The notes under the pieces: generated by a model
The model's input: only the letters and a program-made list of their open reading frames with translations
The model's database searches: none
Told to the model about the DNA's origin: nothing
Shown here: one piece after another, positions 1-64,000 of the stretch
How the letters are laid out: every line of letters begins with the position of its first letter
Position numbering within the stretch: the first letter of the stretch is position 1
Virus record (IMG/VR): IMGVR_UViG_3300033153_007973
Coordinates: 62,001 to 126,000 of that record
Direction: 5' to 3' (one strand)
DNA length: 64,000 bases
Position numbers and translations under genes: made by a program

Positions 1-14
1 AGAGGACTAGAGAT

Positions 15-278
15 ATGGGCAATGGACCTTCATTTATTGTTAAACATGCTAGAGCCGCCGATGATGCTGTTAATGTCGAGGTCATATGTCCACATTGTAG
101 TAAGATTCAATATGATATGATCGTCAGAGGGATTGATGTTGGAAGATGCTGTATGCATTGCATGAGTTCAGCTACTATTAGAGCAAAGGATGTGGAACAC
201 GCCATCAATGATTTGTTAGAACAAGATAAGCCCATGAATATGAGTGTGTTGCGTGATGGGCTTATACCGGAGGAATAA
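15..278 (+). CDS. small Zn-ribbon-like hypothetical protein with C-terminal LRDGLIP motif
   Basis: GAGGA SD; CPHC...CMHC; stop overlaps next ATG (TAATG). Confidence 0.75.
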   Translation: MGNGPSFIVKHARAADDAVNVEVICPHCSKIQYDMIVRGIDVGRCCMHCMSSATIRAKDVEHAINDLLEQDKPMNMSVLRDGLIPEE

Positions 279-733
279 TGTCACAAGCAGATGCACTAGA
301 AGCATTAATGAGGAGAAGAAATATGGCATTGACACCAGCACCACGAGCTATATCACGTAGTGAAGCAGCATACGAACGCCCACCAATGATTGCACAAAAT
401 GCTTGGCTCCGGGTTCCAAATGGAAACGTAAAGCCGCCGGAGCCAAAAATAGATGGCCCTGATATCAGTACGAAAACGATTATCCTAGATATGATCTCTA
501 TGGGTGTCGCTGTGCTGCGTCGGCTTTGGACCAAGAAGAAGGTATCATATGGTAATGTCGCGGCTGATGTACTGAAGACGCGTAAAAAAGAAGATGAGAA
601 GCTGGCGATTCTGGTCAGTCCAGTTATCAGACCGGGGATTATTACACTGGATAAACTTCCAAAGAAGAGACCGCGACCGGTTCCAACTATAGATGGCATT
701 GGCATAATGAGAGGAGATATCGATGGCGACTAA
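278..733 (+). CDS. hypothetical protein
   Basis: GGAGG SD, coupled to upstream ORF; internal IRPGII motif. Confidence 0.7.
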   Translation: MSQADALEALMRRRNMALTPAPRAISRSEAAYERPPMIAQNAWLRVPNGNVKPPEPKIDGPDISTKTIILDMISMGVAVLRRLWTKKKVSYGNVAADVLKTRKKEDEKLAILVSPVIRPGIITLDKLPKKRPRPVPTIDGIGIMRGDIDGD

Positions 734-1028
734 CGTAGGAGAGAATGATCCGCGTTTCCTTCAAGATATGCTCGATATACCGACGAATGAGCCAGCATGG
801 CAGCTGGATAGTCGGGGCAATATCATAGGTATAGTTAATTGTCCGCGGGCTGTGCATTATCAGCTGGATGAGAATGGTGTGATAGATTTTAATCATACGG
901 TTAATGTGCCGCCAGCGCTAGGAGATATATTCTCTGCTATGAATAAAGAGAATGAAGAAAAACCGGTAGTACCTGATGTTGCGCAGATAGTGCGTTCTGG
1001 ACTTATTCCTGATGATACCATTCGGTAG
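723..1028 (+). CDS. hypothetical protein with C-terminal VRSGLIP motif
   Basis: AGGAG SD; overlaps end of upstream ORF. Confidence 0.75.
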   Translation: MATNVGENDPRFLQDMLDIPTNEPAWQLDSRGNIIGIVNCPRAVHYQLDENGVIDFNHTVNVPPALGDIFSAMNKENEEKPVVPDVAQIVRSGLIPDDTIR

Positions 1029-1041
1029 TATAGGAGGAGAC

Positions 1042-1407
1042 ATGGGAATAGTAGTTTGCGGGCCAATGTGCATATATCGATCTGGACGTAAGTGTTCACA
1101 TGAGGATGCGCCGGATACTTTCCTCAGTAAATGGTTCCCGAAATGGTTCTCGCCCAGATGCACTGAGTGGGGTAAATTACAGGAAGACTGCGACATGCAT
1201 GAGCTTCCCCCGCGACCACCCATGCGTGGAAGAGCGATGCGAACTGAGAGGCCGGCTAATCTAGATGGTATCTCCATGCAGTTACATACGACAATGGACC
1301 CAGATGTATTCTTTGGTAAGAGGACAATGGGAGGAAAACAGTTGCAGCCAGACTCCACCAAGGTAATCAGGAAGGGACTTATCCCGGAGGATAAAAATGG
1401 CAAGTAA
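1042..1407 (+). CDS. Cys-rich hypothetical protein with C-terminal IRKGLIP motif
   Basis: AGGAGG SD before ATG 1042, preferred over the track start 1012. Confidence 0.75.
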   Translation: MGIVVCGPMCIYRSGRKCSHEDAPDTFLSKWFPKWFSPRCTEWGKLQEDCDMHELPPRPPMRGRAMRTERPANLDGISMQLHTTMDPDVFFGKRTMGGKQLQPDSTKVIRKGLIPEDKNGK

Positions 1408-1684
1408 AATATATTTCATGAGCGATGCACATATCGGAAATGGAGATATGATAGACAATCTGAAACTATATACTAGAGATCCAAGTAAAGAGATCTCGCT
1501 GCTTTGGGACAAGATCGCAGACCAGAAAAAGGTCTCTAGTGATCCAAATGACATGGTACTGACATATTCAGTGGGTAAGTTCGGGAAGGGGCTGAGAATA
1601 GAGGAGAAGAAGGAGAGACCGGTGATCCCTGAAATCTCGAAGACCATCAGAGATGGGATCATCCCGTTCAGCAAACTGACATAA
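1397..1684 (+). CDS. hypothetical protein with C-terminal IRDGIIP motif
   Basis: GGAGG SD; overlapping coupling. Confidence 0.75.
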   Translation: MASKIYFMSDAHIGNGDMIDNLKLYTRDPSKEISLLWDKIADQKKVSSDPNDMVLTYSVGKFGKGLRIEEKKERPVIPEISKTIRDGIIPFSKLT

Positions 1685-2286
1685 TGCCTATATCTAAGTC
1701 ACATTTTCTTGGTATTCTGAGAGAACGCCGGGACCGGCGCGAGCAAGAGAAGAGACTGGCCACACATGATGATGTATCAAAAGAGAAGAAGAGGAAGAAG
1801 CTTGCCAGGATCTCAATGACCGATGAGGTATTTATGAGATTCCTCACTGGAGAATACTACATAGATCTAGATGATGATATTGTCATAGAAAGAATGTGGA
1901 TTGAGAACCAATATGTGGAGGCCAAAATAAATATCGTTATATCAGGGGAGAGTCTGAAAGTAGGTTATACTACGCCAAATGCAAGTATCCCGGAGTTCTC
2001 TATGGATATACAGACTTCGAATTCCAAGCCAATCTCGCGCGGACAGGTTGACGTCACCGAATGTCCTGGTATAATGGGAGTTAGAGCGAAAACCAGAGGT
2101 GAGATCAAGATAGTCGAGAGACTCCTTGATCTCGATAAGAATGCGGTTGATGCAGATAGTGATATGATAAGTATGGCTGCTCAGCGTCTTATTGGTGATA
2201 TTCCTAATATATCTAACGAGGTTGCTGAGATGATCATCAGAGAGCTTTTGGAAGGAGAAGAAAGAACGACACATGATGTGGTATAA
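1684..2286 (+). CDS. hypothetical protein
   Basis: 200-aa ORF coupled by TAATG. Confidence 0.7.
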   Translation: MPISKSHFLGILRERRDRREQEKRLATHDDVSKEKKRKKLARISMTDEVFMRFLTGEYYIDLDDDIVIERMWIENQYVEAKINIVISGESLKVGYTTPNASIPEFSMDIQTSNSKPISRGQVDVTECPGIMGVRAKTRGEIKIVERLLDLDKNAVDADSDMISMAAQRLIGDIPNISNEVAEMIIRELLEGEERTTHDVV

Positions 2287-2289
2287 TAT

Positions 2290-2571
2290 TGCCTTATGGC
2301 GGAAAGGGAGACGCAGGAGGGTAGGTGAGAGCACCAGCATCTGTGGCCAGGATGCTACACGACTGTGACAAGCAGGAGAGCAAACACCGTTAGCTTGGAG
2401 GATGAGCGGGATCCAAAGGGTGAGCGCGGACACCTACAGTGGTATGTCAGTGAGAAGAGCAGAAGTGTATGACCCAAAGTAAATGGCCTATGCTGACATG
2501 AAGCCGAGAATCTTGTCCGGCCAGATACCCACAAAAAGGTGCTCATTCCAGTTCGAGTCTGGATAAGGCAA
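2290..2571 (+). ncRNA. ~280-nt structured RNA with tRNA-like acceptor, D and T arms
   Basis: TGCCTTA/TAAGGCA stem; Leu-type D arm GCGGAAAGGGAGACGC; T arm TCCAG-TTCGAGT-CTGGA; long-range internal helices. Confidence 0.7.
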
Positions 2572-2586
2572 ATGTGTAAAATGATC

Positions 2587-2664
2587 GCGGGACGGCATAA
2601 GAGGCAGGGGAGCCTTGTTGGTTTCATACGCCATCGCCTGACGAGTTCGACTCTCGGTCCCGCT
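2587..2664 (+). tRNA. atypical tRNA, anticodon CAT
   Basis: GCGGGAC/GTCCCGC; TGGT-TTCATAC-GCCA; CGAG-TTCGACT-CTCG; irregular D region. Confidence 0.55.
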
Positions 2665-2668
2665 AACT

Positions 2669-2785
2669 TGTGGGTGGTACGCACCAATAGAAAGGTGTAC
2701 GCGGCAGAGCCACCGGATCGGTCGCGTGGTCCCTCTCAGATGGCCACTGAAACCTTTGTCAGGTTGAATTCCTGACCCACCCACA
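2669..2785 (+). ncRNA. tRNA-like RNA without canonical anticodon arm
   Basis: 9-bp terminal stem TGTGGGTGG/CCACCCACA; T-like arm GTCAGG-TTGAATT-CCTGAC; D-like hairpin GCACC/GGTGT. Confidence 0.6.
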
Positions 2786-2807
2786 TTCTTTTAATAGAGG
2801 AGATAAG

Positions 2808-3323
2808 ATGATACCAACAGAGAGTGCCTGGGACCTGTATTACCGCGTATTCAATGACAATGATGATGTCTATGTGATCACTGATAGTGATGAAGCATAC
2901 TGGGGTAAGGCACACGCCACCCAGACAGGACTTCTGCTATCTCATCCTAACGTAGTGGACAGGTTCTTAGATTGGGATGATATTACGTTTATGGCACATG
3001 ATGGATTCCCTGTCCGCAAGCTGATGGGAGCTGATGGATCAAAGGCGATCGAGAAGACGAATACCAATACGATCGAGGCAGGTATCAGGAAGCTCCTGAC
3101 TAAGAACCCAAGCATCACAGATGGTCCGCGGGTGAAGCAGGCAGTATTCGGAGATCCGTTCCTGGTCGAGAATGTCGAAGCTACTCTGATGAATACATAT
3201 TATCCCGGGAACCACATCTGGGAACCAGAACACGAGGAGCTGATCATCCTCAAGGCGCCGGATGGTGCAGTTGGTCTTCTGTATGAACTGAACCGTATAT
3301 ATCATTTTGATGCGCGGGAGTAG
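2808..3323 (+). CDS. hypothetical protein
   Basis: AGGAG SD; 171 aa; stop codon inside tRNA-Gly. Confidence 0.8.
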   Translation: MIPTESAWDLYYRVFNDNDDVYVITDSDEAYWGKAHATQTGLLLSHPNVVDRFLDWDDITFMAHDGFPVRKLMGADGSKAIEKTNTNTIEAGIRKLLTKNPSITDGPRVKQAVFGDPFLVENVEATLMNTYYPGNHIWEPEHEELIILKAPDGAVGLLYELNRIYHFDARE

Positions 3324-3385
3324 CTCAGGGGTAGAGCGCCTGCTTGCCATGCAGGAGGTCGAGGGTTCGAATCCCTTTTCCCGCT
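3314..3385 (+). tRNA. tRNA-Gly(GCC)
   Basis: cloverleaf; CCTGC-TTGCCAT-GCAGG. Confidence 0.95.
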
Positions 3386-3397
3386 CAGGAGGAAAGA

Positions 3398-3484
3398 ATG
3401 AGAAACGAAGAACAGGAAATACTGAAGATCCTTGGAATTCTCATTTTGACAGGAATTCTTCTTGCAATTTTCTTCTCTTTCTGA
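3398..3484 (+). CDS. 28-aa single-TM peptide MRNEEQEILKILGILILTGILLAIFFSF
   Basis: AGGAGG SD; manual translation. Confidence 0.6.
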   Translation: MRNEEQEILKILGILILTGILLAIFFSF

Positions 3485-3499
3485 TAATATAGATTATAT

Positions 3500-3571
3500 G
3501 CGGATAAGGTGTTAATGGCTGCACGGGAGCCTTCCAAGCTTTCGGATCGGGTTCGATTCCCGATATCCGCT
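3500..3571 (+). tRNA. tRNA-Gly(TCC)
   Basis: cloverleaf; loop CTTCCAA. Confidence 0.93.
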
Positions 3572-3578
3572 CATGAAT

Positions 3579-3652
3579 GGCTGCGTAGCGTAGCGGTCTA
3601 ACGCACCGCCCTGTCAAGGCGGGGATCGACGGTTCGAATCCGTTCGTGGCCG
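3579..3652 (+). tRNA. tRNA-Asp(GTC)
   Basis: cloverleaf; loop CTGTCAA; G73. Confidence 0.95.
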
Positions 3653-3654
3653 AT

Positions 3655-3728
3655 GCACCCTTAGCTCAGCTGGCTAGAGCAAGCGGTCGATAACCGCTAG
3701 GTCCCTGGTTCGAGTCCAGGAGGGTGCA
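3655..3728 (+). tRNA. tRNA-Ile(GAT), C33
   Basis: cloverleaf; AGCGG-TCGATAA-CCGCT. Confidence 0.92.
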
Positions 3729-3729
3729 C

Positions 3730-3954
3730 ATGATTGAGATATTAACTATAGTGGCTGCAATCGCTGAGATTGCTGGTATCTATCTTCTGGGTCAGAAAAA
3801 GAAGCTCGGGTTTATTCTGGGTTCAATTTCTGGTGTGCTCTGGGTCGCCTATACTGTGATAACCGGGAATGCGATCGGTCTTGTAATCGTATGTTCCGTA
3901 ACCTTTGTTCTTAATGGACGAGGATTCTTCAAGTGGAGGAAAGAAGAGACATGA
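3730..3954 (+). CDS. PnuC-like three-helix membrane protein
   Basis: three hydrophobic segments; GIYLLGQKKKLGF...LW...GFFKW pattern resembles half of PnuC. Confidence 0.55.
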   Translation: MIEILTIVAAIAEIAGIYLLGQKKKLGFILGSISGVLWVAYTVITGNAIGLVIVCSVTFVLNGRGFFKWRKEET

Positions 3955-4604
3955 ATACATTCATGAAGATTATCAACAAGATATTTAAGAAGAATCCTGG
4001 AAGAAATAAGTGGATGTTGAAAGCTGCTCAGAATGGTGATGTTCTCCTAATTGGTTGCGATAGATTTACTACCAACCTAACATCTAAGCTTCTTCACGAG
4101 GGAATTATCAAGTTTACTGGTGGAAAGTGGTCTCATTCTGGAATCATCAAGATCATAAGAGGTGAGACCAATGTCATAGAAGCAACCAGTGATGGAGTCA
4201 TAACCACTCCATTATGGAGATATATGACATCTAATGGTATATCATATAACATGAAGATTAAGAGAGTCCAAGAAGAACACATCTCACAAGCAAAGAAAGC
4301 GGCATGCAATGCCAAGAAACACAAGGGCAAAAAGTATGATTATGTAGCAGTGATCAATTTGGCCGGTTATATTCTCTATACGAAACAGAAGAGAAAAGGT
4401 CTATCATTGCCGAATGCAGAAGACATCTTCGGCAGAAACACTCCCGATCTCTTTATTTGTTCAGAGCTTGTTCATGCTGCATATAGAGAAGCTGGAATAT
4501 GTCTGTGTGATTTCGTAGAGGATCCAGATGAACAAGAAGCACTGGTAACTCCTCGAGATCTGGACGAATCCAAATATCTACACGATGTGAGAAAACCTAA
4601 ATAA
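3951..4604 (+). CDS. permuted papain-like NlpC/P60 (YiiX/YaeF-type) cysteine hydrolase
   Basis: GDVLL, WSHSGI, IEAT..GV, KKYDY, FICSELV, VTPRDL with His before Cys. Confidence 0.85.
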   Translation: MNTFMKIINKIFKKNPGRNKWMLKAAQNGDVLLIGCDRFTTNLTSKLLHEGIIKFTGGKWSHSGIIKIIRGETNVIEATSDGVITTPLWRYMTSNGISYNMKIKRVQEEHISQAKKAACNAKKHKGKKYDYVAVINLAGYILYTKQKRKGLSLPNAEDIFGRNTPDLFICSELVHAAYREAGICLCDFVEDPDEQEALVTPRDLDESKYLHDVRKPK

Positions 4605-4608
4605 ATCG

Positions 4609-4637
4609 TTGACAAGAAGAAACTTGTGCTTTATAAT
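4609..4637 (+). promoter_or_regulatory. sigma70-type promoter
   Basis: TTGACA-17-TATAAT. Confidence 0.85.
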
Positions 4638-4778
4638 GACACATAGATTAGAGAAAGAAACCAACCAACGCCCGCGGAGGACTATAACATGAAACTATCA
4701 CCTACCTCATTAGAAATTCCCCTTAGTAAGCTAGCCGCGCGGGCATCATTTAGTTATCAGCATATATCTGAACTTCTT

Positions 4779-4850
4779 GGCTCCGTAGTCTAGCGGCTAG
4801 GACACCAGGTTTTCATCCTGGGGGTGGGAGTTCGATTCTCCCCGGAGCTA
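4779..4850 (+). tRNA. tRNA-Glu(TTC)
   Basis: cloverleaf; CCAGG-TTTTCAT-CCTGG. Confidence 0.93.
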
Positions 4851-4854
4851 ATAT

Positions 4855-4926
4855 GTCAGGGGTAACTCAATGGTAGAGTGCACGACTGTGACTCGTGTTA
4901 CGGGGGTTCGATTCCCCTTCCTTGAC
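4855..4926 (+). tRNA. tRNA-His(GTG)
   Basis: cloverleaf with encoded G-1:C73; loop CTGTGAC. Confidence 0.93.
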
Positions 4927-4939
4927 CAAAGGAGATTGA

Positions 4940-5488
4940 ATGGCTAATGTCAGAGATAGCATAGGTAAGATGAGCAAAGTACATTTAATAGATGTCATTG
5001 CTGATGTTGCGATTTATCTCTCATTCCAGCAACATACCCGGAATAAGGATCTGGCGCATGTGGAAAAACTAGAAAAATGCTTGACAACTCTGGAATCATT
5101 GAAGAACTGGAGGACGAAGAAATCTTTGGAAGGGAAGATGAAAACCAAGGAACCTTTAGCATTAACCAATGATATGTTGTTTGATCCAGTAGCTCAAGAG
5201 GAGGTAAATAAGTCTGGCCGTGGTGTGAAGATTAAGAAATCGCCACCAAAGAAACAGGTCAAAAAGAAAACAAAGAGAACAAATGCAACACATACTCATG
5301 AGTTGACACAGGATGAAATAGAAGCACTATTATCAGCTATATCAGATAATCCACCGATAATAGGGTCTGATTCTCTGGAGGAACTCTCGATAAGAGATCG
5401 ACCCCGTCGGCGTCAATCATTTTATAGCCGAACACGGAGCAGACATATACGAATACGAATGGACAGAGAAAGGAAATCACCAGAATAA
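4940..5488 (+). CDS. hypothetical protein with FliM-N-like peptide
   Basis: AAGGAG SD; ELTQDEIEALLSAIS. Confidence 0.75.
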   Translation: MANVRDSIGKMSKVHLIDVIADVAIYLSFQQHTRNKDLAHVEKLEKCLTTLESLKNWRTKKSLEGKMKTKEPLALTNDMLFDPVAQEEVNKSGRGVKIKKSPPKKQVKKKTKRTNATHTHELTQDEIEALLSAISDNPPIIGSDSLEELSIRDRPRRRQSFYSRTRSRHIRIRMDRERKSPE

Positions 5489-5490
5489 TT

Positions 5491-5575
5491 GGAGAGGTGC
5501 GAGAGCGGTTGAATCGGGCTCCCTGCTAAGGAGTTGGGTGTAACAGCCCCGGGGGTTCGAATCCCTCCCTCTCCG
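5491..5575 (+). tRNA. tRNA-Ser(GCT)
   Basis: cloverleaf with long variable arm; G73. Confidence 0.95.
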
Positions 5576-5599
5576 AACTAACTTAAAAAGGAGAAGTAG

Positions 5600-5875
5600 A
5601 TGCCAGACGAAACAAAGATTGTAATACCAAAAAAGGTTCCAAGTAAGAAAGAAGTAGAGGTCATGCAACATGGTGCACAGTGGATCAATGAAGGTAATGA
5701 AATAACATGTCCAGAATGCATGTCGCGTAGTCCAAGGATCAGATGTACTGTAGATAAAGGATTTGATCTCTCTACGGCAAAGGATCCAAATATTGGAAGA
5801 GCAACACATAAGTATATTGCAAAATGTCAATGTACTTTATGTAGTTGCGCATTCGAGATCAGACGCAGCGAGTAG
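5600..5875 (+). CDS. Zn-ribbon hypothetical protein
   Basis: AAGGAG SD; CPEC...CTLC. Confidence 0.75.
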   Translation: MPDETKIVIPKKVPSKKEVEVMQHGAQWINEGNEITCPECMSRSPRIRCTVDKGFDLSTAKDPNIGRATHKYIAKCQCTLCSCAFEIRRSE

Positions 5876-5881
5876 CTAGAC

Positions 5882-5969
5882 GGAGCGGTATCCAAGTCCG
5901 GTTGAAGGAGTCGCACTGTAAATGCGATGCCACGTGCTAAACTCGATGGTTCGAATCCATCCCGCTCCA
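5882..5969 (+). tRNA. tRNA-Tyr(GTA)
   Basis: cloverleaf; TCGCA-CTGTAAA-TGCGA. Confidence 0.92.
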
Positions 5970-5983
5970 ATTGGGTAATGAAT

Positions 5984-6131
5984 CCGGTAATTTTGGTTAC
6001 CGATATTAACGGAAACCGGTAACATGTGTTACCGGAATACCAATACCCGATAAGGTATAATATGTTGGTAGTTATACCCGAAAGGGATGATTTACTGATA
6101 AGATATTAGTAATTATACCCGAACGGGTATA
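5984..6131. repeat. array of six short palindromes
   Basis: 2x CCGGTAA-N6-TTACCG, 3x ATACCCGA..GG(TAT), 1x TTACTGATA-AGA-TATTAGTAA. Confidence 0.8.
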
Positions 6132-6132
6132 T

Positions 6133-6214
6133 GGAGAGGTGGACAACGGTTGTCGAACGGTTTTGAAAACCGTCGCTGGTAAAACAGTTGCAGGTTCGAA
6201 TCCTGTCCTCTCCG
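6133..6214 (+). tRNA. tRNA-Ser(TGA)
   Basis: ACGGT-TTTGAAA-ACCGT; variable arm; G73. Confidence 0.9.
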
Positions 6215-6215
6215 C

Positions 6216-6431
6216 ATGTGTGACAGAGCAGAAGATTGGGACCTAATGATCCGCGCTGAAGCAAAATGCACGGGCGCTAATGTTCACAGGATTCATACCC
6301 TTACATGCTTGCTGGATGGTGCATGGTCGCTCAAACAGGAGAATAGGGAAGATGCTAAAGAATGGCGGAAAGAACTAGTACAATTTGTTTATGGACGCAC
6401 TCGTGCTGGAATGGTAGACAGGTCTGGTTGA
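6216..6431 (+). CDS. possible hypothetical protein
   Basis: fills spacer but has no SD and ends inside tRNA-Leu. Confidence 0.35.
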   Translation: MCDRAEDWDLMIRAEAKCTGANVHRIHTLTCLLDGAWSLKQENREDAKEWRKELVQFVYGRTRAGMVDRSG

Positions 6432-6480
6432 GAACCAGGTGTCAGTAATGGGCGTGTGAGTTCGACTCTCACCGGGTGCA
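6397..6480 (+). tRNA. tRNA-Leu(GAG)
   Basis: cloverleaf with variable arm. Confidence 0.94.
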
Positions 6481-6485
6481 TATGC

Positions 6486-6556
6486 ACACCTATAGCTCAG
6501 GGGCAGAGCAGGAGACCTTTAATCTTTTGACGGTGGTTCGATTCCACCTAGGTGTA
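6486..6556 (+). tRNA. tRNA-Lys(TTT), C33
   Basis: GGAGA-CCTTTAA-TCTTT. Confidence 0.88.
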
Positions 6557-6580
6557 AACCTCTCGAGTTCGAGAGGTTTA
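6555..6580. repeat. perfect 12-bp inverted repeat between the two tRNA-Lys genes
   Basis: TAAACCTCTCGA-GT-TCGAGAGGTTTA. Confidence 0.8.
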
Positions 6581-6583
6581 GAA

Positions 6584-6657
6584 GGACGTGTAACTCAACT
6601 AGGTAGAGTAGCGGGCCCTTAACCCGCAAGTTGTGGGTTCGATTCCCACCGCGTTCA
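6584..6657 (+). tRNA. tRNA-Lys(CTT), C33
   Basis: GCGGG-CCCTTAA-CCCGC. Confidence 0.92.
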
Positions 6658-6658
6658 G

Positions 6659-6760
6659 ATGTTCACGAAGGCTCAACAAAGCCCGACGACACCCGATGCT
6701 AGATCAGGCTGAGGGACGCATGCAGAGGCCGAGTTGTTCAGAGCTGGATCTTTGTGACAT
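6659..6760 (+). ncRNA. putative rod-like structured RNA
   Basis: nested helices TCACGAAG/CTTTGTGA, GCTC/GAGC, AACAA/TTGTT. Confidence 0.45.
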
Positions 6761-6768
6761 GTACAAAA

Positions 6769-6847
6769 GAAGCCGTAGTGTAGAGGCAGCACACCGCCGG
6801 GTAACAACTGTGCGGAGGGGTTATGGTTCAATACCTAGCCGGCTTCC
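6769..6847 (+). tRNA. atypical tRNA with extended anticodon arm (loop GTAACAA)
   Basis: GAAGCCG/CGGCTTC; D arm GTGT/GCAC; bulged T arm GG-TTCAATA-CC. Confidence 0.55.
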
Positions 6848-6852
6848 AAGTG

Positions 6853-6932
6853 ACAGTGTCGGGGCGAGGTCGCGACCACTTCGTGGTCCTCGATAGAAAG
6901 GGTGTGCACACCGCCTTTAGCCCCCGTACTGT
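6853..6932 (+). ncRNA. putative three-way-junction RNA
   Basis: closing ACAGTG-T-CGGGG/CCCCG-TACTGT plus two internal hairpins. Confidence 0.5.
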
Positions 6933-6937
6933 TTTAT

Positions 6938-7010
6938 GGGCTTGTAGCTCTAATGGGAGAGCGCCTCGCTTGCACCGAGGATGTTGCTGGTTCGAATCCA
7001 GTCAGGTCCA
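6938..7010 (+). tRNA. tRNA-Ala(TGC)
   Basis: cloverleaf; G3:U70. Confidence 0.95.
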
Positions 7011-7015
7011 CAATT

Positions 7016-7090
7016 AGCGGGATTGCCTAATTGGCTAAGGCACCAGTCTCTGACACTGGTTTATTGAAGGTTCGAATCCTTCTCCCGCCG
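7016..7090 (+). tRNA. tRNA-Gln(CTG)
   Basis: CCAGT-CTCTGAC-ACTGG; unpaired 1:72; G73. Confidence 0.92.
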
Positions 7091-7106
7091 GAATTATAGG
7101 AGTGAT

Positions 7107-7181
7107 ATGACAGAATTGATGGTAATAGGGTTGATTCTTTTGTGGGGTTTTGGTTTATGGCTCATGGATAAACATTGCTAG
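7107..7181 (+). CDS. 24-aa single-TM peptide MTELMVIGLILLWGFGLWLMDKHC
   Basis: AGGAG SD; manual translation. Confidence 0.55.
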   Translation: MTELMVIGLILLWGFGLWLMDKHC

Positions 7182-7228
7182 TTTGCGTCGAATATTTCCG
7201 TAATCGACGCAGATTTTGCGTCGAATAT

Positions 7229-7302
7229 GCGCTCATAGACCAACGGCAGAGTCAAGGGCCTTAAAAGCCCTCAAGTGATGGGTTCGAATCCCTCTGGGCG
7301 CA
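7229..7302 (+). tRNA. tRNA with TAA (Leu) anticodon and short variable loop
   Basis: AGGGC-CTTAAAA-GCCCT; A73; no long V arm. Confidence 0.85.
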
Positions 7303-7312
7303 AAGGAGAACA

Positions 7313-7384
7313 ATGGAGATTCTAATCATAGTAGTGATAGTCTTAGCAATTTGTGCTATCGATGTGATAGTAAAAAAGAAGTAG
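7313..7384 (+). CDS. 23-aa single-TM peptide MEILIIVVIVLAICAIDVIVKKK
   Basis: AAGGAG SD; stop shares its G with G1 of tRNA-Phe. Confidence 0.55.
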   Translation: MEILIIVVIVLAICAIDVIVKKK

Positions 7385-7455
7385 CCGAGATAGCTCAATG
7401 GGCAGAGCAGGGGATTGAAGATCCTCAAGCGGAGGTCCGAATCCTCCTCTTGGCA
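7384..7455 (+). tRNA. tRNA-Phe(GAA)
   Basis: cloverleaf; T loop TCCGAAT (C55). Confidence 0.9.
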
Positions 7456-7456
7456 A

Positions 7457-7810
7457 ATGAATCGACGAGATAAAATTGTATCGTTCTTACGTAAGCCATA
7501 TCGGAAGGTAAATCCATATGGTCGTATGATGTGTAAGTGTGGTAATTTACAGGTGCACAGTCTTAGGTGGTGCCCTGATTGCGGTGGCGAATACGCCGAT
7601 GATCCATGCAATATGACATTCTGTGATGTTATTATGAGACAGGTAACTGAGAATCCTAGATATCAAAAAGAAGATGGTTATGTTGGATACCTATGGTGGG
7701 AAGCACTACTCAGTAGGTCTATCGGAGTTGGACCAATACCTGCCGCTGAGCTTAAAGATCTGCATGAACAGACATTAAAGGAGGTGCGACATGAAAGATC
7801 TCTAGATTAA
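7457..7810 (+). CDS. Zn-ribbon hypothetical protein
   Basis: first ATG after tRNA-Phe; CKCG...CPDCG. Confidence 0.65.
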   Translation: MNRRDKIVSFLRKPYRKVNPYGRMMCKCGNLQVHSLRWCPDCGGEYADDPCNMTFCDVIMRQVTENPRYQKEDGYVGYLWWEALLSRSIGVGPIPAAELKDLHEQTLKEVRHERSLD

Positions 7811-7825
7811 TCAAGGAGGTTAGAC

Positions 7826-8083
7826 ATGTCACGATCATATAAGAAGAATCCAGGCTACATAGATGGTCCACATGGTGATCATAAACGGTGGGCAAACAAG
7901 GTGGTGCGTAGAACAAAAGATGTCCCAGATGGTTGTCTATATAAGAAACATTATCCACAGTGGGACATCTGCGACTTCAAGTGTATCTACTATAGTAACA
8001 AAGAATGGTTGCGTTACTCCGCTCCAAATAGGACAGAGTTTGGATCAGAATATGACGAACCATATAGAGCAAGAATGAAATAG
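7826..8083 (+). CDS. basic hypothetical protein (MSRSYKK...ANKxVR...WDICD type)
   Basis: AAGGAGG SD; pattern recalled from phage hypothetical proteins. Confidence 0.8.
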   Translation: MSRSYKKNPGYIDGPHGDHKRWANKVVRRTKDVPDGCLYKKHYPQWDICDFKCIYYSNKEWLRYSAPNRTEFGSEYDEPYRARMK

Positions 8084-8088
8084 ATAGA

Positions 8089-8168
8089 GCACTCGTGGTG
8101 GAACTGGCAGACACGCTAGACTTAGAATCTAGTGCGAAAGCATGAGGGTTCGACTCCCTCCGAGTGCA
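8089..8168 (+). tRNA. tRNA-Leu(TAG)
   Basis: cloverleaf with variable arm. Confidence 0.95.
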
Positions 8169-8171
8169 CAG

Positions 8172-8252
8172 GCACTTGTGGCGAAATGGCATACGCGCAC
8201 GGTTCAGAGCCGTGTCCCATTCGGGTTGGTGGTTCGAGTCCACTCAGGTGCA
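8172..8252 (+). tRNA. tRNA-Leu(CAG)
   Basis: cloverleaf with variable arm. Confidence 0.94.
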
Positions 8253-8302
8253 AATATGTATTTTAATTTACGAATACGTTAATTCGAATACATAATTGCC
8301 TT

Positions 8303-8418
8303 GGGCGACATTAATTCAATGGCCAGAGCGAGAGGCACGCGTAGTATGAGGCCTGAGTGAGTTATAGAAATGGGACAGCTTGTCCCTATGTGCGGGTTCG
8401 AATCCCGCATGTCGCCCA
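8303..8418 (+). ncRNA. tRNA-like RNA with two hairpins replacing the anticodon arm
   Basis: GGGCGACAT/ATGTCGCCC; GCGGG-TTCGAAT-CCCGC; D-like TTCAATGGCCAGAG. Confidence 0.65.
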
Positions 8419-8421
8419 CTT

Positions 8422-8494
8422 GCATCCATAGCTCAGTTGGCAGAGCACCTGTTTTACACGCAGGGTGTCGGAGGTTCGATTCCTTCTGGATGCA
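8422..8494 (+). tRNA. tRNA-Val(TAC)
   Basis: cloverleaf; loop TTTACAC. Confidence 0.95.
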
Positions 8495-8499
8495 CAGAT

Positions 8500-8583
8500 G
8501 TGCTGGTTTCCCTCCCGGCGCCCAATATTGTGTTTATGGACTGGGGAGAGTCGTTATGGAGCTCTCCCCTTAGTCCTGCAAAT
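8500..8583 (+). repeat. two-hairpin element, copy 1
   Basis: GTGCTGG/CCGGCGC then GGACTGGGGAGAG/CTCTCCCC..AGTCC-TGCA. Confidence 0.7.
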
Positions 8584-8656
8584 GGTCTTGTAGCTCAATC
8601 GGTAGAGCACCATACTCATAATGTGAGGGTTGGTGGTTCGAGTCCACCCAAGACCA
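8584..8656 (+). tRNA. tRNA-CAT (elongator Met or lysidine Ile2)
   Basis: cloverleaf; loop CTCATAA. Confidence 0.92.
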
Positions 8657-8681
8657 ATAGCTAGCCGATTCCAAGGACGCC

Positions 8682-8769
8682 GCGCGGGTTTCCCCCTTTT
8701 TCCCGCGCCAATTTGATTAGGACTGGGGGAGAGTTGATGTGGAACTCTCCCCCGGGATCCTGCAGATGG
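8682..8769 (+). repeat. two-hairpin element, copy 2
   Basis: GCGCGGG/CCCGCGC then GGACTGGGGGAGAG/CTCTCCCCC..TCC-TGCA. Confidence 0.7.
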
Positions 8770-8776
8770 AGAGAAG

Positions 8777-9175
8777 ATGAAATATTATACAGGTACCATA
8801 CCGCTAAACCCCAAGCTATATGAGAATGATTATATCGACTGTCTCGAGATTGCATCAATCAAACTGGGTGATGATCTCAGTTTCATGACAAGTAATCGAG
8901 TACGTAAGCTGTTAGAAATGACACGTGATGATCCAGAATGTGATCCCGAGGTCCAGAGTGTGGTATCAGTTGAAGCACTGAAGCGTGCTATGGCAGGAGA
9001 TCCTGAAATGGGCATTGCTGGGAGCATGACCACAATGAGAGCTGGAATTCCGAATCAAATTAATATCCACCACCATCATTTACAACCAGTAACACACATA
9101 GAGATCTCTGGCACATTAGTTGATCCTAGTATCTTTGAAGATGCATATTCAGGAGAGATTATTTTACCTGATTAA
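8777..9175 (+). CDS. hypothetical protein
   Basis: GGAG SD; 132 aa. Confidence 0.75.
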   Translation: MKYYTGTIPLNPKLYENDYIDCLEIASIKLGDDLSFMTSNRVRKLLEMTRDDPECDPEVQSVVSVEALKRAMAGDPEMGIAGSMTTMRAGIPNQINIHHHHLQPVTHIEISGTLVDPSIFEDAYSGEIILPD

Positions 9176-9264
9176 AAGAATGGGGCAGAGGGCAGATGGT
9201 TGTAGGTGAGCTATCTGGGAGGGGAGCCCATCTTCGCCGAGAGGCTACCCTCCACCCCAAAGAT

Positions 9265-9483
9265 TTATTTCTTGTTTGCGAGTAGATATCCGATAACCAG
9301 GATAACCACTACTTCTTTGATCCCGAAGCCCGTCATTAGTGAGAGCCTTTTCAGGATTGCGAACTTGGTCTTGATGATGAGATCTGATGTGATTAGTAGC
9401 CCACAAATCGGGACAATGATCATCACTAGTCTCAGTACGATAGCTCTGATCTGGTCTAGCAGTGCTACAATCTTTTGAAACAT
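9265..9483 (-). CDS. small two-TM membrane protein
   Basis: AAGGAG SD; hydrophobic segments, basic C-terminus. Confidence 0.7.
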   Translation of the reverse strand: MFQKIVALLDQIRAIVLRLVMIIVPICGLLITSDLIIKTKFAILKRLSLMTGFGIKEVVVILVIGYLLANKK

Positions 9484-9493
9484 TTCTTACTCC

Positions 9494-9670
9494 TTATCCT
9501 TTTCTCCCACGACCTCTGCCGCGTCCATTGCCCTGACCATATCCAGGACCACCTAATTTACAACCACCAGAATTTGCATTTCTTCGCAGACCACTGCCGC
9601 TACCATTCCTAAGTGGTGTACCATTTTTCTTAGGCTTTGATTTCTTCTTTTTGTCTAGTTCGATGTCCAT
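9494..9670 (-). CDS. 58-aa Gly/Arg/Lys-rich protein
   Basis: AGGAGG SD; manual translation MDIELDKKKKSK...GRGRGRGRKG; below track cutoff. Confidence 0.7.
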   Translation of the reverse strand: MDIELDKKKKSKPKKNGTPLRNGSGSGLRRNANSGGCKLGGPGYGQGNGRGRGRGRKG

Positions 9671-9678
9671 TTTGCCTC

Positions 9679-9924
9679 CTATTTCTTAGAGATATAACCA
9701 CCTATCATCAAACTCATAGCTGACATAAATGCAGTGAACACGCCATGTGATACTTTAAGCGTATCAGGACTCATATTCTTTGAATAGAACATAAGGACAA
9801 AACCTTGTCCCGCGGCAAGGAGAATAAGCATGAGCGTGATAATTGCTCTTACTGTTCCTTTTGGCCATCCGAATGATGAGTTTCGTCTTTGACTTCGATT
9901 TCCGTACTTCCGCACTGTACGCAA
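9679..9924 (-). CDS. small two-TM membrane protein (GWPKGTVRA motif)
   Basis: TTG start with AAGGAG SD; start uncertain. Confidence 0.6.
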   Translation of the reverse strand: MRTVRKYGNRSQRRNSSFGWPKGTVRAIITLMLILLAAGQGFVLMFYSKNMSPDTLKVSHGVFTAFMSAMSLMIGGYISKK

Positions 9925-10022
9925 TATTTTATCTCCTTGAGGTCCTTTATTCCCGGACGCATGCTCATCAGATATGCTTCGTCTCCGCATTTCTTACACT
10001 TTATTGTGACATCGGTAATCAT
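9849..10022 (-). CDS. Zn-ribbon protein
   Basis: CKKCG...CVQCGS. Confidence 0.6.
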   Translation of the reverse strand: MITDVTIKCKKCGDEAYLMSMRPGIKDLKEIKYCVQCGSTEIEVKDETHHSDGQKEQ

Positions 10023-10149
10023 TATTGTTTCCAGTGATGTATCACAGATGCTATAACTGCCAAAGCTGCTAAAGTTATAGACAAGAAGGTTATAACTACG
10101 AGAATAGATAGGAACACTTGCATGTATGCCTCCAAAATGTTGATCACCA

Positions 10150-10178
10150 AGTATACACCTGAGTCGCATTTGTGTCAA
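10150..10178 (-). promoter_or_regulatory. sigma70-type promoter
   Basis: TTGACA-17-TATACT on minus strand. Confidence 0.75.
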
Positions 10179-10202
10179 CCATTTTTATGTAATTCTGTCG
10201 GG

Positions 10203-10231
10203 TTGACAGTCCCAGAAATTCAGTGTACTAT
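10203..10231 (+). promoter_or_regulatory. sigma70-type promoter, probably leaderless transcript
   Basis: TTGACA-17-TACTAT, ATG 6 nt downstream. Confidence 0.75.
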
Positions 10232-10237
10232 CTCTAT

Positions 10238-10942
10238 ATGTCAGCGACACTTCCAGCGATCAAGGTTAAGAAGGTCGCAGACAAAATCTATTGCATTCTC
10301 TTCAAATCGTATCGAGAAATGGGCCGGACAATGCTTCGATTTGAGGAACACTACGAGTGTACATCCGCTTACTTCAGGAAGAATCCATTCACATTGAAGG
10401 AATATAAAGCATGGTATAAGACCGCCCTTCACGGTGGCACCACTGGTAAGTTCACATATTATACAGACTGGGGAGGATATAATCTTCATGCTGAGAATTT
10501 GCTCCCATTCTATGATGGTACATTCAAGTATATCACCAAGCGCGAAAAGCAGCTACTGTATGCATTTAGAGACATGGAACCATATGACTTCTATATCATC
10601 GGATTAGTTGGTGATAGTAGAGATTGGACCGAAGAACTATCACATGAGCTATCTCATGCTATGTTTAGAGTTAACGAGACATATCGCAAACGTACCACCA
10701 AGATCATCAAGAAATGCATGCACAAGCTCAGTACTCTAAACAAATACCTGCGCAGTGAAGGTTACTGTCGTGGGGTTATGATCGACGAAGCCACAGCTTA
10801 TCTTGCCTGTGATTCAGAGTGGCTTGCAACTAAGGGAGTGAAGATTGATCACCTGACAAAGGAGATCACAAAGCTTAAGCACCTCTTTCTACTACATAAG
10901 CCCAAGAACACCTTCGATATCAGTTCTTGGAAGAGAAGGTAA
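10238..10942 (+). CDS. HExxH zincin-like metalloprotease
   Basis: HELSH plus downstream DEATAY; RFEEHYE motif. Confidence 0.7.
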   Translation: MSATLPAIKVKKVADKIYCILFKSYREMGRTMLRFEEHYECTSAYFRKNPFTLKEYKAWYKTALHGGTTGKFTYYTDWGGYNLHAENLLPFYDGTFKYITKREKQLLYAFRDMEPYDFYIIGLVGDSRDWTEELSHELSHAMFRVNETYRKRTTKIIKKCMHKLSTLNKYLRSEGYCRGVMIDEATAYLACDSEWLATKGVKIDHLTKEITKLKHLFLLHKPKNTFDISSWKRR

Positions 10943-10949
10943 ATAAAGG

Positions 10950-10978
10950 TTGACATGATCATTTCTATATGATATTAT
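10950..10978 (+). promoter_or_regulatory. sigma70-type promoter, extended -10
   Basis: TTGACA-17-TATTAT with TGn. Confidence 0.75.
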
Positions 10979-11102
10979 GTACACAGGGTCTAGGTTGGTC
11001 CGCCGAAGCCCTTCCAGAGAACGTGAATCGGCCAACTTAGGAAGTATCCAGATAAAGATATAGATGTAAAGAAGGTAATCAAAAACATGAAGGAGCATAC
11101 AC

Positions 11103-11333
11103 ATGGCAACAACTAACATCAACATGAAGAAAGGCCAACCATCTATTAATATGGGTGTCGGAACCAACCGCGGCGGATCAAATGCAGGTGCTAAGGGTGG
11201 AAAGCCTGCTGGTTACAGTGGTAGTGGTGGTAAGAGTTCTGGTAATACGCTGAACAAATCCGGCCAATCTAAGAGTCTAAATGTAGGACGCAAGGGTGGT
11301 TCCGGTTCGATTAACATGGGCAGCAACAGATAA
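11103..11333 (+). CDS. Gly/Ser/Asn/Lys-rich low-complexity protein
   Basis: AAGGAG SD; repeated (S/N)(I/L)N(M/V). Confidence 0.8.
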   Translation: MATTNINMKKGQPSINMGVGTNRGGSNAGAKGGKPAGYSGSGGKSSGNTLNKSGQSKSLNVGRKGGSGSINMGSNR

Positions 11334-11369
11334 CCACTAAGACAGCACTACAGACAAGAGGAGGGAGAT

Positions 11370-11501
11370 ATGCGAACTCCCAAACAATACCTTGACTTCA
11401 AACGAGATGACAAGGACAAGCGTAAAACGTCCAAAGCATCTCAACGTACGCTCCGGCGGTCGAGCCTTCGTCGCGTAGAGAAATCGGATACTGACAAATA
11501 A
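11370..11501 (+). CDS. 43-aa basic protein
   Basis: GAGGAGGGAG SD; TAATG coupling to next ORF; manual translation. Confidence 0.6.
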   Translation: MRTPKQYLDFKRDDKDKRKTSKASQRTLRRSSLRRVEKSDTDK

Positions 11502-11896
11502 TGCCTACAGTAGAAGAAGCAGTACGTCAGATTATCTCGAGAGAGATCCAGGAGTGTGATACTATCCTTCGGACTGATGAGGTTACTCGCATCAAGGATT
11601 TTGTCCGTGGATTCAAGCTTGGACTGAATCGGACAAAAAGATATTCTCTTGATCAGCCACAGTTGATAAAACTGTATGGTAAGTTTAGGGAGGATGAGGA
11701 TAAGGAATATCGTAGGAAAAGAGTGAATGTTGAGAAGGTTAGATTGATGAAGGGAAAGGTACATGCAATTGCATCTGTAATGTCACTTATACAGGAAGCA
11801 TTGTATGTTGACTATACACCACATCTTGAAATCGGTGGCGATGCCCTTTTACGGATATTTCTCAATAATAAGTCACTCTTTATGCAAGACGACTAG
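11501..11896 (+). CDS. hypothetical protein
   Basis: 131-aa ORF, coupled. Confidence 0.75.
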   Translation: MPTVEEAVRQIISREIQECDTILRTDEVTRIKDFVRGFKLGLNRTKRYSLDQPQLIKLYGKFREDEDKEYRRKRVNVEKVRLMKGKVHAIASVMSLIQEALYVDYTPHLEIGGDALLRIFLNNKSLFMQDD

Positions 11897-11946
11897 ATCG
11901 GTGCATATGTTCCGGATCTCGATACCTGCGAAAGAGGCGCAATTGA

Positions 11947-12111
11947 ATGGTAATTAGATCTAAGATAGGATCTACCGGATCGGGAAGATCAAGTAACACA
12001 CAACGGGGCCGCGGCCGTCCACGAAGCACAATGAAGATAAGACTTAAAATAAGAAGCAAGAAGAAGAGCGGCTGCTGCTTCGGGAGTACGTCGAATACAA
12101 AAGGAGAATAA
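11947..12111 (+). CDS. 54-aa basic protein with AT-hook-like RGRGRPR
   Basis: manual translation; GAGG SD. Confidence 0.55.
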   Translation: MVIRSKIGSTGSGRSSNTQRGRGRPRSTMKIRLKIRSKKKSGCCFGSTSNTKGE

Positions 12112-12117
12112 TATAAC

Positions 12118-13002
12118 ATGCCAATTTCAGACATGGTAAGTGATATCCTGAATAAACGAATGACGAGAGCAGCGAACCAGAAGAAAGCCAGGACAAAAGC
12201 CAAGGAAGATGCACCAAATGACAAAGCAACAGTTCGTCAGGATTTCGAAGATATAGCAAAAGAAGATATCAAAGTAACTGAGAAACCTGAATCACCAAAA
12301 CCCACACAGAAAACAGATTCTGAAGAGACAGTCCCTGCAGTTCCTCAGGTGGGCATTCCTGATTCTAATGCTGCTATGTTCGTGCAGAGATTCCTAGCTA
12401 ACGTGTCAGATTCCAGTTTAGAACTAACAAAACAACAACTTGCAGATCTGGAGCATGATATCAAGAATCTCAACGTATCAGCCAGTACAACGATTCTCAG
12501 ATGCAAGGGAGCAGAAGATTGTGTGTATGGCAAATTCTGTTCACTGGATAAGATCAAGGGCACATTCCCGATTGGTGAGATCTGTCCTATGGAGAAAACC
12601 ATTGCTGAGATATCATTTAATGAATATCTAGTGTCTCTGAATAAGACAATGGATGATGTTGGTATCATAGAATTTAATCAGATCATGAGTCTTATAGAAT
12701 GTGATCTCCTGGATATGCGATCCAGGAGTCGTCTGAATGAAGAAGGTATGACGAGAATGGTTACGACATTTGTGAATCATAAGACAGGCGACACAGCAGA
12801 GACAGAAGAGCTATCTGTTATGTTTGGGATCAAGGATAGGGTAGCAAAGCGCAGGGACACAATCCTGAAACAGATGTTGGCTACACCAGAGATCAGAGCC
12901 AAATACAAGATAGCAGATGTTGGTGACAGAGGCCGCAAAGATGCTCGCCAGCTTGTGAAGGAAGCAAGAGAGAAACTCATTGAATTGAAACAGGATAAAT
13001 AA
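12118..13002 (+). CDS. probable terminase small subunit
   Basis: helical core ending QMLATPEIRAKY resembles P27-type LGLTPxxRxK; four-Cys cluster; upstream of TerL. Confidence 0.5.
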   Translation: MPISDMVSDILNKRMTRAANQKKARTKAKEDAPNDKATVRQDFEDIAKEDIKVTEKPESPKPTQKTDSEETVPAVPQVGIPDSNAAMFVQRFLANVSDSSLELTKQQLADLEHDIKNLNVSASTTILRCKGAEDCVYGKFCSLDKIKGTFPIGEICPMEKTIAEISFNEYLVSLNKTMDDVGIIEFNQIMSLIECDLLDMRSRSRLNEEGMTRMVTTFVNHKTGDTAETEELSVMFGIKDRVAKRRDTILKQMLATPEIRAKYKIADVGDRGRKDARQLVKEAREKLIELKQDK

Positions 13003-16000
13003 TGCCCCCTCGAGTTAATAGAAGTAGCCCCAAAGAAAAGCGAACTTTAGCCAACCTGTTCTTTGGTCTAGGAAAGAGAGTTCGAATAGAAGGAAAGAAT
13101 GGAAAGCCAGCTCGCTATATAACAAGAACAGCTGAGAATGAATGGCGAGATGAGCTTTCATATAGACCAGTACCAATCGAAGAAATTGCCGATGACCTCC
13201 TTAAACCATCTACCCGATTAGTAACTGAGAGAGATCTCCTTGAATTCAAGACATTAGCACGAACTAGGAATACACATCGCAGAAAGGTCTTTATTGACAC
13301 AGAGACCAGGATCAAGTCAAATACAGGTAGACTAGTCAAAGAAGACACACTCCAGGTTGCATTTAAGATAAAAGGTGAGAATAAGGGACATAGTCTTATA
13401 TTCAGTGATATAGCAAAACAACATAAAACATTACAGGGTGCGCCATCTGATCCAATACATGATATGCCAAAGGCACTTGATCAACAATATGAACAGATGG
13501 ATAAGTTCTATACGCCTCATGGAAGATCTGAGTTCATGGTTGATGATAATGCACTTGGCATCAAGATGCATGTTAATATGATCAATCGTTCGGAATATGT
13601 TGGCAAGAGCAAACGCATATTTGATCCAACGAAACATCAAGGCATGGCATATAATTCATCATTCGATGAAGCTAGAATTAACGCAATGAGTGGTCCAGAG
13701 AACCAGATACAACTGGATGATTTAAGAGGATTTGCTTCAATCTCATATGCTCGACACATGCCAGAAGTAGATGAAGTATATATGAAGGCATTGACTACCA
13801 ATTTCAAACCGCTACTGAAGAAGATGAATATTACAGACGATGCAACTGCTCTCATTGTTGATAATGCAAGACATGGATTAGGTAGTCAATACACATCAGC
13901 AACAGCACTCGAAGATCTTCATTATATTAATCAAGGAACACTTGGTCCCCATGCACAGAAGCTAAAGACAGGGAGACTCAATGACGATTTCACCACACAG
14001 ACTCATGAAGGTGTTGGTGATAATATTCTTGCTGAGAATGCTTATAGTGATACCAAGCAACTTAATGAGATGATGCGTCGTGAGAAAATGGGGCTATTCG
14101 GTCATGATCCAAATCGAAGATATTTTAGTACTGCGGATAGACGAGCATATTTTTGGATGCGACAGGCATATGCTAGAGAAGCCGTTGCTAATCCTAATTC
14201 AGTATGGCAAACAGTCGCTGAATTCAATAAGGCATGGGATAGAGCAGCAGGTAAAGATGGCGATCCTGTCATGGTCGCTAGACGTATAAAAGCTAATCTC
14301 GAGATAAAACAAGGCATTAAAATCGAGAAAGGCATATTCAAAGGAACTAAGGGATCATTGGGAGGACCAGGAACAGTCGGCGCACTTCTTGGCGGAGCAG
14401 CACTTTCTGCTGGTGTTAAATGGGCTGTCACGAAAGCATCAATGCGAGCAGGTGAAGGACAAGATCAGGTTCCAGAGGGACTCGGTCATAACTCACTAAT
14501 GACAGTTGCTCGTCGTCTGGCACTAACAGATTTTCACTCATCATGGTCAAGTGGTATATCACAGGCCGCTGGTGCTTTCGTAAAGATTATAGGTGGTTCG
14601 ATGAGGATGATGAAAAATAGTCCAACTGGTAAAGCAGTCGGTGAAGCATTCTCAGCAATCTTAGGATCTCCAAAGTATCAAGGTAGTGGTGATATTACAA
14701 AAGGTGCAGTAAAGAGTTGGTTCGGTGGTGGCGGTGGAACAAAACATATGCAAACTATCATGTCTAAGATACAATGTGCTCTTGGTAAAATGGCTACCAG
14801 TGCTTCAGAGAATGTTCATCTAACTGATAAAGCTCGTGAGAATGTTAGTGGTTTCTTTCAAAAAGCAGCAGAGAAGGTAGCGGAATTGGGAACTTCTGTA
14901 CCGACCGATAAGTCACTTCTAACAGAAGGTACAGTCAAGTTTAAGAAAACACTTAGTGACTTGTTCGCAATGAGAGGTGGAAAACTACCACCACATGCCA
15001 TAGCAGCAATGGCAGGCATTGGTGGTGCAGTACTTCTAGGTGTTACTACTGGAAAATATGATCCAGATAAAGCTCCGGAAGTACCGGAGACACTTGATAA
15101 GAACAAAGTTAGAAATCCTCAGAGACATAGACGAACACCAGGAAGTCTGTGGCAACGCTTGAATGATCTTAGATCTACTCAAGATGAAGGCATTCGATAT
15201 GGTTCTCCAACAAGACAACAACAAAGATACTCAAAGACAGACTTTGGATCTGGCATGCGCCCTCGCAGAACTCTAGATGAGATGATAACAGGAGGTTCAT
15301 TTCCAACAGTACAGAAAAGTGTCATTGATGGAGCACATGGTGTTCATGGTGTTGAAACTGCTCGTACAAATAGAAGAAATGTTAATCTGGATCGGGCTAA
15401 CATTCAATCATCTACAGTACAATTAAAGAGCGGAAAGTCATTACAGATCAGTGGAAAGCTATCAGAAGCAATTAACAGTCTAGAAGATGGAAAGAGCATG
15501 TTAGCTAGCGAAGCGATTAGTGAATCACTAGAAAATAGAAAAGAGGAAACTGCAACTAAGTTAGCACTCGTAAGATCTAAATCCTCACACAGTGAAGCTA
15601 GAAAGATGAAAATGTATACATCTCAATATAGACCTCATCAGCTACCGGACGAAAGCATGGCACATAAGTCAATGAAACGACAGCTTGTTGGTGAAGGACC
15701 AGGCCCATTTTATCGAGGCAAAGACCTATATGGTGGAAGTCTTTCTGGAATTGATGGTAGGATGAGAAGACAAGTCAGCCATAATCCATATAATGCGACT
15801 GCTCGCGGATATGAGCAAATCATTCCAAATGAAGAAGGAATGGTTAATAGACAAACAACAAAGCTAGATGACAGCATTAGTTCAGCAAGTATCGTTCCTC
15901 GTCGTATTATTGATACTGGAAATAAGGGAATGGAATCGGCAGATGCAAATCAATATTATACCAGGAGAAATGTTAGTAGAAATTCTTCTGAATCCGACGC

Positions 16001-16304
16001 ACTAGATGCATCAGATAGCCGAGATTATCTTAAGCCGCTGAGAAATGCCAATCGCATACAAGGAGAAGTACAATCAGAAATAAACCAAGGTAGTATTAAT
16101 AATGCAGTCATGATGAATCAAGGTGGATATCCTGATAGGATTATAGCAATGAGCCTAGATAATAAAGGTCTGCAAGATGCCGGTGTAAATATGCATATTA
16201 ATCGTCAGGAGATGAGTGGTCATCGCATCCCAGGATGGGCAAGCAGTGGATCAAAAACGTTCAATAATGATTCAAACATACATACCACAGAGAATGTCAC
16301 ATAG
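13002..16304 (+). CDS. DEDDh 3'-5' exonuclease domain fused to Gly/Ala-rich putative internal virion protein
   Basis: IDTET, AYNSSFD, THEGVGD; hydrophobic segments; repeated EG..TDF motif. Confidence 0.65.
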   Translation: MPPRVNRSSPKEKRTLANLFFGLGKRVRIEGKNGKPARYITRTAENEWRDELSYRPVPIEEIADDLLKPSTRLVTERDLLEFKTLARTRNTHRRKVFIDTETRIKSNTGRLVKEDTLQVAFKIKGENKGHSLIFSDIAKQHKTLQGAPSDPIHDMPKALDQQYEQMDKFYTPHGRSEFMVDDNALGIKMHVNMINRSEYVGKSKRIFDPTKHQGMAYNSSFDEARINAMSGPENQIQLDDLRGFASISYARHMPEVDEVYMKALTTNFKPLLKKMNITDDATALIVDNARHGLGSQYTSATALEDLHYINQGTLGPHAQKLKTGRLNDDFTTQTHEGVGDNILAENAYSDTKQLNEMMRREKMGLFGHDPNRRYFSTADRRAYFWMRQAYAREAVANPNSVWQTVAEFNKAWDRAAGKDGDPVMVARRIKANLEIKQGIKIEKGIFKGTKGSLGGPGTVGALLGGAALSAGVKWAVTKASMRAGEGQDQVPEGLGHNSLMTVARRLALTDFHSSWSSGISQAAGAFVKIIGGSMRMMKNSPTGKAVGEAFSAILGSPKYQGSGDITKGAVKSWFGGGGGTKHMQTIMSKIQCALGKMATSASENVHLTDKARENVSGFFQKAAEKVAELGTSVPTDKSLLTEGTVKFKKTLSDLFAMRGGKLPPHAIAAMAGIGGAVLLGVTTGKYDPDKAPEVPETLDKNKVRNPQRHRRTPGSLWQRLNDLRSTQDEGIRYGSPTRQQQRYSKTDFGSGMRPRRTLDEMITGGSFPTVQKSVIDGAHGVHGVETARTNRRNVNLDRANIQSSTVQLKSGKSLQISGKLSEAINSLEDGKSMLASEAISESLENRKEETATKLALVRSKSSHSEARKMKMYTSQYRPHQLPDESMAHKSMKRQLVGEGPGPFYRGKDLYGGSLSGIDGRMRRQVSHNPYNATARGYEQIIPNEEGMVNRQTTKLDDSISSASIVPRRIIDTGNKGMESADANQYYTRRNVSRNSSESDALDASDSRDYLKPLRNANRIQGEVQSEINQGSINNAVMMNQGGYPDRIIAMSLDNKGLQDAGVNMHINRQEMSGHRIPGWASSGSKTFNNDSNIHTTENVT

Positions 16305-16305
16305 G

Positions 16306-16334
16306 TTGACATTCTCCGCACTAGATGATATAAT
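16306..16334 (+). promoter_or_regulatory. sigma70-type promoter, extended -10
   Basis: TTGACA-17-TATAAT with TGn. Confidence 0.85.
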
Positions 16335-16352
16335 GATAGATGGAGGTGCAAT

Positions 16353-16661
16353 ATGTCAGCATTCGCGCGCTCAGGACAAATTGTAAAGGGTATTGTTAGA
16401 TCGGGTCTGTTTAGAGGGGTTAAGAATCTAGCACATCCTACAAAACTTGTAGGCACATATGCACATGATGCCAAAAGAATAGCACAAGGTATCACTGCTG
16501 GTAATATACAGTCCACAGCAAGAAGATCTGCTCTAATGCTAGGTACAACAATTGGACTGGGATATACAGCAAGAGCAGTTCGTGGTGCTGCTGGTGGTAG
16601 CGGAGTATTCAAAAATAGAAAAGGTAAGCGAGATATGATACCATTTGTACCATTTATATAG
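16353..16661 (+). CDS. small basic Gly/Ala-rich putative virion protein
   Basis: GGAGG SD; one hydrophobic segment. Confidence 0.75.
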   Translation: MSAFARSGQIVKGIVRSGLFRGVKNLAHPTKLVGTYAHDAKRIAQGITAGNIQSTARRSALMLGTTIGLGYTARAVRGAAGGSGVFKNRKGKRDMIPFVPFI

Positions 16662-16672
16662 AGGGGTGACAC

Positions 16673-17044
16673 ATGGCTACAGTTAATACTGCGATAAATG
16701 CAGCAAGAGCACTTGCCAGTAAAGGTGCAAAGAAGGTTGGTGTTAATTATTTCCAGGCCGGTGGTGTTTTCAAGAGTGGTGGTAACTTTCTTAAGAGTGC
16801 ATTTGCTAAGGGCGGAAACATAAGAGAAACAGTCGGTCTCGCAGCATCGGGTGCACTTGTTATGAGAGGAATCACAGGTGCAGCATCTGGATCATATAAG
16901 ACACTGCGAAACACAGGTTTGATTAATCCATTACTTGGAGGCAGACGAGTTCATCACGGATATGGAAAACGAGGAATAGACTCTAATAATCAACAAACTG
17001 ATGGACTTGTTCAGTCACTTCATAGAAATAGAAGACAAAGGTAG
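16673..17044 (+). CDS. small basic Gly/Ala-rich putative virion protein
   Basis: SD; C-terminal DGLVQSLHRNRR. Confidence 0.75.
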   Translation: MATVNTAINAARALASKGAKKVGVNYFQAGGVFKSGGNFLKSAFAKGGNIRETVGLAASGALVMRGITGAASGSYKTLRNTGLINPLLGGRRVHHGYGKRGIDSNNQQTDGLVQSLHRNRRQR

Positions 17045-17049
17045 GTAGC

Positions 17050-18651
17050 ATGCCTCCACAGCCAGTACCGAGTCAAGGCGAACCATTTGCCACTCAACCT
17101 GAAATTGAAAGTCCTATAGCTAGAGCACGTAATTTCGCTAGTGGCTATAATCCAATGAAGCACCCATTAAGAACTCTCATGCGGTTGGGTGTTGCTTCCA
17201 CATTCATACCTGGAGCACCAAAGCTCTGGAATATTCCAACACAAGGTACCAATCTTAATTCTTTTAGCTTCTTTGGTTTTAGATCACTTCTAACAGGAAC
17301 TGCTAGCATAGGACAAGGAAGATTATATGGAGCAGCAGCTGGTAGTCTTCTTGGTGGTGTACCTGGAGCAGTAATGGGTGCTCTTTCTGGTGGCGGACTA
17401 GCAAGAGACAAGAAGGGCGCTGGTGGTTTAACTAAGTTACTTGGGAAAGGTACAACGATAGGTGGATTTGGACAAACGGCATTCAATACAAGTACAGACT
17501 TCATGCATTCAATGTTTGCTGGTGGGATACCAGAAGGAACATCGGCTGCTAGTAAAGCAGCAACAGGATTCGCCGAACGAACCATTGGTAAACCAATCCC
17601 ACTATATTCAGAGCTATGGCAAAATAGATACTACAAAAGGACAGTAACCGCACCATATGCTATTGCTAAAAATGTTCCTGAAAATGTGATTCGTGCATCG
17701 GGTGAATTAGCAAGTCAAACAATAGGGGCCAAACCCGGCGGTTTCGTCTATGAAGAAGCAACAACAGCAACATTAGCACAACAAAAGTCACGAGTAAAAC
17801 AACAAGTTAAAGCGCGAGCCCGTAGTCGTGGCCGTAAACGAGTATCCAAGAAAATAAGAAGAGGTTTCAGGAAAGAGTCGGCTGCATATAGAAGATTATT
17901 CGATGTCGATAAAATAATAGAAGGTTCTCATAAAGCGTACTTCGCGTCAGCTGAACAATCATATAAAAGTGTATATAGTGCTATGAGAGGCATCACCAAA
18001 CAATCATCAGCATTATCATTAAAGATGAGCATGTTTGGAGAATATTCTCCATTCTTCGCACGAGGTCGAGAAGCGATGGACAAGACGATGCTGGGTTTAT
18101 ATACTGGCCCAGAAGCAATGAAAGCTGGAAATGCGGCATGGATAGCCAAAAGAAATGCAACAGCATATCAAGCAATGAAAACATCAACCAAAGTAGGTGC
18201 AACAGCAGTGCAACAAGCAAAAGCTGGAGGGGAACTTGCAAAGTTCATTAACCCAAAGACAGGGAAAGTATTTGAGAGCGCCACTGTTGCGGGGTTATCG
18301 CCAGAGCAAATAACAGGTGAGGTTGGATTAGGCGCCAAGGCAGGTCTTAAGTCATCAGCTAGAAAACAAATAGCAAGCGCTACTCGCTCTATGATCAAAG
18401 TTGCAATTGCTGCAAAGGTGATCAGAGGCGTCGGAAGAATTGCAGGCGGAGCAGTTAGAGGGGCAATATCTACATTAGAAACAGGATCAGCAATAGCCAG
18501 ACAAATCGGAAAGGCTGAGTTCGGTTCCGGCCGAGCACTTGTCACCAAACAAGCATCAACAGAACGCAGTCGTGCAATTATGGCAATTCAAAATTCAGGT
18601 ATTAATGCGCGCCAATATCTTGGACGCGAAGCACTAATGTATGCGGAGTAA
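17050..18651 (+). CDS. basic Ala/Gly-rich putative internal virion protein
   Basis: glycine-zipper segments; C-terminal TERSRAIMAIQNSGINARQYLGREA. Confidence 0.7.
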   Translation: MPPQPVPSQGEPFATQPEIESPIARARNFASGYNPMKHPLRTLMRLGVASTFIPGAPKLWNIPTQGTNLNSFSFFGFRSLLTGTASIGQGRLYGAAAGSLLGGVPGAVMGALSGGGLARDKKGAGGLTKLLGKGTTIGGFGQTAFNTSTDFMHSMFAGGIPEGTSAASKAATGFAERTIGKPIPLYSELWQNRYYKRTVTAPYAIAKNVPENVIRASGELASQTIGAKPGGFVYEEATTATLAQQKSRVKQQVKARARSRGRKRVSKKIRRGFRKESAAYRRLFDVDKIIEGSHKAYFASAEQSYKSVYSAMRGITKQSSALSLKMSMFGEYSPFFARGREAMDKTMLGLYTGPEAMKAGNAAWIAKRNATAYQAMKTSTKVGATAVQQAKAGGELAKFINPKTGKVFESATVAGLSPEQITGEVGLGAKAGLKSSARKQIASATRSMIKVAIAAKVIRGVGRIAGGAVRGAISTLETGSAIARQIGKAEFGSGRALVTKQASTERSRAIMAIQNSGINARQYLGREALMYAE

Positions 18652-18653
18652 AT

Positions 18654-20444
18654 ATGCCAGATGATCAGAAACAATACGAAAAGAATAACTTCGATAACAT
18701 AGATCAGAGAGACCATTTTACTGAAGAAGAGTTAGAGTGTCTTCGTATTTCTGATGATGTTAGTGATGAAGAATATCTTATAGCAACATGGATTACTTAC
18801 CCTTCAATATGGGCAGAAGAGTTCTGTGCAAATCCTAGAGACGCACAGCAACGAATAGAAATCAGACCATATCAAGCCGCCATCATGAATGATCCTGGTC
18901 GAAGAAAGATCTTGAGACTGGGGCGCCAGATCGGTAAGAGTATGAGTATTGGTATTCTTGCTGTCTGGGAAGCATATCTATTTGGTCAAAGTAAGATCCT
19001 AGTCGTCTGTCCTCGACAGACACACGTTAATAATATCTTTAAGGAAATCAGGTACTTCGTCGATCATGATGAACGACTAAAGAACGAAGTAATCGGGATA
19101 ACGAAGCAACCGCATGAGATCACATTTAGAAACGGATCCTATATTAGGGGACTGACAGCCGGCACCGCGGCAGCTGGTATTCGTGGACAGGTCGCGAATA
19201 CTTTATTCGTCGATGAGGCGGATTATGTACCTGAGGCTGCTGTTGAGGCCATTGATCCGGTCGTTAGTTCATTCAAACATCCAAACATCTGGCTTTCTTC
19301 AACACCATCAGGATTGCGCAAGGCGTTCTATAATAAGTACTACTCCAAGGAATATAAACCATTCCATTTTCCATCATGTGTTAGTCCAGACTGGACAGCA
19401 CAGAAGGAAGCACAATACAGAGCCAGCTATAGTATCGCAGGATACACACATGAGTTTGATGCAGAATGGGGAACAGCTGAGAGCAGCGTGTTCCCACGCT
19501 GGGCAATTGAACAGATCAAATCTAACTCCATCATTATACCGACCGAAGACTCTTCAACCAGACAATATACATATAGCGATGCCGAAGCACTCCATGCAAC
19601 TAATAAATTCAAATGGACCATCATTGGAATCGACTGGAATAAAGCCAAGAATGGTACCAGGTTTGTCATCTGTGGAGTAGATGATAAATACAGAGTTAGT
19701 GTCATAAAGAAGGAGAAGATCGACGCAACTGAGTTCACACAAGTCAAAGCAGTGAACAGAATACTCGAACTTAATAAGATCTATAATCCAAACTATATTG
19801 CCGTGGATGTTGGTTATGGTAGCATGCAGATCGAGTATCTCCGACTGATAGGCAAAAAGTATCCAGAAACTGGTCTGGATGAAAAGCTAATTGGAATTGA
19901 GACAGGTGGCTCCATCGATATTAAAGATATCGTTACTGGCGAGGATAGAAATACATTCGTTAAACCGTTCATGGTAGAGAACATGGCAAGGTTCGTAGAA
20001 CGAGGACTAATCCAATTTCCAGAAGAAGAGAATCTGACAACAGATACTGGATCAGCAGTCGGCGTGATGACACTATCTGACCAGCTTCTAAACTATGAGA
20101 TCGACTATTATACTAGCACCGATAGACCAGTATATAAGGGTACAGAGGATCATGACCTGGATGCATTTATGTTCTGTGTCTATGCTGTTGTTGTTCATAT
20201 TCTCAAATCAACAAATCTATATGACTCTCTCCCAATGGTACAGCCAATGCGTCTTAATGGCAATACACTACTAAAGTCTCTAGTAGGTCACACTGGTGAA
20301 AAGAAAGACGGAAACCAGGGACCCAATGTTGATACTCTTCCAACAAGGCAGATCTTTGGTGGCAAAAAGAATAGGAATAAACCAGCATCAATCTCTAGAT
20401 CGATAGGATTCTCGAGCAGATCAAGATCAGGGAGAGGACTATAA
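18654..20444 (+). CDS. terL: terminase large subunit
   Basis: Walker A GRQIGKS, Walker B LFVDEAD, coupling SSTP, nuclease IGIDWN...DHDLDA. Confidence 0.96.
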   Translation: MPDDQKQYEKNNFDNIDQRDHFTEEELECLRISDDVSDEEYLIATWITYPSIWAEEFCANPRDAQQRIEIRPYQAAIMNDPGRRKILRLGRQIGKSMSIGILAVWEAYLFGQSKILVVCPRQTHVNNIFKEIRYFVDHDERLKNEVIGITKQPHEITFRNGSYIRGLTAGTAAAGIRGQVANTLFVDEADYVPEAAVEAIDPVVSSFKHPNIWLSSTPSGLRKAFYNKYYSKEYKPFHFPSCVSPDWTAQKEAQYRASYSIAGYTHEFDAEWGTAESSVFPRWAIEQIKSNSIIIPTEDSSTRQYTYSDAEALHATNKFKWTIIGIDWNKAKNGTRFVICGVDDKYRVSVIKKEKIDATEFTQVKAVNRILELNKIYNPNYIAVDVGYGSMQIEYLRLIGKKYPETGLDEKLIGIETGGSIDIKDIVTGEDRNTFVKPFMVENMARFVERGLIQFPEEENLTTDTGSAVGVMTLSDQLLNYEIDYYTSTDRPVYKGTEDHDLDAFMFCVYAVVVHILKSTNLYDSLPMVQPMRLNGNTLLKSLVGHTGEKKDGNQGPNVDTLPTRQIFGGKKNRNKPASISRSIGFSSRSRSGRGL

Positions 20445-20445
20445 G

Positions 20446-22719
20446 ATGCCAGATAATATAACAAGAGAAGATTATGATAGTACATCATATCGTCCTCGTG
20501 CTACATCCCAGACAGCACGAGCAGATCGTGAAGCTGTAATAACTAAAGTCAAGAACGTAAGATTAGATAACCCACCAAAAGCAATGCCAGAATTTCCAGC
20601 TATTGATTTCAACAATGCTGAGGAAGTAACACCTGCACAAGCAAGAGAATTAATCAATAGGACACAAGATGAGTTGCAGAGTGTGGATGCTCGAATCAGT
20701 GCTGCAGAAGACATCCTTTATTCCAGCAATTCAATGCTTGGACATTATTCAAATGAAGAATATCCGCGACTGAATCGAGCGATGCGAGATCTTCTTGGAG
20801 TAGGTGACCTTGTACAAGAGGATGGATTTGATCTCACACCAGAAACACTTGCATGTATCAATAAAATCGCAACATATTCAGAACCCGCACCCACACAAGC
20901 GGAACTGCAAGATCCAGATGCTCTAACTGAAAAGATTGAAAAGAATTTCCCTACCAAAGAGCAACTTTGGCCAGGCCTTCTCTATCGCCTATTCTTCATG
21001 TTCTTTACTCTTACTGTGAAATATATCTTTACATCATTGTGTAAGATGTCGAGAGTGTTACCGGATGAGATTATTGGAATTGATGTCGGAATAGCAATAA
21101 GAAAGATGTTCAAGAAAGCTGCAAATTATCTCTTCTATATCATCAATAATCTGTCAGCAAAGGTAAATCCTAAGATTATAGGTGTGAAATCATATCATTC
21201 ATTTCAAGCATATCTCAAAGAGAAGAGTGTCGATGTATGTTCAAAACAATCGATGGATGAACTAGAAGATCCAGATACAATGAGCAGTGTGGTTGATCAA
21301 TATACTATTCAGGAAGAAGGGTGTAAGCAATGCAACGAGGGATGCAAACCTACCCCAGAACAACCGGGCCTTGCAAAACAAGCCATTAAGGAATTATTAA
21401 TAGCTCAAATAAAGAACAAGTCAAACACAAAGACAGACATATCATCAACCCTTATTCTAGAACAACTAAAGAATCAGAGTAAGAATATAAAAGAATCTCT
21501 AACTGGATATGAAATTGCTATCGAGGATAAACCATCTGGAGAAGCAAGCGTTCTTGGAACAGTTCGAGGTACCATTCTTGGTCATCTTATTATGATTGAA
21601 GAGCTTGTGCGCGGAATGGATATCACTGTATCCAGAGTCATTAATCTAGAATTCATTTCTCCCGCGGCTAAGGACTTTGTGTGTTGTTTCGTCAGACTAA
21701 TATTCTTTGCGTTTGCTGATGCTGATAAATTGGGTAGCGATGTAACCGAGTTCCTAAAGGATGGTCTTGATTCCAAGAACATTAACAAGAAACTCCAACC
21801 AAATAAGCAGACTATTGCTATTCTCAAGATGCTCGATAGTGTTCTCTCATATATGATGGGACAGGCACAATATAATATGCTCATCCAGCTACCAATCGAT
21901 TCTGAATTCATCATGGGTGCTATGAAACAAGCACTTGCAGAAACGTTAACTATGTTTAATGAGACAATTAGCTTTCCCATCAATGTTGCATTTACAAAGA
22001 TGTTTGAAATCCCAAGCTTTAAGGTTGCTGCTGAGTTGTGTGTTCCATTCTCATACGTTGCAAATCTAGCCACTTGTGGCTTTCAGATGTTGCAAAATAA
22101 GATATACGAACTCATTGCAAAGCTCTGGATGGAGGGAAACGAGACAATGAAATCATTTGATTCGTTCCTTACATTGTCACTGAGAGTCAAGAATCTGAAG
22201 ATCTTCTCATCCCTAATCAACTTTGTACTAGACAATACAGCAGCACTCCAGCAGTTCTGTGATGTGGATAAGCTAACCACACCAGAAGAGATAGAAAGAA
22301 TTAAGACAATGTTGGAGAATGAAATTCCTGTTACTGTATATGACGATCGCGTTCCGGTGCCAGATGATAATAATTCAGATGCAGCAAAGAAGACTAAAAT
22401 ACTGATGACTCCTATATTTAAAGCAGATGATCCGATTGGCCCAGATGATAATGACTTTATCAATAGTCAATATGGGAGAGGATTGGCTGGAGAATTTGGT
22501 GAACTAGACATGGAACTATCTCCTATGTATGTAGAGCCAGAGGAATTAGAGAAGAAATGGGCAATAGAAGTACCCATTAAAGACTCAAAGACAATCACTC
22601 TCAGAGCAGCTATTGGCTGTGGTAATGACTTTAAGGAAATTCTTGCAGAATCAGCATCAGCAATGAAAGAACTAAAAGACGAGAATGTTATAAGCCATCT
22701 AAAGCTGCGAAACCAGTAG
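20446..22719 (+). CDS. large helical hypothetical protein between TerL and portal
   Basis: 757-aa ORF. Confidence 0.75.
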   Translation: MPDNITREDYDSTSYRPRATSQTARADREAVITKVKNVRLDNPPKAMPEFPAIDFNNAEEVTPAQARELINRTQDELQSVDARISAAEDILYSSNSMLGHYSNEEYPRLNRAMRDLLGVGDLVQEDGFDLTPETLACINKIATYSEPAPTQAELQDPDALTEKIEKNFPTKEQLWPGLLYRLFFMFFTLTVKYIFTSLCKMSRVLPDEIIGIDVGIAIRKMFKKAANYLFYIINNLSAKVNPKIIGVKSYHSFQAYLKEKSVDVCSKQSMDELEDPDTMSSVVDQYTIQEEGCKQCNEGCKPTPEQPGLAKQAIKELLIAQIKNKSNTKTDISSTLILEQLKNQSKNIKESLTGYEIAIEDKPSGEASVLGTVRGTILGHLIMIEELVRGMDITVSRVINLEFISPAAKDFVCCFVRLIFFAFADADKLGSDVTEFLKDGLDSKNINKKLQPNKQTIAILKMLDSVLSYMMGQAQYNMLIQLPIDSEFIMGAMKQALAETLTMFNETISFPINVAFTKMFEIPSFKVAAELCVPFSYVANLATCGFQMLQNKIYELIAKLWMEGNETMKSFDSFLTLSLRVKNLKIFSSLINFVLDNTAALQQFCDVDKLTTPEEIERIKTMLENEIPVTVYDDRVPVPDDNNSDAAKKTKILMTPIFKADDPIGPDDNDFINSQYGRGLAGEFGELDMELSPMYVEPEELEKKWAIEVPIKDSKTITLRAAIGCGNDFKEILAESASAMKELKDENVISHLKLRNQ

Positions 22720-22748
22720 TTGACAGCTAATTAGATAGATGATATAAT
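22720..22748 (+). promoter_or_regulatory. sigma70-type promoter, extended -10
   Basis: TTGACA-17-TATAAT with TGn. Confidence 0.85.
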
Positions 22749-22781
22749 TCAAATCTAAAGGAATTAGGACGGTTCAACCAC

Positions 22782-24452
22782 TTGATGAATCCTTTTAAAT
22801 TTGCTTTCAATAAAGATTACCGCCGCCAAGCTATAATTAACTGGGCATATGATGATGTTAAAGGCGCTGTTTCTGACAATAGGCGCACTAGAGCATTGGA
22901 TGCGCAGCGCATACGGAATCTGCCCACAGAGGTATCGATTGGTCGTTTCACAAAGATCAATATTCCACAAAGGTCTGATCTTGCCGGCCGAGTCTTCATT
23001 AATAATTATTTCTTTGATGATCTAGATAAGGCATATCAGGGCGAGACATATGTCAAGTATGCAGTTGATCGATATGTCGAGAGTGTCCTCAGAAATGGCT
23101 GGAGCATTGTTAGTGGGAATGCAAAAGTTGTTGGGTATCTTGAGAAGCGCTTTCATGAAATGGCAATCGCATCATCAACCACCATGGAGGAAATGTTCAG
23201 TGATTTCCTCTCAACAACAATACTATACGGAAACGCATTTCTAATCAAATACAGAAATGCGAAGTCATCTAGTGGCAAACCTGTTACTAGATCTGATGGT
23301 AGAACCATTCCTCCGATTGCTTCTTTGTTCATCGAAGATACAAGGAAAATGCATATAGCAATGACCGGAGCTAACAGATATATCTATATCAGAACACCAC
23401 AGAATATAACTGGACGCACTCCCAATACACTGAATACATACGCATTCCCATTTGGACTTAATGCATTCTCTTCATATACTGGCTACCCAAAATCACATAC
23501 TCCGCCAGCAATAATCAGTGGTCAGATTGCTCAAGCAATCTCTGCTGGTAGATCTGGCAGAATCGGTGATATCAGAATCTACAGAGATCTTGATGTCGCT
23601 CACATCAGATATCATCATGTGCCTGGAGAGAAATGGGCAATGCCTCCGTTCTGGCCGGTCCTTCCCGATGTTGATACTCTACGAAGAATCGAAGAAAATG
23701 TTGAATTGCTCATGTATCAATATGGTCACAGTCTTCTGCATGCTGCCATTGGAAGTGATCAGCGTCCTGGGTCCAAAGCAGACGTAGCCACTATCACCCA
23801 GAAGATGAAAGACATGGAAGGAAATGGATTTATCGCAACGGACCATCGTGTGAATCTAGAATTTAAAGGCGCGGAAGGGAAAGCAATTCGTGCAGAAGAA
23901 TACCTGAAATACTTTAAGGCAAGAGCATTCTCTGGACTCTGGCTCAGTTCAACGACAGTTGGTGAAGGCGATAGTGCTAACCGAGCAACTGCAGAGACGG
24001 TTGATATGATTCGCCAAGACAAGACGATCGAACTCCAGAGAATTCTGCAGAAAGAGCTTCAGCCTATTCTGATCGAACTCCTACTCGAAGCAGGTGTAGA
24101 TTATGGCTGGGCACTACAGCCAGAGAATATTCCGGCAATACACTTCCCAGAAGTAGACGTTAATAAGAAGATCGCACTGGAAAGTCATATCCTGAATCTG
24201 TATAACTCGAATGTAATCACGGAGACAGAGGCTAGAGTGCTGCTCGGTATGAAGCCTCTGGATGAGAAGGAACGAAGTGGACTATTCGTATATGCGGTTT
24301 CCTCAGTCGCTAGTCTCCTGAAGCTGGGTATGGAACCTGTAGCAAAATTTGCAATGCAGAGAATTGGTGGGGCAAATGCATCGACCAAATCAATCGTAAA
24401 GCCTACGAATCAGAGCGGGCAGAAGACAGGCCCTTCACAGGCAAAGAATTAG
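22782..24452 (+). CDS. portal protein
   Basis: YGNAFL, VAHIRY, GEGDSANRATA, ITETEARVLLG; synteny. Confidence 0.9.
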   Translation: MMNPFKFAFNKDYRRQAIINWAYDDVKGAVSDNRRTRALDAQRIRNLPTEVSIGRFTKINIPQRSDLAGRVFINNYFFDDLDKAYQGETYVKYAVDRYVESVLRNGWSIVSGNAKVVGYLEKRFHEMAIASSTTMEEMFSDFLSTTILYGNAFLIKYRNAKSSSGKPVTRSDGRTIPPIASLFIEDTRKMHIAMTGANRYIYIRTPQNITGRTPNTLNTYAFPFGLNAFSSYTGYPKSHTPPAIISGQIAQAISAGRSGRIGDIRIYRDLDVAHIRYHHVPGEKWAMPPFWPVLPDVDTLRRIEENVELLMYQYGHSLLHAAIGSDQRPGSKADVATITQKMKDMEGNGFIATDHRVNLEFKGAEGKAIRAEEYLKYFKARAFSGLWLSSTTVGEGDSANRATAETVDMIRQDKTIELQRILQKELQPILIELLLEAGVDYGWALQPENIPAIHFPEVDVNKKIALESHILNLYNSNVITETEARVLLGMKPLDEKERSGLFVYAVSSVASLLKLGMEPVAKFAMQRIGGANASTKSIVKPTNQSGQKTGPSQAKN

Positions 24453-24466
24453 AGCACAGTAGCTAG

Positions 24467-24495
24467 TTGACAAGATTACTAGCATAGTGTATACT
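24467..24495 (+). promoter_or_regulatory. sigma70-type promoter
   Basis: TTGACA-17-TATACT. Confidence 0.8.
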
Positions 24496-24516
24496 TTGTA
24501 AAGTGAGGTAACATTA

Positions 24517-26523
24517 GTGGACAAAGAATTACTGATCCGCGACATCCTTGTCATTGACAAGGCACAGTCAGCATACATCGGCCGTACAGGTAAAGTCTCT
24601 AAAGATGTCTCTGAAAACAAGATGAGTTCGTATTTCAGACGCGCATTAAAAGAGGCTGGCGGAATCTATGATAAACCTGTTCTTGTAACTGAAACCGAAG
24701 TAACCCATTATGGATTTGTCAATGGTAATTTTCGGCGTTACAGACTTGAATTCATCAAGCATAATTCCCGCACATGGACTGCTGACTACGCAAAGCCAAT
24801 CCAACTCGATCATAATGACCACGTAATAAACGATACTATCGGACGTGTTCTATTCGCAGTTCCAATTATCTATAAGCAGGATCAGAAACAGCGCGATAGT
24901 CTCGATAAACCTAGTGGACATATTACTGTATTTGGTGCCATTCCTGCTCCCGAACACATCGAAAGAATTATGGATGGTCGGTACCTAACAGTATCAATGG
25001 GCGCGAGAAGCACTGATATTACATGTTCGATCTGTGGAAAACACCCCATGAGCTATGAATGTGAGCATCGGATGGGCAAGCGGTATGATGTGGAAGTAGG
25101 TGACAAGAAGTTAAAGAACCAATTAGCATTTGCTGACTTCGGAAAGAAATACTATAACGAGTATAGTTACGTGTCCGCTCCTGGTGATATCCATGCAAAG
25201 ACTGGCAGATATGAACTGTCAGGAACTGATGCTACTAATATGTTTAACACACAGGATGCATTAGCACAGGACATGGGCAAATTCGATATTCCCAATACAC
25301 CACCAAAGGTGTACTTTTTCTTTGGTGATGCTGCTAGGATGGATGCAGTCACCACATCGGTGACTCAGGATTCATTTAATGATTCGGATGCAAATCCGGA
25401 CATCCTCTTATTCGACTGCAAAAGAATAGGTGAGCTAGTCACATCTGAAGAAGATGTGACAGCCTCTGATTCTACAGCAGAGATACATACAACAGAAGAT
25501 AAAACAGAAGGCGATGTTAATAAACAAGTCCCCGAAAGGGACCAAGAAAAGGAACAGGAGGACAAGATGTTGCAGAAGAAATATGCGGTACTTCACCTCG
25601 TTCACTCCCTCCTTCATGCTGACAATATGGATGTATCCGACGCACTGAAAGAAATTGCGGACGTGAGCGTCGATATCGTCGGTGAAAATCTTAGCAAGGA
25701 TGATGTTCTAGCGAAGATCGTTGCAGTACTTGATAAGATGGAAAAAGAAGATGAGGAAAAAGACGAGAAAGACAAAGCGCTGACCACGAAGACCCGCAAG
25801 AAATTGTCAGCTTCAACATTCTGCGGACCCGATAAGTCTTGGCCTGTTCCTGATTGCCAGCACGTTGCAACTGCCAGATCTTTCCTTGCTCAATCGAGCA
25901 AGACAAAGAATCTGACGACAGCACAAAAAGCCAGAGTTCGTGCATGCGTAAATCGCAAAGCACGTTCACTGGGTTGTGACAAAGGCAAGGATGACAATGG
26001 CAGTGATGAACTTCATTTCCTTTCACAGGATGAAGTACTCACAGCAGACTTCGTAACCACAGCCATCGACGAACTACTTTCTGCTAAGGAAAGAGAAATC
26101 GATACTCTCGAAAGCAAACTCCAGAAGACCTTCATCAATCAGATCATGGACTTCGGTGGACGCCTCGAGAAGGTCTGGGCGAAGGATGACGAGAAGAGGG
26201 CAACATATGTTGCTGACCTGAAAACTCGAGCCATCGATTCCCTGGAAGATACCCTCAACGACCTTATGGCCGAAGCTGGTATCAGTACAGATCAGGACAG
26301 CCAGAATAATCAAAAACTCGATGACGCATCCAATGAGACAGCTGGTGCGCAAGAGGGCAAGGATAATAAAGAGAAGAAAGACGAAGATAAAAAGATCGAT
26401 GCTACGGCGGCTGATTCAAAAGCCGATGAGACCGTAGACAACCCCGGAGACAAGACCAAGACAAATAAAGAGAACGACTCTAAAGGCGTTTCTCTCTTGG
26501 CCAAATCTGGCGCTCTCAGATAA
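24517..26523 (+). CDS. prohead protease-scaffold fusion
   Basis: LDHND..IGRV, TVSMG, CSICG..CEH, EYSYVSAPGD; acidic coiled C-terminus. Confidence 0.85.
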   Translation: MDKELLIRDILVIDKAQSAYIGRTGKVSKDVSENKMSSYFRRALKEAGGIYDKPVLVTETEVTHYGFVNGNFRRYRLEFIKHNSRTWTADYAKPIQLDHNDHVINDTIGRVLFAVPIIYKQDQKQRDSLDKPSGHITVFGAIPAPEHIERIMDGRYLTVSMGARSTDITCSICGKHPMSYECEHRMGKRYDVEVGDKKLKNQLAFADFGKKYYNEYSYVSAPGDIHAKTGRYELSGTDATNMFNTQDALAQDMGKFDIPNTPPKVYFFFGDAARMDAVTTSVTQDSFNDSDANPDILLFDCKRIGELVTSEEDVTASDSTAEIHTTEDKTEGDVNKQVPERDQEKEQEDKMLQKKYAVLHLVHSLLHADNMDVSDALKEIADVSVDIVGENLSKDDVLAKIVAVLDKMEKEDEEKDEKDKALTTKTRKKLSASTFCGPDKSWPVPDCQHVATARSFLAQSSKTKNLTTAQKARVRACVNRKARSLGCDKGKDDNGSDELHFLSQDEVLTADFVTTAIDELLSAKEREIDTLESKLQKTFINQIMDFGGRLEKVWAKDDEKRATYVADLKTRAIDSLEDTLNDLMAEAGISTDQDSQNNQKLDDASNETAGAQEGKDNKEKKDEDKKIDATAADSKADETVDNPGDKTKTNKENDSKGVSLLAKSGALR

Positions 26524-26536
26524 GGAGGAGTAGAAG

Positions 26537-27697
26537 ATGGGTGTTAGACATACTCTCAATTACACAGCAAACGGCCAAGCCCTCAATGTAGACCAGCGTG
26601 CAATGGAAGCTGCCCTGCAGACGAGTGGGTTCCGTTGGGGATTCGAAAGATCGCAAGGTGAACGACCTGCCGAAGCGATGCTTCCTCACCGGTATGCACC
26701 TACACGTCGTGTCATTACTGACCAGGGTCTTTCGCGGCATTCGGTCGTGATTCCTGTTGGAACAATCGTGAGTGCAGTACCTGTAATGAGTAGAGATTAC
26801 TATTACAGAAACTCAACGGTATTCAGCGGATCACCGATCGATGGTTCCGGAGACACATATTCCGGCGAACTCGTGCTAGGAACAGGCAATGACAGTTCTG
26901 TATTGACTGCCCCAGCAGACGACGCTATTGATGGCTATGGCAAGGTCAACGCCGCTCTGATCATCGCAAACGGCGGATCATCTGTCGACGATCTGTATAC
27001 ATCGTACGACTACACTGATCTTGGAAGACTTGACAAGGATGGCAATGCAATCACCAATGTTACGGTGTTTAATCGTCCTCCAAATATTCCAATCGGTGTT
27101 GTTTTCAACGATATCTACATCGAAGACACTGGTGCAACACTGAACTTCGTCGAGAGTCCTCTCATGAAGTTCAGCTCAATTCTGTGTGACTGGTACGTAG
27201 AAATTCCTTACTGTGCCAATATTGCTAATTACGGGATGAGCAACACTCTCGCAAGTGGTACTACACAGGATATCAATAACTCAAGTGCACTCGGCTACAA
27301 TGCCGTGTATAACTTGGGTCTTCCGTTCCTCACAGCGGCATCACTAGCGGACTTAGTCCCTGGTGGGTTCGTGTCAGCTGACTTGAACGGTAAGTACAAG
27401 ATGCAGAATGTGGCTGCAAATTCCTACACTGCATCAAAAACCGCACAGACGGTTGGAAAACTGACGGCTCTTGATAACAAGTTCCCTAAGGACATTGAAG
27501 ACCTCGTTCAGATGTACAACCTGTCAGCGGCTGGTGGTACAGCCACCTACGGGCTCCCTTCACAGTTGTTCGCGTTTGTGTTCAACATTCTGAAGTACGG
27601 TGTAAATGGTGGAACTAATCCAACATTTGCACAGATCATTGCGGCAGTTGATAGTGGCGACATGGGAATGGCGCGCATCAACTTGCACGTGGCTTAA
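26537..27697 (+). CDS. head decoration/minor capsid protein
   Basis: between scaffold and capsid genes; AAGGAGG SD. Confidence 0.6.
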   Translation: MGVRHTLNYTANGQALNVDQRAMEAALQTSGFRWGFERSQGERPAEAMLPHRYAPTRRVITDQGLSRHSVVIPVGTIVSAVPVMSRDYYYRNSTVFSGSPIDGSGDTYSGELVLGTGNDSSVLTAPADDAIDGYGKVNAALIIANGGSSVDDLYTSYDYTDLGRLDKDGNAITNVTVFNRPPNIPIGVVFNDIYIEDTGATLNFVESPLMKFSSILCDWYVEIPYCANIANYGMSNTLASGTTQDINNSSALGYNAVYNLGLPFLTAASLADLVPGGFVSADLNGKYKMQNVAANSYTASKTAQTVGKLTALDNKFPKDIEDLVQMYNLSAAGGTATYGLPSQLFAFVFNILKYGVNGGTNPTFAQIIAAVDSGDMGMARINLHVA

Positions 27698-27709
27698 GGA
27701 GATTATAAC

Positions 27710-29005
27710 ATGAAAGACCTTCTAAAAGCATACAGCGATCCCAAAGTTCTAGAGGTAGCGGATGCAGTTCGTTCGATCCTCTATACTGATGGGGCAATGA
27801 TCACCGAGAATGATGAGACAAAAACGCCAGAACTTTCGAGCCTGCAACTGAAAGACCTTCTGACAAGTGCGGATATTATCCCATTACTGCCGGAAGCGAT
27901 CACTCACGTGATCCTGGAGGAAATCGAACCCGCCTCCATCATATACAACACGTTCTTCAATGAAGTGCGTGCAATCAGAAGTGGCACATTCGTGATCCAC
28001 TCAATCGGACCGATGGTTGCTCTTCCCGTCGGCGCCAATGGCGAATACCCTGAAACAAGCTTCGCCCTGGACGCAACGGGTCATCGGATCAACATCAACA
28101 CCCAGAAGTATGGCCTTGAGATCAACATCGCGGACGAAGTCCTCGAAGACAATCTCATCGGCGTGGTGGGGATGTGGCTCCGCAGAGCTGCTAACGCTCT
28201 GGTTCGGAACAGAGAAAAGATGGCTATTGATATGATCAAGAAATACGGGATCATAATGATGGACAACAATTCTCCTTCCGCTCCTGTGAAAAACCTCTCT
28301 GGACGTGACATCACTGGTACCCAAAATGGTACCATGACGATGAACGACCTGATGGAACTCTACACGAGTGCCCTGATGGAAGGTTTCACTCTGGATACAA
28401 TGATCATGCACCCCCTTGCATGGCAGACTTTCATGACGGATGCAGAGATGAAGGAAATCGTCCTGAATAACAACACCCTGGTGACCTATCGGCCACCTCG
28501 GGGTTCCTATTCAAGGGCACTCCAGCAACTTGCACATCCTGAGAATCTTGGATTGACATGGAACAAGGGCTACGGTAATCCAACTCTTGATCCTACAACC
28601 AACAAGCTCGGAAAGAACCCATACGCATCGACTCTGTCGGTGATGAATGCAACTTTCAATCTTCCACCTCGGAGTGTTCTCCCAACTCCGCTCCAGATTA
28701 TCGTATCTCCTTATGCTCCAATCAGTACGGTTAATAACCGCACGATCACAGACATTATCTTCGCCGAATCTAGCGAAGTAGGTCTGGCGCTGCGTAAGAC
28801 AGATCCGATTACGGAACGGTTTGAGAATCCTGAAAAGGAAAGAGTGAAGATTCGAATGAAAGAAACATTCGGAATGGGAATTCTGAACCAGGGGAAAGCC
28901 ATCAGAATCGCAAAGAACGTTGTGGTCGACAGAAATTACGTGTTCGATAATGTGAACAGCGTGACGAATATGGCCAACCTCAACCGTTACTCCGATCTGG
29001 TGTAA
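27710..29005 (+). CDS. major capsid protein (HK97 fold)
   Basis: VGANGEYPE, KYGLEINIADEVLED, MIMHPLAW, IRMKETFGMGILN. Confidence 0.92.
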   Translation: MKDLLKAYSDPKVLEVADAVRSILYTDGAMITENDETKTPELSSLQLKDLLTSADIIPLLPEAITHVILEEIEPASIIYNTFFNEVRAIRSGTFVIHSIGPMVALPVGANGEYPETSFALDATGHRININTQKYGLEINIADEVLEDNLIGVVGMWLRRAANALVRNREKMAIDMIKKYGIIMMDNNSPSAPVKNLSGRDITGTQNGTMTMNDLMELYTSALMEGFTLDTMIMHPLAWQTFMTDAEMKEIVLNNNTLVTYRPPRGSYSRALQQLAHPENLGLTWNKGYGNPTLDPTTNKLGKNPYASTLSVMNATFNLPPRSVLPTPLQIIVSPYAPISTVNNRTITDIIFAESSEVGLALRKTDPITERFENPEKERVKIRMKETFGMGILNQGKAIRIAKNVVVDRNYVFDNVNSVTNMANLNRYSDLV

Positions 29006-29024
29006 CTAGAAAAACACTGGTAAT

Positions 29025-29056
29025 GACTGGGGTCCTTTATTGGGCCCCAGTCTTTT
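29025..29056 (+). terminator. intrinsic terminator
   Basis: GACTGGGGTCC/GGGCCCCAGTC + TTTT. Confidence 0.85.
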
Positions 29057-29084
29057 ACCATATTAGAATAAAAGGAGACATACA

Positions 29085-29642
29085 ATGGTAGACAAAGGCG
29101 AAAAGATTCTTCATTTCAAATTAGCACCTGGGCGTGTAATTTGGGGAACAATGAATGGTTCGATCAAGCTAAATGCTTTTCCTGATGGTAATGGAATGGC
29201 TAGTATTGGTGGAAAGGTATCATCTAAGGAAGTGGCTGACTATGAATCAGTCGCTCGTGGGATCGTAACTGGAGCACTTATCAAAGTTAGCAAGAAAGAA
29301 GCTATCACTCCACAGAAGATCGAAGTTAAGAGGGTTTCCGATATAAAGGAGACACAAGTAAAGATCGATATGGCAACTAAGAAGCTGCTTGATATGCGGG
29401 AAGAACAGGCTATTATTGAACTGAAAGATATGAAACATCCGGCTCTTCTGACTAGGATTCTTCAGGTCGAATCAAAGAAGAAAAGGAGACCAAAGGTTAT
29501 AGAAGCAGCAAAAGCCGCTCTTGATATGGTACAAGCAAGTTCGATCATCGAGACTGTAGAAGAAGGATCCGATATTGAAGCAACACTCAATTCTGATAAG
29601 CGGAGCGGCTCCATCGAAAGCTCACTCGAAGAATCATTCTAA
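29085..29642 (+). CDS. hypothetical protein
   Basis: AAGGAG SD; 185 aa. Confidence 0.75.
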   Translation: MVDKGEKILHFKLAPGRVIWGTMNGSIKLNAFPDGNGMASIGGKVSSKEVADYESVARGIVTGALIKVSKKEAITPQKIEVKRVSDIKETQVKIDMATKKLLDMREEQAIIELKDMKHPALLTRILQVESKKKRRPKVIEAAKAALDMVQASSIIETVEEGSDIEATLNSDKRSGSIESSLEESF

Positions 29643-29658
29643 AGACAGGTTGTGATGA

Positions 29659-30840
29659 ATGCTCACGATAAGCAGTACAATACCGGCCGCAGAGGCCACT
29701 AATGTTCTTCGCGATGCATCCATTGATATTATCTTTAGTAAAGAAGTAAAGACAGCATCACTCACAATAGTTAATTTCGTTATCTACCGGATGGACGGCG
29801 GTACACCTGTCGAACAGGTTGCTATTGGTCTAAATAAGACAGGCACAACAGTAAAAATAGCACCGGCCGTTGATCTACTAGCAAATACTGGTTATACTGT
29901 ACTGATCCTTGGTGATCAAGACCTCTCTGATGTAATCGACAGTGGGGTTGTCGCTATTGATAATGACACCATGGATGGTAACCATACATTCGTATTCACA
30001 ACTGGTGAAATGCGTCATATTGATGTCGTTGGTGGTGCTGATCCCGGTGATTCATCCACCGTTAGTGGACAAATCGATCTAGCGGTCGTGAGTACAGATC
30101 CTGTGGATTATGAAAGCCAGGTTAATAGTCTTCCAACTATTACAGTAGATTTCGATCGATATATGACTGCCATAAGTGGAGAGACACCATTTGTCATCGA
30201 ATCCAGGGCACTAGTCTTCGGAGAAACCCCAGACCTACCCGGAGTGGCTTCACTGAGTTACAGTTCTGATCATAAGAGTCTCATTGGAAATATCAGTGGA
30301 ACAATTACTTCGAATACTGAATACCATGTGACTGTAGATAAGAATGCAGTCAGTGGTTCTCTGGATACATGGCTACCAGTGAGCCATTGCTTTCGCTTCT
30401 TCACCCAGATGCACCCGTATTATACTGACCCTGGAACTGTCCGCCAGCGGGGTGGGCACTTCATTAGTCCAACCATTGATGACTGGCTAATTAACATGTA
30501 TATCCTGGATGCCAGCATATTAGTCTCTGATGAACTAGAAGTGGGTTTCCTCTCTGGATCCAGTATCACACGCAATATCACCAGGCTAACTACCTGTATA
30601 GTGATCTCTGAGATCGCGCACGGTATAGCTGACGGCTCGCTGAAGGGCATTAGCAGCAAGGCATTGGCCGATCTGAAGATTGAGTACGACTACCGCGGTG
30701 CAATGGCTGCTATAGGCCGTATTGATCAATGTATTGATGATATGCAAAACACCCTCGGTGCCGGTTCTATCCAGACCGGAGTCAAGAGTGGTGATAGTGG
30801 CCATTATCCTGGCCGTAGAAGGGTAATTTGGGCAGAATAA
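29659..30840 (+). CDS. two Ig-like (Big_5-type) domains plus head-tail adaptor domain
   Basis: ISSTIP..ATNV..I.F..L.ANT.YTV pattern twice; C-terminal SKALADLKIEY. Confidence 0.7.
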   Translation: MLTISSTIPAAEATNVLRDASIDIIFSKEVKTASLTIVNFVIYRMDGGTPVEQVAIGLNKTGTTVKIAPAVDLLANTGYTVLILGDQDLSDVIDSGVVAIDNDTMDGNHTFVFTTGEMRHIDVVGGADPGDSSTVSGQIDLAVVSTDPVDYESQVNSLPTITVDFDRYMTAISGETPFVIESRALVFGETPDLPGVASLSYSSDHKSLIGNISGTITSNTEYHVTVDKNAVSGSLDTWLPVSHCFRFFTQMHPYYTDPGTVRQRGGHFISPTIDDWLINMYILDASILVSDELEVGFLSGSSITRNITRLTTCIVISEIAHGIADGSLKGISSKALADLKIEYDYRGAMAAIGRIDQCIDDMQNTLGAGSIQTGVKSGDSGHYPGRRRVIWAE

Positions 30841-31373
30841 TGACCATCGATACATCATATATTACTTCTGCTGTACATGGATCGGCAAATGATATCCGAC
30901 TCAAGAATGAATTTGACGCCCTAGTAGATGAGTTCGGATGGTGGGTTGTCCTGAGAGTTATGGATCTTTCCAAGCATAGTTCATATTGGAATGAAGAGCT
31001 AAAAGAGGCGCCAAATGGTCCCGCATGGGAATACACTGACTATCTCGTGAAGGCACGAAGAGTAGAGATACAGCGTCTAACATCAGAAGAGATGCAGAAA
31101 TTTGGTGTCCAGTACAACCTGGGCAAGATCTTCTATCTGAAAAGCAATCTGACTCCTAAAAGAGAGGATGTCATATACTCAATTACCACGAGATTAAATC
31201 CTACAGTTACTGCACCCCAAAATGTGTTCGCAGCAGAGGGTTTCAATATCGAGGAAATCGAGAGAAAAATTGAACATGGGTTAGTTTACAACAAGTGTTA
31301 TTGCAGTTATAATGTACCTAGGAACAATGAGTCAATTGAGGGTGGCTTTATAGTAAATAATATAATAAGATAA
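30840..31373 (+). CDS. putative head-closure/neck protein
   Basis: synteny; TAATG coupling. Confidence 0.55.
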   Translation: MTIDTSYITSAVHGSANDIRLKNEFDALVDEFGWWVVLRVMDLSKHSSYWNEELKEAPNGPAWEYTDYLVKARRVEIQRLTSEEMQKFGVQYNLGKIFYLKSNLTPKREDVIYSITTRLNPTVTAPQNVFAAEGFNIEEIERKIEHGLVYNKCYCSYNVPRNNESIEGGFIVNNIIR

Positions 31374-31385
31374 AGGAGACAAGAT

Positions 31386-31712
31386 ATGCCAGACACAGTA
31401 GAACCAAAGAAAACAAGCGGTGCGGTACCTGCGCCAAAACAGAAGATTTATAAGACATCAGACATTGCCATTGCTTCATGTCTAATTCTAAACCAGACCA
31501 AGCTGTTAAAGCTTGAACCAATGGCGAATGTACAGAAGGGACGAAAGGTTCCTCAGAATCATTATTTCTTTGTGTTTGTTGATGACAACATTGTTAAACG
31601 CGAAGAGATCGTTATGGGGTATCTGGATAAGTCACTAAAGGTCGTTCCGTCAGATTTTATGGATACGATCCGAAAATTGAAACAACAAACAAAGGAGACA
31701 GCACTAACATAA
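31386..31712 (+). CDS. hypothetical protein (DUF5659-like)
   Basis: YKTSDIAIASCL...YFFVF pattern. Confidence 0.5.
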   Translation: MPDTVEPKKTSGAVPAPKQKIYKTSDIAIASCLILNQTKLLKLEPMANVQKGRKVPQNHYFFVFVDDNIVKREEIVMGYLDKSLKVVPSDFMDTIRKLKQQTKETALT

Positions 31713-31737
31713 GTGTTGATCCAGGAAAGGTCATGAA

Positions 31738-32424
31738 GTGAATCTTGTAGTAGCAGAGAGAAAACCTGGAGAACTCAATATTCTTCAGACCGCATTACTT
31801 GTTGGTATAATTCACAATCTATACAACAAACTGCTTACAGATTCAGACAAGGAATATAAAGCATTTGAATATATGCCTGCACATCCTGCCTGGCTTTTAG
31901 GAAAGACAGGATCAGCAGACACCCAAGATACATATGACAGAGTCATAACTTGGGATGTAATGCGAAGAGAAGACGGAACTCTTGGAAAGTCACCATTTTC
32001 TGGTACTAAGCAGAAAAGACCAGCACTTAGAGAAGAGGTACCTATAACAAGAGACGATGGTACAAAATATGTAAGAGAGATCTATGGAAAGTTCTATGAT
32101 AATCTTTTACGATTTGATTGTTTTGCCCCGACAGCAACGGAGGCACATGATACTCTCATAAAGTTCGAAAGAATGCTTGAGAATCATGCAATGTTCTTCG
32201 AGAATCAGGGTGTGAGCAAATTTCTATATCATGGAAGGACGTCGCCACTTTACTTAGAGAACGCAAGATACCACACGAAGGCGTGTATCTTTTATGTAAG
32301 AACAGAAGAGATGTGGTACAGAGATGAAGATACTATTAAGAAAATAGAGCTCCAAGCTAATAGTGAGCTTCGAACCTGGACATCTGGTTCGGATCTTACC
32401 GGGATTTCCGGCGAAGTCTATTAA
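31738..32424 (+). CDS. putative tail completion/terminator protein
   Basis: precedes sheath; YDNLLRFDCFA...FYVRTEE. Confidence 0.55.
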   Translation: MNLVVAERKPGELNILQTALLVGIIHNLYNKLLTDSDKEYKAFEYMPAHPAWLLGKTGSADTQDTYDRVITWDVMRREDGTLGKSPFSGTKQKRPALREEVPITRDDGTKYVREIYGKFYDNLLRFDCFAPTATEAHDTLIKFERMLENHAMFFENQGVSKFLYHGRTSPLYLENARYHTKACIFYVRTEEMWYRDEDTIKKIELQANSELRTWTSGSDLTGISGEVY

Positions 32425-32451
32425 CATTGGAAGACTAACGGAGGTTGGAAC

Positions 32452-34893
32452 ATGCCAACACAAGATCTTTACCCAAATGTCAATAGTGTTGTTAGTAACA
32501 TTATTGAACAAGATGTTGTTCGCGAGCCTGCGCCTGTTAGTCCTGATGCGATTCTCGTTATTGGGACTGCGACAAAAGGTCCGCTTTATCAACCAATTCG
32601 TATCAATGATGCGAATATCACAGAGCTCTTCGGTGCTTCACCAAATGATCTGTATGGACAGACTTCGCTCGTAAAAGGATACAAGGAAATGGTGGGTTCC
32701 ATGGGAACCACAACCGACATCGTAGCAATTCGGGTCGGAAACGCCACCAAAGCATCCGTATCTCTCTATGAACATAGAGAGATAACAAGCGGAGATCTTC
32801 AATACACAGGGGATACTGTTGCCCTGACGATCGATGCATTAACCGAAGGAGAAGAAGGAAATAGTGTCGAGGCCAGAGTGCGTTCAGCCACACCTGATGG
32901 CGAAACGCCACCTAGTCCTGACTATCCTACTCAACTCGATATCACAACACCAGAGGGAACCTCAGTATTTCCTCTATCAGTAATGGGCGTTGGTGGTTAT
33001 GCTCGAGTGAGTGAACTAGCTGCGGCTATCAATGCAGATACATTGGTGTCTGCATACGTTCAAGCTACATCAAATGTTCTTCAGCAAACAGAAATAGTGG
33101 ACATCGTGTCCGGATCAGTCTCTGGTCATATTGAAACTCGGTATGACATGCAGTCTGTAAGTGGAAGTTATGGCGATAAGATGCTCGAGATCACTGAAGC
33201 ATATACACAAGATCAGTTTGAAGATACTGATAGTGTACTAGCAGGCGTGATCACAGCAACTCTCGAAAATACTCCCATGAAAGATGCGGATGAGAATACC
33301 GAGACAATCGATGAGTTCTGGAGAAAGCCTATCAATGAGGTTCTTATTGGACCCGTTCTGTTCGCAGATGTAGGAACAACTGCTCTTCCTCTGGATGCAG
33401 CTGGCGACTCTTTCTGGGTTGCTGGTGAGATCGAGAGTCTCGTCGTAACAAAAACCGATGGAAATGGAACAGTTACAACTCTAACATTGACGACTGATTA
33501 TACTGTGAATGTAAATACCGGCATAGTCACTCTCGTTGGTGTAGGAGCACAACTGAACGAAACCTACAAAGCAACATACGAATACCAAGCAACTTATGTT
33601 GAAGCAAATGTGCGCTCTGCATTGCAGAGTGGAAATCAGTACAGCTACTTTGTTGGTGGAGACACTATTCTCTTCGGTGCAACTCAGTCTTATTCTCTGA
33701 CTTTGAAGTACCAGGCAAAGAACAACTTCCAGGTACCGCGGGATATTGCCGTAGATGATGATGATGATGGGATTATTCAGTTTAGAAATCCCGATAACGA
33801 ACCGTCTGTTGGTGATTCTGTGTCCGTAACATTCTTATACGAACCAGAACTCCCAGCAAGAGCCGGTAGTTCTCTCGCATCTGGAAGGTTCCAAGCATCA
33901 AGTCTTACTGGTGGATCAGATGGTCGTCGGCTCAGTGGAGCTGAGTACTATTCTGAACTAGCCAAGGGCTATCTTGCGGCCGACAACATTCCTATACGGC
34001 ATGTTGTACCACAAGGTGTTTATCTCGATGATGTACTTGATGGTATCGATTACGAGACTGGCCTACCATCAGAAAGAAATGCTGGATACCATTCTCAGCT
34101 TTCTCTATTCCTAAGACGGAAGAGTCAATATGTATCAGAATGCGAAGGATATATCAGTACACAACCGCTGATTCCTTCGTCTGCTACGAACAATCCTACT
34201 CTTACGGAAAAGGAAGCTTGGTATAATGCGCTCGTAACAGTAAGCGCAACAGAAACAACCAGAGCAGCAAATGTGATGGCTACATTTGATGATTATCATG
34301 TCACTGTTTTGACTGGATCAGCAACACTCCTCACTGCTGGTATATATGGAAACCGTCCGTATGTTGATGGGTTCGCAAACATATATGCAGCTATGAGATT
34401 CCATCACAACAATCTTGACTCGATGATCAACAAGCGTGTCCCTACGAATGTAATCCAGGACATGATTTACCCAGTTCTGGCCATGGATAGGGTCAACGAG
34501 ATCAATGCTGCTCGTTACACAATGATCACACGACATTCGCAAGATGGTTCGATCATCGTTGCGGATGCACCGACCGCGGCACGTGCTTCTTCTCAGTTCA
34601 ATAGACAGTACAATGTCGCGATCGTATTCGAAGCTGTAAATGCTGTCAGGTCAGTGCTTGATCAGTTCATCGGGAAACCGAATAAGAACGCGGTCAGGCA
34701 GTCAATGGAGACAACCGCTAAGATGGTTCTCCGTGAAATGACACCTGATAAACTCCTGAGCTTTGATGTTAAAGTGATCGCAGATCGGAATGATGCAATC
34801 AGCGGTAAAACGCGCGTCAAACTGATTCTGCTCACAGCAAATGAGATCAGGAAGATCGAAATCGAAACCAGAATGCAGCTCGGTTTCGAATAA
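32452..34893 (+). CDS. tail sheath protein
   Basis: LVIGTATKGPLYQPIRI, LTGGSDG, FIGKPN, EIRKIEI. Confidence 0.92.
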   Translation: MPTQDLYPNVNSVVSNIIEQDVVREPAPVSPDAILVIGTATKGPLYQPIRINDANITELFGASPNDLYGQTSLVKGYKEMVGSMGTTTDIVAIRVGNATKASVSLYEHREITSGDLQYTGDTVALTIDALTEGEEGNSVEARVRSATPDGETPPSPDYPTQLDITTPEGTSVFPLSVMGVGGYARVSELAAAINADTLVSAYVQATSNVLQQTEIVDIVSGSVSGHIETRYDMQSVSGSYGDKMLEITEAYTQDQFEDTDSVLAGVITATLENTPMKDADENTETIDEFWRKPINEVLIGPVLFADVGTTALPLDAAGDSFWVAGEIESLVVTKTDGNGTVTTLTLTTDYTVNVNTGIVTLVGVGAQLNETYKATYEYQATYVEANVRSALQSGNQYSYFVGGDTILFGATQSYSLTLKYQAKNNFQVPRDIAVDDDDDGIIQFRNPDNEPSVGDSVSVTFLYEPELPARAGSSLASGRFQASSLTGGSDGRRLSGAEYYSELAKGYLAADNIPIRHVVPQGVYLDDVLDGIDYETGLPSERNAGYHSQLSLFLRRKSQYVSECEGYISTQPLIPSSATNNPTLTEKEAWYNALVTVSATETTRAANVMATFDDYHVTVLTGSATLLTAGIYGNRPYVDGFANIYAAMRFHHNNLDSMINKRVPTNVIQDMIYPVLAMDRVNEINAARYTMITRHSQDGSIIVADAPTAARASSQFNRQYNVAIVFEAVNAVRSVLDQFIGKPNKNAVRQSMETTAKMVLREMTPDKLLSFDVKVIADRNDAISGKTRVKLILLTANEIRKIEIETRMQLGFE

Positions 34894-34952
34894 TAGATAC
34901 TCTTAGAGTAGATAGGTACAGAATACAGTAACTACTGTTCGGAGGAACAGAT

Positions 34953-35684
34953 ATGGGAACAAACACACAAGCGTATTCGAGTTTCTCTGGGATTGACATC
35001 ATCGCAGCGGTAGGAAGCACGGTGATTGGCACCCTCCAGGGGATCTCGTACTCGGTGACCCGTGAAAAGGCACCCGTATACACGTTTGGCTCGGCGAATG
35101 CTAGAAGCTTCTCCAGAGGCAAGCGTGGTCTCGCTGGTTCCATGATCTTCACGCTCTTCGATCGCTCAGCTCTCTATCAAATCATGAGAGCTGACAGTGG
35201 TGAATTCGACTATTACGCACACGAGTTCGAGCAATATACACTCGACTCGAACACCAACGTTTGGGATTGGGCGGCTGATGCAAGTCAACAGATCGCTGAT
35301 GCAGGTGGTGTAAACACGGTACAACGTCATGCAGAATTTGCTGACCAGATTATGCCGTTCAACATCACACTGATTGCTCAGAACGAATATGGTCTTGCAG
35401 CATGGATGGCCATCCTCGGGCTGGAAATCCTCAACGAAGGTGGCGGTCTATCAGTCGATGATATCACAAATGAAGAGCAGATGACGTACGTTGCTAGGTC
35501 AAAGACTGCTTGGGTACCTTGGGTACCAGACGATAGCGCCGATGCCACAACAGGGAATTTCCTTAACAGCTTGAGTGGAAGCATTCAAGGCGAAACTTCC
35601 ATTAAGACAATTGGGGCAGAAGGTGTTCTTGGTCAGTACAAGGCCTGGTTGAATGTACAATCACCCGGCGAAACTGAAGGATAA
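34953..35684 (+). CDS. tail tube protein
   Basis: SFSGIDI..GTLQGISYSVTREKAPVYTFG..RGKRGLAGSMIF; follows sheath. Confidence 0.85.
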   Translation: MGTNTQAYSSFSGIDIIAAVGSTVIGTLQGISYSVTREKAPVYTFGSANARSFSRGKRGLAGSMIFTLFDRSALYQIMRADSGEFDYYAHEFEQYTLDSNTNVWDWAADASQQIADAGGVNTVQRHAEFADQIMPFNITLIAQNEYGLAAWMAILGLEILNEGGGLSVDDITNEEQMTYVARSKTAWVPWVPDDSADATTGNFLNSLSGSIQGETSIKTIGAEGVLGQYKAWLNVQSPGETEG

Positions 35685-35700
35685 TATGTAAGGACGAGGA

Positions 35701-35732
35701 ACAGGGGAGGCATCGCCTCCCCTGTATCTTCA
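35701..35732 (+). terminator. probable terminator hairpin
   Basis: ACAGGGGAGGC/GCCTCCCCTGT, weak U tract. Confidence 0.6.
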
Positions 35733-35749
35733 TTATGATATGAGATGCA

Positions 35750-36976
35750 ATGCCTAAAGTCCAATACAGTGTCCATAGTTTACACAATCAATACCTCGTT
35801 CAAGAGAACGAGTATAATATTCTTATGCGCGATGATGTATTCAAAAGCATCGTAAAGCGCACTCTAAATACAAATAGATTCGATCTTGTTTCCGGCCTAA
35901 ATACAACAATCACAGCACGAATCAATGATGCACTTGGAAAATCTGATATCAATAGTCAACTTGATGCTCTTTTTGCAATACATCTAGATAACGTAACAAG
36001 TGATGCATCAAGAACCATAATGTCCAATAACTTTCGGAATGTGGAGATAGTTCTTAATGACCGAGAAATATCATCACTGGATTCACAGACATTACTTCTA
36101 CTGGGATATACTGGACTAAGTCTAGAAGCTCAGTTACAAGTCCCTCCATCTGCAGTATTCCAAAATAATGTCAACGTCAATCATGGTGGCCAGGTACCAA
36201 CTTATACTGGTTCTGATATGCAGGTATTTGCAATTACCCCGCATACATTCTCACTGATTCCAACCATGAAAGTGCTTTCTTATTCCACACATGTAGATAA
36301 AACATTTGTTAGAGTATTAGGGAGATCCATACCTAAGGGACATTCAGATGGATTTAGGACAATAGCTGGTTCTATGATTCATACCATCAGTGTAAATGAC
36401 CCACTAATGCCACTTCATCCAGAATGGATTAATGGTGACATTAGTACTGTTCATAATATTCAGGATCTCTGGAGAGCTGTTCTAGCAACAGATCAGTTAC
36501 CATCATTTGATCTTCTTATCTTCTTTACAAATGAGGTAGGATTCGCATCAACTATGGCCATCTTTGGTATCCAGATCCCGGATACAGGACAGACAATCTC
36601 TATGTCTGATTCAGAAATTGAGATTAGTTATACATATACTGCGCTCGACATAGATATTATGCGTGGAACACAGTATCGAAAGAACTCAGTTGGTATAGGC
36701 AAGAACAAACAGGACATCTATACACTTGATATCATTGGCATGAATGAATATCTAGCCAGACGAAATAGAATCTTAAATGGCTATTCTCTACATACATCAC
36801 CATTCGAAGCACCAGCACTCTGGGCAAAGATGAATGCAATCTATGAGGAAGTAGACTTTGCAGTTTCTTCTCGCCAAGCTAAAGACAAAGCCAATCTTAG
36901 TCCATTTTCAGGTAAACAGGAAACAGCAAAGTACACAAGAAAAGAAGTAGAACGACTTAAAGGACTGATTAAATAA
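35750..36976 (+). CDS. tube-fold paralog (tube initiator/hub)
   Basis: TYTGSD..LSYSTH..VRVLG..RTIAGSMI..DQLPSFD aligns by eye with the tube protein. Confidence 0.75.
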   Translation: MPKVQYSVHSLHNQYLVQENEYNILMRDDVFKSIVKRTLNTNRFDLVSGLNTTITARINDALGKSDINSQLDALFAIHLDNVTSDASRTIMSNNFRNVEIVLNDREISSLDSQTLLLLGYTGLSLEAQLQVPPSAVFQNNVNVNHGGQVPTYTGSDMQVFAITPHTFSLIPTMKVLSYSTHVDKTFVRVLGRSIPKGHSDGFRTIAGSMIHTISVNDPLMPLHPEWINGDISTVHNIQDLWRAVLATDQLPSFDLLIFFTNEVGFASTMAIFGIQIPDTGQTISMSDSEIEISYTYTALDIDIMRGTQYRKNSVGIGKNKQDIYTLDIIGMNEYLARRNRILNGYSLHTSPFEAPALWAKMNAIYEEVDFAVSSRQAKDKANLSPFSGKQETAKYTRKEVERLKGLIK

Positions 36977-37890
36977 TGAAGAATATATCAGAATATTATG
37001 AGGGACAGCAGCAGTATTATACTGGTGCAAATGTTTCTATCTTCATTGATAATATATATCTAGATGAAGTAACTATGATCAGTTGGAGAGGGGTTAGAGG
37101 TGATACTCCTCTCTATTCATATAATGAAGAACACTTTAACTCCCTTGCAAAAGGCGTATACCGAGTAGAAGGCAAGTTCTCTATCAATTATGTAACTACT
37201 GGATATCTGGAATATATTATAGCTAAAGCAGCAAATCATCCTGCCAATCCACACGGTGAAGCGGCTGAGGATGTTACTGGTGCGGTTCCAGTTGGTCGAT
37301 TTGACTATCAGGTTGAGAAGTTTAAGAGGTCTGAGAATAGAATCAGAGAAGGAGATATTATTAATGACAAGTATGTCTTTGATAAATTCAAAGCGGGCGT
37401 ACAAGTCGGCACTATAGAAGAAGTTAGGAATTCACTTAGAAACTATCTCTGGGGAAACAAAACTGAAAAGATTAAGAGTCTTGGTAAGAATGTTGGTAGT
37501 GTATTATCGGATCACTATTTCAATATTCTAGTAATCTATGGAAATCCTAATAGTGATTCATACACAATGCATAACATTATTAATGCTAAGATTATTGATG
37601 TTAGCCAACAGTCTGCAGCGGATGGAACTCCTATACAGGAAGTATATACATTTCTAGCACAAGACATGGACAGACCACTATTCACAGACCATGCTATTGA
37701 GCATCCATTAGCTGGTGGATATGCCGAGAAACCAAAGATCTCTCCACAAGCAATGCTCGGATATCTGAAAGTGTTAGTAGAGAAGTTTGCGGACCAGAAT
37801 ATCCTTGCTCCAATATTGGATGGTTCTACTAGAAGTAACTTCTTAAAAGTAACTCATAAACAAATGTTTGATACTGGGGATCTAACATAG
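36976..37890 (+). CDS. tube-fold paralog (baseplate hub)
   Basis: YYTGANVSIFID..PLYSY..KG..RVEGKFSINY..YTFLAQD. Confidence 0.65.
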   Translation: MKNISEYYEGQQQYYTGANVSIFIDNIYLDEVTMISWRGVRGDTPLYSYNEEHFNSLAKGVYRVEGKFSINYVTTGYLEYIIAKAANHPANPHGEAAEDVTGAVPVGRFDYQVEKFKRSENRIREGDIINDKYVFDKFKAGVQVGTIEEVRNSLRNYLWGNKTEKIKSLGKNVGSVLSDHYFNILVIYGNPNSDSYTMHNIINAKIIDVSQQSAADGTPIQEVYTFLAQDMDRPLFTDHAIEHPLAGGYAEKPKISPQAMLGYLKVLVEKFADQNILAPILDGSTRSNFLKVTHKQMFDTGDLT

Positions 37891-40800
37891 TGGCTGAGAA
37901 AACACAACCACCAGCATTTCAGGTAATGAAGAGTGGACTGAGAGTAGTATCTCCACGATATATAACTGGGGACCTGCAGTTTCTCATGGTTAATTATATT
38001 ATTGGTCAATATAACTTCATCACATTTAGTCTGAACTATCCAGAATATTATAAGTCCCTTAATACAATGGTACAGTCACTATTTGATGAAGTTGCTGCTG
38101 ATGGGTATCGTCTTGTTGAAGGACAAACGACCGAACAAGGCAAACTATTGCCATCTATATATGAAGTTCCAATCCAATGGAACAATATAAAGAATTATGG
38201 ATATCTCACAAGTGCTGTCCGAACAGCACTAGATGCTGTTGCGGATACACCAACAGATGATACATTTGGCAACAACAGTATTATTAATCTTGGTGACACT
38301 CTTCTTGATGAGTCTGCTGAAGGAATTACAGCAAAACTAGATGGTCCTGTTAATACATGGATGTTTCAGAGTCCAAATCATCCTTCGGAGAGAGTGGATT
38401 TCCGTACTGTAAATGAGGCACGGAGAACCACATTTGGATTAACAGAAGATCAAATCAAGTATACTGATATCTTCAATCCTAACGTTCCAGAACAAAGATA
38501 TCCTGAATTTCAGGATGGAAATCTTAAAGCAACTATTGAACTTGAGTCTCATAATGGGATGGAATTCACACTTGATACTGATAACTACATGAAAGAAACG
38601 GAGAACAGTGTTTTATCTACAGTATATCCTGATCTTCGCGGATACGGACGTGGTTCATTTGATGTAACCGCAGATGAACTCCCATTAAATGTTGAGTCTC
38701 AGTTTAATACACTCGAATACACCACAGCGTATAGTATATTTAAAACAGGAGTATATTATCGAGTAATGAGATATACGATTGATGTATCATGGAAGGAAAA
38801 GGAAGCAGATGCCAAGGATGGAATACACGGAGGAGCAATAAAACAACTTTATGATATCCTTCTTGGTACCTCAGATTATGAAGGCGCAATAATAACAACG
38901 AAAATAAGAGATGATCTAGATCGAGCAAAGTCACCGATCATACCAGTCAGTGCAACGATTACAGGACTAACTACCGATGGTAAGTCACTAAGCATACATC
39001 CTTCAAATATGTTTATAACATATACCGAAAGCACTGCGACAGAAATACACATTGGCGCAGATACCAAAGACTTTCAGGTTCAGCTTCTTGTTGTTGTAGA
39101 AGAACAACAAGACATGGGAATGGCCACCAACTCAATTCTAAGAGTAAGACTAACACCATTGGAACAAACAAGAGATCTTTTAAGATATTGTGACCTATAT
39201 GGATCTCAGCTCGTAAATTCTTCATTCTGGGATATTAATGGTACAACTATCAACGCACGAAATACCGAATGGAAAGCCATATTAGAGAAGATCATTGATA
39301 CAAAACCCACTCTTGGAAGAATACTAGTTAAGGATAAGGTTAATCCAACTCAAAGAATATTCGCCATTACGGGATGTTCTTCTAGTCGTGCTGATGATCT
39401 CATAGAGTTTAAAGGAGAAACCATCGGTGATGAAACAGATACACTATCTCCATTAGATGCAAAATCACCATCTCCAGAAACTATGGAAGATAAGATCAGA
39501 AAGGTTGTTGGTAGAATCCAGGGAGATGTAGATACTCTATGGAAACTAGAACTTGATAGTGTTGCTAAACTAGTAACTGATTACATTATCGATCCAACAT
39601 TGGAAGAAGATGGTCGCAATCCTAAAGGCATGGGAACGCTGAATGTTGTCATAGATAGCGAACATGCAATCATTGCTGAAGTTCAGAAATGGCTCGCATG
39701 CAAATCAGCTCTCGATTCTTTAACATTAAGTGGTGATATATCTCATGAAGTTAAGCAATTATTTTATCCGAATATTACAATAATCAATAAACAGAGAGAA
39801 GATACTAATAAGATAGCATATACCACGGATGAGTATAACACAATAGTTGATGCATTGCAAATCACTAAAGCTATGCTCAAGACTAAGATGGATGACATTA
39901 TTGTACTCATAAAGGGAATACAAAATACTCTAGATATCACAATGGGCGGCGGTGGGCAGCTTGTTCAGACACTAAAAACAATTGAAGCTTTTCCAAAGAC
40001 AGAAACCGCGAAAAGTCAGTTAAAATCTCTAGATCTTTCAGATAGTGTGATCTCTGATCTTTCTAAGCGTCTCAATGAAATGAAAATTAGAATTGATGAT
40101 GAGGTCCTCAAACCCGCTAGAAAATTTAGTCTCGCTGTAACAGAGTTTACATTCTCTACTAGTGCATTATCTGGTCCAAACCCAGAAGCAACATACCAAG
40201 AGAAATATGATATGTTGATACAGCTGCTAGAGCCATTCCCTGTTAAACACATTGATAACTGGATTTATAATGATTATCTCAATATGGGAGATGATAGCAA
40301 AATGAAGGGAGATGTTCAGGGTATAAAACATGATCTTCTCTATGCTATTATTAAAAAAGAAACACTCAATGATAGTGATCTGACTGCCAGTGTCTATAGA
40401 AAGCTGCGGCAGACACTAGCTGGAGACACAGCAGTCGAAGATAGTAAGTTCGTTATTACAGATAAGTGGCTAACAGACGGCACTGCCGGAGATATCATCG
40501 CACTCAGTGATGATTATCCTCTATGTAGACAATGTATGCGATTAGATGAATCTAGTTTCGAAACTGCTGAACCAGTTGTTGATCGCGGTTGGTTTATGGA
40601 TATGGGAATCATTGCGAATACTGACTCCATAAGCAATAATGCAATGAATCCAATACATAGAAATCAGATCTTTGGTATTATAAGAGCATGGAAGGCATCA
40701 GATAGTAATCCCAATGTAGCTATTCCAGGTGCTGATGCTGAGTCTCTAGCGCGAAACCTTCATACACATACTAAGACAGGAATAACACTTCGATCAGATG

Positions 40801-42365
40801 AGAGCGCAGTATTTCCAATGCTTCCTCTATCTAGTATGCTCTTTGGTGAAAGACAGAAATGGATAGATGCAAATAACCAGGCTGAAACTAAAATATATCC
40901 ACTTGTTCCAGACACACTTGTTCCAGATAGAGCTGGATTTGATAAGTGGCTAAATAGACTATATGGACAAGAAGTCAAAACTGCATGGCACAGAATTTCA
41001 TCCAGTGAAGAAGCAACTCTATCTGCGTTGGATGATAAAGAAGTCGTTTTTATAAATCCATCCAGGGAAGTGAAATACATACTTGAAGGTGGATCTGAGA
41101 ATACAATTTCTATAGCATCTCGTCAATTTCTATGTCTTATACGAATCCCTGATCATCGCCCGGAGGGATCCGCTCCAGTTCTCCGATTCCTAGTATTTCC
41201 ATTAGAGAATAAGATTGCGGAATCTGATATTGATGATCTAGAGAAATTACGATTTAGTCCGACGCTCGATTACTTTGATCCAAAGTATGGAGATCGAAAT
41301 GAGTTAGTGAATAAGATCACATTTAGTACATTCAGTCTTACATCTACACATGAAAGTCAGATGGTGTTTCGGCCCCATTATAATCGGATTGAGAATGCTC
41401 AGTGTACATATGCATTGGAGGAACTCAGTGATGCTGAAACACAATTACCACAACAAGAACCAGAGAAACAAACAGCAGAACTGATCATAACAGACTACTG
41501 GATACTCTCATATACTGCTCTGCGGGCAATCAGTGATAAGTTTATGCCACCATATAAATTTGTATCACAACCTCTTATTGATTTTAGCGATGAGTCATAT
41601 ATTTCAGTGAATGTCATTGCACCTTCTCCATTATGGAGAGATACATTCATACCCGTAACCAGGAAAGAATCAACTACAGATATTGCTGATCAATCAATAA
41701 CTCAGAATCTTGCTACTATGTCAAATCTGGCACAGACATCCACAGGTGCACCACAGGCAACATGGGATGGAACCCTTTTCTCGTTTGATGAGATAGATGA
41801 TCCTGATTCAAGTGAAACAAATATAACTTCTCCATCTCACATGTATACTGTTGTCACAAAGGACGAAAAGGGATTTAGTTTCCTACAGACTCTTGTGAAT
41901 AACAATCCATTAATCATTCCAAAGAAAGTTTCTGGTGATCCATATGTGCCACCTGCGGTAGGATCAATTGATGCATGGAACGGTAATACCACCAAGTTCG
42001 AAATAGAGATGAAATCTAGTGACACCTCCAAGTATGATCCTGGAGGAGACATCATGTTATTTGTTGATAGTAAATATGCATCATATCTAGACAATCTGCC
42101 ATCTATTATCTCCAATGGAAAATGTACTATCAGAATGGACTTTAATCATATGGTAGTACAGATAGATACCCAGCATGATACGTTGACAATGCTCCAAACT
42201 ACTCGTATAATACTAGCAAAGCTATTACTTGGAATAATGAAAGATAAGCTTGATAGCATTATTGATGAAGGACACACAGGATTAACACTTTCCTACTTTG
42301 TTACTGATGCTCCAGATACAGAGCAACAGTGGATCGATATAACCGTTCAGATGGAACGTATATAA
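37890..42365 (+). CDS. large acidic putative virion protein
   Basis: 1491-aa ORF in tail module; no motif recognised. Confidence 0.7.
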   Translation: MAEKTQPPAFQVMKSGLRVVSPRYITGDLQFLMVNYIIGQYNFITFSLNYPEYYKSLNTMVQSLFDEVAADGYRLVEGQTTEQGKLLPSIYEVPIQWNNIKNYGYLTSAVRTALDAVADTPTDDTFGNNSIINLGDTLLDESAEGITAKLDGPVNTWMFQSPNHPSERVDFRTVNEARRTTFGLTEDQIKYTDIFNPNVPEQRYPEFQDGNLKATIELESHNGMEFTLDTDNYMKETENSVLSTVYPDLRGYGRGSFDVTADELPLNVESQFNTLEYTTAYSIFKTGVYYRVMRYTIDVSWKEKEADAKDGIHGGAIKQLYDILLGTSDYEGAIITTKIRDDLDRAKSPIIPVSATITGLTTDGKSLSIHPSNMFITYTESTATEIHIGADTKDFQVQLLVVVEEQQDMGMATNSILRVRLTPLEQTRDLLRYCDLYGSQLVNSSFWDINGTTINARNTEWKAILEKIIDTKPTLGRILVKDKVNPTQRIFAITGCSSSRADDLIEFKGETIGDETDTLSPLDAKSPSPETMEDKIRKVVGRIQGDVDTLWKLELDSVAKLVTDYIIDPTLEEDGRNPKGMGTLNVVIDSEHAIIAEVQKWLACKSALDSLTLSGDISHEVKQLFYPNITIINKQREDTNKIAYTTDEYNTIVDALQITKAMLKTKMDDIIVLIKGIQNTLDITMGGGGQLVQTLKTIEAFPKTETAKSQLKSLDLSDSVISDLSKRLNEMKIRIDDEVLKPARKFSLAVTEFTFSTSALSGPNPEATYQEKYDMLIQLLEPFPVKHIDNWIYNDYLNMGDDSKMKGDVQGIKHDLLYAIIKKETLNDSDLTASVYRKLRQTLAGDTAVEDSKFVITDKWLTDGTAGDIIALSDDYPLCRQCMRLDESSFETAEPVVDRGWFMDMGIIANTDSISNNAMNPIHRNQIFGIIRAWKASDSNPNVAIPGADAESLARNLHTHTKTGITLRSDESAVFPMLPLSSMLFGERQKWIDANNQAETKIYPLVPDTLVPDRAGFDKWLNRLYGQEVKTAWHRISSSEEATLSALDDKEVVFINPSREVKYILEGGSENTISIASRQFLCLIRIPDHRPEGSAPVLRFLVFPLENKIAESDIDDLEKLRFSPTLDYFDPKYGDRNELVNKITFSTFSLTSTHESQMVFRPHYNRIENAQCTYALEELSDAETQLPQQEPEKQTAELIITDYWILSYTALRAISDKFMPPYKFVSQPLIDFSDESYISVNVIAPSPLWRDTFIPVTRKESTTDIADQSITQNLATMSNLAQTSTGAPQATWDGTLFSFDEIDDPDSSETNITSPSHMYTVVTKDEKGFSFLQTLVNNNPLIIPKKVSGDPYVPPAVGSIDAWNGNTTKFEIEMKSSDTSKYDPGGDIMLFVDSKYASYLDNLPSIISNGKCTIRMDFNHMVVQIDTQHDTLTMLQTTRIILAKLLLGIMKDKLDSIIDEGHTGLTLSYFVTDAPDTEQQWIDITVQMERI
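42183..42211 (+). promoter_or_regulatory. intragenic sigma70-type promoter
   Basis: TTGACA-17-TATAAT about 170 nt upstream of the chaperone gene. Confidence 0.7.
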
Positions 42366-42383
42366 AACAAAAAGGAGATAGAG

Positions 42384-42818
42384 ATGCCAGATGAAAATGC
42401 AATACCAAGCGTAGCTCCAAAACCAGAGGATGATATAATCGGACCAGAAAATGAGGTCCAGAAGGTTGATCAGAGAAAGATCGAGGAATGGAAAGCACAA
42501 TACACCACGATCTTCGCTGCATATCATCTTGGTGAACCATACGTTTACAGACTGTTCAACTATAAAGAATACAAACTCATCAAAGCAAATCTCGCCAAAC
42601 ACTATCAGGAAACACAAACCCCCATTACCGTTGAACAAGAGATGGAAGCGATCTTAAAGCATTGTGTCCTATGTCCAGAAGACTTTGCTGCAAAACTAGA
42701 CGAAGGTGATATCCCGGGTGGACTCCCTTCCGTTATGTACGAAAGTATTATGCAGGCATCTGGATTTAGTGAGCTTTATCCTGATATCATCACAAATAAA
42801 CAACCTTCCACAATATAA
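42384..42818 (+). CDS. putative tail assembly chaperone
   Basis: WKAQY..YVYR..EY..CVLCP..G.PS....IM..SGF; position before tape measure. Confidence 0.65.
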   Translation: MPDENAIPSVAPKPEDDIIGPENEVQKVDQRKIEEWKAQYTTIFAAYHLGEPYVYRLFNYKEYKLIKANLAKHYQETQTPITVEQEMEAILKHCVLCPEDFAAKLDEGDIPGGLPSVMYESIMQASGFSELYPDIITNKQPSTI

Positions 42819-42828
42819 CGGAGGGTAA

Positions 42829-43749
42829 ATGATAGACAAACAGAAACTAGACAAGTGGAGACGCAGATACGGCATAATCTCCGCATTGTCCACTAAGAAC
42901 GGGGATGAATATGTCCTCCGCGGTCTTCAGTTTGAGGAGATGCATAGATGGTCTTCCTTTATTACCGTATCTAAAGGTACTTCAGATACGTATGATATTG
43001 ATGATCAGATTATCGAAGATGTCCTTTCTGCATGTATCCTTCATCCTGAAGAACCAAACATATCTCTAATCATGGAAAAAGCAGGGCTTGTTGTCGAAAT
43101 GTGTAACCGCATTATGAGTGTAACACAATTCGAGAACATGGACTTTCTGATTAATTGTTATATAGATAAACTTAGATCAGCCAATATGGTATATGGAGTC
43201 ATCCGTATGCGATTGGTTGCTCTCTACGGAGTAGCAGTTCTAGAAAAGCTCAGAGATCTAAAGGCAGAAGAAATTATCGAGCTTTTAGTATATGGTGAAT
43301 ACTCCACAGAGAGTATCGGACAGTTCTCTGAGATTATTAACAAGCCAGAGATCCTTCCTAGAGATAGAAAGGGCAAGATCATAGAGAAAGAGATGATGAA
43401 TCTTCTCTTTGGAAAGGACAAACCAAACACTCCTGCACAGAACAAAAGGGAGAAGACACCACATAAACCAAAGACAATCGATGATCTTCAATCGATGATG
43501 GATAAATCACAACAAGCAAATAGAGGACCATCTGAAGAAGAGCTTCAAACAATGGATAGTAAGACACATGCACAGATGAAGAAAGACGGAAAGATACCAG
43601 ATTTCCAACAAGAAGTTAAGGGATCAATGAATGATGCAACATCAGCACTTCAGAAGAAGATTGAAGAAGATAAAGCCAAGTTTGGCACAGGTGCTGCGGA
43701 CAGAACGGGTGGATTTAGAGGAAACATACAGGATCTAATTAATAAATAA
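42829..43749 (+). CDS. putative tail assembly chaperone paralog with C-terminal extension
   Basis: N-terminal ~105 aa resemble the preceding ORF. Confidence 0.6.
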   Translation: MIDKQKLDKWRRRYGIISALSTKNGDEYVLRGLQFEEMHRWSSFITVSKGTSDTYDIDDQIIEDVLSACILHPEEPNISLIMEKAGLVVEMCNRIMSVTQFENMDFLINCYIDKLRSANMVYGVIRMRLVALYGVAVLEKLRDLKAEEIIELLVYGEYSTESIGQFSEIINKPEILPRDRKGKIIEKEMMNLLFGKDKPNTPAQNKREKTPHKPKTIDDLQSMMDKSQQANRGPSEEELQTMDSKTHAQMKKDGKIPDFQQEVKGSMNDATSALQKKIEEDKAKFGTGAADRTGGFRGNIQDLINK

Positions 43750-46700
43750 TGCTTACTCGAACAAGAGACCGAGAAAACCGTGAGCGACTTGGAGAATTTT
43801 CCAAAAAGTCGCGCGGTAGTCCTATTCGCTCTATCCTAAAGATGGGCGCGACCATGCTGGGCTGGGGCATTGGTCTTAAGGTATTCAGAGGAATGTCATT
43901 CAAGGCTAATCTTGGCCTTGGAAAGATATTAGCCAGCACTGTCCGTAAGGGTTCACTGACAAATGCATTCGTCTCTAAAGTTTCTGAGGTAGCAAAAGCT
44001 GGAATAAGAGCTGGTAAGTACACGCCTGGTCAAATATCAACAATGAAGAAAGGCCGCGGCTGGTATAGGAAACTCCAGACAACAGTAAAGACTTCTCTAG
44101 ATACAATGGCTACTCGACATCTCTCTCTGCATGATGCAATAAAGACAGAGGGACTCGCTAAAAGACAGTACTTTGTTAAGAGTAGTCTCGAGAAGACGAC
44201 TAATAGACTTGGAGGAATGCATCAAAGATATGCACAAGCAAAGATCAATGCGAATATTCCAGAACTATTAGATGATCTAAGTCTAAAAGATATTCGCTTT
44301 ACTTCCATTGTTAGAAATACAAAGAAGTTCAGTGGTTCTGGTCTTGGAAGAAAGATAAATGAGATGAGATCCACAAAACTGCTAGAGCCTGGCGGAGATC
44401 TCTATGCTCGAGCAAGGAAGAACAGTGGTGCCACATTGGGAGGACCGAACTTTGGGAAGGCAATGGCGGCACGCATGTATAGATATGGCACAGACTTTAT
44501 GTCATATGCTCCGCTATTCTATGCTTCACATAGATTGACTGCAGTTGATGATAAGAAATGGTACCAGCCTTCTGCAATAGCGGACTGGACTAAATGGGCA
44601 GTCGGTACAGATATTGTATTCCGCGGTGCTATGCCTGCTGCATCAATTGGTCTTCGTAAGCTGGGAAGAGGAGCAGCAAATATTCTTGAGAATACAATCA
44701 GCCCCACAATGGCTCAGAAAGGTGCCAAGTTCCTTGAGTCGATATCAAAGAGCGCACCAATTAGAGCAGCAGATCTTGCTAGAGACTATACTAAAGCAGA
44801 AATTGGCAAGGTAGGCGTTAAAGATGTTCCTAGATATACAAAGACATTCTTCCAACAGTATAGACGATTCCGCGGAATGATTACTAAAGATCCTAACCTT
44901 CATCTGCGGAAGGGCACTGATCATCTAGAGGAAGCAATGTCAATGCTTTCCAAAATAAATACCAGAATCAAAGGATCGATGCCAAAACACGAGGCACTTG
45001 CTCAATTCAAGAAGGAAACTATAGAACCACCAAGCAGGGCAATGTCATTCTTTAATAAGATGATAAGAGGAGGAGGACTGTCAAGTGCATCACGCACAAT
45101 AAAACCAACCGATGTTGGTAATGCATTCAACAAACAAGTTACTGTTAATGCAGGTAGAGGAATGATTTCCTTACAGGGACAAGAGTTTGATGTCTCTAAT
45201 ATACTGCCAAAAAGACTCATGCAAGAAGCAGGGAGGATGCTTGGGAAAGTCAGTATAGCTGGAGTTCGTCCTGGCACATGGTTTGGACTAAAGGGCGCAT
45301 TCAGAAAGAGGCGTCCTTTCGCACAGTTACTGGAAAAGGATCAGCACCTTGGAATTGGGATAGGCGATCATGACGGATTTAGTGGGAGTGCAATTTTACA
45401 GAAGTTTGGTGAACAAGGTGATCGATTAGAACTAGAAAACCAAATAAAATATGCATCCGTGGGAGGAAAGGGGCAAGTCGCAACACTAATTGATAAAGGT
45501 GACAAGACATCAGAAGGATGGGCAAAAACAAATACAAAGAAACTCTATCAGTCCATGATTGCTGCACGAAAGGAAGAATTAACTCCGACCGGTATGGAAA
45601 AGTATAAAGCAGCTCTCGCTAGAGGACATAATATTCAGAGAGAAGGTGAGTCGTTCTTTCTTATGGGAGACAAATCATATTACTCAGTTTCCTCTGGAGT
45701 CGGCACCAAAAAAGCACCGGTAGTATTCCAAACGGGTTATGATGTAAATGCAGGACAATTTCATAGATGGGATCTATATGCTAAAGGACAGGGAGGAACA
45801 TTATCAGATGTCGCAATGGACCATTTTGGTCGAGCTGGTACTGTAGAAGTCGATGGTAAACCCATATATGGATCATCTGGTCCTAGATTACATAGTAGAA
45901 TGCATCCCGACAAGAGTCCAATTGCGAACATGGCAGCTAAGTTCTTGGATAAATTTGAAGTTGGGTCAAAAGAAGAACGAGCAGTATTAGGTAAGATTAC
46001 TGATCTTGGGTTAGGAAGATACATAGACTCAGCCAATACCAAAGTCTTTCTCAGTGATGAATTCCTCTTTCATCCTGAATTCGCAAAGACAACCCTGGCA
46101 CAAGATGATGGTTCAGCTGCAAAACTTATCAGAAGACTAGATGCTCAATCACACCGAATGGAAAAGGTCCAAGCTCAACGTGTTCTCAAGGGTGAACGAT
46201 TAATTACAGCAATTCGTGGAGATATGCAAGGTAATGCAGCCGGTAAGAAAATAGAAAGTACAATAATAAATAGACTAACAGATGATTTCTCTGTTGTAAA
46301 ACAGAAAGCAAAAGCAAGAATGACATTCAATAAAGCAAACAAAATTCAATTAAGACCAGAAATGGAAGAGATCATAGAAGAGATCGCAAGCGGGAATGCT
46401 ACGAGCTTTAGGAAACTACAATCTTCAGTTCATCCTAAATTACGAATGAATAAGCTTGATGCATATAATAACTCTGCATACCGAACATGGTTTAAGTCAG
46501 AAGATTTTGGTGTCCTAGATAGAGAAATGGCAAGTCTCATGGACAGAGGGATTATAACTAGAAACGATAAAGCATTCAGAGCATTAGAGGCAACACGAAT
46601 AATAAGTGAATTCGATAATTTTGATGTACATAATGAACTAATAAATGCAGAATTGGGCAAGTTAGGTGACTATAATCATAACACAATCAATAGAGTCATC

Positions 46701-49700
46701 GGTCGTTTCCAGACTGATAAGGCTTCAGTATTAGATATAGATAGATCAATAGAACCATTATGGTCACCCTGGGGAAGAAATAGCAGAGTAAAAAGCAGTG
46801 GTGGTGATTTCCCGAGATCTGGTCTTCTTATGTCAAAGAATAAAGATGAACATGGTGACATAATGATGTCAATAAAGGAAGAACTATTTCCTAATTCTAA
46901 TGCAATGGAAGGACAGATCCAACCTATTACAATGAAGGGTGCGCAATCTTTGATGATAACCAATGCGATCAACAATGTCGGAAACATTGTTGGTATGGGA
47001 TTTAATAAGAATACAGCATCATCTACTAAATCATTTATGCAAGCAACGCTCTTCAAAAGAATATTGCCAGCTGCTGCAATTGCATCAGCGTGGCAAACTG
47101 CCGATATGGTTGCAGATGAAAGCAATCTCTTTGAGGGTACAAGTCTTGGCGAAGGTCTGAATGTATTTGTAGGAGAACAGATTGCGAAGACGCGACTTAG
47201 TATTGCGAGAATCAATGATATAACTGGAGTAACTGATAGTGCAAAGTATCTAGAAGATTTAATGCCGGGAGCAGTTAATAGCGGATTCAGTGGTGCATTA
47301 AGAGGATTTGGTATTCCAATGCTGGGAAGTGCACTTGGAATGGCTAAAGGTGGTCCCAAAGGTGGGATGATTGGTGGTGCAATTGGTGGCCTAGTCAGTC
47401 TCTTTACTGCAGGTGGACCACTAGCAACGATACAACAATTTGACATTACTAAATCCAGACGAGAATTATTAGAACAATATGCAGGTAGAGCTGAGGTGCC
47501 AATATATAAAGGTCAAGGTTGGTTATTTGGAGGAGGCTCAGTCGGTGGTATAAGACTTGATAGATATCAACCAAACTGGTTTCATAGATTAAGTTCACAG
47601 TATAGACATAGCGATGTTCTTTATGGTGACAAGTTCGAGAGAATGCGAGCATCTCTAGACCCATTTCATTACTACGAGAAACACAAATACTCACGCCCAT
47701 ATCCAGTCAAAGAGATAGCCGGCGTAAATATGCCTCTCGTTGGTAATGTAATTGGACTTGGTGGACAAATGGCTTCTGAAGAGGATCTGAAATATGGAAA
47801 TCTAGCATCATCTGTAGATAGTAATACATCATATCAATCAATTCCATTTGGTGGACAACCAAGTATATATAGTAATGAAAGACCATGGGGTGGATCCATG
47901 ATGAATGGCATAGGACTTCCAGCCGGATCCGCTCAACCAGATGCTCCTCGAGCTATTAAACCAACATCATTCCCTGCTAGAGTAAATGCAGCATTCAGAA
48001 TGTCCACAGAGTTCGCTGGTCTTCGTGGATTTATGACACAGGAAATGATCACCAATGCAAATGGCGGGATGTATCCATACGAACAGAATCCTATTCTAGC
48101 ATCAGCTAGTAGCATGACCTCTCCAAGTCGAATGTTCTGGGAACAGGAATGGGGAGACATGTTAGCTATGTCAGAAATGATCAGACGTTTTGTTCCTAAA
48201 AAGGGACAACACACAAACGAATGGAATCAGATGCCAAACATAATGCCTAAGTGGATGCCTGGTGATGATGGATTTATTAATTTTCAGGCGGGAGATCCCT
48301 ACTGCGTCAGTGCTGACACTCCAATAAATACTTCAACTGGGTATACATTGGCAGCTGATATCTGCGAAGGAGATAAGATCTATACACATAATGGAAGCTG
48401 GTTACCAGTCAAGAAGAAAGTAAGAAGAAAGATCAGGAAAGAAGAGAAGAGTTACAGTTTGAAAGTTTCTGGAGTGTGTGGAGTCGATCTTGAGTTCTCA
48501 GAAGAGCACCCATTGCTGGTAAAGAGAACATCAAAGTGTACGTTCTCGAATTCTTCTATCTGCAGACCGTTGCGAAATCTGATCAAGCCTCTCCCAGATC
48601 TTAAAGGATTCTGTGACAAGGTCAATTCCAAGAAATATAAGAAAGGGTCAGCAGGAACTCCAAAGAGAGGATGTAGTAACTCATGGGAGAATTCAGAAGC
48701 TTCCTTCGTTCCAATTAAAGATTGTAAGCCAGGAGATTATCTTGTCTACAAAATTCCAGCATCTGGCAACGATGAATCAACAATTGTTTCATATAAGCAG
48801 CTCGTTAATAGGTATCGATCACAATATGTAGATGTTGATAGAGTCCTCCACCTAGACGGAGGAATGTGCTGGGTGATCGGGCTGTACCTAGCAGAGGGAT
48901 CCACAGCAAAGGGTAAGAATGTTCCTCATCGGCTCATCTTCTCTATGTCTGATGATGAAGTTGAAGTTCTTAAACATGTCAAGATGCTTCTGTTGCAGGA
49001 ATTCAGTGACGTTCTGAGAGAAGAGTCGTGCCATATCAAGATTCGAGATAAGTCGGCAGAGCTTGTAATCACATCATACATTCTAGCGCAGATATTCAAT
49101 AATTTAGCTCCTGGTAACCTGTATCAGAAACGGATACCTCAAGTATTGTTTGATACAGACAACGATTGTCGCTTAGCATTATTATTTGGAATGATTCTCG
49201 GTGATGGATACATCTCATCCAAAGGCACAAGAATCGGATACTCTACAGCTAATGGTGATCTCGCACATGACTTTAGACGGCTGGCATTCTCACTAGGCAT
49301 CCCTGCATCATATGAGGCTAGGGAGAGAGTTGATGGAAGAACCGGCCGAAGAAACAACGCATATGAATGCAATTTCCATTCGATCAATGTATATGGAATG
49401 AATCTGGCTGACCTACATTACAAATCCGAGTTTGTTAGTTGGGGTTATAGTAGACTTCCCCACGTGGATAACTTCTCAGATGGCGAATACATATATCAAC
49501 GTATAGCACAAATCGATGAGATCGAACTCGAGTATGTGTACGGATTCGAAGTCGACGATGATGATAGTTTCTGTGTCATGGACTTTGCAACTCATAATAC
49601 AAAAATCACAAGAGGAGAGGCTCGTCTACCAGGAGCAGGTTATACATCTATGAAAGATGTTGCATTTAATTTCCCATTTGAAGCTGAATATCTTGGATTC

Positions 49701-51461
49701 AGTCAGAATGATGCTATCGGAATGTTAACTGGCCAAAAACTTCCAACAAGTCCAGATGATAGATATGACAAAATCCTTAGTGGAAAGATGGCACAGCGAA
49801 TAGCACAGAACATGTCAGCAACTAATATAAATATTAAGACTAATGAACAGGTATTTCATCCAGAGATGAACCTGTCTGGAAAAGCAGACTTAGTTGTTAA
49901 TGGTAATATCATGAAGATCAAAGCTGTCTCTAATAGAACATTCAGCAATCTAACCTCTCCTAATCCACAGCACACTTCAGAACTGAATGCACTTCTTAAT
50001 ATTTCACAGAGTAATGTCGGCTCACTCATGTATGTAAATGCTGAAACTGGAGACACAACTTCATTCAATGTATCTTCAGATCCGAATCGATTTAAACGTG
50101 ATGTAGAAACTTTAGAATCTGCAAAAGCAGTCTCTGAACATCTTATGACAAAGTATGGACCATCTATTGGTGTAGATATGGGACAAGCATATAGCAGAAT
50201 AGATCGTCTACGGATTCTGGGAGATGTCGCACCATACTCTAAGCAATTCAAAGATACACTCAAACAAGTTAAGACACTAGCACAAGTTGATAGATTAAGT
50301 CCTAGAGAACTACAAATTCTAGACGAAACTCTAGCAAGGGTTGATGAAAAGAGGGATAGATTCATATTTACAGAGAAGAGATTCAATCGCGGCAACCCAG
50401 TCACTAGTGAGGAACGACAGTATCAAGAGGGTATAAAATTGCAGTACAGTCCTTTGGAAAGAGCAGTTGGAAGCGGATGGGAAGCATTCACCCACCTCAA
50501 AAGTCCACTCCATACTAAGTTCTTAAATACATATGATCCTATCGAACAATATGAGAGAAATGAAGTCTATGGAAAACCAATTAGAATGTGGGGACAACCA
50601 TATCAGGATTTTGTCCGTCCGTATGCTACCTCTATGACGAATATCGATAGACCTATTCAAGGTGCGTTATCATTTGGAACTGGTGGCCTTATTTTTGGTG
50701 GACCGATAGGTGGTGCCATAGGTGCAGGGATAGGAACGATCTGGGGTGCATCAAATGGCGTTCGAGAAGTACCTGGATATAAACAGAAGGAACGAAGACT
50801 CATTGATACACTAGATAAAGTCCAATATGAGAAGGCCAGACGAGCATATGAACTAGATGGTGATACAGAGCAACTCAAGAAGATGAAGAATACAATGACA
50901 TGGGCATACTCAAATGCAACCACAGCAAACCAGCTTATTGCTGCCACTCCGAGACCAGAGAGAGCATTCATGGAAAGATTCATGAGAGCAGGAACGGAAG
51001 AAGAGCGAGAAAGGATTATGAGTGTTGTTCCAGATTATGTAAAACCTGTATTATCAAATGCCTGGATGGGTGGCTCTGTTGATAAGATTAAAGGAACAAA
51101 ACTCGAACGAATGCCTACCCCAGGTGAGGATTGGTCTGGATGGAAGAACGAGTTTAGAACAGAAGACATTGCAGTAAAGATGTTTAATAGAGCAGGACTC
51201 GATGCACATGATGTAGGACTTGGGTGGCAAAGTCAGATCAGGAAAATGAGCGCAACCCCCAATATTCCAGAATCATTCACAGAGGCTGTTGCTGGTGTTC
51301 CTGAAACACAATATGAACAAGTAATTAGAAGAGTAATTCCTGGAGCGACAGTCTCTGCATCAACATCAGGTGCAGGTGGCGTTAGTGTCAATCTGAGAGT
51401 AGAAGTTATAAATGAAGCAGCAATGGCAAAGAACACAGGGGTAAGAAATGCGCTATCCTAA
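43749..51461 (+). CDS. tape-measure-like protein with intein and degenerate PD-(D/E)xK domain
   Basis: 2570 aa after chaperones; glycine zippers GGPxGGxIGxxIG; internal intein. Confidence 0.75.
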   Translation: MLTRTRDRENRERLGEFSKKSRGSPIRSILKMGATMLGWGIGLKVFRGMSFKANLGLGKILASTVRKGSLTNAFVSKVSEVAKAGIRAGKYTPGQISTMKKGRGWYRKLQTTVKTSLDTMATRHLSLHDAIKTEGLAKRQYFVKSSLEKTTNRLGGMHQRYAQAKINANIPELLDDLSLKDIRFTSIVRNTKKFSGSGLGRKINEMRSTKLLEPGGDLYARARKNSGATLGGPNFGKAMAARMYRYGTDFMSYAPLFYASHRLTAVDDKKWYQPSAIADWTKWAVGTDIVFRGAMPAASIGLRKLGRGAANILENTISPTMAQKGAKFLESISKSAPIRAADLARDYTKAEIGKVGVKDVPRYTKTFFQQYRRFRGMITKDPNLHLRKGTDHLEEAMSMLSKINTRIKGSMPKHEALAQFKKETIEPPSRAMSFFNKMIRGGGLSSASRTIKPTDVGNAFNKQVTVNAGRGMISLQGQEFDVSNILPKRLMQEAGRMLGKVSIAGVRPGTWFGLKGAFRKRRPFAQLLEKDQHLGIGIGDHDGFSGSAILQKFGEQGDRLELENQIKYASVGGKGQVATLIDKGDKTSEGWAKTNTKKLYQSMIAARKEELTPTGMEKYKAALARGHNIQREGESFFLMGDKSYYSVSSGVGTKKAPVVFQTGYDVNAGQFHRWDLYAKGQGGTLSDVAMDHFGRAGTVEVDGKPIYGSSGPRLHSRMHPDKSPIANMAAKFLDKFEVGSKEERAVLGKITDLGLGRYIDSANTKVFLSDEFLFHPEFAKTTLAQDDGSAAKLIRRLDAQSHRMEKVQAQRVLKGERLITAIRGDMQGNAAGKKIESTIINRLTDDFSVVKQKAKARMTFNKANKIQLRPEMEEIIEEIASGNATSFRKLQSSVHPKLRMNKLDAYNNSAYRTWFKSEDFGVLDREMASLMDRGIITRNDKAFRALEATRIISEFDNFDVHNELINAELGKLGDYNHNTINRVIGRFQTDKASVLDIDRSIEPLWSPWGRNSRVKSSGGDFPRSGLLMSKNKDEHGDIMMSIKEELFPNSNAMEGQIQPITMKGAQSLMITNAINNVGNIVGMGFNKNTASSTKSFMQATLFKRILPAAAIASAWQTADMVADESNLFEGTSLGEGLNVFVGEQIAKTRLSIARINDITGVTDSAKYLEDLMPGAVNSGFSGALRGFGIPMLGSALGMAKGGPKGGMIGGAIGGLVSLFTAGGPLATIQQFDITKSRRELLEQYAGRAEVPIYKGQGWLFGGGSVGGIRLDRYQPNWFHRLSSQYRHSDVLYGDKFERMRASLDPFHYYEKHKYSRPYPVKEIAGVNMPLVGNVIGLGGQMASEEDLKYGNLASSVDSNTSYQSIPFGGQPSIYSNERPWGGSMMNGIGLPAGSAQPDAPRAIKPTSFPARVNAAFRMSTEFAGLRGFMTQEMITNANGGMYPYEQNPILASASSMTSPSRMFWEQEWGDMLAMSEMIRRFVPKKGQHTNEWNQMPNIMPKWMPGDDGFINFQAGDPYCVSADTPINTSTGYTLAADICEGDKIYTHNGSWLPVKKKVRRKIRKEEKSYSLKVSGVCGVDLEFSEEHPLLVKRTSKCTFSNSSICRPLRNLIKPLPDLKGFCDKVNSKKYKKGSAGTPKRGCSNSWENSEASFVPIKDCKPGDYLVYKIPASGNDESTIVSYKQLVNRYRSQYVDVDRVLHLDGGMCWVIGLYLAEGSTAKGKNVPHRLIFSMSDDEVEVLKHVKMLLLQEFSDVLREESCHIKIRDKSAELVITSYILAQIFNNLAPGNLYQKRIPQVLFDTDNDCRLALLFGMILGDGYISSKGTRIGYSTANGDLAHDFRRLAFSLGIPASYEARERVDGRTGRRNNAYECNFHSINVYGMNLADLHYKSEFVSWGYSRLPHVDNFSDGEYIYQRIAQIDEIELEYVYGFEVDDDDSFCVMDFATHNTKITRGEARLPGAGYTSMKDVAFNFPFEAEYLGFSQNDAIGMLTGQKLPTSPDDRYDKILSGKMAQRIAQNMSATNINIKTNEQVFHPEMNLSGKADLVVNGNIMKIKAVSNRTFSNLTSPNPQHTSELNALLNISQSNVGSLMYVNAETGDTTSFNVSSDPNRFKRDVETLESAKAVSEHLMTKYGPSIGVDMGQAYSRIDRLRILGDVAPYSKQFKDTLKQVKTLAQVDRLSPRELQILDETLARVDEKRDRFIFTEKRFNRGNPVTSEERQYQEGIKLQYSPLERAVGSGWEAFTHLKSPLHTKFLNTYDPIEQYERNEVYGKPIRMWGQPYQDFVRPYATSMTNIDRPIQGALSFGTGGLIFGGPIGGAIGAGIGTIWGASNGVREVPGYKQKERRLIDTLDKVQYEKARRAYELDGDTEQLKKMKNTMTWAYSNATTANQLIAATPRPERAFMERFMRAGTEEERERIMSVVPDYVKPVLSNAWMGGSVDKIKGTKLERMPTPGEDWSGWKNEFRTEDIAVKMFNRAGLDAHDVGLGWQSQIRKMSATPNIPESFTEAVAGVPETQYEQVIRRVIPGATVSASTSGAGGVSVNLRVEVINEAAMAKNTGVRNALS
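48303..49598 (+). mobile_element. intein with LAGLIDADG homing endonuclease (432 aa)
   Basis: Y/CVSADT start, SEEHPLL, IGLYLAEGS, LFGMILGDG, VYGFEV..SF..THN/T end. Confidence 0.95.
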
Positions 51462-54400
51462 TAGAATACATGCTGGCGATCATGATAATGATAGTATATT
51501 TAGTCCGATCGCTCCTCTTCTAGCAATTGGTGCTGTCAGTGCGATTGGTATGTCTGTAGCTATGATTAATCGCAATAGCATGCTTCGCTCAAAGTATTCT
51601 AGAATAGCCGCGGGGATGGATAGATATCCAACACAAGCCCTACCAAGAGTGGATAACAGTAGTGCATTCAGTGTTCTTCGTAGCGAAGCGGCCATGAATG
51701 AACTGAAAGCCATGAAGAAGCAGCGCTTAATTGATGTAGCTAGAATGGCTATTCAAAAAGAAGAAGAGGTGATCGCTAACGAGGTTAGTGATGCTCTCGG
51801 CGATCTAATGAATATCCGCTACAATCTATCTAATATAGAACTTAGAAGGGCATGGGGATCAGGCCATCCATTCGAACTAGCAGGCACTATCGCCGACACA
51901 CTCGATGAAGCCATATTAGGAATTAGTACAGGAAAACCAGATTCAATTCGAGATGCAATAACTCGCTTAAAAACAGATATAGCAACAATACAAACGCGGC
52001 CGAATACATCAGTTGAGATCAGGGCAGGAGATCTACAACAAGTTCTTGAAAGACTTCAGGGAGCTGAGAAACTATACACTGAAGATCTTCCAAAATTAGT
52101 AAACGCAGTGCAACCATTCGCTCCTGGTGCAGTTACCGCAGAAACAGCAGCAACTATCTTGGGCGGCTCACCAGCTACTTTAGCGAAAAGACTAAATGAA
52201 GAACAAATTCCCGGTGGAAAGAAAGGAAGAGTTAATCGGGAACGAATGGAACAAATAAAGATACTGACTGGATTCAAGACAGAGAAGATCAATAATAGAT
52301 TAGTTACCACACATGGACGAGTAAACTGGGTGCGAAAACTAAGGGGAATCAGTCCAACAACTGGGGCAATCATGCCCGCTGGTTCCACAATTAAAGTCAT
52401 ATATCCTCAAATTGGAGTTACTGGTAATATCGAAGATCTTGATAGAGTAGTTCAGGCTGCTGGAAAAGAATTCAGGACTCATCCATTACTGAAAGAAGCA
52501 CACAAGACACATCTCAGAATGGCTAAAAATGCAAAGGGAAATGTTAAGTTACTATTATCATCTCCAGATATGAAAACGTCACTTAAGAGATTTACAGATG
52601 GAGTAGTGGAACATCTTGGAGTAAACCCTAGAGATATTACTTTTACTCAAGAAGGAGCCAATGTTGTTTCCCTTGTTAAGTTCACTGACGCACCACCGAT
52701 GCGATTTGTCTTCCCATATGAAGAAGCAGGTCTATCAGCATCATATGGACATAATGTAATCTCAGCTTCCAAGAAATCTTTCACACATATGGGCAAAGGT
52801 GAAAAGAAGATACTGTCATCCAGCATCACTAATGGTTTTATTGATAGAATGGTTGGAAAAGGCACCGGTTCCAATGGTGTGTTCCAGAAGATGGCTACTG
52901 CAGGTGATATAAAGAATGGAGCATTCAAGGACGCAACATCAAGAGTTCTTTTCCAACGAAAAGTTAAAGGAATATTCTCTGGTGGTGGTAAAATGATGAC
53001 AGACGTAACAAATGCTTCCCCAGAGGCAATATCAAATGCAGTAACAACTTTTGAAGAGCTTCCAGGAACAGACAAAATTAGTGTATTACAAATAATGAAA
53101 CATGAAGAGGAAACTAAACTCAGTACTATTATATCTAATCCAACTGGTAATAGATTTGTAGGTCAGAAAACTGCGGTCCTCGATAAGATAAATAGTCTTC
53201 AACGACAAATCAATAAACTCCAAAAAGGATATAGTGCAGACAAAGCACTTACCGATCTTGAGCGAACCCACACTGGAAAACTCAAAGTTGCAGAAGTGAT
53301 TAACTATAATAATAATAATATCATTATTAGTGAATTAAGTAAAGACGGATTTATACCTACAACTTCTGTCGTAACGCCAGAACGAGCACTAAAGAATAAA
53401 GCGTGGGGATTGGAAGACATTAGAGAAAGATACAGTGATCCTGGATTGCAATGGATCAAAGGATCTAAATCTATAAATAATATGTATGTTTCTTCTGATG
53501 TATCAATATTTAGTCCCAGTAGCAGTGATTGGGGCAGAAGAATATCAAATTTAAAGAAGAGATCAAAACACAGACTAAAATTAACCATCGGTAAGAAAGA
53601 GGTTAATTTTAGTGGTGTTAGAATGATTAGTAGAGCAGAACAGGTTAAACGAGCAGCACTTGCAGGAGATTATAGCACAGCTCGTGGATCATATGGACAA
53701 GTTAATGTATTATTTGTTGACTCCATAGGAGGAGATGCTGGAGAACTCAGAATCACAGATGAAGTCGGTGACATGTTAGCTGGCTCAAGAGATAGAAAGG
53801 TTTCACTTAATTCTGCAGACATTAGACGGCCATTTAGTGGCATTGATCAGCAAATGACTAAAGCATTAAAGAAAGTATCTAAAGAGAATGGATTAATTGA
53901 TCTAACTGCTCCAGAGAATTGGCACGTTAGAAAGAAGCTTAATGTATTTCTTCCAAAGATAAAAGATCAAATCAAAACTCCTTACGAGGATATAAAGCTA
54001 ACTGCAATAACACATAAAGCAACGGGCAGTTATGAATTTCATTATACTGCGAATATGACAGCTGCGACGAAATCAAAGATTCTGCTTGGTGCGAACAATG
54101 AAAGATTACAAGTACATTCTACATTATCCAAAGATAGAATGTTTGAAATGCTTGCTGCTGAAATGGACTGGGATTTATCAGATGCTAATAGCTCTAAGAC
54201 TCAGTTCCTCAGAGACATAGGAGCAACAGTGGGTGCAAAAGCACCACTCAGTCTCTTCAAGAAGGGAATTGCAACACCAGGAGCAGCAGCCGGATTAGGA
54301 ATGAGCATAACAAATGCGCTAGTTTTTAGAACACTCTATAGAGTTCAAAAGATTCTGGCAGATCGTGGTCTTAGAACCATGGATGATAAACAAGCAACAA

Positions 54401-57400
54401 AGATCGTACAAGGTCTTTTGAAGATAATTGACAATCAAGGAGAACTTGGGCGAAATGTCAAATTTTCAGTTGATGATCTTCTTGGTGGAGCAACACTATT
54501 AACACACATGGGTAATAAAAGCACTAGTGATACAGCAACTCTTATAGGTAGGACTCTCAATATTAATACTATCAAAGATCCTGACACTTATAAAAAGATG
54601 ACTAAAGGTCTGGCAAAAGTGATCGAACAATTTGGACATGAGAATAAGTCGAAGAGTGCAAACACAGCAAGTGAGATTATGGATTCTATTGTAAAATTTA
54701 GAGATGGAGAGATCAGAATATTTGGTCTCTCACAGATGTATCATACTGCACCAGACATTGATGAAACTTTCAAGATGAGCTCTGGAAAGTTTGGGCCCGC
54801 GGGAGTTGGTGGTGATCCAGCTGGGACAATAACATCAATGACAGAAGTAATAGCAGCAAAATTGAGCGGGTTCAATTCACTTGCAGACAAAGCACAATTA
54901 CAAATGGCAATGGGAATGGAATACACAAAAGATTACTTTGCCATATATGCAGGTCTTCTTGAGCCTTCATTAATGGAAGAACGTCTGGCTCAGTTTGGAA
55001 CTGATAGATTCAAAAGTAAGAATCCTGGAAAACAAGAAGTACTAACTATAGATAAGCTCATGAGTATGGCAAAGAGAGATAAAGATGGAAAGAAGAACAG
55101 ATTCTTCGATCTGTTCAAAACCAGATACGGAGTCAATACAGAAGCATTTCAGGAAGCAGTTGGTGAAGGTGGTATTCTATTCGGGAAACAGAAGATTGAG
55201 ATGGCAGAAGCCATGAGTAATATACAAAGACTCGTAAATGAAAACATGAAGGAAGTGGATCTCGAAAAGTTCTCTGGTAATGTAAAGAAACAAATACAAG
55301 AGATCATGTCACTGTCTCCGCTTATTTCGTCAAAACAAGCACAATTATATCACGAAATAACTCGAGATTATAAGTTCCTTGAACTAAGTAAGAAACACCC
55401 ACTGAAAATACTGGGAGTTAATAGATCAATGTCAAGAGTTCCTATGGTTGGATTCTTTGATATTCCTACACGTGATATTCCAGATAACCTTATGGATGTC
55501 TTTGCAAATAGAGATCTATATGCTATAAACCAAAAGATTATAGAAGGTACAAATGTAGATATTGGAAAACAAGTCATAGGGAAAACAGGCGCAAAGATAG
55601 GAAAGGATATTTCAAAGAGTTCAAAGGTGCTTGTTCAAAATGCTCCACATCGCGCATTGTTAAATCTTATGACTGCGGTATCTGTGGGTGCAGATGAAGA
55701 AGTCATCGGAACATTCGCAGATAGATACACAACAGCCATACAACAATACTCACAGGCAGTAGGAAGAACTACAATTAGTCCTAGAGTTGGTGGGTCTTTA
55801 CAGACACGGCCATTACAATCTGAGGGAAAATTTAACCTCGCTATTATGAATACCAAAGCAGCAAAATATAGTCTTATGAATGCTGAGAAAGTAAAGAATA
55901 TGCCTGGTGCACTTTCTGGTACTCGGATATGGCAACCAGATCTAGGTGAGATTTGGATGGATAAGAGCACTTTTATTAATGTAATGAAGAGTGAGATGAG
56001 CGGTGATCATAGATCAATGAACAAGGCAACACAGATGGCTGATGAAATCATGGCCGAATCTAGAATATTTACGAGATTCTATAATAGAAAACCAACACTA
56101 GGACAAGACATAAGAGCACTCCGTGTCAGACTTTTTGATGCTGAGATGCTTACAGATCAAAGATTTGCTGGAAAGGTTGCATCAGGTGAGATAGCAAGAT
56201 TAAAGAAATCAATGATCCTTTCCGTGATTGATCAAAATCTTGCATCAGGTGACTTTGATGGTGATACTGGTGCAATGGTCATGGCTATGTTCAAAGGTAA
56301 GATGTCTGATAATGCAGATGTACTAGCGGATTGGGTAGTTGGTAATAGTTTCAGATATCAGACAAGCGATGGAAATATCAAAGTATTCGAGAATAGTGGC
56401 AGAACTGGTAGAGCATATATGGAGACATTCCAAGAAGTAATAGAAACATCTGCTCATAAATCAGACAATAAAAGATTATCTAATCAATTATCAAAGACAA
56501 CAGTAACAATTGAACAACAGATAGAACACGTTGCAGGAATGGTTCCAGATTCTGCAGAACGCGGACAGTTCTATACAAAAGTAAGAGATCTAGCAAAAAA
56601 GCAATATGGAGATGATCTATCACAGGCTGTAACATTTCGCACTGGAATAGGAGATATCAGATTTTGGAATAACTCAACAAGCATTCCTAGAAATCTTATA
56701 CGCGCTAAAAGAGCAGCAGAAGCAAAGATGACAGAACGAGCAACGGGCATCAATACTGCAGATATTATCGAAGAAGGAATTGAAGCAACTGAACAATTCC
56801 TTGGTGATCACGGTATGGTCTATGACCATAAAGGCATAGCACAAGAACTAAAAGCTACACATGCTGGGACAGGTGGAGGGAAAATAGCACATGCAGCATT
56901 AGCAAACATGAAAGATCAAATAGATTATTATGGTCCTTCACGGCTCATGTTAAAAGCCGGAACAGGACCCGTATATAACTTTATGCACAACCATTTATGG
57001 AACGCAGCAATTAATACCTTTGGTATTACTTCTCAACAATCAAAGGATCTTGTTAAGTGGGGAAGAGTTCCACAGCAAGCAAATATCTCTATGAAACATA
57101 TGCTTCCTGGAATTGCCGGCGATGCTGTTAATAATCTAAAGACATTCTGGACTGCTATACCAGGAAGTTCAGCACACAGAAACTCTGGATTGAAACTAAA
57201 GACAGGCAACTATGATTTTACACTTACAAAGTTTTGGGGAAATCAAGTAAAGAGAACACAACAGATAGCTAAGAAGCTTGGTGATGATAGTCTTGATGAT
57301 ATGCTAGAGAAGGTCACATCATTTGGTACAAATCCCATCGTCAAAGATGATGGAGTAATCAATCTAGGTGACTTTATACGACTTCAGGATCGAAGACTTA

Positions 57401-58272
57401 AATATATGGAACGAGGTCTTCTCGCTAAAGTATCAGATGAAGGAATAGCTGCAACACAAAAGAGTAAGTCTGTATCTGAAAAGCTCATGAACGAGTTAGC
57501 TACAGAAGATCGAGTATATAATGAGATAGAGGAATCTGGAGCTTTCTTCAGAAGTGTTGCTGGTAGTGAATCCGCAACATCTCATATCATGAATAAGAAG
57601 ATCTTTGAAGGTGGTAATCAGAGAATACATAGATCTTTTCGTGCATTATTTAGTGGAGAAAACATTGGAAAACATGTCGATGATGATATATTAAGAGGAA
57701 CACTGGGGCAAGTAGCACAGAAAATAGCACCAGCAAAGATAAAGCCGCTATTCACTCGTCCTAATGTTGCTAAATATGCAGCAGATTCAATCTCTCGAAA
57801 AGCAGCTAGACTGATTGAAGGTACTTCTCTACGGAAACATATAGATACTAAAGGAATGAAAGCCGCGGGAATGGGAATGACTTTGCTCGGCACTGCTGCA
57901 GTTGGTTTCTTGGCATTTGCTGCTGCATCCCCTGGCGGACAACCTTGGCTAGGACCAAAACCTGGATATGGTGGAGAATACAACGAACGCAGACGTCGCA
58001 AAGATGAAGAGCACATGGAGAATATCACCACCACTGGAAGATCCAAGCTCAAATTTCTAGATGGGAACTCATATCCAGATTACACACCATCCAAAACTGC
58101 TAGAATCTATATAGATCCACAGAAGAAGAGATATGCAACTGTATCACAAACCTTACGTTCTGTCCAAAATCTTGGTAATGCAGGAATCATGGACTTTAAT
58201 AAGCGACAGATGGTATCTGGTGGAACAACAATCAATAATATGTCAAGGCCGAATGGATATGGAGGATTCTAA
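51448..58272 (+). CDS. putative single-chain two-barrel (virion) RNA polymerase
   Basis: PRVGGS, NRKPTL (aa 1546), GDFDGD (DFDGD aa 1602-1606) in beta-prime order; beta-like GQVNVLF..DAGELRITDE upstream. Confidence 0.75.
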   Translation: MRYPNRIHAGDHDNDSIFSPIAPLLAIGAVSAIGMSVAMINRNSMLRSKYSRIAAGMDRYPTQALPRVDNSSAFSVLRSEAAMNELKAMKKQRLIDVARMAIQKEEEVIANEVSDALGDLMNIRYNLSNIELRRAWGSGHPFELAGTIADTLDEAILGISTGKPDSIRDAITRLKTDIATIQTRPNTSVEIRAGDLQQVLERLQGAEKLYTEDLPKLVNAVQPFAPGAVTAETAATILGGSPATLAKRLNEEQIPGGKKGRVNRERMEQIKILTGFKTEKINNRLVTTHGRVNWVRKLRGISPTTGAIMPAGSTIKVIYPQIGVTGNIEDLDRVVQAAGKEFRTHPLLKEAHKTHLRMAKNAKGNVKLLLSSPDMKTSLKRFTDGVVEHLGVNPRDITFTQEGANVVSLVKFTDAPPMRFVFPYEEAGLSASYGHNVISASKKSFTHMGKGEKKILSSSITNGFIDRMVGKGTGSNGVFQKMATAGDIKNGAFKDATSRVLFQRKVKGIFSGGGKMMTDVTNASPEAISNAVTTFEELPGTDKISVLQIMKHEEETKLSTIISNPTGNRFVGQKTAVLDKINSLQRQINKLQKGYSADKALTDLERTHTGKLKVAEVINYNNNNIIISELSKDGFIPTTSVVTPERALKNKAWGLEDIRERYSDPGLQWIKGSKSINNMYVSSDVSIFSPSSSDWGRRISNLKKRSKHRLKLTIGKKEVNFSGVRMISRAEQVKRAALAGDYSTARGSYGQVNVLFVDSIGGDAGELRITDEVGDMLAGSRDRKVSLNSADIRRPFSGIDQQMTKALKKVSKENGLIDLTAPENWHVRKKLNVFLPKIKDQIKTPYEDIKLTAITHKATGSYEFHYTANMTAATKSKILLGANNERLQVHSTLSKDRMFEMLAAEMDWDLSDANSSKTQFLRDIGATVGAKAPLSLFKKGIATPGAAAGLGMSITNALVFRTLYRVQKILADRGLRTMDDKQATKIVQGLLKIIDNQGELGRNVKFSVDDLLGGATLLTHMGNKSTSDTATLIGRTLNINTIKDPDTYKKMTKGLAKVIEQFGHENKSKSANTASEIMDSIVKFRDGEIRIFGLSQMYHTAPDIDETFKMSSGKFGPAGVGGDPAGTITSMTEVIAAKLSGFNSLADKAQLQMAMGMEYTKDYFAIYAGLLEPSLMEERLAQFGTDRFKSKNPGKQEVLTIDKLMSMAKRDKDGKKNRFFDLFKTRYGVNTEAFQEAVGEGGILFGKQKIEMAEAMSNIQRLVNENMKEVDLEKFSGNVKKQIQEIMSLSPLISSKQAQLYHEITRDYKFLELSKKHPLKILGVNRSMSRVPMVGFFDIPTRDIPDNLMDVFANRDLYAINQKIIEGTNVDIGKQVIGKTGAKIGKDISKSSKVLVQNAPHRALLNLMTAVSVGADEEVIGTFADRYTTAIQQYSQAVGRTTISPRVGGSLQTRPLQSEGKFNLAIMNTKAAKYSLMNAEKVKNMPGALSGTRIWQPDLGEIWMDKSTFINVMKSEMSGDHRSMNKATQMADEIMAESRIFTRFYNRKPTLGQDIRALRVRLFDAEMLTDQRFAGKVASGEIARLKKSMILSVIDQNLASGDFDGDTGAMVMAMFKGKMSDNADVLADWVVGNSFRYQTSDGNIKVFENSGRTGRAYMETFQEVIETSAHKSDNKRLSNQLSKTTVTIEQQIEHVAGMVPDSAERGQFYTKVRDLAKKQYGDDLSQAVTFRTGIGDIRFWNNSTSIPRNLIRAKRAAEAKMTERATGINTADIIEEGIEATEQFLGDHGMVYDHKGIAQELKATHAGTGGGKIAHAALANMKDQIDYYGPSRLMLKAGTGPVYNFMHNHLWNAAINTFGITSQQSKDLVKWGRVPQQANISMKHMLPGIAGDAVNNLKTFWTAIPGSSAHRNSGLKLKTGNYDFTLTKFWGNQVKRTQQIAKKLGDDSLDDMLEKVTSFGTNPIVKDDGVINLGDFIRLQDRRLKYMERGLLAKVSDEGIAATQKSKSVSEKLMNELATEDRVYNEIEESGAFFRSVAGSESATSHIMNKKIFEGGNQRIHRSFRALFSGENIGKHVDDDILRGTLGQVAQKIAPAKIKPLFTRPNVAKYAADSISRKAARLIEGTSLRKHIDTKGMKAAGMGMTLLGTAAVGFLAFAAASPGGQPWLGPKPGYGGEYNERRRRKDEEHMENITTTGRSKLKFLDGNSYPDYTPSKTARIYIDPQKKRYATVSQTLRSVQNLGNAGIMDFNKRQMVSGGTTINNMSRPNGYGGF

Positions 58273-58469
58273 TGGGTGCTACAATCACAGTGAATGTCAC
58301 GATAAAGAACCAGGATCCAAACGAGATCGCAGCCAGGATCAGAAGTGCCCTTGAAAGCGTAACTTCAGAGCCAGTAACGATTAACATAACAGCGAGTGAA
58401 CAACAGGTTGACAATAATGCTATCTCAGTGTACAATAGAGAAAAACAGGAGAGAGGGCAACCACGCTAG
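58272..58469 (+). CDS. 65-aa beta-alpha-beta protein
   Basis: GGAGG SD; TAATG coupling. Confidence 0.7.
   Translation: MGATITVNVTIKNQDPNEIAARIRSALESVTSEPVTINITASEQQVDNNAISVYNREKQERGQPR
58408..58436 (+). promoter_or_regulatory. intragenic sigma70-type promoter
   Basis: TTGACA-17-TACAAT upstream of ATG 58484. Confidence 0.7.
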
Positions 58470-58483
58470 CCCGCAGCTAATCT

Positions 58484-61400
58484 ATGGCTATATCTGCTAT
58501 ATCCTATTCTTCATTTTCTGTCCACGAGCTGTGTAAATACCAGTTCTGGTATCAGTATTATGCACAGCTTGCTGGTGATACTGGATCCAAGGCAACTGCC
58601 ATTGGTAACGTTACTCACACAGAAGCTGAAGACATGCTTCAGGAGCTGACGAATGTCCTTCCAGACAACACAGAGATAGGCTTCACAGAGATACAGAGAC
58701 AAGAAGTCGTACAAAGATATCAGGCTATTGTGTCATCCGGTCTAAAATCACTCCAGAGCCGATACGATATAACTCCAGCAGATATACAGAGAGCACTGGA
58801 TGGACTGGATAGACTTTCAAAGAGAACATATCTAGTTGGTGTACCAAATGACCAAGGTGTATATGATAAAATCAGATGGCAAGTAATAGACAAGGAAAAG
58901 CGATTTGATAAGACAATCAGTTCTCCAGATGGCGAATATAAACTGACTGGATCTATTGACTTAATCTTGAAGCGTCTCTTGGATGCCGGTGGTAATCCTA
59001 TTGCATCACATGTCCACCAGTTTATGGATCTTAAGTCTGGAAAGAAACAGTTTGGCCCAATCAGCTGGAAATCAGAACAGGTTATGGTTTATGATATCGC
59101 ACTTGGTGACCTATATAAGGTAGACGGCATAGCACCAACTCTCCGATATGACTTCTTCCTCTTACCAGATGATCCGAATCCCCACTATACCACTGTTGTT
59201 CCAGTTGGAAACGAAGTAAGACCAGCAGATTATCTTGCTAGAAGAGACAAGGTAAATAGCAGACTTTCTGCAGCATATAAATTCTTAACAGATGGAATTC
59301 CGAACGATTCAAATGATCCAACTGTTATCATAACTGAACCCAATGATTGGTGTACCAGATGTCCGGCATATCAACATTGTCCTAATAAAGAAAATGCAAA
59401 TCTCAGAAAAGCCCCAGCTGGCGGCCTCCGCGGAGGACCATATCCTGAACTCAGAACGCTCACAGAAAAGACAGGAGCATTTGCGAAGTCTGAACTAAGC
59501 GACGAAACACTCACTGAAATAATTGAACAGATTATAAATCATGGTGGTACAGTACGTGAAGCAATCGGCCACATGAAATCAGATGAAAGAGAATTATGGA
59601 CAACAAAATATACTAAATTCATGCAGGATCATTTATCTAACAAGACAAACGATATTATTGCTGATAATAAAAGGATCAAAGAAACAATACTTCAAATTGG
59701 TGCAGTTCACATAACCGCACCAATTACTAACATCAGTCTAACAGATAGAAAAGAAGTCGTTACCGCAGACACACTACGAACAAAAGAATCATTGACGCTA
59801 AGGAAACAGACATCAAATAGAGAAGCAAATCTCACTATTATCTTTTCTGGTAAAGACCAGATCAACTATGAACTACGTCATATCTTAGCACAGTACCAGG
59901 CTTTTCCATTTACTCAGATCAGGAACAAAGAAATCACAAGGATGCTAATCCCGCTCCAGTCACATCTACCAACATACTTTGCAGTCGATCAGACTCTTCT
60001 CAGAAAGGTACTCACAGACAACAACATAAAAGACTTCTCCACACAAAAAGGAGAAGCACACAGAAAAGACCTTAAAGCAGCTAGAGATGAAGTCTATTCT
60101 AAAGTTAAATTCATGTATGCAATCCGATCAATATCAATCGCACCAGTGCCATCTCTGGTTGATACTATTGAACTCAACTTAAGGATCCAGGTCATGGACT
60201 TGGATCCTGTAAGCGAAACTGGCAGAATCAGATTTCTATATGACACACAATCCGCACTGGAACAGCTTGGTTGGTTCACGCATTTCTGCCGACTAAATGA
60301 ATATCGTAAGAATGATACAAATGGATCTAAAACCATTGTTGATACAATTATACCAAAAGAAAAAGCAATAACGATATCATTCAAGAATGCAACAAACCAT
60401 AGAAAAATTGATCTAGGTAAATATTCAGTATTAGCTATGCCTTTATATATTGGAAGAGAAGATAATACATATTTCGTAAATCCAGGAGACGATGAGTTTA
60501 TTGATAAAGATGCGTACATCTTATTGGTTAGAACTCCTAATCGAGACACAACAACAACAACGTATACTTATCTAGCATTCTTGTATACCAGAGGATTATT
60601 ACTACCGATACGAGAATCAGATACATATCTTGATAAAGGGAAGATCAAGTTACCAGATGAACGATTAGTGGGACCTATAGATTCTCTAAAAACTGCTGAT
60701 CTTTCATATGTGTTCTGTACGGATCTATCAGTATATACTGAATCTGCATATAGCAGACGCGAATTAACAGAAGCATTTAAACTGTCGTGGAATAAACTTA
60801 CAGCGGCAAATTTTAATATAGCGCAAATAAATGCACGTAATGGAGTCCTTTCTCCTAGCACATCTGATCCACGACGTGCACCCGCATGGTTGAATGCATC
60901 AAAGAGATGGAAGAATTTCAATACTAACGGTGATATCTGGCCAATCATTAACCCTACTAATGTTATTGACCCATTCCTGACAATGATTGAAATCAGAAAC
61001 CAATCAAGTAACATAGTATCAGGCATCAGTGCAGAGATAAATGATTTGCCATGGGTAAGCGAACACAGAAACATGCAAAGCAGAGGTGTCTTTGGTGAAT
61101 GGATGTATACTTCACCTGTGATGCCAGCGCGTGTATCATCTGAAAACAGCACAGGAACAAAAGATGCAACAGTAACTATTACAGGGGTGGATAAATCAAC
61201 AATACCATTATTAGTAATCCAAAGGATATTCAGAAAACTATTCCTTAATTCTGAAGTATTGTTTACAACAAATCTTGGTGCTCTTATTAAGAGAAACTTA
61301 CCAAAGACATCTGCAGACCCAAAGCCATTTATTAAAGATCTTCAGAAATCATTTGAGGCTCGGTTCCAAAATGCATACGATAATGGATTTTATGCATCAG

Positions 61401-64000
61401 GACAGACCGAAGCTTATATCAGATTCTTAACTATTGATGCAATAGATAGAAGTAATATGCATCCGATCAACAAGACACAGGAAATTACTGTTAGTGACAG
61501 AAAGGGAACAATATTAACTAAACATAATATAGCATTTACTTCTGATAATCCTAATACAATGGATATAAAGTCTGGGAAACCAAAGGCTGAAATTGATACT
61601 AATACATTTATAGTAATGCCGCCAATCATTAATAAGAAGTACGCACAAATACTTATTAGCGAATATCATCGATATTCTGCAACTACTGAAGTTGCATATA
61701 GATTAGCATACAAAAGATTAGGTTCGGATGCTGATGCAACCAAAATTATATCAGAAGTGCAGAAGATTAAAAGTGCGCTATTACCATCGAATACACTATA
61801 TAGAGTACACAATACATTCTGTAAAAGAATGTCAGAGAAAGGTATTGGTTTTATTAATTATAGGAATGCTGTAGAAGAAATGCTATATGACAGTAGCATA
61901 ATAACCCCCAGTGCTGTTACATATACACCAAATCCTAATTCCACAAATGGAATGCTTGTTAGACTTGACCATGCAGCAGCAAACAATCTTCTAGATAAAA
62001 TAGTAGGATACGAAGGTCAAGATATCACATATTATGAGAAGATACTAAATGGCGGTACTCCGATTTTACGAGATGATATAGAATCATCCGAGGTCACTAG
62101 AGATATAAAAGTTATGTCAGGTGGTGGTTCCAATCCTGCACAAAGAGGATTGACAGTTGATAGTCTATCGCTCTCCAGACCATTCATTAAATATTATACT
62201 TCTCTTCTCGCAGAGTATGTCGATCCAGATAAGTATCTTGATATACTCGAGAGAGTTCCAAGTTACTTATATCACAAACCATATGAACAACACGTAGAAT
62301 TCCCATTACTACAGCCATATATCAAATCAGGCGAAGAAGGAAGAAGGAACAACATCAAAATCTTCTTCCGTAGTCTCAGATCGAGCACATTTGCAGCAAC
62401 TCAAGAAGATAAACTTAGCCGTGCTGCTTTTAGAACTATTAATGATATCGTCTTAAATGGAATACGAGAGATAATCTCAGGTTTCATGCCAGGAACCAGT
62501 GCAGAATATAGGCAATTTATTAATAGCGTTGCAAATGATCCAGAGACATCCAAATTATATAATCCAACAAATTGTGCAGACTGTTACTGTCCACACAATG
62601 CGGATATCAAAGCATACATAGATAGGCAATTAAGTGCTAAAATCAATAAGATGGCGGAAGATCTTGGAAATACTATTCCAACAGATAGTTCGATAACAGC
62701 ATCATCAACTGGCGCAGCCGATGGAATAGCAGCAAAAGAACTAATAATAAGTATAGTAAAGCAACTGAAGAAATATCCTGAACTCGTGACTGTGCATCAA
62801 CCACCAACAGAAGCTTCATATAATAGAATCGTTCGTGCTGTGCATAAACAAGGAACGATTAATCCAAATGACGGAGCAGTTGACCAAAGAAATCCAAGCC
62901 GCAGCCCTAGATTTCAGAGCTATTTGTACATAGGTACATATATAGCTGGTCTTCTTTACCTTCTCATGTGGAGAATGAAAAGATTTGCAGAACAGGATAG
63001 AGATAAGAATATAGTAAATGATGATGTTAGACGAAAAATAAGCATCACAATGAAATTAATAGATACTATTTTGAACAATTCAAGTTCAACTCAAGATAGG
63101 TTGACGCAGGAAATTCGTGGGATATTCAGTGGTATTGTAACAGATTATAAGAAAGATCAGAGTGCAAAAGAGAAGAGCAAATTCCAAAACTTAAATGTTG
63201 ATATAGAAACAACACAAGCAGAAAACAGTGTGTTAGAACTATCAAATCTATTTAATCATTATGGAAGAGCAATTGTAAAGTTAAAGACCATGCCAACATT
63301 CATAATTAAACGCAATGTTGATGGTAATATTATAAATCAAAGACAAGTACTAACTGATAGAGCAATATTAGATAGTGTACCAGAAGGCGATGTCTATCAC
63401 ACTATTATTACAAGTGATATTTTTGAAACACCAAATTTCAGGATATCAAGTGAAGTATCTATTTTGAAGGATGCACTGCTAAGTAGTGTTCTCACCTTAT
63501 TTGATAGTTTCATACCGGATCTCTTCTTTTGGAAAGAAATTAATATCGAGAATTCCAAAGACAGAGAGACTAATGTGACTACGATTACGAACTTCAAAAT
63601 AGCACAAGAGAATAATATTGTACCAGTATATATGGAGGGACATGAATATCCATTCCCACAGTGTCTTGGAGGAAGTTCGACCCAACTAACTATTGACTTC
63701 ATCACAGATGATATGTTCTTGGTAGAAAACATTGCAGAAGCAGCAACTGAACTCAATATCATGATGAAGAAATATAACCTGATCAAGAATGTCAATCCAC
63801 TTCGAAGACCAGCTGGTACTGAAGAATCCAGTTCCAGACATAAACAACTTAATAATCTACTTACTAGAGATCGACACAGAAGACACCTCGTAAATAAGCT
63901 CAATACTGCTATCAATGGTAAAGAACCTCAAATTAGCAAGAGCGGTCTTGATACTCCAATGCTTATCCAGAACAATATCGCAAATATGGTAGGTCTATAT
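58484..64000 (+). CDS. Cas4/AddB-like Fe-S PD-(D/E)xK nuclease fused to giant baseplate-like protein (partial, at least 1839 aa)
   Basis: manual translation: SYSS....LCKYQF, IGNVTH, EKRF, GSIDL, DLKSG, QVMVY, WCTRCPAYQHC; frame spot-checked as open to window end, which explains its absence from the ORF track. Confidence 0.8.
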   Translation, partial: MAISAISYSSFSVHELCKYQFWYQYYAQLAGDTGSKATAIGNVTHTEAEDMLQELTNVLPDNTEIGFTEIQRQEVVQRYQAIVSSGLKSLQSRYDITPADIQRALDGLDRLSKRTYLVGVPNDQGVYDKIRWQVIDKEKRFDKTISSPDGEYKLTGSIDLILKRLLDAGGNPIASHVHQFMDLKSGKKQFGPISWKSEQVMVYDIALGDLYKVDGIAPTLRYDFFLLPDDPNPHYTTVVPVGNEVRPADYLARRDKVNSRLSAAYKFLTDGIPNDSNDPTVIITEPNDWCTRCPAYQHCPNKENANLRKAPAGGLRGGPYPELRTLTEKTGAFAKSELSDETLTEIIEQIINHGGTVREAIGHMKSDERELWTTKYTKFMQDHLSNKTNDIIADNKRIKETILQIGAVHITAPITNISLTDRKEVVTADTLRTKESLTLRKQTSNREANLTIIFSGKDQINYELRHILAQYQAFPFTQIRNKEITRMLIPLQSHLPTYFAVDQTLLRKVLTDNNIKDFSTQKGEAHRKDLKAARDEVYSKVKFMYAIRSISIAPVPSLVDTIELNLRIQVMDLDPVSETGRIRFLYDTQSALEQLGWFTHFCRLNEYRKNDTNGSKTIVDTIIPKEKAITISFKNATNHRKIDLGKYSVLAMPLYIGREDNTYFVNPGDDEFIDKDAYILLVRTPNRDTTTTTYTYLAFLYTRGLLLPIRESDTYLDKGKIKLPDERLVGPIDSLKTADLSYVFCTDLSVYTESAYSRRELTEAFKLSWNKLTAANFNIAQINARNGVLSPSTSDPRRAPAWLNASKRWKNFNTNGDIWPIINPTNVIDPFLTMIEIRNQSSNIVSGISAEINDLPWVSEHRNMQSRGVFGEWMYTSPVMPARVSSENSTGTKDATVTITGVDKSTIPLLVIQRIFRKLFLNSEVLFTTNLGALIKRNLPKTSADPKPFIKDLQKSFEARFQNAYDNGFYASGQTEAYIRFLTIDAIDRSNMHPINKTQEITVSDRKGTILTKHNIAFTSDNPNTMDIKSGKPKAEIDTNTFIVMPPIINKKYAQILISEYHRYSATTEVAYRLAYKRLGSDADATKIISEVQKIKSALLPSNTLYRVHNTFCKRMSEKGIGFINYRNAVEEMLYDSSIITPSAVTYTPNPNSTNGMLVRLDHAAANNLLDKIVGYEGQDITYYEKILNGGTPILRDDIESSEVTRDIKVMSGGGSNPAQRGLTVDSLSLSRPFIKYYTSLLAEYVDPDKYLDILERVPSYLYHKPYEQHVEFPLLQPYIKSGEEGRRNNIKIFFRSLRSSTFAATQEDKLSRAAFRTINDIVLNGIREIISGFMPGTSAEYRQFINSVANDPETSKLYNPTNCADCYCPHNADIKAYIDRQLSAKINKMAEDLGNTIPTDSSITASSTGAADGIAAKELIISIVKQLKKYPELVTVHQPPTEASYNRIVRAVHKQGTINPNDGAVDQRNPSRSPRFQSYLYIGTYIAGLLYLLMWRMKRFAEQDRDKNIVNDDVRRKISITMKLIDTILNNSSSTQDRLTQEIRGIFSGIVTDYKKDQSAKEKSKFQNLNVDIETTQAENSVLELSNLFNHYGRAIVKLKTMPTFIIKRNVDGNIINQRQVLTDRAILDSVPEGDVYHTIITSDIFETPNFRISSEVSILKDALLSSVLTLFDSFIPDLFFWKEINIENSKDRETNVTTITNFKIAQENNIVPVYMEGHEYPFPQCLGGSSTQLTIDFITDDMFLVENIAEAATELNIMMKKYNLIKNVNPLRRPAGTEESSSRHKQLNNLLTRDRHRRHLVNKLNTAINGKEPQISKSGLDTPMLIQNNIANMVGLY

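What the first reader, a model, noticed from the sequence alone, without database searches (positions are those of the whole stretch)
51448..58272. 2274-aa putative single-chain two-barrel RNA polymerase with hydrophobic ends, next to the tape measure
Seen: beta-prime-like series SPRVGGS, GEIWM, FYNRKPTL (56083) and ASGDFDGDTG (DFDGD 56251-56265), paralleling KRVDYS, NRAPTLH and NADFDGD. An upstream beta-like series reads GQVNVLF..GDAGELRITDE and KSKILLGANNER, where the second catalytic Lys is not evident. TM-like segments lie near both termini (LLAIGAVSAIGMSVAMI; GMTLLGTAAVGFLAFAAA). Established: crAss-like phages package a single-chain two-barrel RNAP of similar size. Inference: a divergent virion RNAP in a myovirus tail operon, possibly membrane-anchored after injection.
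Basis: partly seen in the sequence, partly recalled or inferred. Interest (0 to 1): 0.9.

Follow-up and report, generated by a model that had tools for sequence, protein, structure and literature searches.

The report
Tape-measure-position giant protein with polymerase motif
This 2274-residue gene of an uncultured jumbo contractile-tailed phage sits where relatives have their tape measure protein and carries a conserved RNA-polymerase-type metal-binding signature, so it may be a polymerase delivered through the tail, but its fold could not be confirmed.

Summary
The protein has no detectable homologue by phmmer, Pfam, PHROGs, PDB sequences or phage GenBank.

Synteny changes the picture. The upstream 2570-aa gene is not the tape measure. 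It is a homologue of 0305phi8-36 gp145 and carries an intein. The downstream giant is the gp147-like hub. The target therefore occupies the tape-measure position (gp146).

I collected 12 positional orthologues of the long form (2074-2792 aa). BLAST detects little or no similarity between most of them. All keep a DxDxD triad 420-870 aa from the C-terminus. Eleven also keep a Pro, with R or K two residues before it, roughly 40-60 aa upstream. This is the catalytic signature of the beta-prime-type barrel.

A profile of this stretch aligns colinearly to R529-x-P531...D573-x-D-G-D577 of the gp99/YonO-like polymerase family. The score is 29.9 (P 0.006), against 12.0 ± 2.1 in 150 column shuffles, none of which reached it.

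AlphaFold2 failed (pLDDT about 40), so the fold is untested.

Best reading, at about 0.5: a tape-measure-fused virion RNA polymerase analogous to Thermus phage P23-45 gp96, here in a jumbo myovirus lineage.

The parts
51448..58272 (+). Target ORF, 2274 aa with no cysteine. It is the positional equivalent of 0305phi8-36 gp146, the putative tape measure and a virion protein.
   Evidence: ORF. Synteny between the gp145-like and gp147-like genes. Same three-gene layout in 80+ related loci. gp146 is annotated as a virion protein found by mass spectrometry. Cysteine count.
51490..51567 (+). N-terminal hydrophobic segment, aa 15-40.
   Evidence: Hydropathy above 1.4. A comparable segment at aa 13-29 occurs in 8 of 12 long-form orthologues.
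52135..52230 (+). Weak helix-turn-helix-like stretch, aa 230-261. Tentative.
   Evidence: Pfam HTH_17, E 0.11, 13 bits, below the curated cut-off.
53695..54105 (+). Present in the sequence but not supported as a barrel.
   Evidence: Positions. Smith-Waterman against E. coli RpoB 780-1110 scores 34 against a shuffle mean of 43.5 (277 of 300 shuffles score at least as high). No Pfam RNAP match.
55777..55797 (+). SPRVGGS, aa 1444-1450. Possible first strand of the beta-prime-type barrel. Loosely conserved as P-x-[IV]-R-G or P-R-x-x-G in several orthologues.
   Evidence: MAFFT alignment of 12 orthologues, by eye only and not statistically tested.
56080..56280 (+). Stretch (aa 1545-1611) that aligns to the catalytic barrel region of the gp99/YonO-like polymerase family. 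It contains NRKPTL (56083-56100) and DFDGD (56251-56265).
   Evidence: hhalign A4 against A1: columns 77-142 against 530-585, score 29.9, P 0.006. None of 150 column shuffles reaches it. The longer alignment A7 scores 39.5, P 0.0023. D131/D133/D135 are invariant and P78 is kept in 11 of 12.
57685..58026 (+). Conserved C-terminal module, aa 2080-2193. It includes the hydrophobic helix aa 2139-2160 (nt 57862-57927), followed by a GG[ES]xY[DE] motif.
   Evidence: BLASTP to the L008 orthologue, E about 1e-6. An HMM built without the target and without L008 scores the target 16.5 bits at aa 2140-2181, ranking 1 of 2001 against shuffles. Alignment.
43749..51461 (+). Upstream 2570-aa gene. It is a gp145-like virion protein, not the tape measure. 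It carries an intein at nt 48303-49598.
   Evidence: BLASTP to 0305phi8-36 gp145 and MTATph1 CDS26. Hint and LAGLIDADG domains. Intein junctions and cysteine positions.
42384..42818 (+). 144-aa tail assembly chaperone homologue (gp143 / MT24 / MT25-like).
   Evidence: BLASTP E 2.5e-6 to 5.8e-9.
58272..58469 (+). 65-aa ORF between the target and the hub gene. A small ORF recurs at this place in relatives.
   Evidence: 44-84 aa ORFs at the same position.
58484..64000 (+). Start of a giant hub-like gene (more than 3262 aa, runs off the window), with an N-terminal PD-(D/E)XK nuclease domain.
   Evidence: Open frame. Pfam PF12705, E 7.6e-10. BLASTP to gp147 and MT32.

Best explanation
The gene encodes the giant virion protein that occupies the tape-measure position in the tail operon of a 234-kb contractile-tailed phage distantly related to Bacillus phage 0305phi8-36 and Moorella phage MTATph1.

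In this phage and a small set of relatives the protein is a long form of 2074-2792 aa. Most relatives have a protein of about 1600 aa at this position. The C-terminal third of the long form carries the catalytic signature of the beta-prime-type double-psi barrel of two-barrel RNA polymerases, namely [R/K]-x-P followed roughly 40-60 residues later by D-x-D-G-D.

The most likely mechanism is inferred by analogy to Thermus phage P23-45 gp96:
1. The protein is carried in the tail tube.
2. It is expelled on sheath contraction.
3. Its hydrophobic N- and C-terminal segments help form or anchor the membrane passage.
4. The internal polymerase module transcribes the first genes of the incoming DNA, independently of the host polymerase.

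Shown here: the ORF, its position, the conservation of the triad and of R/K-x-P, the conserved hydrophobic ends, and the profile match to a known polymerase family.

Inferred only: virion location, the barrel fold, the presence of a second barrel, and polymerase activity.
For: Position:
- The upstream gene is homologous to gp145 / MT26, the downstream gene to gp147 / MT32, and the 144-aa gene to the tail chaperonins.
- The same three-gene layout occurs in L007-L099.
- gp146 is a virion protein by mass spectrometry in 0305phi8-36 (PMC2147016).

Motif conservation:
- The motif is DFDGD in the target, L008, L013 and L097. It is DFDSD in L011, DSDGD in L094 and L017, DWDGD in L096, DQDGD in L016, DTDGD in L018, DTDKD in L098 and DGDQD in L012.
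- Most of these proteins share no BLAST similarity.
- Within family A, R-E-P-N-x-Y-T is kept at 27% identity.
- In alignment A4 the three Asp are invariant and Pro is kept in 11 of 12.
- The DxDGD block is the only ungapped block shared by all lineages above the null (214 against a null maximum of 194).

Link to polymerases:
- hhalign to the gp99/YonO-like family (PF05183) aligns R-x-P and DxDGD colinearly, P 0.006 and 0.0023.
- The column-shuffle control gives 12.0 ± 2.1, maximum 22.1, with 0 of 150 reaching the real score. The reversed control gives 15.9.
- The profile's top hit in P23-45 gp96, P23-45 gp64 and E. coli RpoC is in each case their catalytic DxDGD.
- R, P and the three Asp are five of the eight invariant residues of the superfamily (PMC2919709).

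Precedent:
- A tape-measure-fused virion polymerase is known in P23-45. Outside DFDGD, its sequence also showed no detectable similarity to known RNA polymerases (PMC10770324).
- Both gp96 and the target have no cysteine.
Against: - No fold evidence. AlphaFold2 gave mean pLDDT 39.9 for the single sequence and 42.4 with the 12-sequence alignment. Foldseek on the 12-sequence model gave no match at E of 0.001 or better.
- No second (beta-type) barrel or its Lys/Asp invariants were found.
- hhalign probabilities are low (6-13%). The matches are short and driven by the motif.
- Single-sequence and subfamily profiles give nothing.
- Pfam finds no RNAP family in any of the 12 orthologues, and an HMM search of PDB sequences finds nothing.
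- The pairwise alignment to RpoC is colinear but not significant (E 3.1; z 0.55).
- The Arg is replaced by Lys in four orthologues and is absent in L008 (T). In L012 the Pro is not aligned.
- The closest relative by neighbouring gene (L007) shows no DxDxD in the 2187 aa available before its contig ends.
- 0305phi8-36 gp146, MTATph1 CDS27 and the 51-member short-form cluster lack the motif. MTATph1 CDS27 carries an exonuclease domain instead. The module could therefore be another kind of nucleic-acid enzyme.
Confidence: 0.5

Rival explanations
1. The conserved DxDxD is the metal site of a different nucleic-acid enzyme carried as cargo by the tape-measure-position protein. Candidates are a nuclease, a Toprim- or primase-like domain, or a nucleotidyltransferase. 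It would be delivered to attack host nucleic acids or defences, or to process the entering genome.
For: In MTATph1 the same positional protein carries a DEDD / RNase_T exonuclease domain (Pfam 24.2 bits; phrog_192 at 5e-11). 0305phi8-36 gp146 is homologous over that stretch. The adjacent hub gene starts with a PD-(D/E)XK nuclease domain. Enzyme modules are therefore swapped in these giant tail proteins. No second barrel was found, and no RNAP family matches. From my own knowledge, DxD followed by small residues also resembles Toprim.
Against: No Pfam, PHROG or PDB match to any nuclease, Toprim or transferase family for the target or the 11 other long-form orthologues. The invariant fifth Asp and the conserved [R/K]-x-P upstream fit the polymerase barrel. 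The only profile match obtained was with the one enzyme family compared at family-profile level, and it fell exactly on that family's two invariant elements.
Confidence: 0.25
2. The protein is only a structural tape measure or ejection protein. The acidic DxDxD loop binds a structural metal such as calcium, or makes an assembly contact, and has no catalysis.
For: The position, length, lack of cysteine and conserved hydrophobic C-terminal module are all typical of a tape-measure-like ejected protein. Everything outside the short motif diverges very fast. The second residue of the motif varies freely, and the fourth is not Gly in L011 (S), L012 (Q) or L098 (K).
Against: A purely structural loop would not be expected to keep three Asp invariant, together with a Pro and a basic residue at a fixed register upstream, across lineages in which everything else has been replaced. 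Short-form relatives function without this region, so it is an added module and not part of the ruler.
Confidence: 0.17
3. The motifs are a chance resemblance in a long, fast-evolving ORF.
For: The loose D[FY]DxD pattern occurs by chance in about a third of shuffled windows. Pairwise alignments to RpoC and RpoB are not significant.
Against: The pair of motifs arises in 2 of 200,000 shuffles. The triad recurs at the equivalent place in 11 further positional orthologues. The profile match exceeds all 150 column shuffles.
Confidence: 0.03

Closest known systems
Thermus phage P23-45 gp96, tape-measure-fused virion RNA polymerase (PMC10770324)
   Same: - A giant protein at the tape-measure position carrying DFDGD with R-x-P 47 aa upstream.
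- Hydrophobic segments in the same chain.
- No cysteine.
- Outside DFDGD, its sequence also showed no detectable similarity to known RNA polymerases.
- The proposed coupling of DNA entry and first transcription.
   Different: - gp96 belongs to a non-contractile-tailed phage and is 5002 aa long. Its polymerase is at the N-terminus (DFDGD at 779), and it has a metallopeptidase domain.
- The target belongs to a contractile-tailed jumbo phage and is 2274 aa long. Its motif is at aa 1602, 672 aa from the C-terminus, and no peptidase domain was found.
- There is no sequence similarity beyond the motif (hhalign aligns 10 columns).
- gp96 activity and structure are experimentally shown. Nothing is shown for the target.
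crAss-like phage phi14:2 gp66, virion-packaged single-chain two-barrel RNA polymerase (bioRxiv 10.1101/2020.03.07.982082)
   Same: Similar size (2180 aa), a DFDxD motif, most of the chain without recognisable homologues, and delivery with the DNA.
   Different: gp66 belongs to a podovirus and is not a tape measure. Its motif is DFDID at 1361, and both barrels were seen in the crystal structure. tblastn of the target against 50,697 phage records, a collection that would be expected to include crAss-like phages, found nothing. The target is not a member of that family.
0305phi8-36 gp99 / YonO-like single-subunit polymerases (Pfam PF05183 family; PMC2147016, PMC2919709)
   Same: This is the only known family with which a profile match was obtained. 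R529-x-P531 and D573-x-D575-G-D577 align colinearly with the target family. It occurs in the same broad phage lineage.
   Different: gp99 is about 1200 aa, lies in the non-structural arm and is readily recognised by Pfam. The match to the target family covers 55-78 columns at 6-13% probability. No gp99-like gene was found in the window or in the adjoining stretch covered by locus L001.
0305phi8-36 gp146, putative tape measure protein (PMC2147016)
   Same: It occupies the same position between the gp145-like and hub genes. It is of similar length (2537 aa), has no cysteine, and in the alignment shows a hydrophobic helix plus GG-x motif near the C-terminus. It is a virion protein by mass spectrometry.
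   Different: It has no DxDxD. It has no BLAST similarity to the target. A C-terminal profile built from gp146 and short forms alone does not detect the target. It shares an exonuclease-related stretch with MTATph1 CDS27 instead.
Corynebacterium glutamicum NCgl1702, an orphan beta::beta-prime fusion of 2169 aa (PMC2919709)
   Same: A single chain of similar size, fast-evolving, recognised only through about 40 conserved catalytic-core residues, and suspected to be of phage origin.
   Different: It was not compared here because the sequence was not fetched. There the beta part is recognisable. Here it is not.
phiKZ / AR9-type multisubunit virion RNA polymerases of jumbo phages (PMC7598289)
   Same: A jumbo phage that would bring its own polymerase in the virion.
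   Different: Those are split beta and beta-prime homologues, packaged in the head and detectable as RNAP subunits. The target is one chain in the tail operon with no detectable beta part.

Membership tests
Two-barrel RNA polymerase superfamily (eight invariant residues; PMC2919709) | Asp triad D-x-D-x-D in the beta-prime-type barrel | tested here: met
   DFDGD at aa 1602-1606. The three Asp are invariant in 12 of 12 positional orthologues.
Two-barrel RNA polymerase superfamily | Invariant Arg and Pro (R-x-P) a few tens of residues upstream of the triad | tested here: met
   In the target, R1547-K-P1549 lies 55 aa upstream. Across the family, Pro is kept in 11 of 12. Two residues before it stands R in 6, K in 4 and T in 1. 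The twelfth, L012, has R at the aligned column but no aligned Pro. The motif aligns to R529 / P531 of the gp99 family.
Two-barrel RNA polymerase superfamily | Second (beta-type) barrel with two invariant Lys and one Asp | tested here: inconclusive
hhalign of A7, family A and family B against the gp99 family gives no upstream hit. No further common block was found. Absence is not proven, because divergence is extreme.
Two-barrel RNA polymerase superfamily | Double-psi beta-barrel fold around the triad | tested here: inconclusive
   AlphaFold2 gave mean pLDDT 39.9 and 42.4. Foldseek against the PDB gave no hit at E of 0.001 or better and TM-scores of about 0.1. The models are too poor to decide either way.
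Two-barrel RNA polymerase superfamily | Statistically significant sequence or profile similarity to a known member | tested here: inconclusive
   hhalign P 0.006 and 0.0023, with 0 of 150 column shuffles reaching the score, but probability only 6-13% and 55-78 columns. Pfam, the PDB HMM search and BLASTP were negative.
Two-barrel RNA polymerase superfamily | Template-dependent RNA synthesis | not testable with these tools
   This needs biochemistry.
Tail tape measure / ejected tail-tube protein | Gene position after the tube and chaperone genes and before the hub or baseplate | tested here: met
   The order is sheath, tube paralogues, chaperone homologue, gp145-like gene, target, small ORF, hub-like gene. 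The same order is seen in 0305phi8-36, MTATph1 and more than 80 metagenomic loci.
Tail tape measure / ejected tail-tube protein | Sequence homology to a recognised tape measure family | tested here: not met
   No Pfam or PHROG tape-measure family matches. There is no BLAST similarity to gp146. Only the C-terminal module is shared, and only with other long forms. The gp146 assignment is itself based on length and position.
Tail tape measure / ejected tail-tube protein | Presence in the virion, with length proportional to tail length | not testable with these tools
   The phage is uncultured. Virion presence is known only for gp146 of 0305phi8-36.
crAss-like gp66 virion polymerase family | Detectable homology to gp66 orthologues | tested here: not met
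   tblastn against the phage collection found no match. phmmer against 1.84 billion representatives found only the query itself.

The most novel reading that the evidence does not exclude
A previously unrecognised family of polymerase modules is embedded inside the tape-measure-position protein of a clade of jumbo contractile-tailed phages. This would make tail-delivered, tape-measure-fused virion RNA polymerases a recurrent solution and not a peculiarity of Thermus phage P23-45. More broadly, this positional protein would act as a vehicle for lineage-specific nucleic-acid enzymes: a polymerase-type module here, a DEDD exonuclease in MTATph1 and 0305phi8-36, and none in the roughly 1600-aa short forms.
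Probability: 0.4. Interest if true: 0.8.

Novelty: new variant of a known kind. Interest (0 to 1): 0.6.

Why it matters
If the module is a polymerase, fusion of a virion RNA polymerase to the tape measure would no longer be a single case in a thermophilic siphovirus. It would also occur in contractile-tailed jumbo phages, with a different domain order and no sequence relation to gp96.

That would imply independent or very ancient solutions to the same problem, namely transcribing the first genes while the DNA is still entering and before host defences or the host polymerase act. It would also add a very divergent branch to the two-barrel polymerase superfamily.

It would further give a practical rule for finding hidden virion enzymes: inspect fast-evolving giant tail proteins for short invariant catalytic motifs, using synteny in place of sequence search.

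Even if the module is another enzyme, the finding stands that different lineages carry different nucleic-acid enzyme domains in the same tail-delivered protein. That is useful for understanding what these phages may deliver to their hosts.

Tried and rejected
Searches with the target itself, all negative:
- Pfam on the whole protein and on ten 250-300-aa pieces at E up to 10.
- PHROGs.
- PDB sequences.
- tblastn against 50,697 phage records.
- Word-indexed search of 5.8 billion proteins.
- Full phmmer of aa 700-1899 against 1.84 billion representatives.
- IMG/VR scan, which found only the source contig.

Direct comparisons:
- BLASTP to the giant tail proteins of MTATph1 and 0305phi8-36 found nothing.
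- BLASTP and Smith-Waterman to E. coli RpoC gave the expected colinear alignment, but it was not significant.
- hhalign of the single target sequence against the gp99/YonO-like family found nothing.
- Subfamily-only profiles against that family found nothing.
- An HMM of the 12-orthologue motif region against the PDB found nothing.
- Pfam on all 12 orthologue regions found no RNAP.

Structure:
- Two AlphaFold2 runs failed, and Foldseek on the second model was uninformative.

Attempts to enlarge the family:
- The alignment of all nine C-terminal neighbour sequences was too divergent to scan with.
- A family A scan of IMG/VR found only itself.
- The metagenome scan added three loci.

Ideas considered and dropped:
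- HAD phosphatase motif I, because the fifth residue is an invariant Asp and not Thr.
- An EF-hand-type calcium loop, because the Gly and Glu positions do not fit.
- A beta::beta-prime fusion with bacterial spacing.
- A stop-codon-recoded region downstream of the target, considered because no ORF was listed there. It is in fact one giant ORF running off the window.

Full report
**1. The observation**

The window has an uninterrupted ATG ORF at 51448..58272 on the + strand, encoding 2274 aa.

- SPRVGGS, aa 1444-1450
- GEIWM, aa 1500-1504
- NRKPTL, aa 1546-1551 (nt 56083-56100)
- DFDGD, aa 1602-1606 (nt 56251-56265)
- GQVNVLF / GDAGELRITDE, aa 750-772
- KSKILLGANNER, aa 875-886

The protein has exactly two strongly hydrophobic segments, at aa 15-40 and 2139-2160, and no cysteine at all.

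On chance: in 200,000 shuffles of the protein, D[FY]DGD arose 423 times. It arose together with R.P[ST]L 20-120 residues upstream only twice. A loose D[FY]DxD pattern alone is common in shuffled windows (32 of 100). The pair of motifs is therefore non-random, but DFDGD alone would not be.

**2. The protein has no detectable homologue in ordinary searches**

All of the following found nothing but the protein itself:
- Pfam, on the whole protein and in pieces
- PHROGs
- PDB sequences
- tblastn against 50,697 phage records
- a word-indexed search of 5.8 billion proteins
- a full phmmer scan of aa 700-1899 against 1.84 billion representatives

The source is a 234,008-bp IMG/VR contig, and the window begins at contig position 62001.

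**3. Context**

The window is the structural arm of a contractile-tailed jumbo phage. It contains terminase, portal, protease-like and major capsid genes, a sheath gene (32452-34893), tube paralogues, and then a run of giant genes.

The nearest cultured relatives by terminase and sheath are Moorella phage MTATph1 and Bacillus phage 0305phi8-36.

An all-against-all BLASTP of the tail-operon proteins settled the gene order:
- The 144-aa protein is a tail chaperonin homologue.
- The upstream 2570-aa protein is a homologue of 0305phi8-36 gp145 and MTATph1 CDS26.
- The giant ORF that starts at 58484 and runs off the window is a homologue of the hub proteins gp147 and MT32.

The target therefore lies exactly where 0305phi8-36 has gp146. 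That protein is a 2537-aa virion protein assigned as the tape measure on the basis of length and position (PMC2147016).

**4. Orthologues found through synteny**

Direct searches fail, so I searched with the conserved C-terminus of the upstream gene. I then fetched the DNA downstream of its homologues.

The three-gene layout (gp145-like gene, giant gene, hub) is kept in more than 80 loci. The middle protein falls into two classes:
- Most are about 1550-1750 aa. They form one 51-member BLAST cluster and have no DxDxD.
- The loci whose neighbouring gene is closest to the window's have a long form of 2074-2792 aa.

Twelve distinct long forms, the target included, carry a DxDxD 420-870 aa from the C-terminus:

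| Motif | Loci |
|---|---|
| DFDGD | target, L008, L013, L097 |
| DFDSD | L011 |
| DSDGD | L094, L017 |
| DWDGD | L096 |
| DQDGD | L016 |
| DTDGD | L018 |
| DTDKD | L098 |
| DGDQD | L012 |

These proteins fall into small clusters with no BLAST similarity between clusters.

Roughly 40-60 residues upstream there is a Pro in 11 of the 12. Two residues before it stands R in six, K in four and T in one. L012 has the R but no aligned Pro. Within the L011 / L094 / L096 family, R-E-P-N-x-Y-T is kept at 27% identity.

In the 12-sequence alignment the three Asp are the only invariant columns. A search for any ungapped 9-residue block shared by ten lineages found only the DxDGD block above the null (214, against a null mean of 184 and maximum of 194).

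The aspartates are conserved in orthologues. The Phe is not, and the Gly is kept in only 9 of the 12.

**5. Is it a polymerase barrel?**

R, P and the three Asp are five of the eight residues reported as invariant in all two-barrel polymerases (PMC2919709).

I built a 26-sequence profile of the 0305phi8-36 gp99 / YonO-like family, Pfam PF05183. The single target sequence gives no hit against it. The 12-orthologue profile behaves differently:
- Its one and only hit aligns columns 77-142 to family columns 530-585. R-x-P falls on R529-x-P531 and DxDGD on D573-x-D575-G-D577. The score is 29.9, P 0.006, probability 6%.
- 150 column-shuffled versions score 12.0 ± 2.1, with a maximum of 22.1. The reversed alignment scores 15.9.
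- A longer alignment gives score 39.5 and P 0.0023 over 78 columns.
- The same profile's top hit in P23-45 gp96, P23-45 gp64 and E. coli RpoC is each time their catalytic DxDGD. gp96 and gp64 themselves show R-x-P 47 and 40 residues upstream of theirs.

This evidence is real but narrow. It is motif-centred, and the hhalign probabilities are low.

**6. What failed**

Smith-Waterman of aa 700-950 against E. coli RpoB 780-1110 scores below the shuffle mean, and the best alignment does not use the quoted strings.
- No second barrel emerged from hhalign of the longer region or of the two alignable subfamilies.
- Pfam sees no polymerase family in any of the 12 orthologues.
- An HMM search of PDB sequences is empty.
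- AlphaFold2 gave mean pLDDT 39.9 for aa 1391-1750 alone and 42.4 for aa 1412-1671 with the 12-sequence alignment. Foldseek on the latter returned nothing meaningful.

One further caution concerns L007. Its neighbouring gene is the closest to the window's, at 44-45% identity. Its middle protein shows no DxDxD in the 2187 residues available before the contig ends. Long forms reach 2792 aa with the motif up to residue 2058, so this is not decisive.

**7. Other architecture**

- An N-terminal hydrophobic segment at aa 13-29 occurs in 8 of the 12 long forms. A C-terminal one, about 100-135 aa from the end, occurs in 5.
- The target's C-terminal stretch aa 2080-2193 is BLAST-similar to L008 (E about 1e-6).
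- An HMM of this module built without the target and without L008 finds the target at aa 2140-2181. It scores 16.5 bits and ranks first of 2001 against shuffles.
- A profile built from gp146 and short forms alone does not find the target. Homology to gp146 therefore rests on position, size, absence of cysteine and a visually similar C-terminal helix plus GG motif.
- The target, gp145, gp146, MT26, MT27, the orthologues L008, L011, L012 and L013, and P23-45 gp96 all lack cysteine. Five of the other long forms have one or two. The hub proteins have 10-13.

**8. Interpretation**

The best-supported reading is a tape-measure-position virion protein that has acquired a polymerase-type catalytic module in one clade. 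The module lies in the C-terminal third.

The closest known thing is P23-45 gp96. It is a 5002-aa tape measure whose N-terminal part is an experimentally proven, structurally atypical two-barrel polymerase. It transcribes pre-early genes, and apart from DFDGD its sequence also showed no detectable similarity to known RNA polymerases (PMC10770324).

By analogy, the target would be expelled through the tube on contraction. Its hydrophobic ends would engage the membrane, and it would transcribe the entering DNA. I put this at about 0.5.

The main rival, at about 0.25, is that the triad belongs to another nucleic-acid enzyme. MTATph1's positional equivalent carries a DEDD exonuclease domain that 0305phi8-36 gp146 shares. 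The adjacent hub starts with a PD-(D/E)XK nuclease domain. These giant tail proteins clearly exchange enzyme modules.

A purely structural metal-binding loop (about 0.17) and chance (about 0.03) are less likely, given the conservation pattern.

**9. Novelty and score**

A literature search found only P23-45 as a tape-measure-fused polymerase.

If confirmed, this would be a new variant of a known kind. It differs in tail type (contractile, jumbo phage) and in domain order, it has no sequence relation to gp96, and it occurs in a clade where the module is present in some members and absent or replaced in others.

I therefore score interest at 0.6 and not 0.9.

Noticed in passing
window 48303-49598 (inside ORF 43749-51461): An intein of 432 aa (Hint plus LAGLIDADG) interrupts the gp145-like giant virion protein. 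The junctions read GDPY|CVSADTP and FATHN|TKI. All 13 cysteines of the 2570-aa protein lie inside the intein, so the spliced protein has none. Several homologues (P0039, P0041, P0061, P0062, P0066 and others) also carry LAGLIDADG or intein domains.
   Followed up: partly
window 3314-8657: A cluster of 20 tRNA genes on the + strand covers 15 amino acids, including four tRNA-Leu. It explains the ORF-poor stretch there.
   Followed up: no
window 58484-64000 and beyond (L001 17037-26822): The hub-like gene downstream is more than 3262 aa and begins with a PD-(D/E)XK nuclease domain (Pfam E 7.6e-10). It first looked like 5.5 kb without genes, because ORFs running off the window are not listed.
   Followed up: partly
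L003 30512-34441 (MTATph1 CDS0027) and L004 22623-30236 (0305phi8-36 gp146): The tape-measure-position protein of MTATph1 has a DEDD / RNase_T exonuclease domain at aa 962-1065. gp146 aa 1635-1816 is homologous to MTATph1 CDS0027 aa 1002-1173, a stretch that overlaps that domain.
   Followed up: partly
target, gp145, gp146, MT26, MT27, the L008, L011, L012 and L013 orthologues, P23-45 gp96 and gp64: Cysteine is completely absent from these very long proteins (up to 5002 aa), while the neighbouring hub proteins have 10-13. This may be a signature of proteins that must travel unfolded or metastable through the tail tube.
   Followed up: partly
window 52135-52230 (target aa 230-261): A stretch resembles an excisionase / MerR-type helix-turn-helix (Pfam HTH_17, E 0.11, below threshold). 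If real, it would be a DNA-binding element in the same chain as the polymerase-like motif.
   Followed up: no
window 34953-37890: Three consecutive tube-related paralogues are present. The first two match the 0305phi8-36 tube protein gp140 and its paralogue gp141, and the third matches gp142 / MT23. PHROGs labels the family (phrog_9206) 'major head protein', and the same label appears in the product annotations of the MTATph1 and 0305phi8-36 records. The 0305phi8-36 note says tail tube.
   Followed up: partly
L007 58-4656: The relative L007 has several free-standing LAGLIDADG and HNH homing endonuclease genes just upstream of its tail genes, in addition to the intein-type LAGLIDADG in its gp145-like gene. 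This suggests heavy homing-element traffic in this phage group.
   Followed up: no

What the first reader, a model, noticed from the sequence alone, without database searches (positions are those of the whole stretch)
58484..59390. Intact Cas4/AddB-type Fe-S nuclease as the N-terminus of a giant baseplate-like protein
Seen (not in the ORF track): Cys17 plus CTRC-x5-C staple, G.xxH, E, GSID, DLK and QxxxY all present. It is followed by LQIGAVHI..TLRTKES..LRHILAQYQAFPF and, near 63620, VPVYMEG...PQCLGG, which I read as tail/baseplate-type segments; a CxxCxCxH motif occurs near 62575. Established: the 1+3 Cys arrangement binds a 4Fe-4S cluster in Cas4/AddB. Inference: a structural protein delivering or displaying an active nuclease.
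Basis: partly seen in the sequence, partly recalled or inferred. Interest (0 to 1): 0.75.

Follow-up and report, generated by a model that had tools for sequence, protein, structure and literature searches.

The report
Iron-sulfur nuclease fused to phage tail hub
A 234-kb jumbo phage carries a complete RecB/Cas4-type iron-sulfur nuclease as the first 300 residues of its 3,795-residue tail baseplate hub protein, a rare new version of the known habit of such hubs of carrying an enzyme to the point of cell entry.

Summary
The ORF starting at 58484 is real and runs 3,795 aa, ending 7.9 kb beyond the window. Residues 6-300 match Pfam PDDEXK_1 end to end (E 2e-11).

The rest of the protein belongs to the gp147 "baseplate hub" family of Bacillus phage 0305phi8-36 (phrog_20474, E 8e-38; four colinear blocks). 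It sits between a tape-measure-position gene and a Baseplate_J gene.

The fusion is not an assembly artefact. A 4,342-aa ortholog on an unrelated metagenome contig has the same synteny and also begins with a PDDEXK_1 domain that keeps all the motifs.

The idea is not wholly new. Hardies et al. (2007) described swappable enzyme domains on this hub, including a staphylococcal-nuclease domain, and I found SNase, SLT and peptidase domains in relatives. An iron-sulfur Cas4-like head occurs in only 2 of about 55 family members I examined.

The function is inferred: a virion-borne nuclease, three copies per tail, acting on DNA ends where the genome enters. Both structure predictions failed, and the link to the T4 gp27 / P2 gpD fold could not be confirmed here. 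I rate it a new variant of a known kind, of moderate interest.

The parts
58484..64000 (+). First 1,838 codons of a 3,795-aa ORF. It continues to G000:C1:131871 (= L002:11871). It is a gp147-family giant baseplate hub protein.
   Evidence: Open frame. phrog_20474 E 8e-38 in 4 colinear stretches. BLAST blocks A-D against 0305phi8-36 gp147, KLEB27-3 gp035 and WH1 gp094.
58484..59390 (+). N-terminal RecB/AddB/Cas4-type PD-(D/E)XK nuclease domain (aa 1-302).
   Evidence: PF12705 full-length match, E 2.3e-11. phrog_69 at 7e-15. ESM-Atlas neighbours are all PDDEXK_1/Cas4 phage proteins.
58532..58534 (+). Cys17, the single N-terminal ligand of the predicted 4Fe-4S 'iron staple'.
   Evidence: Direct reading.
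58604..58630 (+). Motif I region, GNVTHTEAE (G41, H45, E47).
   Evidence: Direct reading. P0007 has GTSFHE at the same relative place.
58946..58966 (+). Motif II, TGSIDLI (catalytic Asp159).
   Evidence: Direct reading. P0007 has FGTLDVF.
59024..59041 (+). Motif III, MDLKSG (Asp182-x-Lys184).
   Evidence: Direct reading. P0007 has QDYKT.
59078..59092 (+). QxxxY motif (Gln199, Tyr203).
   Evidence: Direct reading. P0007 has QLPLY.
59351..59380 (+). C290-x2-C293-x5-C299, the three C-terminal Fe-S ligands.
   Evidence: Direct reading. It aligns with a CxxCx5C of P0007 at aa 698-707. P0007's own nuclease domain has another at aa 271-280.
59381..59674 (+). Gly/Pro-rich then helical linker (aa 300-397) between the nuclease and the hub body.
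   Evidence: Conserved with P0007. No family match.
59675..60343 (+). Hub family block A (aa 398-620; 'LQIGAVH...TLRTK...LRHILAQ..PF..IRN').
   Evidence: Alignment A1 with P0007, WH1, KLEB27-3 and gp147 has 15 invariant columns. Identity to P0007 is 47%.
62573..62596 (+). CADCYCPH (CxxCxCxH) motif, not conserved.
   Evidence: Present. Absent from all six aligned relatives.
63554..63808 (+). Hub family block B (aa 1691-1775; 'VPVYMEGHEYPFPQCLGG').
   Evidence: Conserved in all 7 aligned members. BLAST to gp147 aa 500-571.
51448..58272 (+). 2,274-aa gene in the tape-measure position directly upstream.
   Evidence: Same position as 0305phi8-36 gp146. Homologous to the 2,334-aa gene upstream of P0007.
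58272..58469 (+). 65-aa ORF between the tape-measure-position gene and the hub, conserved in position.
   Evidence: A 66-aa counterpart lies at L010:7009-7209.

Best explanation
The gene encodes the central baseplate hub of a 0305phi8-36-lineage jumbo myophage. Its first ~300 residues are a complete, probably active RecB/AddB/Cas4-type PD-(D/E)XK nuclease, held together by a 4Fe-4S cluster (C17 + C290/C293/C299).

Shown:
- the domain, its motifs, the continuous frame and the hub-family body;
- the tail-module context;
- retention of the fusion in a divergent ortholog;
- relatives that carry other enzymes (SLT, SNase, peptidases) on the same scaffold.

Inferred:
- The nuclease is built into the virion. 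A trimeric hub (from general knowledge of T4 gp27-type hubs) would give three copies at the tail tip, and it would be brought to the cell envelope or cytoplasm when the tail fires, as T4 gp5 lysozyme is.
- With only three tethered copies, and an enzyme class that needs free DNA ends, it most likely acts locally and stoichiometrically on linear DNA ends at the entry site. My favoured substrate is the leading end of the phage's own genome, by 5' resection or trimming that prepares it for annealing, circularisation or recombination-primed replication. Less likely substrates are the ends of competing or host DNA.
- A separate stand-alone Cas4-like gene elsewhere in the genome presumably serves ordinary replication and recombination.
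For: Domain identity:
- PF12705 matches full length at E 2e-11; phrog_69; ESM-Atlas score 0.97.
- All catalytic motifs are present, and the 1+3 Cys are the only Cys in 600 aa.

Hub identity:
- phrog_20474 at 8e-38.
- Colinear blocks A-D with gp147, WH1 gp094 and KLEB27-3 gp035.
- gp147 was assigned to the T4 gp27 / P2 gpD hub family by HMMs (PMC2147016).
- ESM-Atlas neighbours of aa 2791-3795 are all Mu gpP/gp44-type hub clusters, but at score 0.88 this is a lead only.
- Context: sheath upstream, gp145-like and tape-measure-position genes directly upstream, Baseplate_J (PF04865, 2.3e-7) downstream.

The fusion is real and selected:
- A second contig is identical.
- Ortholog P0007 has the same synteny and a PF12705 head (2e-19) with every motif kept, although the two heads are no longer alignable while the bodies are 31-47% identical.
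- Composition of the head (GC 0.416, GC3 0.33) matches the rest of the gene and the genome.

Enzymes recur on this scaffold:
- SLT on gp147.
- SNase on WH1 (PF00565, 1.4e-5) and on its homolog KLEB27-3.
- An M15-like motif on L014.
- SLT inside 10 of 47 further hub ORFs, and SNase inside 1.

A second, stand-alone Cas4 (PF01930, 4e-6) exists at G000:216626-217642.
Against: - There is no direct evidence that this protein, or its first 300 residues, is in the virion. In 0305phi8-36, the GenBank note for gp147 lacks the 'identified by mass spectrometry' remark that its neighbours carry.
- The gp27/gpD fold could not be confirmed here. Pfam PF05954, PF21683, PF22255, PF04965 and PF04717 gave no hit in the genome. 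hhalign against P2 gpD and Mu gp44 gave only E 0.04-0.21. Both AlphaFold models were unusable, with pLDDT 34-35.
- The Cas4-like head is rare: 0 of 47 further family members have it. It is therefore dispensable for hub function.
- An exonuclease placed next to the phage's own incoming DNA is a risk.
- A 4Fe-4S cluster may not survive in an extracellular particle in oxic water.
- The true genome ends are unknown. The 'DTR' is a 114-bp overlap.
- The substrate is pure inference.
Confidence: 0.55

Rival explanations
1. Injected weapon. The hub-borne nuclease enters the cell and destroys host, plasmid, prophage or co-infecting phage DNA, for host takeover or competitor exclusion, in the way that T6SS spike-linked nuclease effectors work.
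For: It has the same architecture as the favoured reading. Polyvalent phage proteins delivered with the DNA are proposed to carry DNases with such roles (PMC5512222). From my own knowledge, T6SS VgrG/PAAR proteins deliver nuclease toxins from the homologous spike-hub position. SNase heads occur in relatives.
Against: Iron-staple RecB-family domains act from DNA ends or on ssDNA, which is a poor tool against a circular chromosome. Three copies per virion are few for bulk degradation. No peptidase or release domain was detected in the protein. The SNase heads of WH1 and KLEB27-3 have Gln where, by my eye and from memory of the SNase consensus, a Ca-ligand Asp normally stands (unverified).
Confidence: 0.2
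2. Non-catalytic role. The domain is a DNA-end-binding plug or clamp that holds or shields the leading genome end in the tail (like Mu gpN or T4 gp2), or simply a structural module stabilised by the Fe-S staple.
For: It sits at the tube-proximal end of the hub family scaffold, just before block A. P0007 carries an apparently degenerate SNase-like segment and an orphan second CxxCx5C behind its nuclease, which suggests that heads can decay into structural pieces.
Against: All catalytic motifs (D, D-x-K, QxxxY, H/E) survive in both orthologs even though the rest of the domain has diverged beyond pairwise recognition. That pattern is the signature of selection on catalysis.
Confidence: 0.1
3. Extracellular role. 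The nuclease clears extracellular or biofilm DNA so that the baseplate can reach the cell surface.
For: The other enzymes on this scaffold (SLT, M15-like, NlpC/P60, M23) act outside the cytoplasm. SNase, found in relatives, is the classical secreted nuclease.
Against: A hub is buried in the centre of the baseplate until the tail fires, so it cannot clear a path beforehand. Fe-S nucleases are typically intracellular enzymes.
Confidence: 0.08
4. Artefact. Two genes (a recombination exonuclease and a hub) were joined by an assembly or sequencing error, or the giant ORF is not a virion protein at all.
For: No sequencing run could be listed to check reads. The head resembles stand-alone 300-340-aa phage exonucleases.
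Against: An identical junction is present in a second contig. The fusion is conserved in P0007 from a different metagenome. The linker and block A are conserved in frame. The body belongs to a family annotated as virion or baseplate protein in three cultured phages.
Confidence: 0.04

Closest known systems
Bacillus phage 0305phi8-36 gp147 baseplate hub and its BtI1 prophage homologue (Hardies et al. 2007, PMC2147016)
   Same: Same family (phrog_20474; blocks A-D colinear). Same position after the tape-measure gene and before the gpJ-like gene. The same principle applies: a conserved assembly core with swappable enzymatic end domains. The BtI1 version was already noted to carry an N-terminal staphylococcal nuclease domain.
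   Different: gp147 is 1,903 aa, with an N-terminal SLT and C-terminal NlpC/P60 + M23. Ours is twice as long, has no detectable peptidoglycan hydrolase, and carries an Fe-S PD-(D/E)XK nuclease instead.
Bacillus phages vB_BceM_WH1 gp094 and vB_BauM_KLEB27-3 gp035 (virion/baseplate proteins, ~2,320 aa)
   Same: Same hub family. They have an N-terminal head of about 390-400 aa before block A, and the head is a nuclease-fold domain (PF00565 SNase, 1.4e-5 in WH1).
   Different: The nuclease superfamily is unrelated (OB-fold SNase, Ca-dependent, no Fe-S). There is no sequence similarity between these heads and ours.
Stand-alone phage PDDEXK_1 / Cas4-like exonucleases (phrog_69) and the AddB/Cas4 'iron-staple' nuclease class
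   Same: Same Pfam family, size (~300 aa), catalytic motifs and 1+3 Cys pattern.
   Different: Those are free cytoplasmic replication, recombination or CRISPR-adaptation enzymes. Related phages of this lineage encode them as separate 288-409-aa ORFs, and this phage has one too. Here the domain is the N-terminus of a tail protein. PF01930 (Cas_Cas4) itself does not match.
T4 gp27-gp5 hub/spike with tail lysozyme; T6SS VgrG/PAAR with effector domains (own knowledge)
   Same: An enzyme is carried on the central hub/spike of a contractile tail and released at the target envelope. T6SS versions include nucleases.
   Different: In T4 the enzyme is a lysozyme on a separate spike protein. T6SS is a bacterial weapon. 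Membership of our protein in the gp27/gpD fold was not confirmed here.
Polyvalent proteins of phages and conjugative elements (Iyer et al. 2017, PMC5512222)
   Same: A giant, late-gene-encoded, probably virion-borne polypeptide that combines an enzymatic effector with other modules.
   Different: No LPD, MuF, ArdC, methylase or processing-peptidase domains were detected (only LPD3 at E 0.1). The body is a structural hub rather than a string of effectors. Cas4, SNase and tape-measure are not mentioned in that paper.

Membership tests
RecB/AddB/Cas4-type PD-(D/E)XK nuclease (Pfam PF12705 PDDEXK_1) | Profile match above the curated threshold over the whole domain | tested here: met
   44.6 bits against a cut-off of 22, E 2.3e-11, profile positions 2-247 of 247. 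Confirmed in a six-frame search of the genome.
RecB/AddB/Cas4-type PD-(D/E)XK nuclease (Pfam PF12705 PDDEXK_1) | Catalytic motifs II (D), III (D/E-x-K) and QxxxY in the right order and spacing | tested here: met
   D159, D182-L-K184 and Q199-x3-Y203 read directly. The same set is present in ortholog P0007. Column-by-column alignment to the profile could not be displayed.
RecB/AddB/Cas4-type PD-(D/E)XK nuclease (Pfam PF12705 PDDEXK_1) | One N-terminal Cys plus C-x2-C-x5-C at the C-terminus (iron staple) | tested here: met
   C17, C290, C293 and C299 are the only Cys in aa 1-600.
RecB/AddB/Cas4-type PD-(D/E)XK nuclease (Pfam PF12705 PDDEXK_1) | Bound 4Fe-4S cluster and metal-dependent nuclease activity | not testable with these tools
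   The complex-prediction job with 4Fe-4S was not folded. The AlphaFold single-sequence model had pLDDT 34.
CRISPR-associated Cas4 (Pfam PF01930) | Match to the Cas_Cas4 profile | tested here: not met
   No PF01930 hit at E <= 1 for aa 1-329. The phage's separate 338-aa ORF does match, at 4e-6.
0305phi8-36 gp147-type giant baseplate hub (phrog_20474) | Profile match and colinear conserved blocks | tested here: met
   phrog_20474 at E 7.9e-38 in 4 stretches. Blocks A-D are colinear with gp147, WH1 gp094 and KLEB27-3 gp035. 47 further members were found with block C.
0305phi8-36 gp147-type giant baseplate hub (phrog_20474) | Position between the tape-measure gene and the baseplate wedge (gpJ-like) genes | tested here: met
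   gp145-like and tape-measure-position genes lie upstream. Baseplate_J PF04865 (2.3e-7) and phrog_6 lie two genes downstream.
0305phi8-36 gp147-type giant baseplate hub (phrog_20474) | Presence in the virion | not testable with these tools
   Only depositor annotations are available: WH1 gp094 'virion structural protein' and KLEB27-3 gp035 'putative baseplate protein'.
T4 gp27 / P2 gpD / Mu gp44 hub fold | Profile or fold match to gpD/gp44/gp27 domains | tested here: inconclusive
   PF05954, PF21683 and PF22255 gave no hit. hhalign gave E 0.21, 0.04 and 0.11, at the places expected for the first domain and the last strand. ESM-Atlas neighbours are all GpP/Gp44-like, at score 0.88, which is a lead only. 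A published HMM link exists for gp147. The AlphaFold model was unusable.
Polyvalent proteins (Iyer et al. 2017) | Several effector domains with LPD/MuF-type modules and a processing peptidase | tested here: not met
   Only LPD3 at E 0.1, below threshold. No other effector or peptidase domain appeared in 3,795 aa.

The most novel reading that the evidence does not exclude
This would be the first iron-sulfur enzyme built into a phage tail. A hub-tethered Cas4/AddB-type exonuclease would meet the phage genome's leading end as it leaves the tube and resect or trim it (or ambush competing linear DNA). Genome-end processing would then be done by a pre-loaded virion component before any phage gene is expressed. 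The tandem arrangement in the ortholog (a nuclease, an SNase-like segment and an orphan Cys staple in front of the hub body) further suggests that new heads are stacked in front of old ones, an arms-race style of N-terminal accretion.
Probability: 0.3. Interest if true: 0.75.

Novelty: new variant of a known kind. Interest (0 to 1): 0.55.

Why it matters
Tail hubs and spikes are known to carry cell-wall hydrolases. Nucleases at that position have been noticed (SNase, 2007) but never explained or tested. An intact Fe-S, end-dependent nuclease kept at the N-terminus of the hub in two divergent jumbo phages gives a sharper handle on what a tail-tip nuclease is for, because its enzymology (free ends, 5'-3' polarity, a spectroscopically visible cluster) is easy to assay. 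If it acts on the incoming genome, it would add a new step to the phage entry pathway. If it attacks other DNA, it would be a phage counterpart of T6SS nuclease effectors. It also shows how large structural proteins of uncultured jumbo phages recruit stand-alone replication enzymes as modules.

Tried and rejected
- AlphaFold2 of aa 1-340 without an alignment gave pLDDT 34. AlphaFold2 of the block C-D region with a 5-sequence alignment gave pLDDT 35. Both were too poor for fold searches, so none were run.
- Complex prediction with a 4Fe-4S ligand was not folded.
- phmmer of the head against 1.8 billion representatives found only its own fragment, plus five weak multi-stretch hits to a 35-residue piece that I regard as spurious.
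- phmmer against PDB sequences found nothing.
- A word-based search for giant proteins sharing the head found only self.
- Pairwise BLAST and phmmer between our head, P0007's head and the phage's stand-alone Cas4 found no significant similarity. MAFFT could not align them in register, so no head profile was built.
- Hub-fold tests gave nothing significant: Pfam PF05954, PF04965, PF04717, PF21683 and PF22255 in the genome; a Pfam scan of seven family members; hhalign with 7- and 41-sequence family alignments against P2 gpD / Mu gp44; and a profile of the hub-family block C-D alignment (A4) against PDB sequences.
- For read support, no sequencing run was listed.
- A recent foreign origin of the head is rejected, because its GC and GC3 match the gene and genome.
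- The CxxCxCxH motif as a functional site is rejected as unconserved.
- Literature searches for a Cas4-like or PD-(D/E)XK nuclease on a tail or hub found no report.
- A weak PF12705 hit in a 2,582-aa frame of a relative (G002) lies two genes upstream of the hub, not in it.
Full report
CONTEXT. The window is bases 62001-126000 of a 234,008-bp virus record. Its ends overlap by only 114 bp, most likely a sign of a circular assembly rather than true terminal repeats. The + strand carries a classical myophage late module: large terminase (18654-20444), portal (22782-24452), a protease-like gene, major head protein (27710-29005) and tail sheath (32452-34893). A run of giant genes follows, of 1,491, 2,570 and 2,274 aa. 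The terminase is closest to Moorella phage MTATph1, the Bacillus 0305phi8-36 group and Acinetobacter phage ME3. The phage therefore belongs to the deep 0305phi8-36-like jumbo lineage.

THE OBSERVATION.
- The ATG at 58484 follows an in-frame TAA by one codon. It opens a frame that runs off the window and ends at G000:131871, giving 3,795 aa.
- Residues 6-300 match Pfam PDDEXK_1 (PF12705) over profile positions 2-247 of 247, E 2.3e-11, twice the gathering score. They also match PHROG 69 'exonuclease' at 7e-15.
- A protein-language-model search returns only stand-alone phage PDDEXK_1/Cas4 clusters of 300-340 aa, score 0.97.
- These four cysteines are the only ones in the first 600 residues of a protein with 0.4% Cys. 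The 1+3 'iron staple' arrangement of AddB/Cas4-type nucleases (established knowledge) is therefore not a chance pattern.
- PF01930 (Cas_Cas4) itself does not match. 'RecB/AddB/Cas4-type' is the right class, but 'Cas4' is not the right family.

THE REST OF THE PROTEIN.
- The body matches PHROG 20474 (a 1,954-position profile labelled 'endolysin') in four colinear stretches, E 8e-38.
- tblastn finds aa 2796-2972 in Bacillus jumbo phages: 0305phi8-36 ORF147 'baseplate hub protein', KLEB27-3 gp035 'putative baseplate protein', WH1 gp094 'virion structural protein', and Edson.
- Pairwise BLAST defines four colinear blocks: A (aa 398-620), B (1695-1766), C (2796-3103) and D (3402-3636). Long, lower-GC variable stretches separate them.
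- Synteny agrees. The 2,570-aa gene is homologous to 0305phi8-36 gp145 (a virion protein). The 2,274-aa gene sits where the tape-measure gp146 sits. A Baseplate_J gene (PF04865 2.3e-7; phrog_6 2e-19) lies two genes downstream.
- Hardies et al. assigned gp147 to the T4 gp27 / P2 gpD hub family with HMMs and described 'extensive remodelling' of its N- and C-terminal enzymatic domains (PMC2147016).

I could not reproduce that fold link directly. Pfam hub, spike and gp25 profiles find nothing in this genome. hhalign of 7- and 41-member family alignments against P2 gpD plus Mu gp44 gives only E 0.04-0.21, though at the places expected. The ESM-Atlas neighbours of aa 2791-3795 are all Mu gpP/gp44-like hub clusters, at a score (0.88) that is only a lead. 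The AlphaFold model of this region was useless, with pLDDT 35. Membership in the gp147 family is therefore shown. Membership in the gp27/gpD fold rests on the literature and remains inconclusive here.

IS THE FUSION REAL?
- A second IMG/VR contig carries residues 129-3795 at 100% identity.
- More tellingly, a search with blocks C-D found P0007, a 4,342-aa protein on a 27-kb contig of another metagenome, 39% identical there and 47% in block A. Its neighbours mirror ours: a 2,334-aa gene, a 66-aa ORF, the giant, then 315-, 362-, 378- and 668-aa genes homologous to ours.
- P0007 begins with a PF12705 domain (aa 7-281, E 2e-19) with C15, GTSFHE, FGTLD, D-Y-K, QLPLY and CxxCx5C.
- The two heads have diverged so far that BLAST and phmmer no longer pair them, yet every catalytic and cluster-binding residue is kept. 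That is the pattern expected if catalysis is under selection.
- The head's base composition matches the gene and genome, so it is not a recent import.
- No sequencing run could be listed for a read-level check.

AN ODDITY IN THE ORTHOLOG. Behind its nuclease, P0007 has a segment with a sub-threshold SNase match (E 0.019) whose metal and catalytic positions look substituted (by eye). It then has a second CxxCx5C at aa 698-707. It is this second triad, not the first, that aligns with ours and continues into the shared linker and block A. One reading is that a newer head was added in front of the decayed remnant of an older one. I could not test this.

HOW COMMON IS IT? A block-C pattern search brought in 47 further viral loci and one MAG contig with complete hub homologues of 1,391-3,014 aa.
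- None has a CxxCx5C anywhere, none matches either head by phmmer, and none has a PF12705 hit inside the hub ORF.
- The PF12705 genes of those phages are ordinary stand-alone ORFs of 288-409 aa.
- Our phage has such a gene as well: a 338-aa Cas4-family ORF at G000:216626-217642 (PF01930 4e-6), plus a weaker 276-aa candidate.
- Enzymes on the scaffold are nevertheless a family habit:
  - an SLT head and NlpC/P60 + M23 tail on gp147;
  - an SNase head on WH1 (PF00565 1.4e-5) and its homologue KLEB27-3;
  - an M15-like metallopeptidase motif on L014 and a few others (by eye or regex only);
  - SLT inside 10 of the 47 hub ORFs, at N-terminal, internal or C-terminal sites;
  - SNase inside one of them.
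- In about half of the members block A starts within the first 90 residues, so they have no head at all.

The Cas4-like head is thus a rare variant (2 of about 55) of a known modular theme. The presence of a nuclease at this position was already remarked on, without explanation, in 2007.

MECHANISM (inferred). A hub is a trimer at the tip of the tail tube (established for T4 gp27-type hubs). A hub-borne enzyme is therefore present in three tethered copies and works locally when the tail fires, as T4 gp5 lysozyme and the SLT or peptidase domains of relatives do on peptidoglycan. Iron-staple RecB-family domains need free DNA ends or ssDNA (established for AddB and Cas4). Three such molecules are badly suited to destroying a circular chromosome, but they are sufficient to process a DNA end. 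The DNA end reliably present at the tail tip is the leading end of the phage's own genome.

My favoured reading is therefore pre-loaded end processing: 5' resection or trimming ahead of annealing, circularisation or recombination-primed replication. The separate stand-alone Cas4-like gene would serve later replication. The main rival is an injected weapon against competing linear DNA or host DNA, analogous to T6SS spike-linked nucleases and to the DNases proposed for polyvalent proteins (PMC5512222). A non-catalytic end-clamp (Mu gpN / T4 gp2-like) and extracellular DNA clearing are less likely, for the reasons given under rivals. None of these can be decided from sequence.

WHAT FAILED. Both structure predictions, the Fe-S complex prediction, read mapping, PDB sequence searches and all direct hub-fold tests failed or were inconclusive. 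Literature searches found no report of a PD-(D/E)XK/Cas4-like nuclease on a tail hub, but the searchable library is incomplete.

VERDICT. The function is plausible but untested. This is a new variant of a known kind (an enzyme-decorated baseplate hub), of moderate interest because the enzyme is unusual for a virion and readily testable.

Noticed in passing
window 43749-51461 (intein about 48303-49598): The 2,570-aa homologue of 0305phi8-36 virion protein gp145 is interrupted by a 432-aa intein (Cys1519 ... His-Asn1950 | Thr1951). The intein has a LAGLIDADG homing endonuclease (PF14528, 4.7e-10; Hint PF13403 weak). The flanks on both sides align to gp145.
   Followed up: partly
G000:C1:216626-217642 (-) and 187689-188519 (-), outside the window (L008, L007): The phage has two further Cas4-like ORFs. 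One is 338 aa with PF01930 at 4e-6 and a C...CxxCx5C pattern. The other is 276 aa with only the C-terminal Cys-rich part weakly matching PF12705. Neither is a close paralogue of the hub head.
   Followed up: partly
P0007 aa 290-710 (L010:8066-9328): Between its nuclease head and block A, the ortholog has a sub-threshold SNase-like segment (E 0.019) with substituted catalytic positions. It also has a second CxxCx5C (aa 698-707) that aligns with the triad of our protein. This may be the remnant of an older head, and it is unexplained.
   Followed up: partly
window 58272-58469: A 65-aa ORF lies between the tape-measure-position gene and the hub. A 66-aa counterpart with a similar N-terminus sits at the same place in the P0007 contig (L010:7009-7209). 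Its function is unknown.
   Followed up: partly
related viral records G018, G020, G027, G029, G031, G033-G036 (coordinates): In nine related phages a strong SNase domain (E 1e-12 to 6e-21) sits in a different large ORF of 908-1,462 aa, mostly tens of kilobases from the hub gene; in G029 it lies only about 1.5 kb upstream of the hub ORF. Large nuclease-bearing proteins seem to recur in this lineage.
   Followed up: no
G000 ends (bases 1-114 and 233895-234008): The 'direct terminal repeat' of the record is an exact 114-bp overlap. That is more likely an assembly signature of circularity than the physical genome ends.
   Followed up: partly
L018 (CAYVGZ010000001.1, 196,613-bp contig): A contig filed under a Bathyarchaeia MAG encodes a 2,479-aa hub homologue (33% identity in block C). 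It is probably a jumbo-phage contig binned with the archaeon.
   Followed up: no
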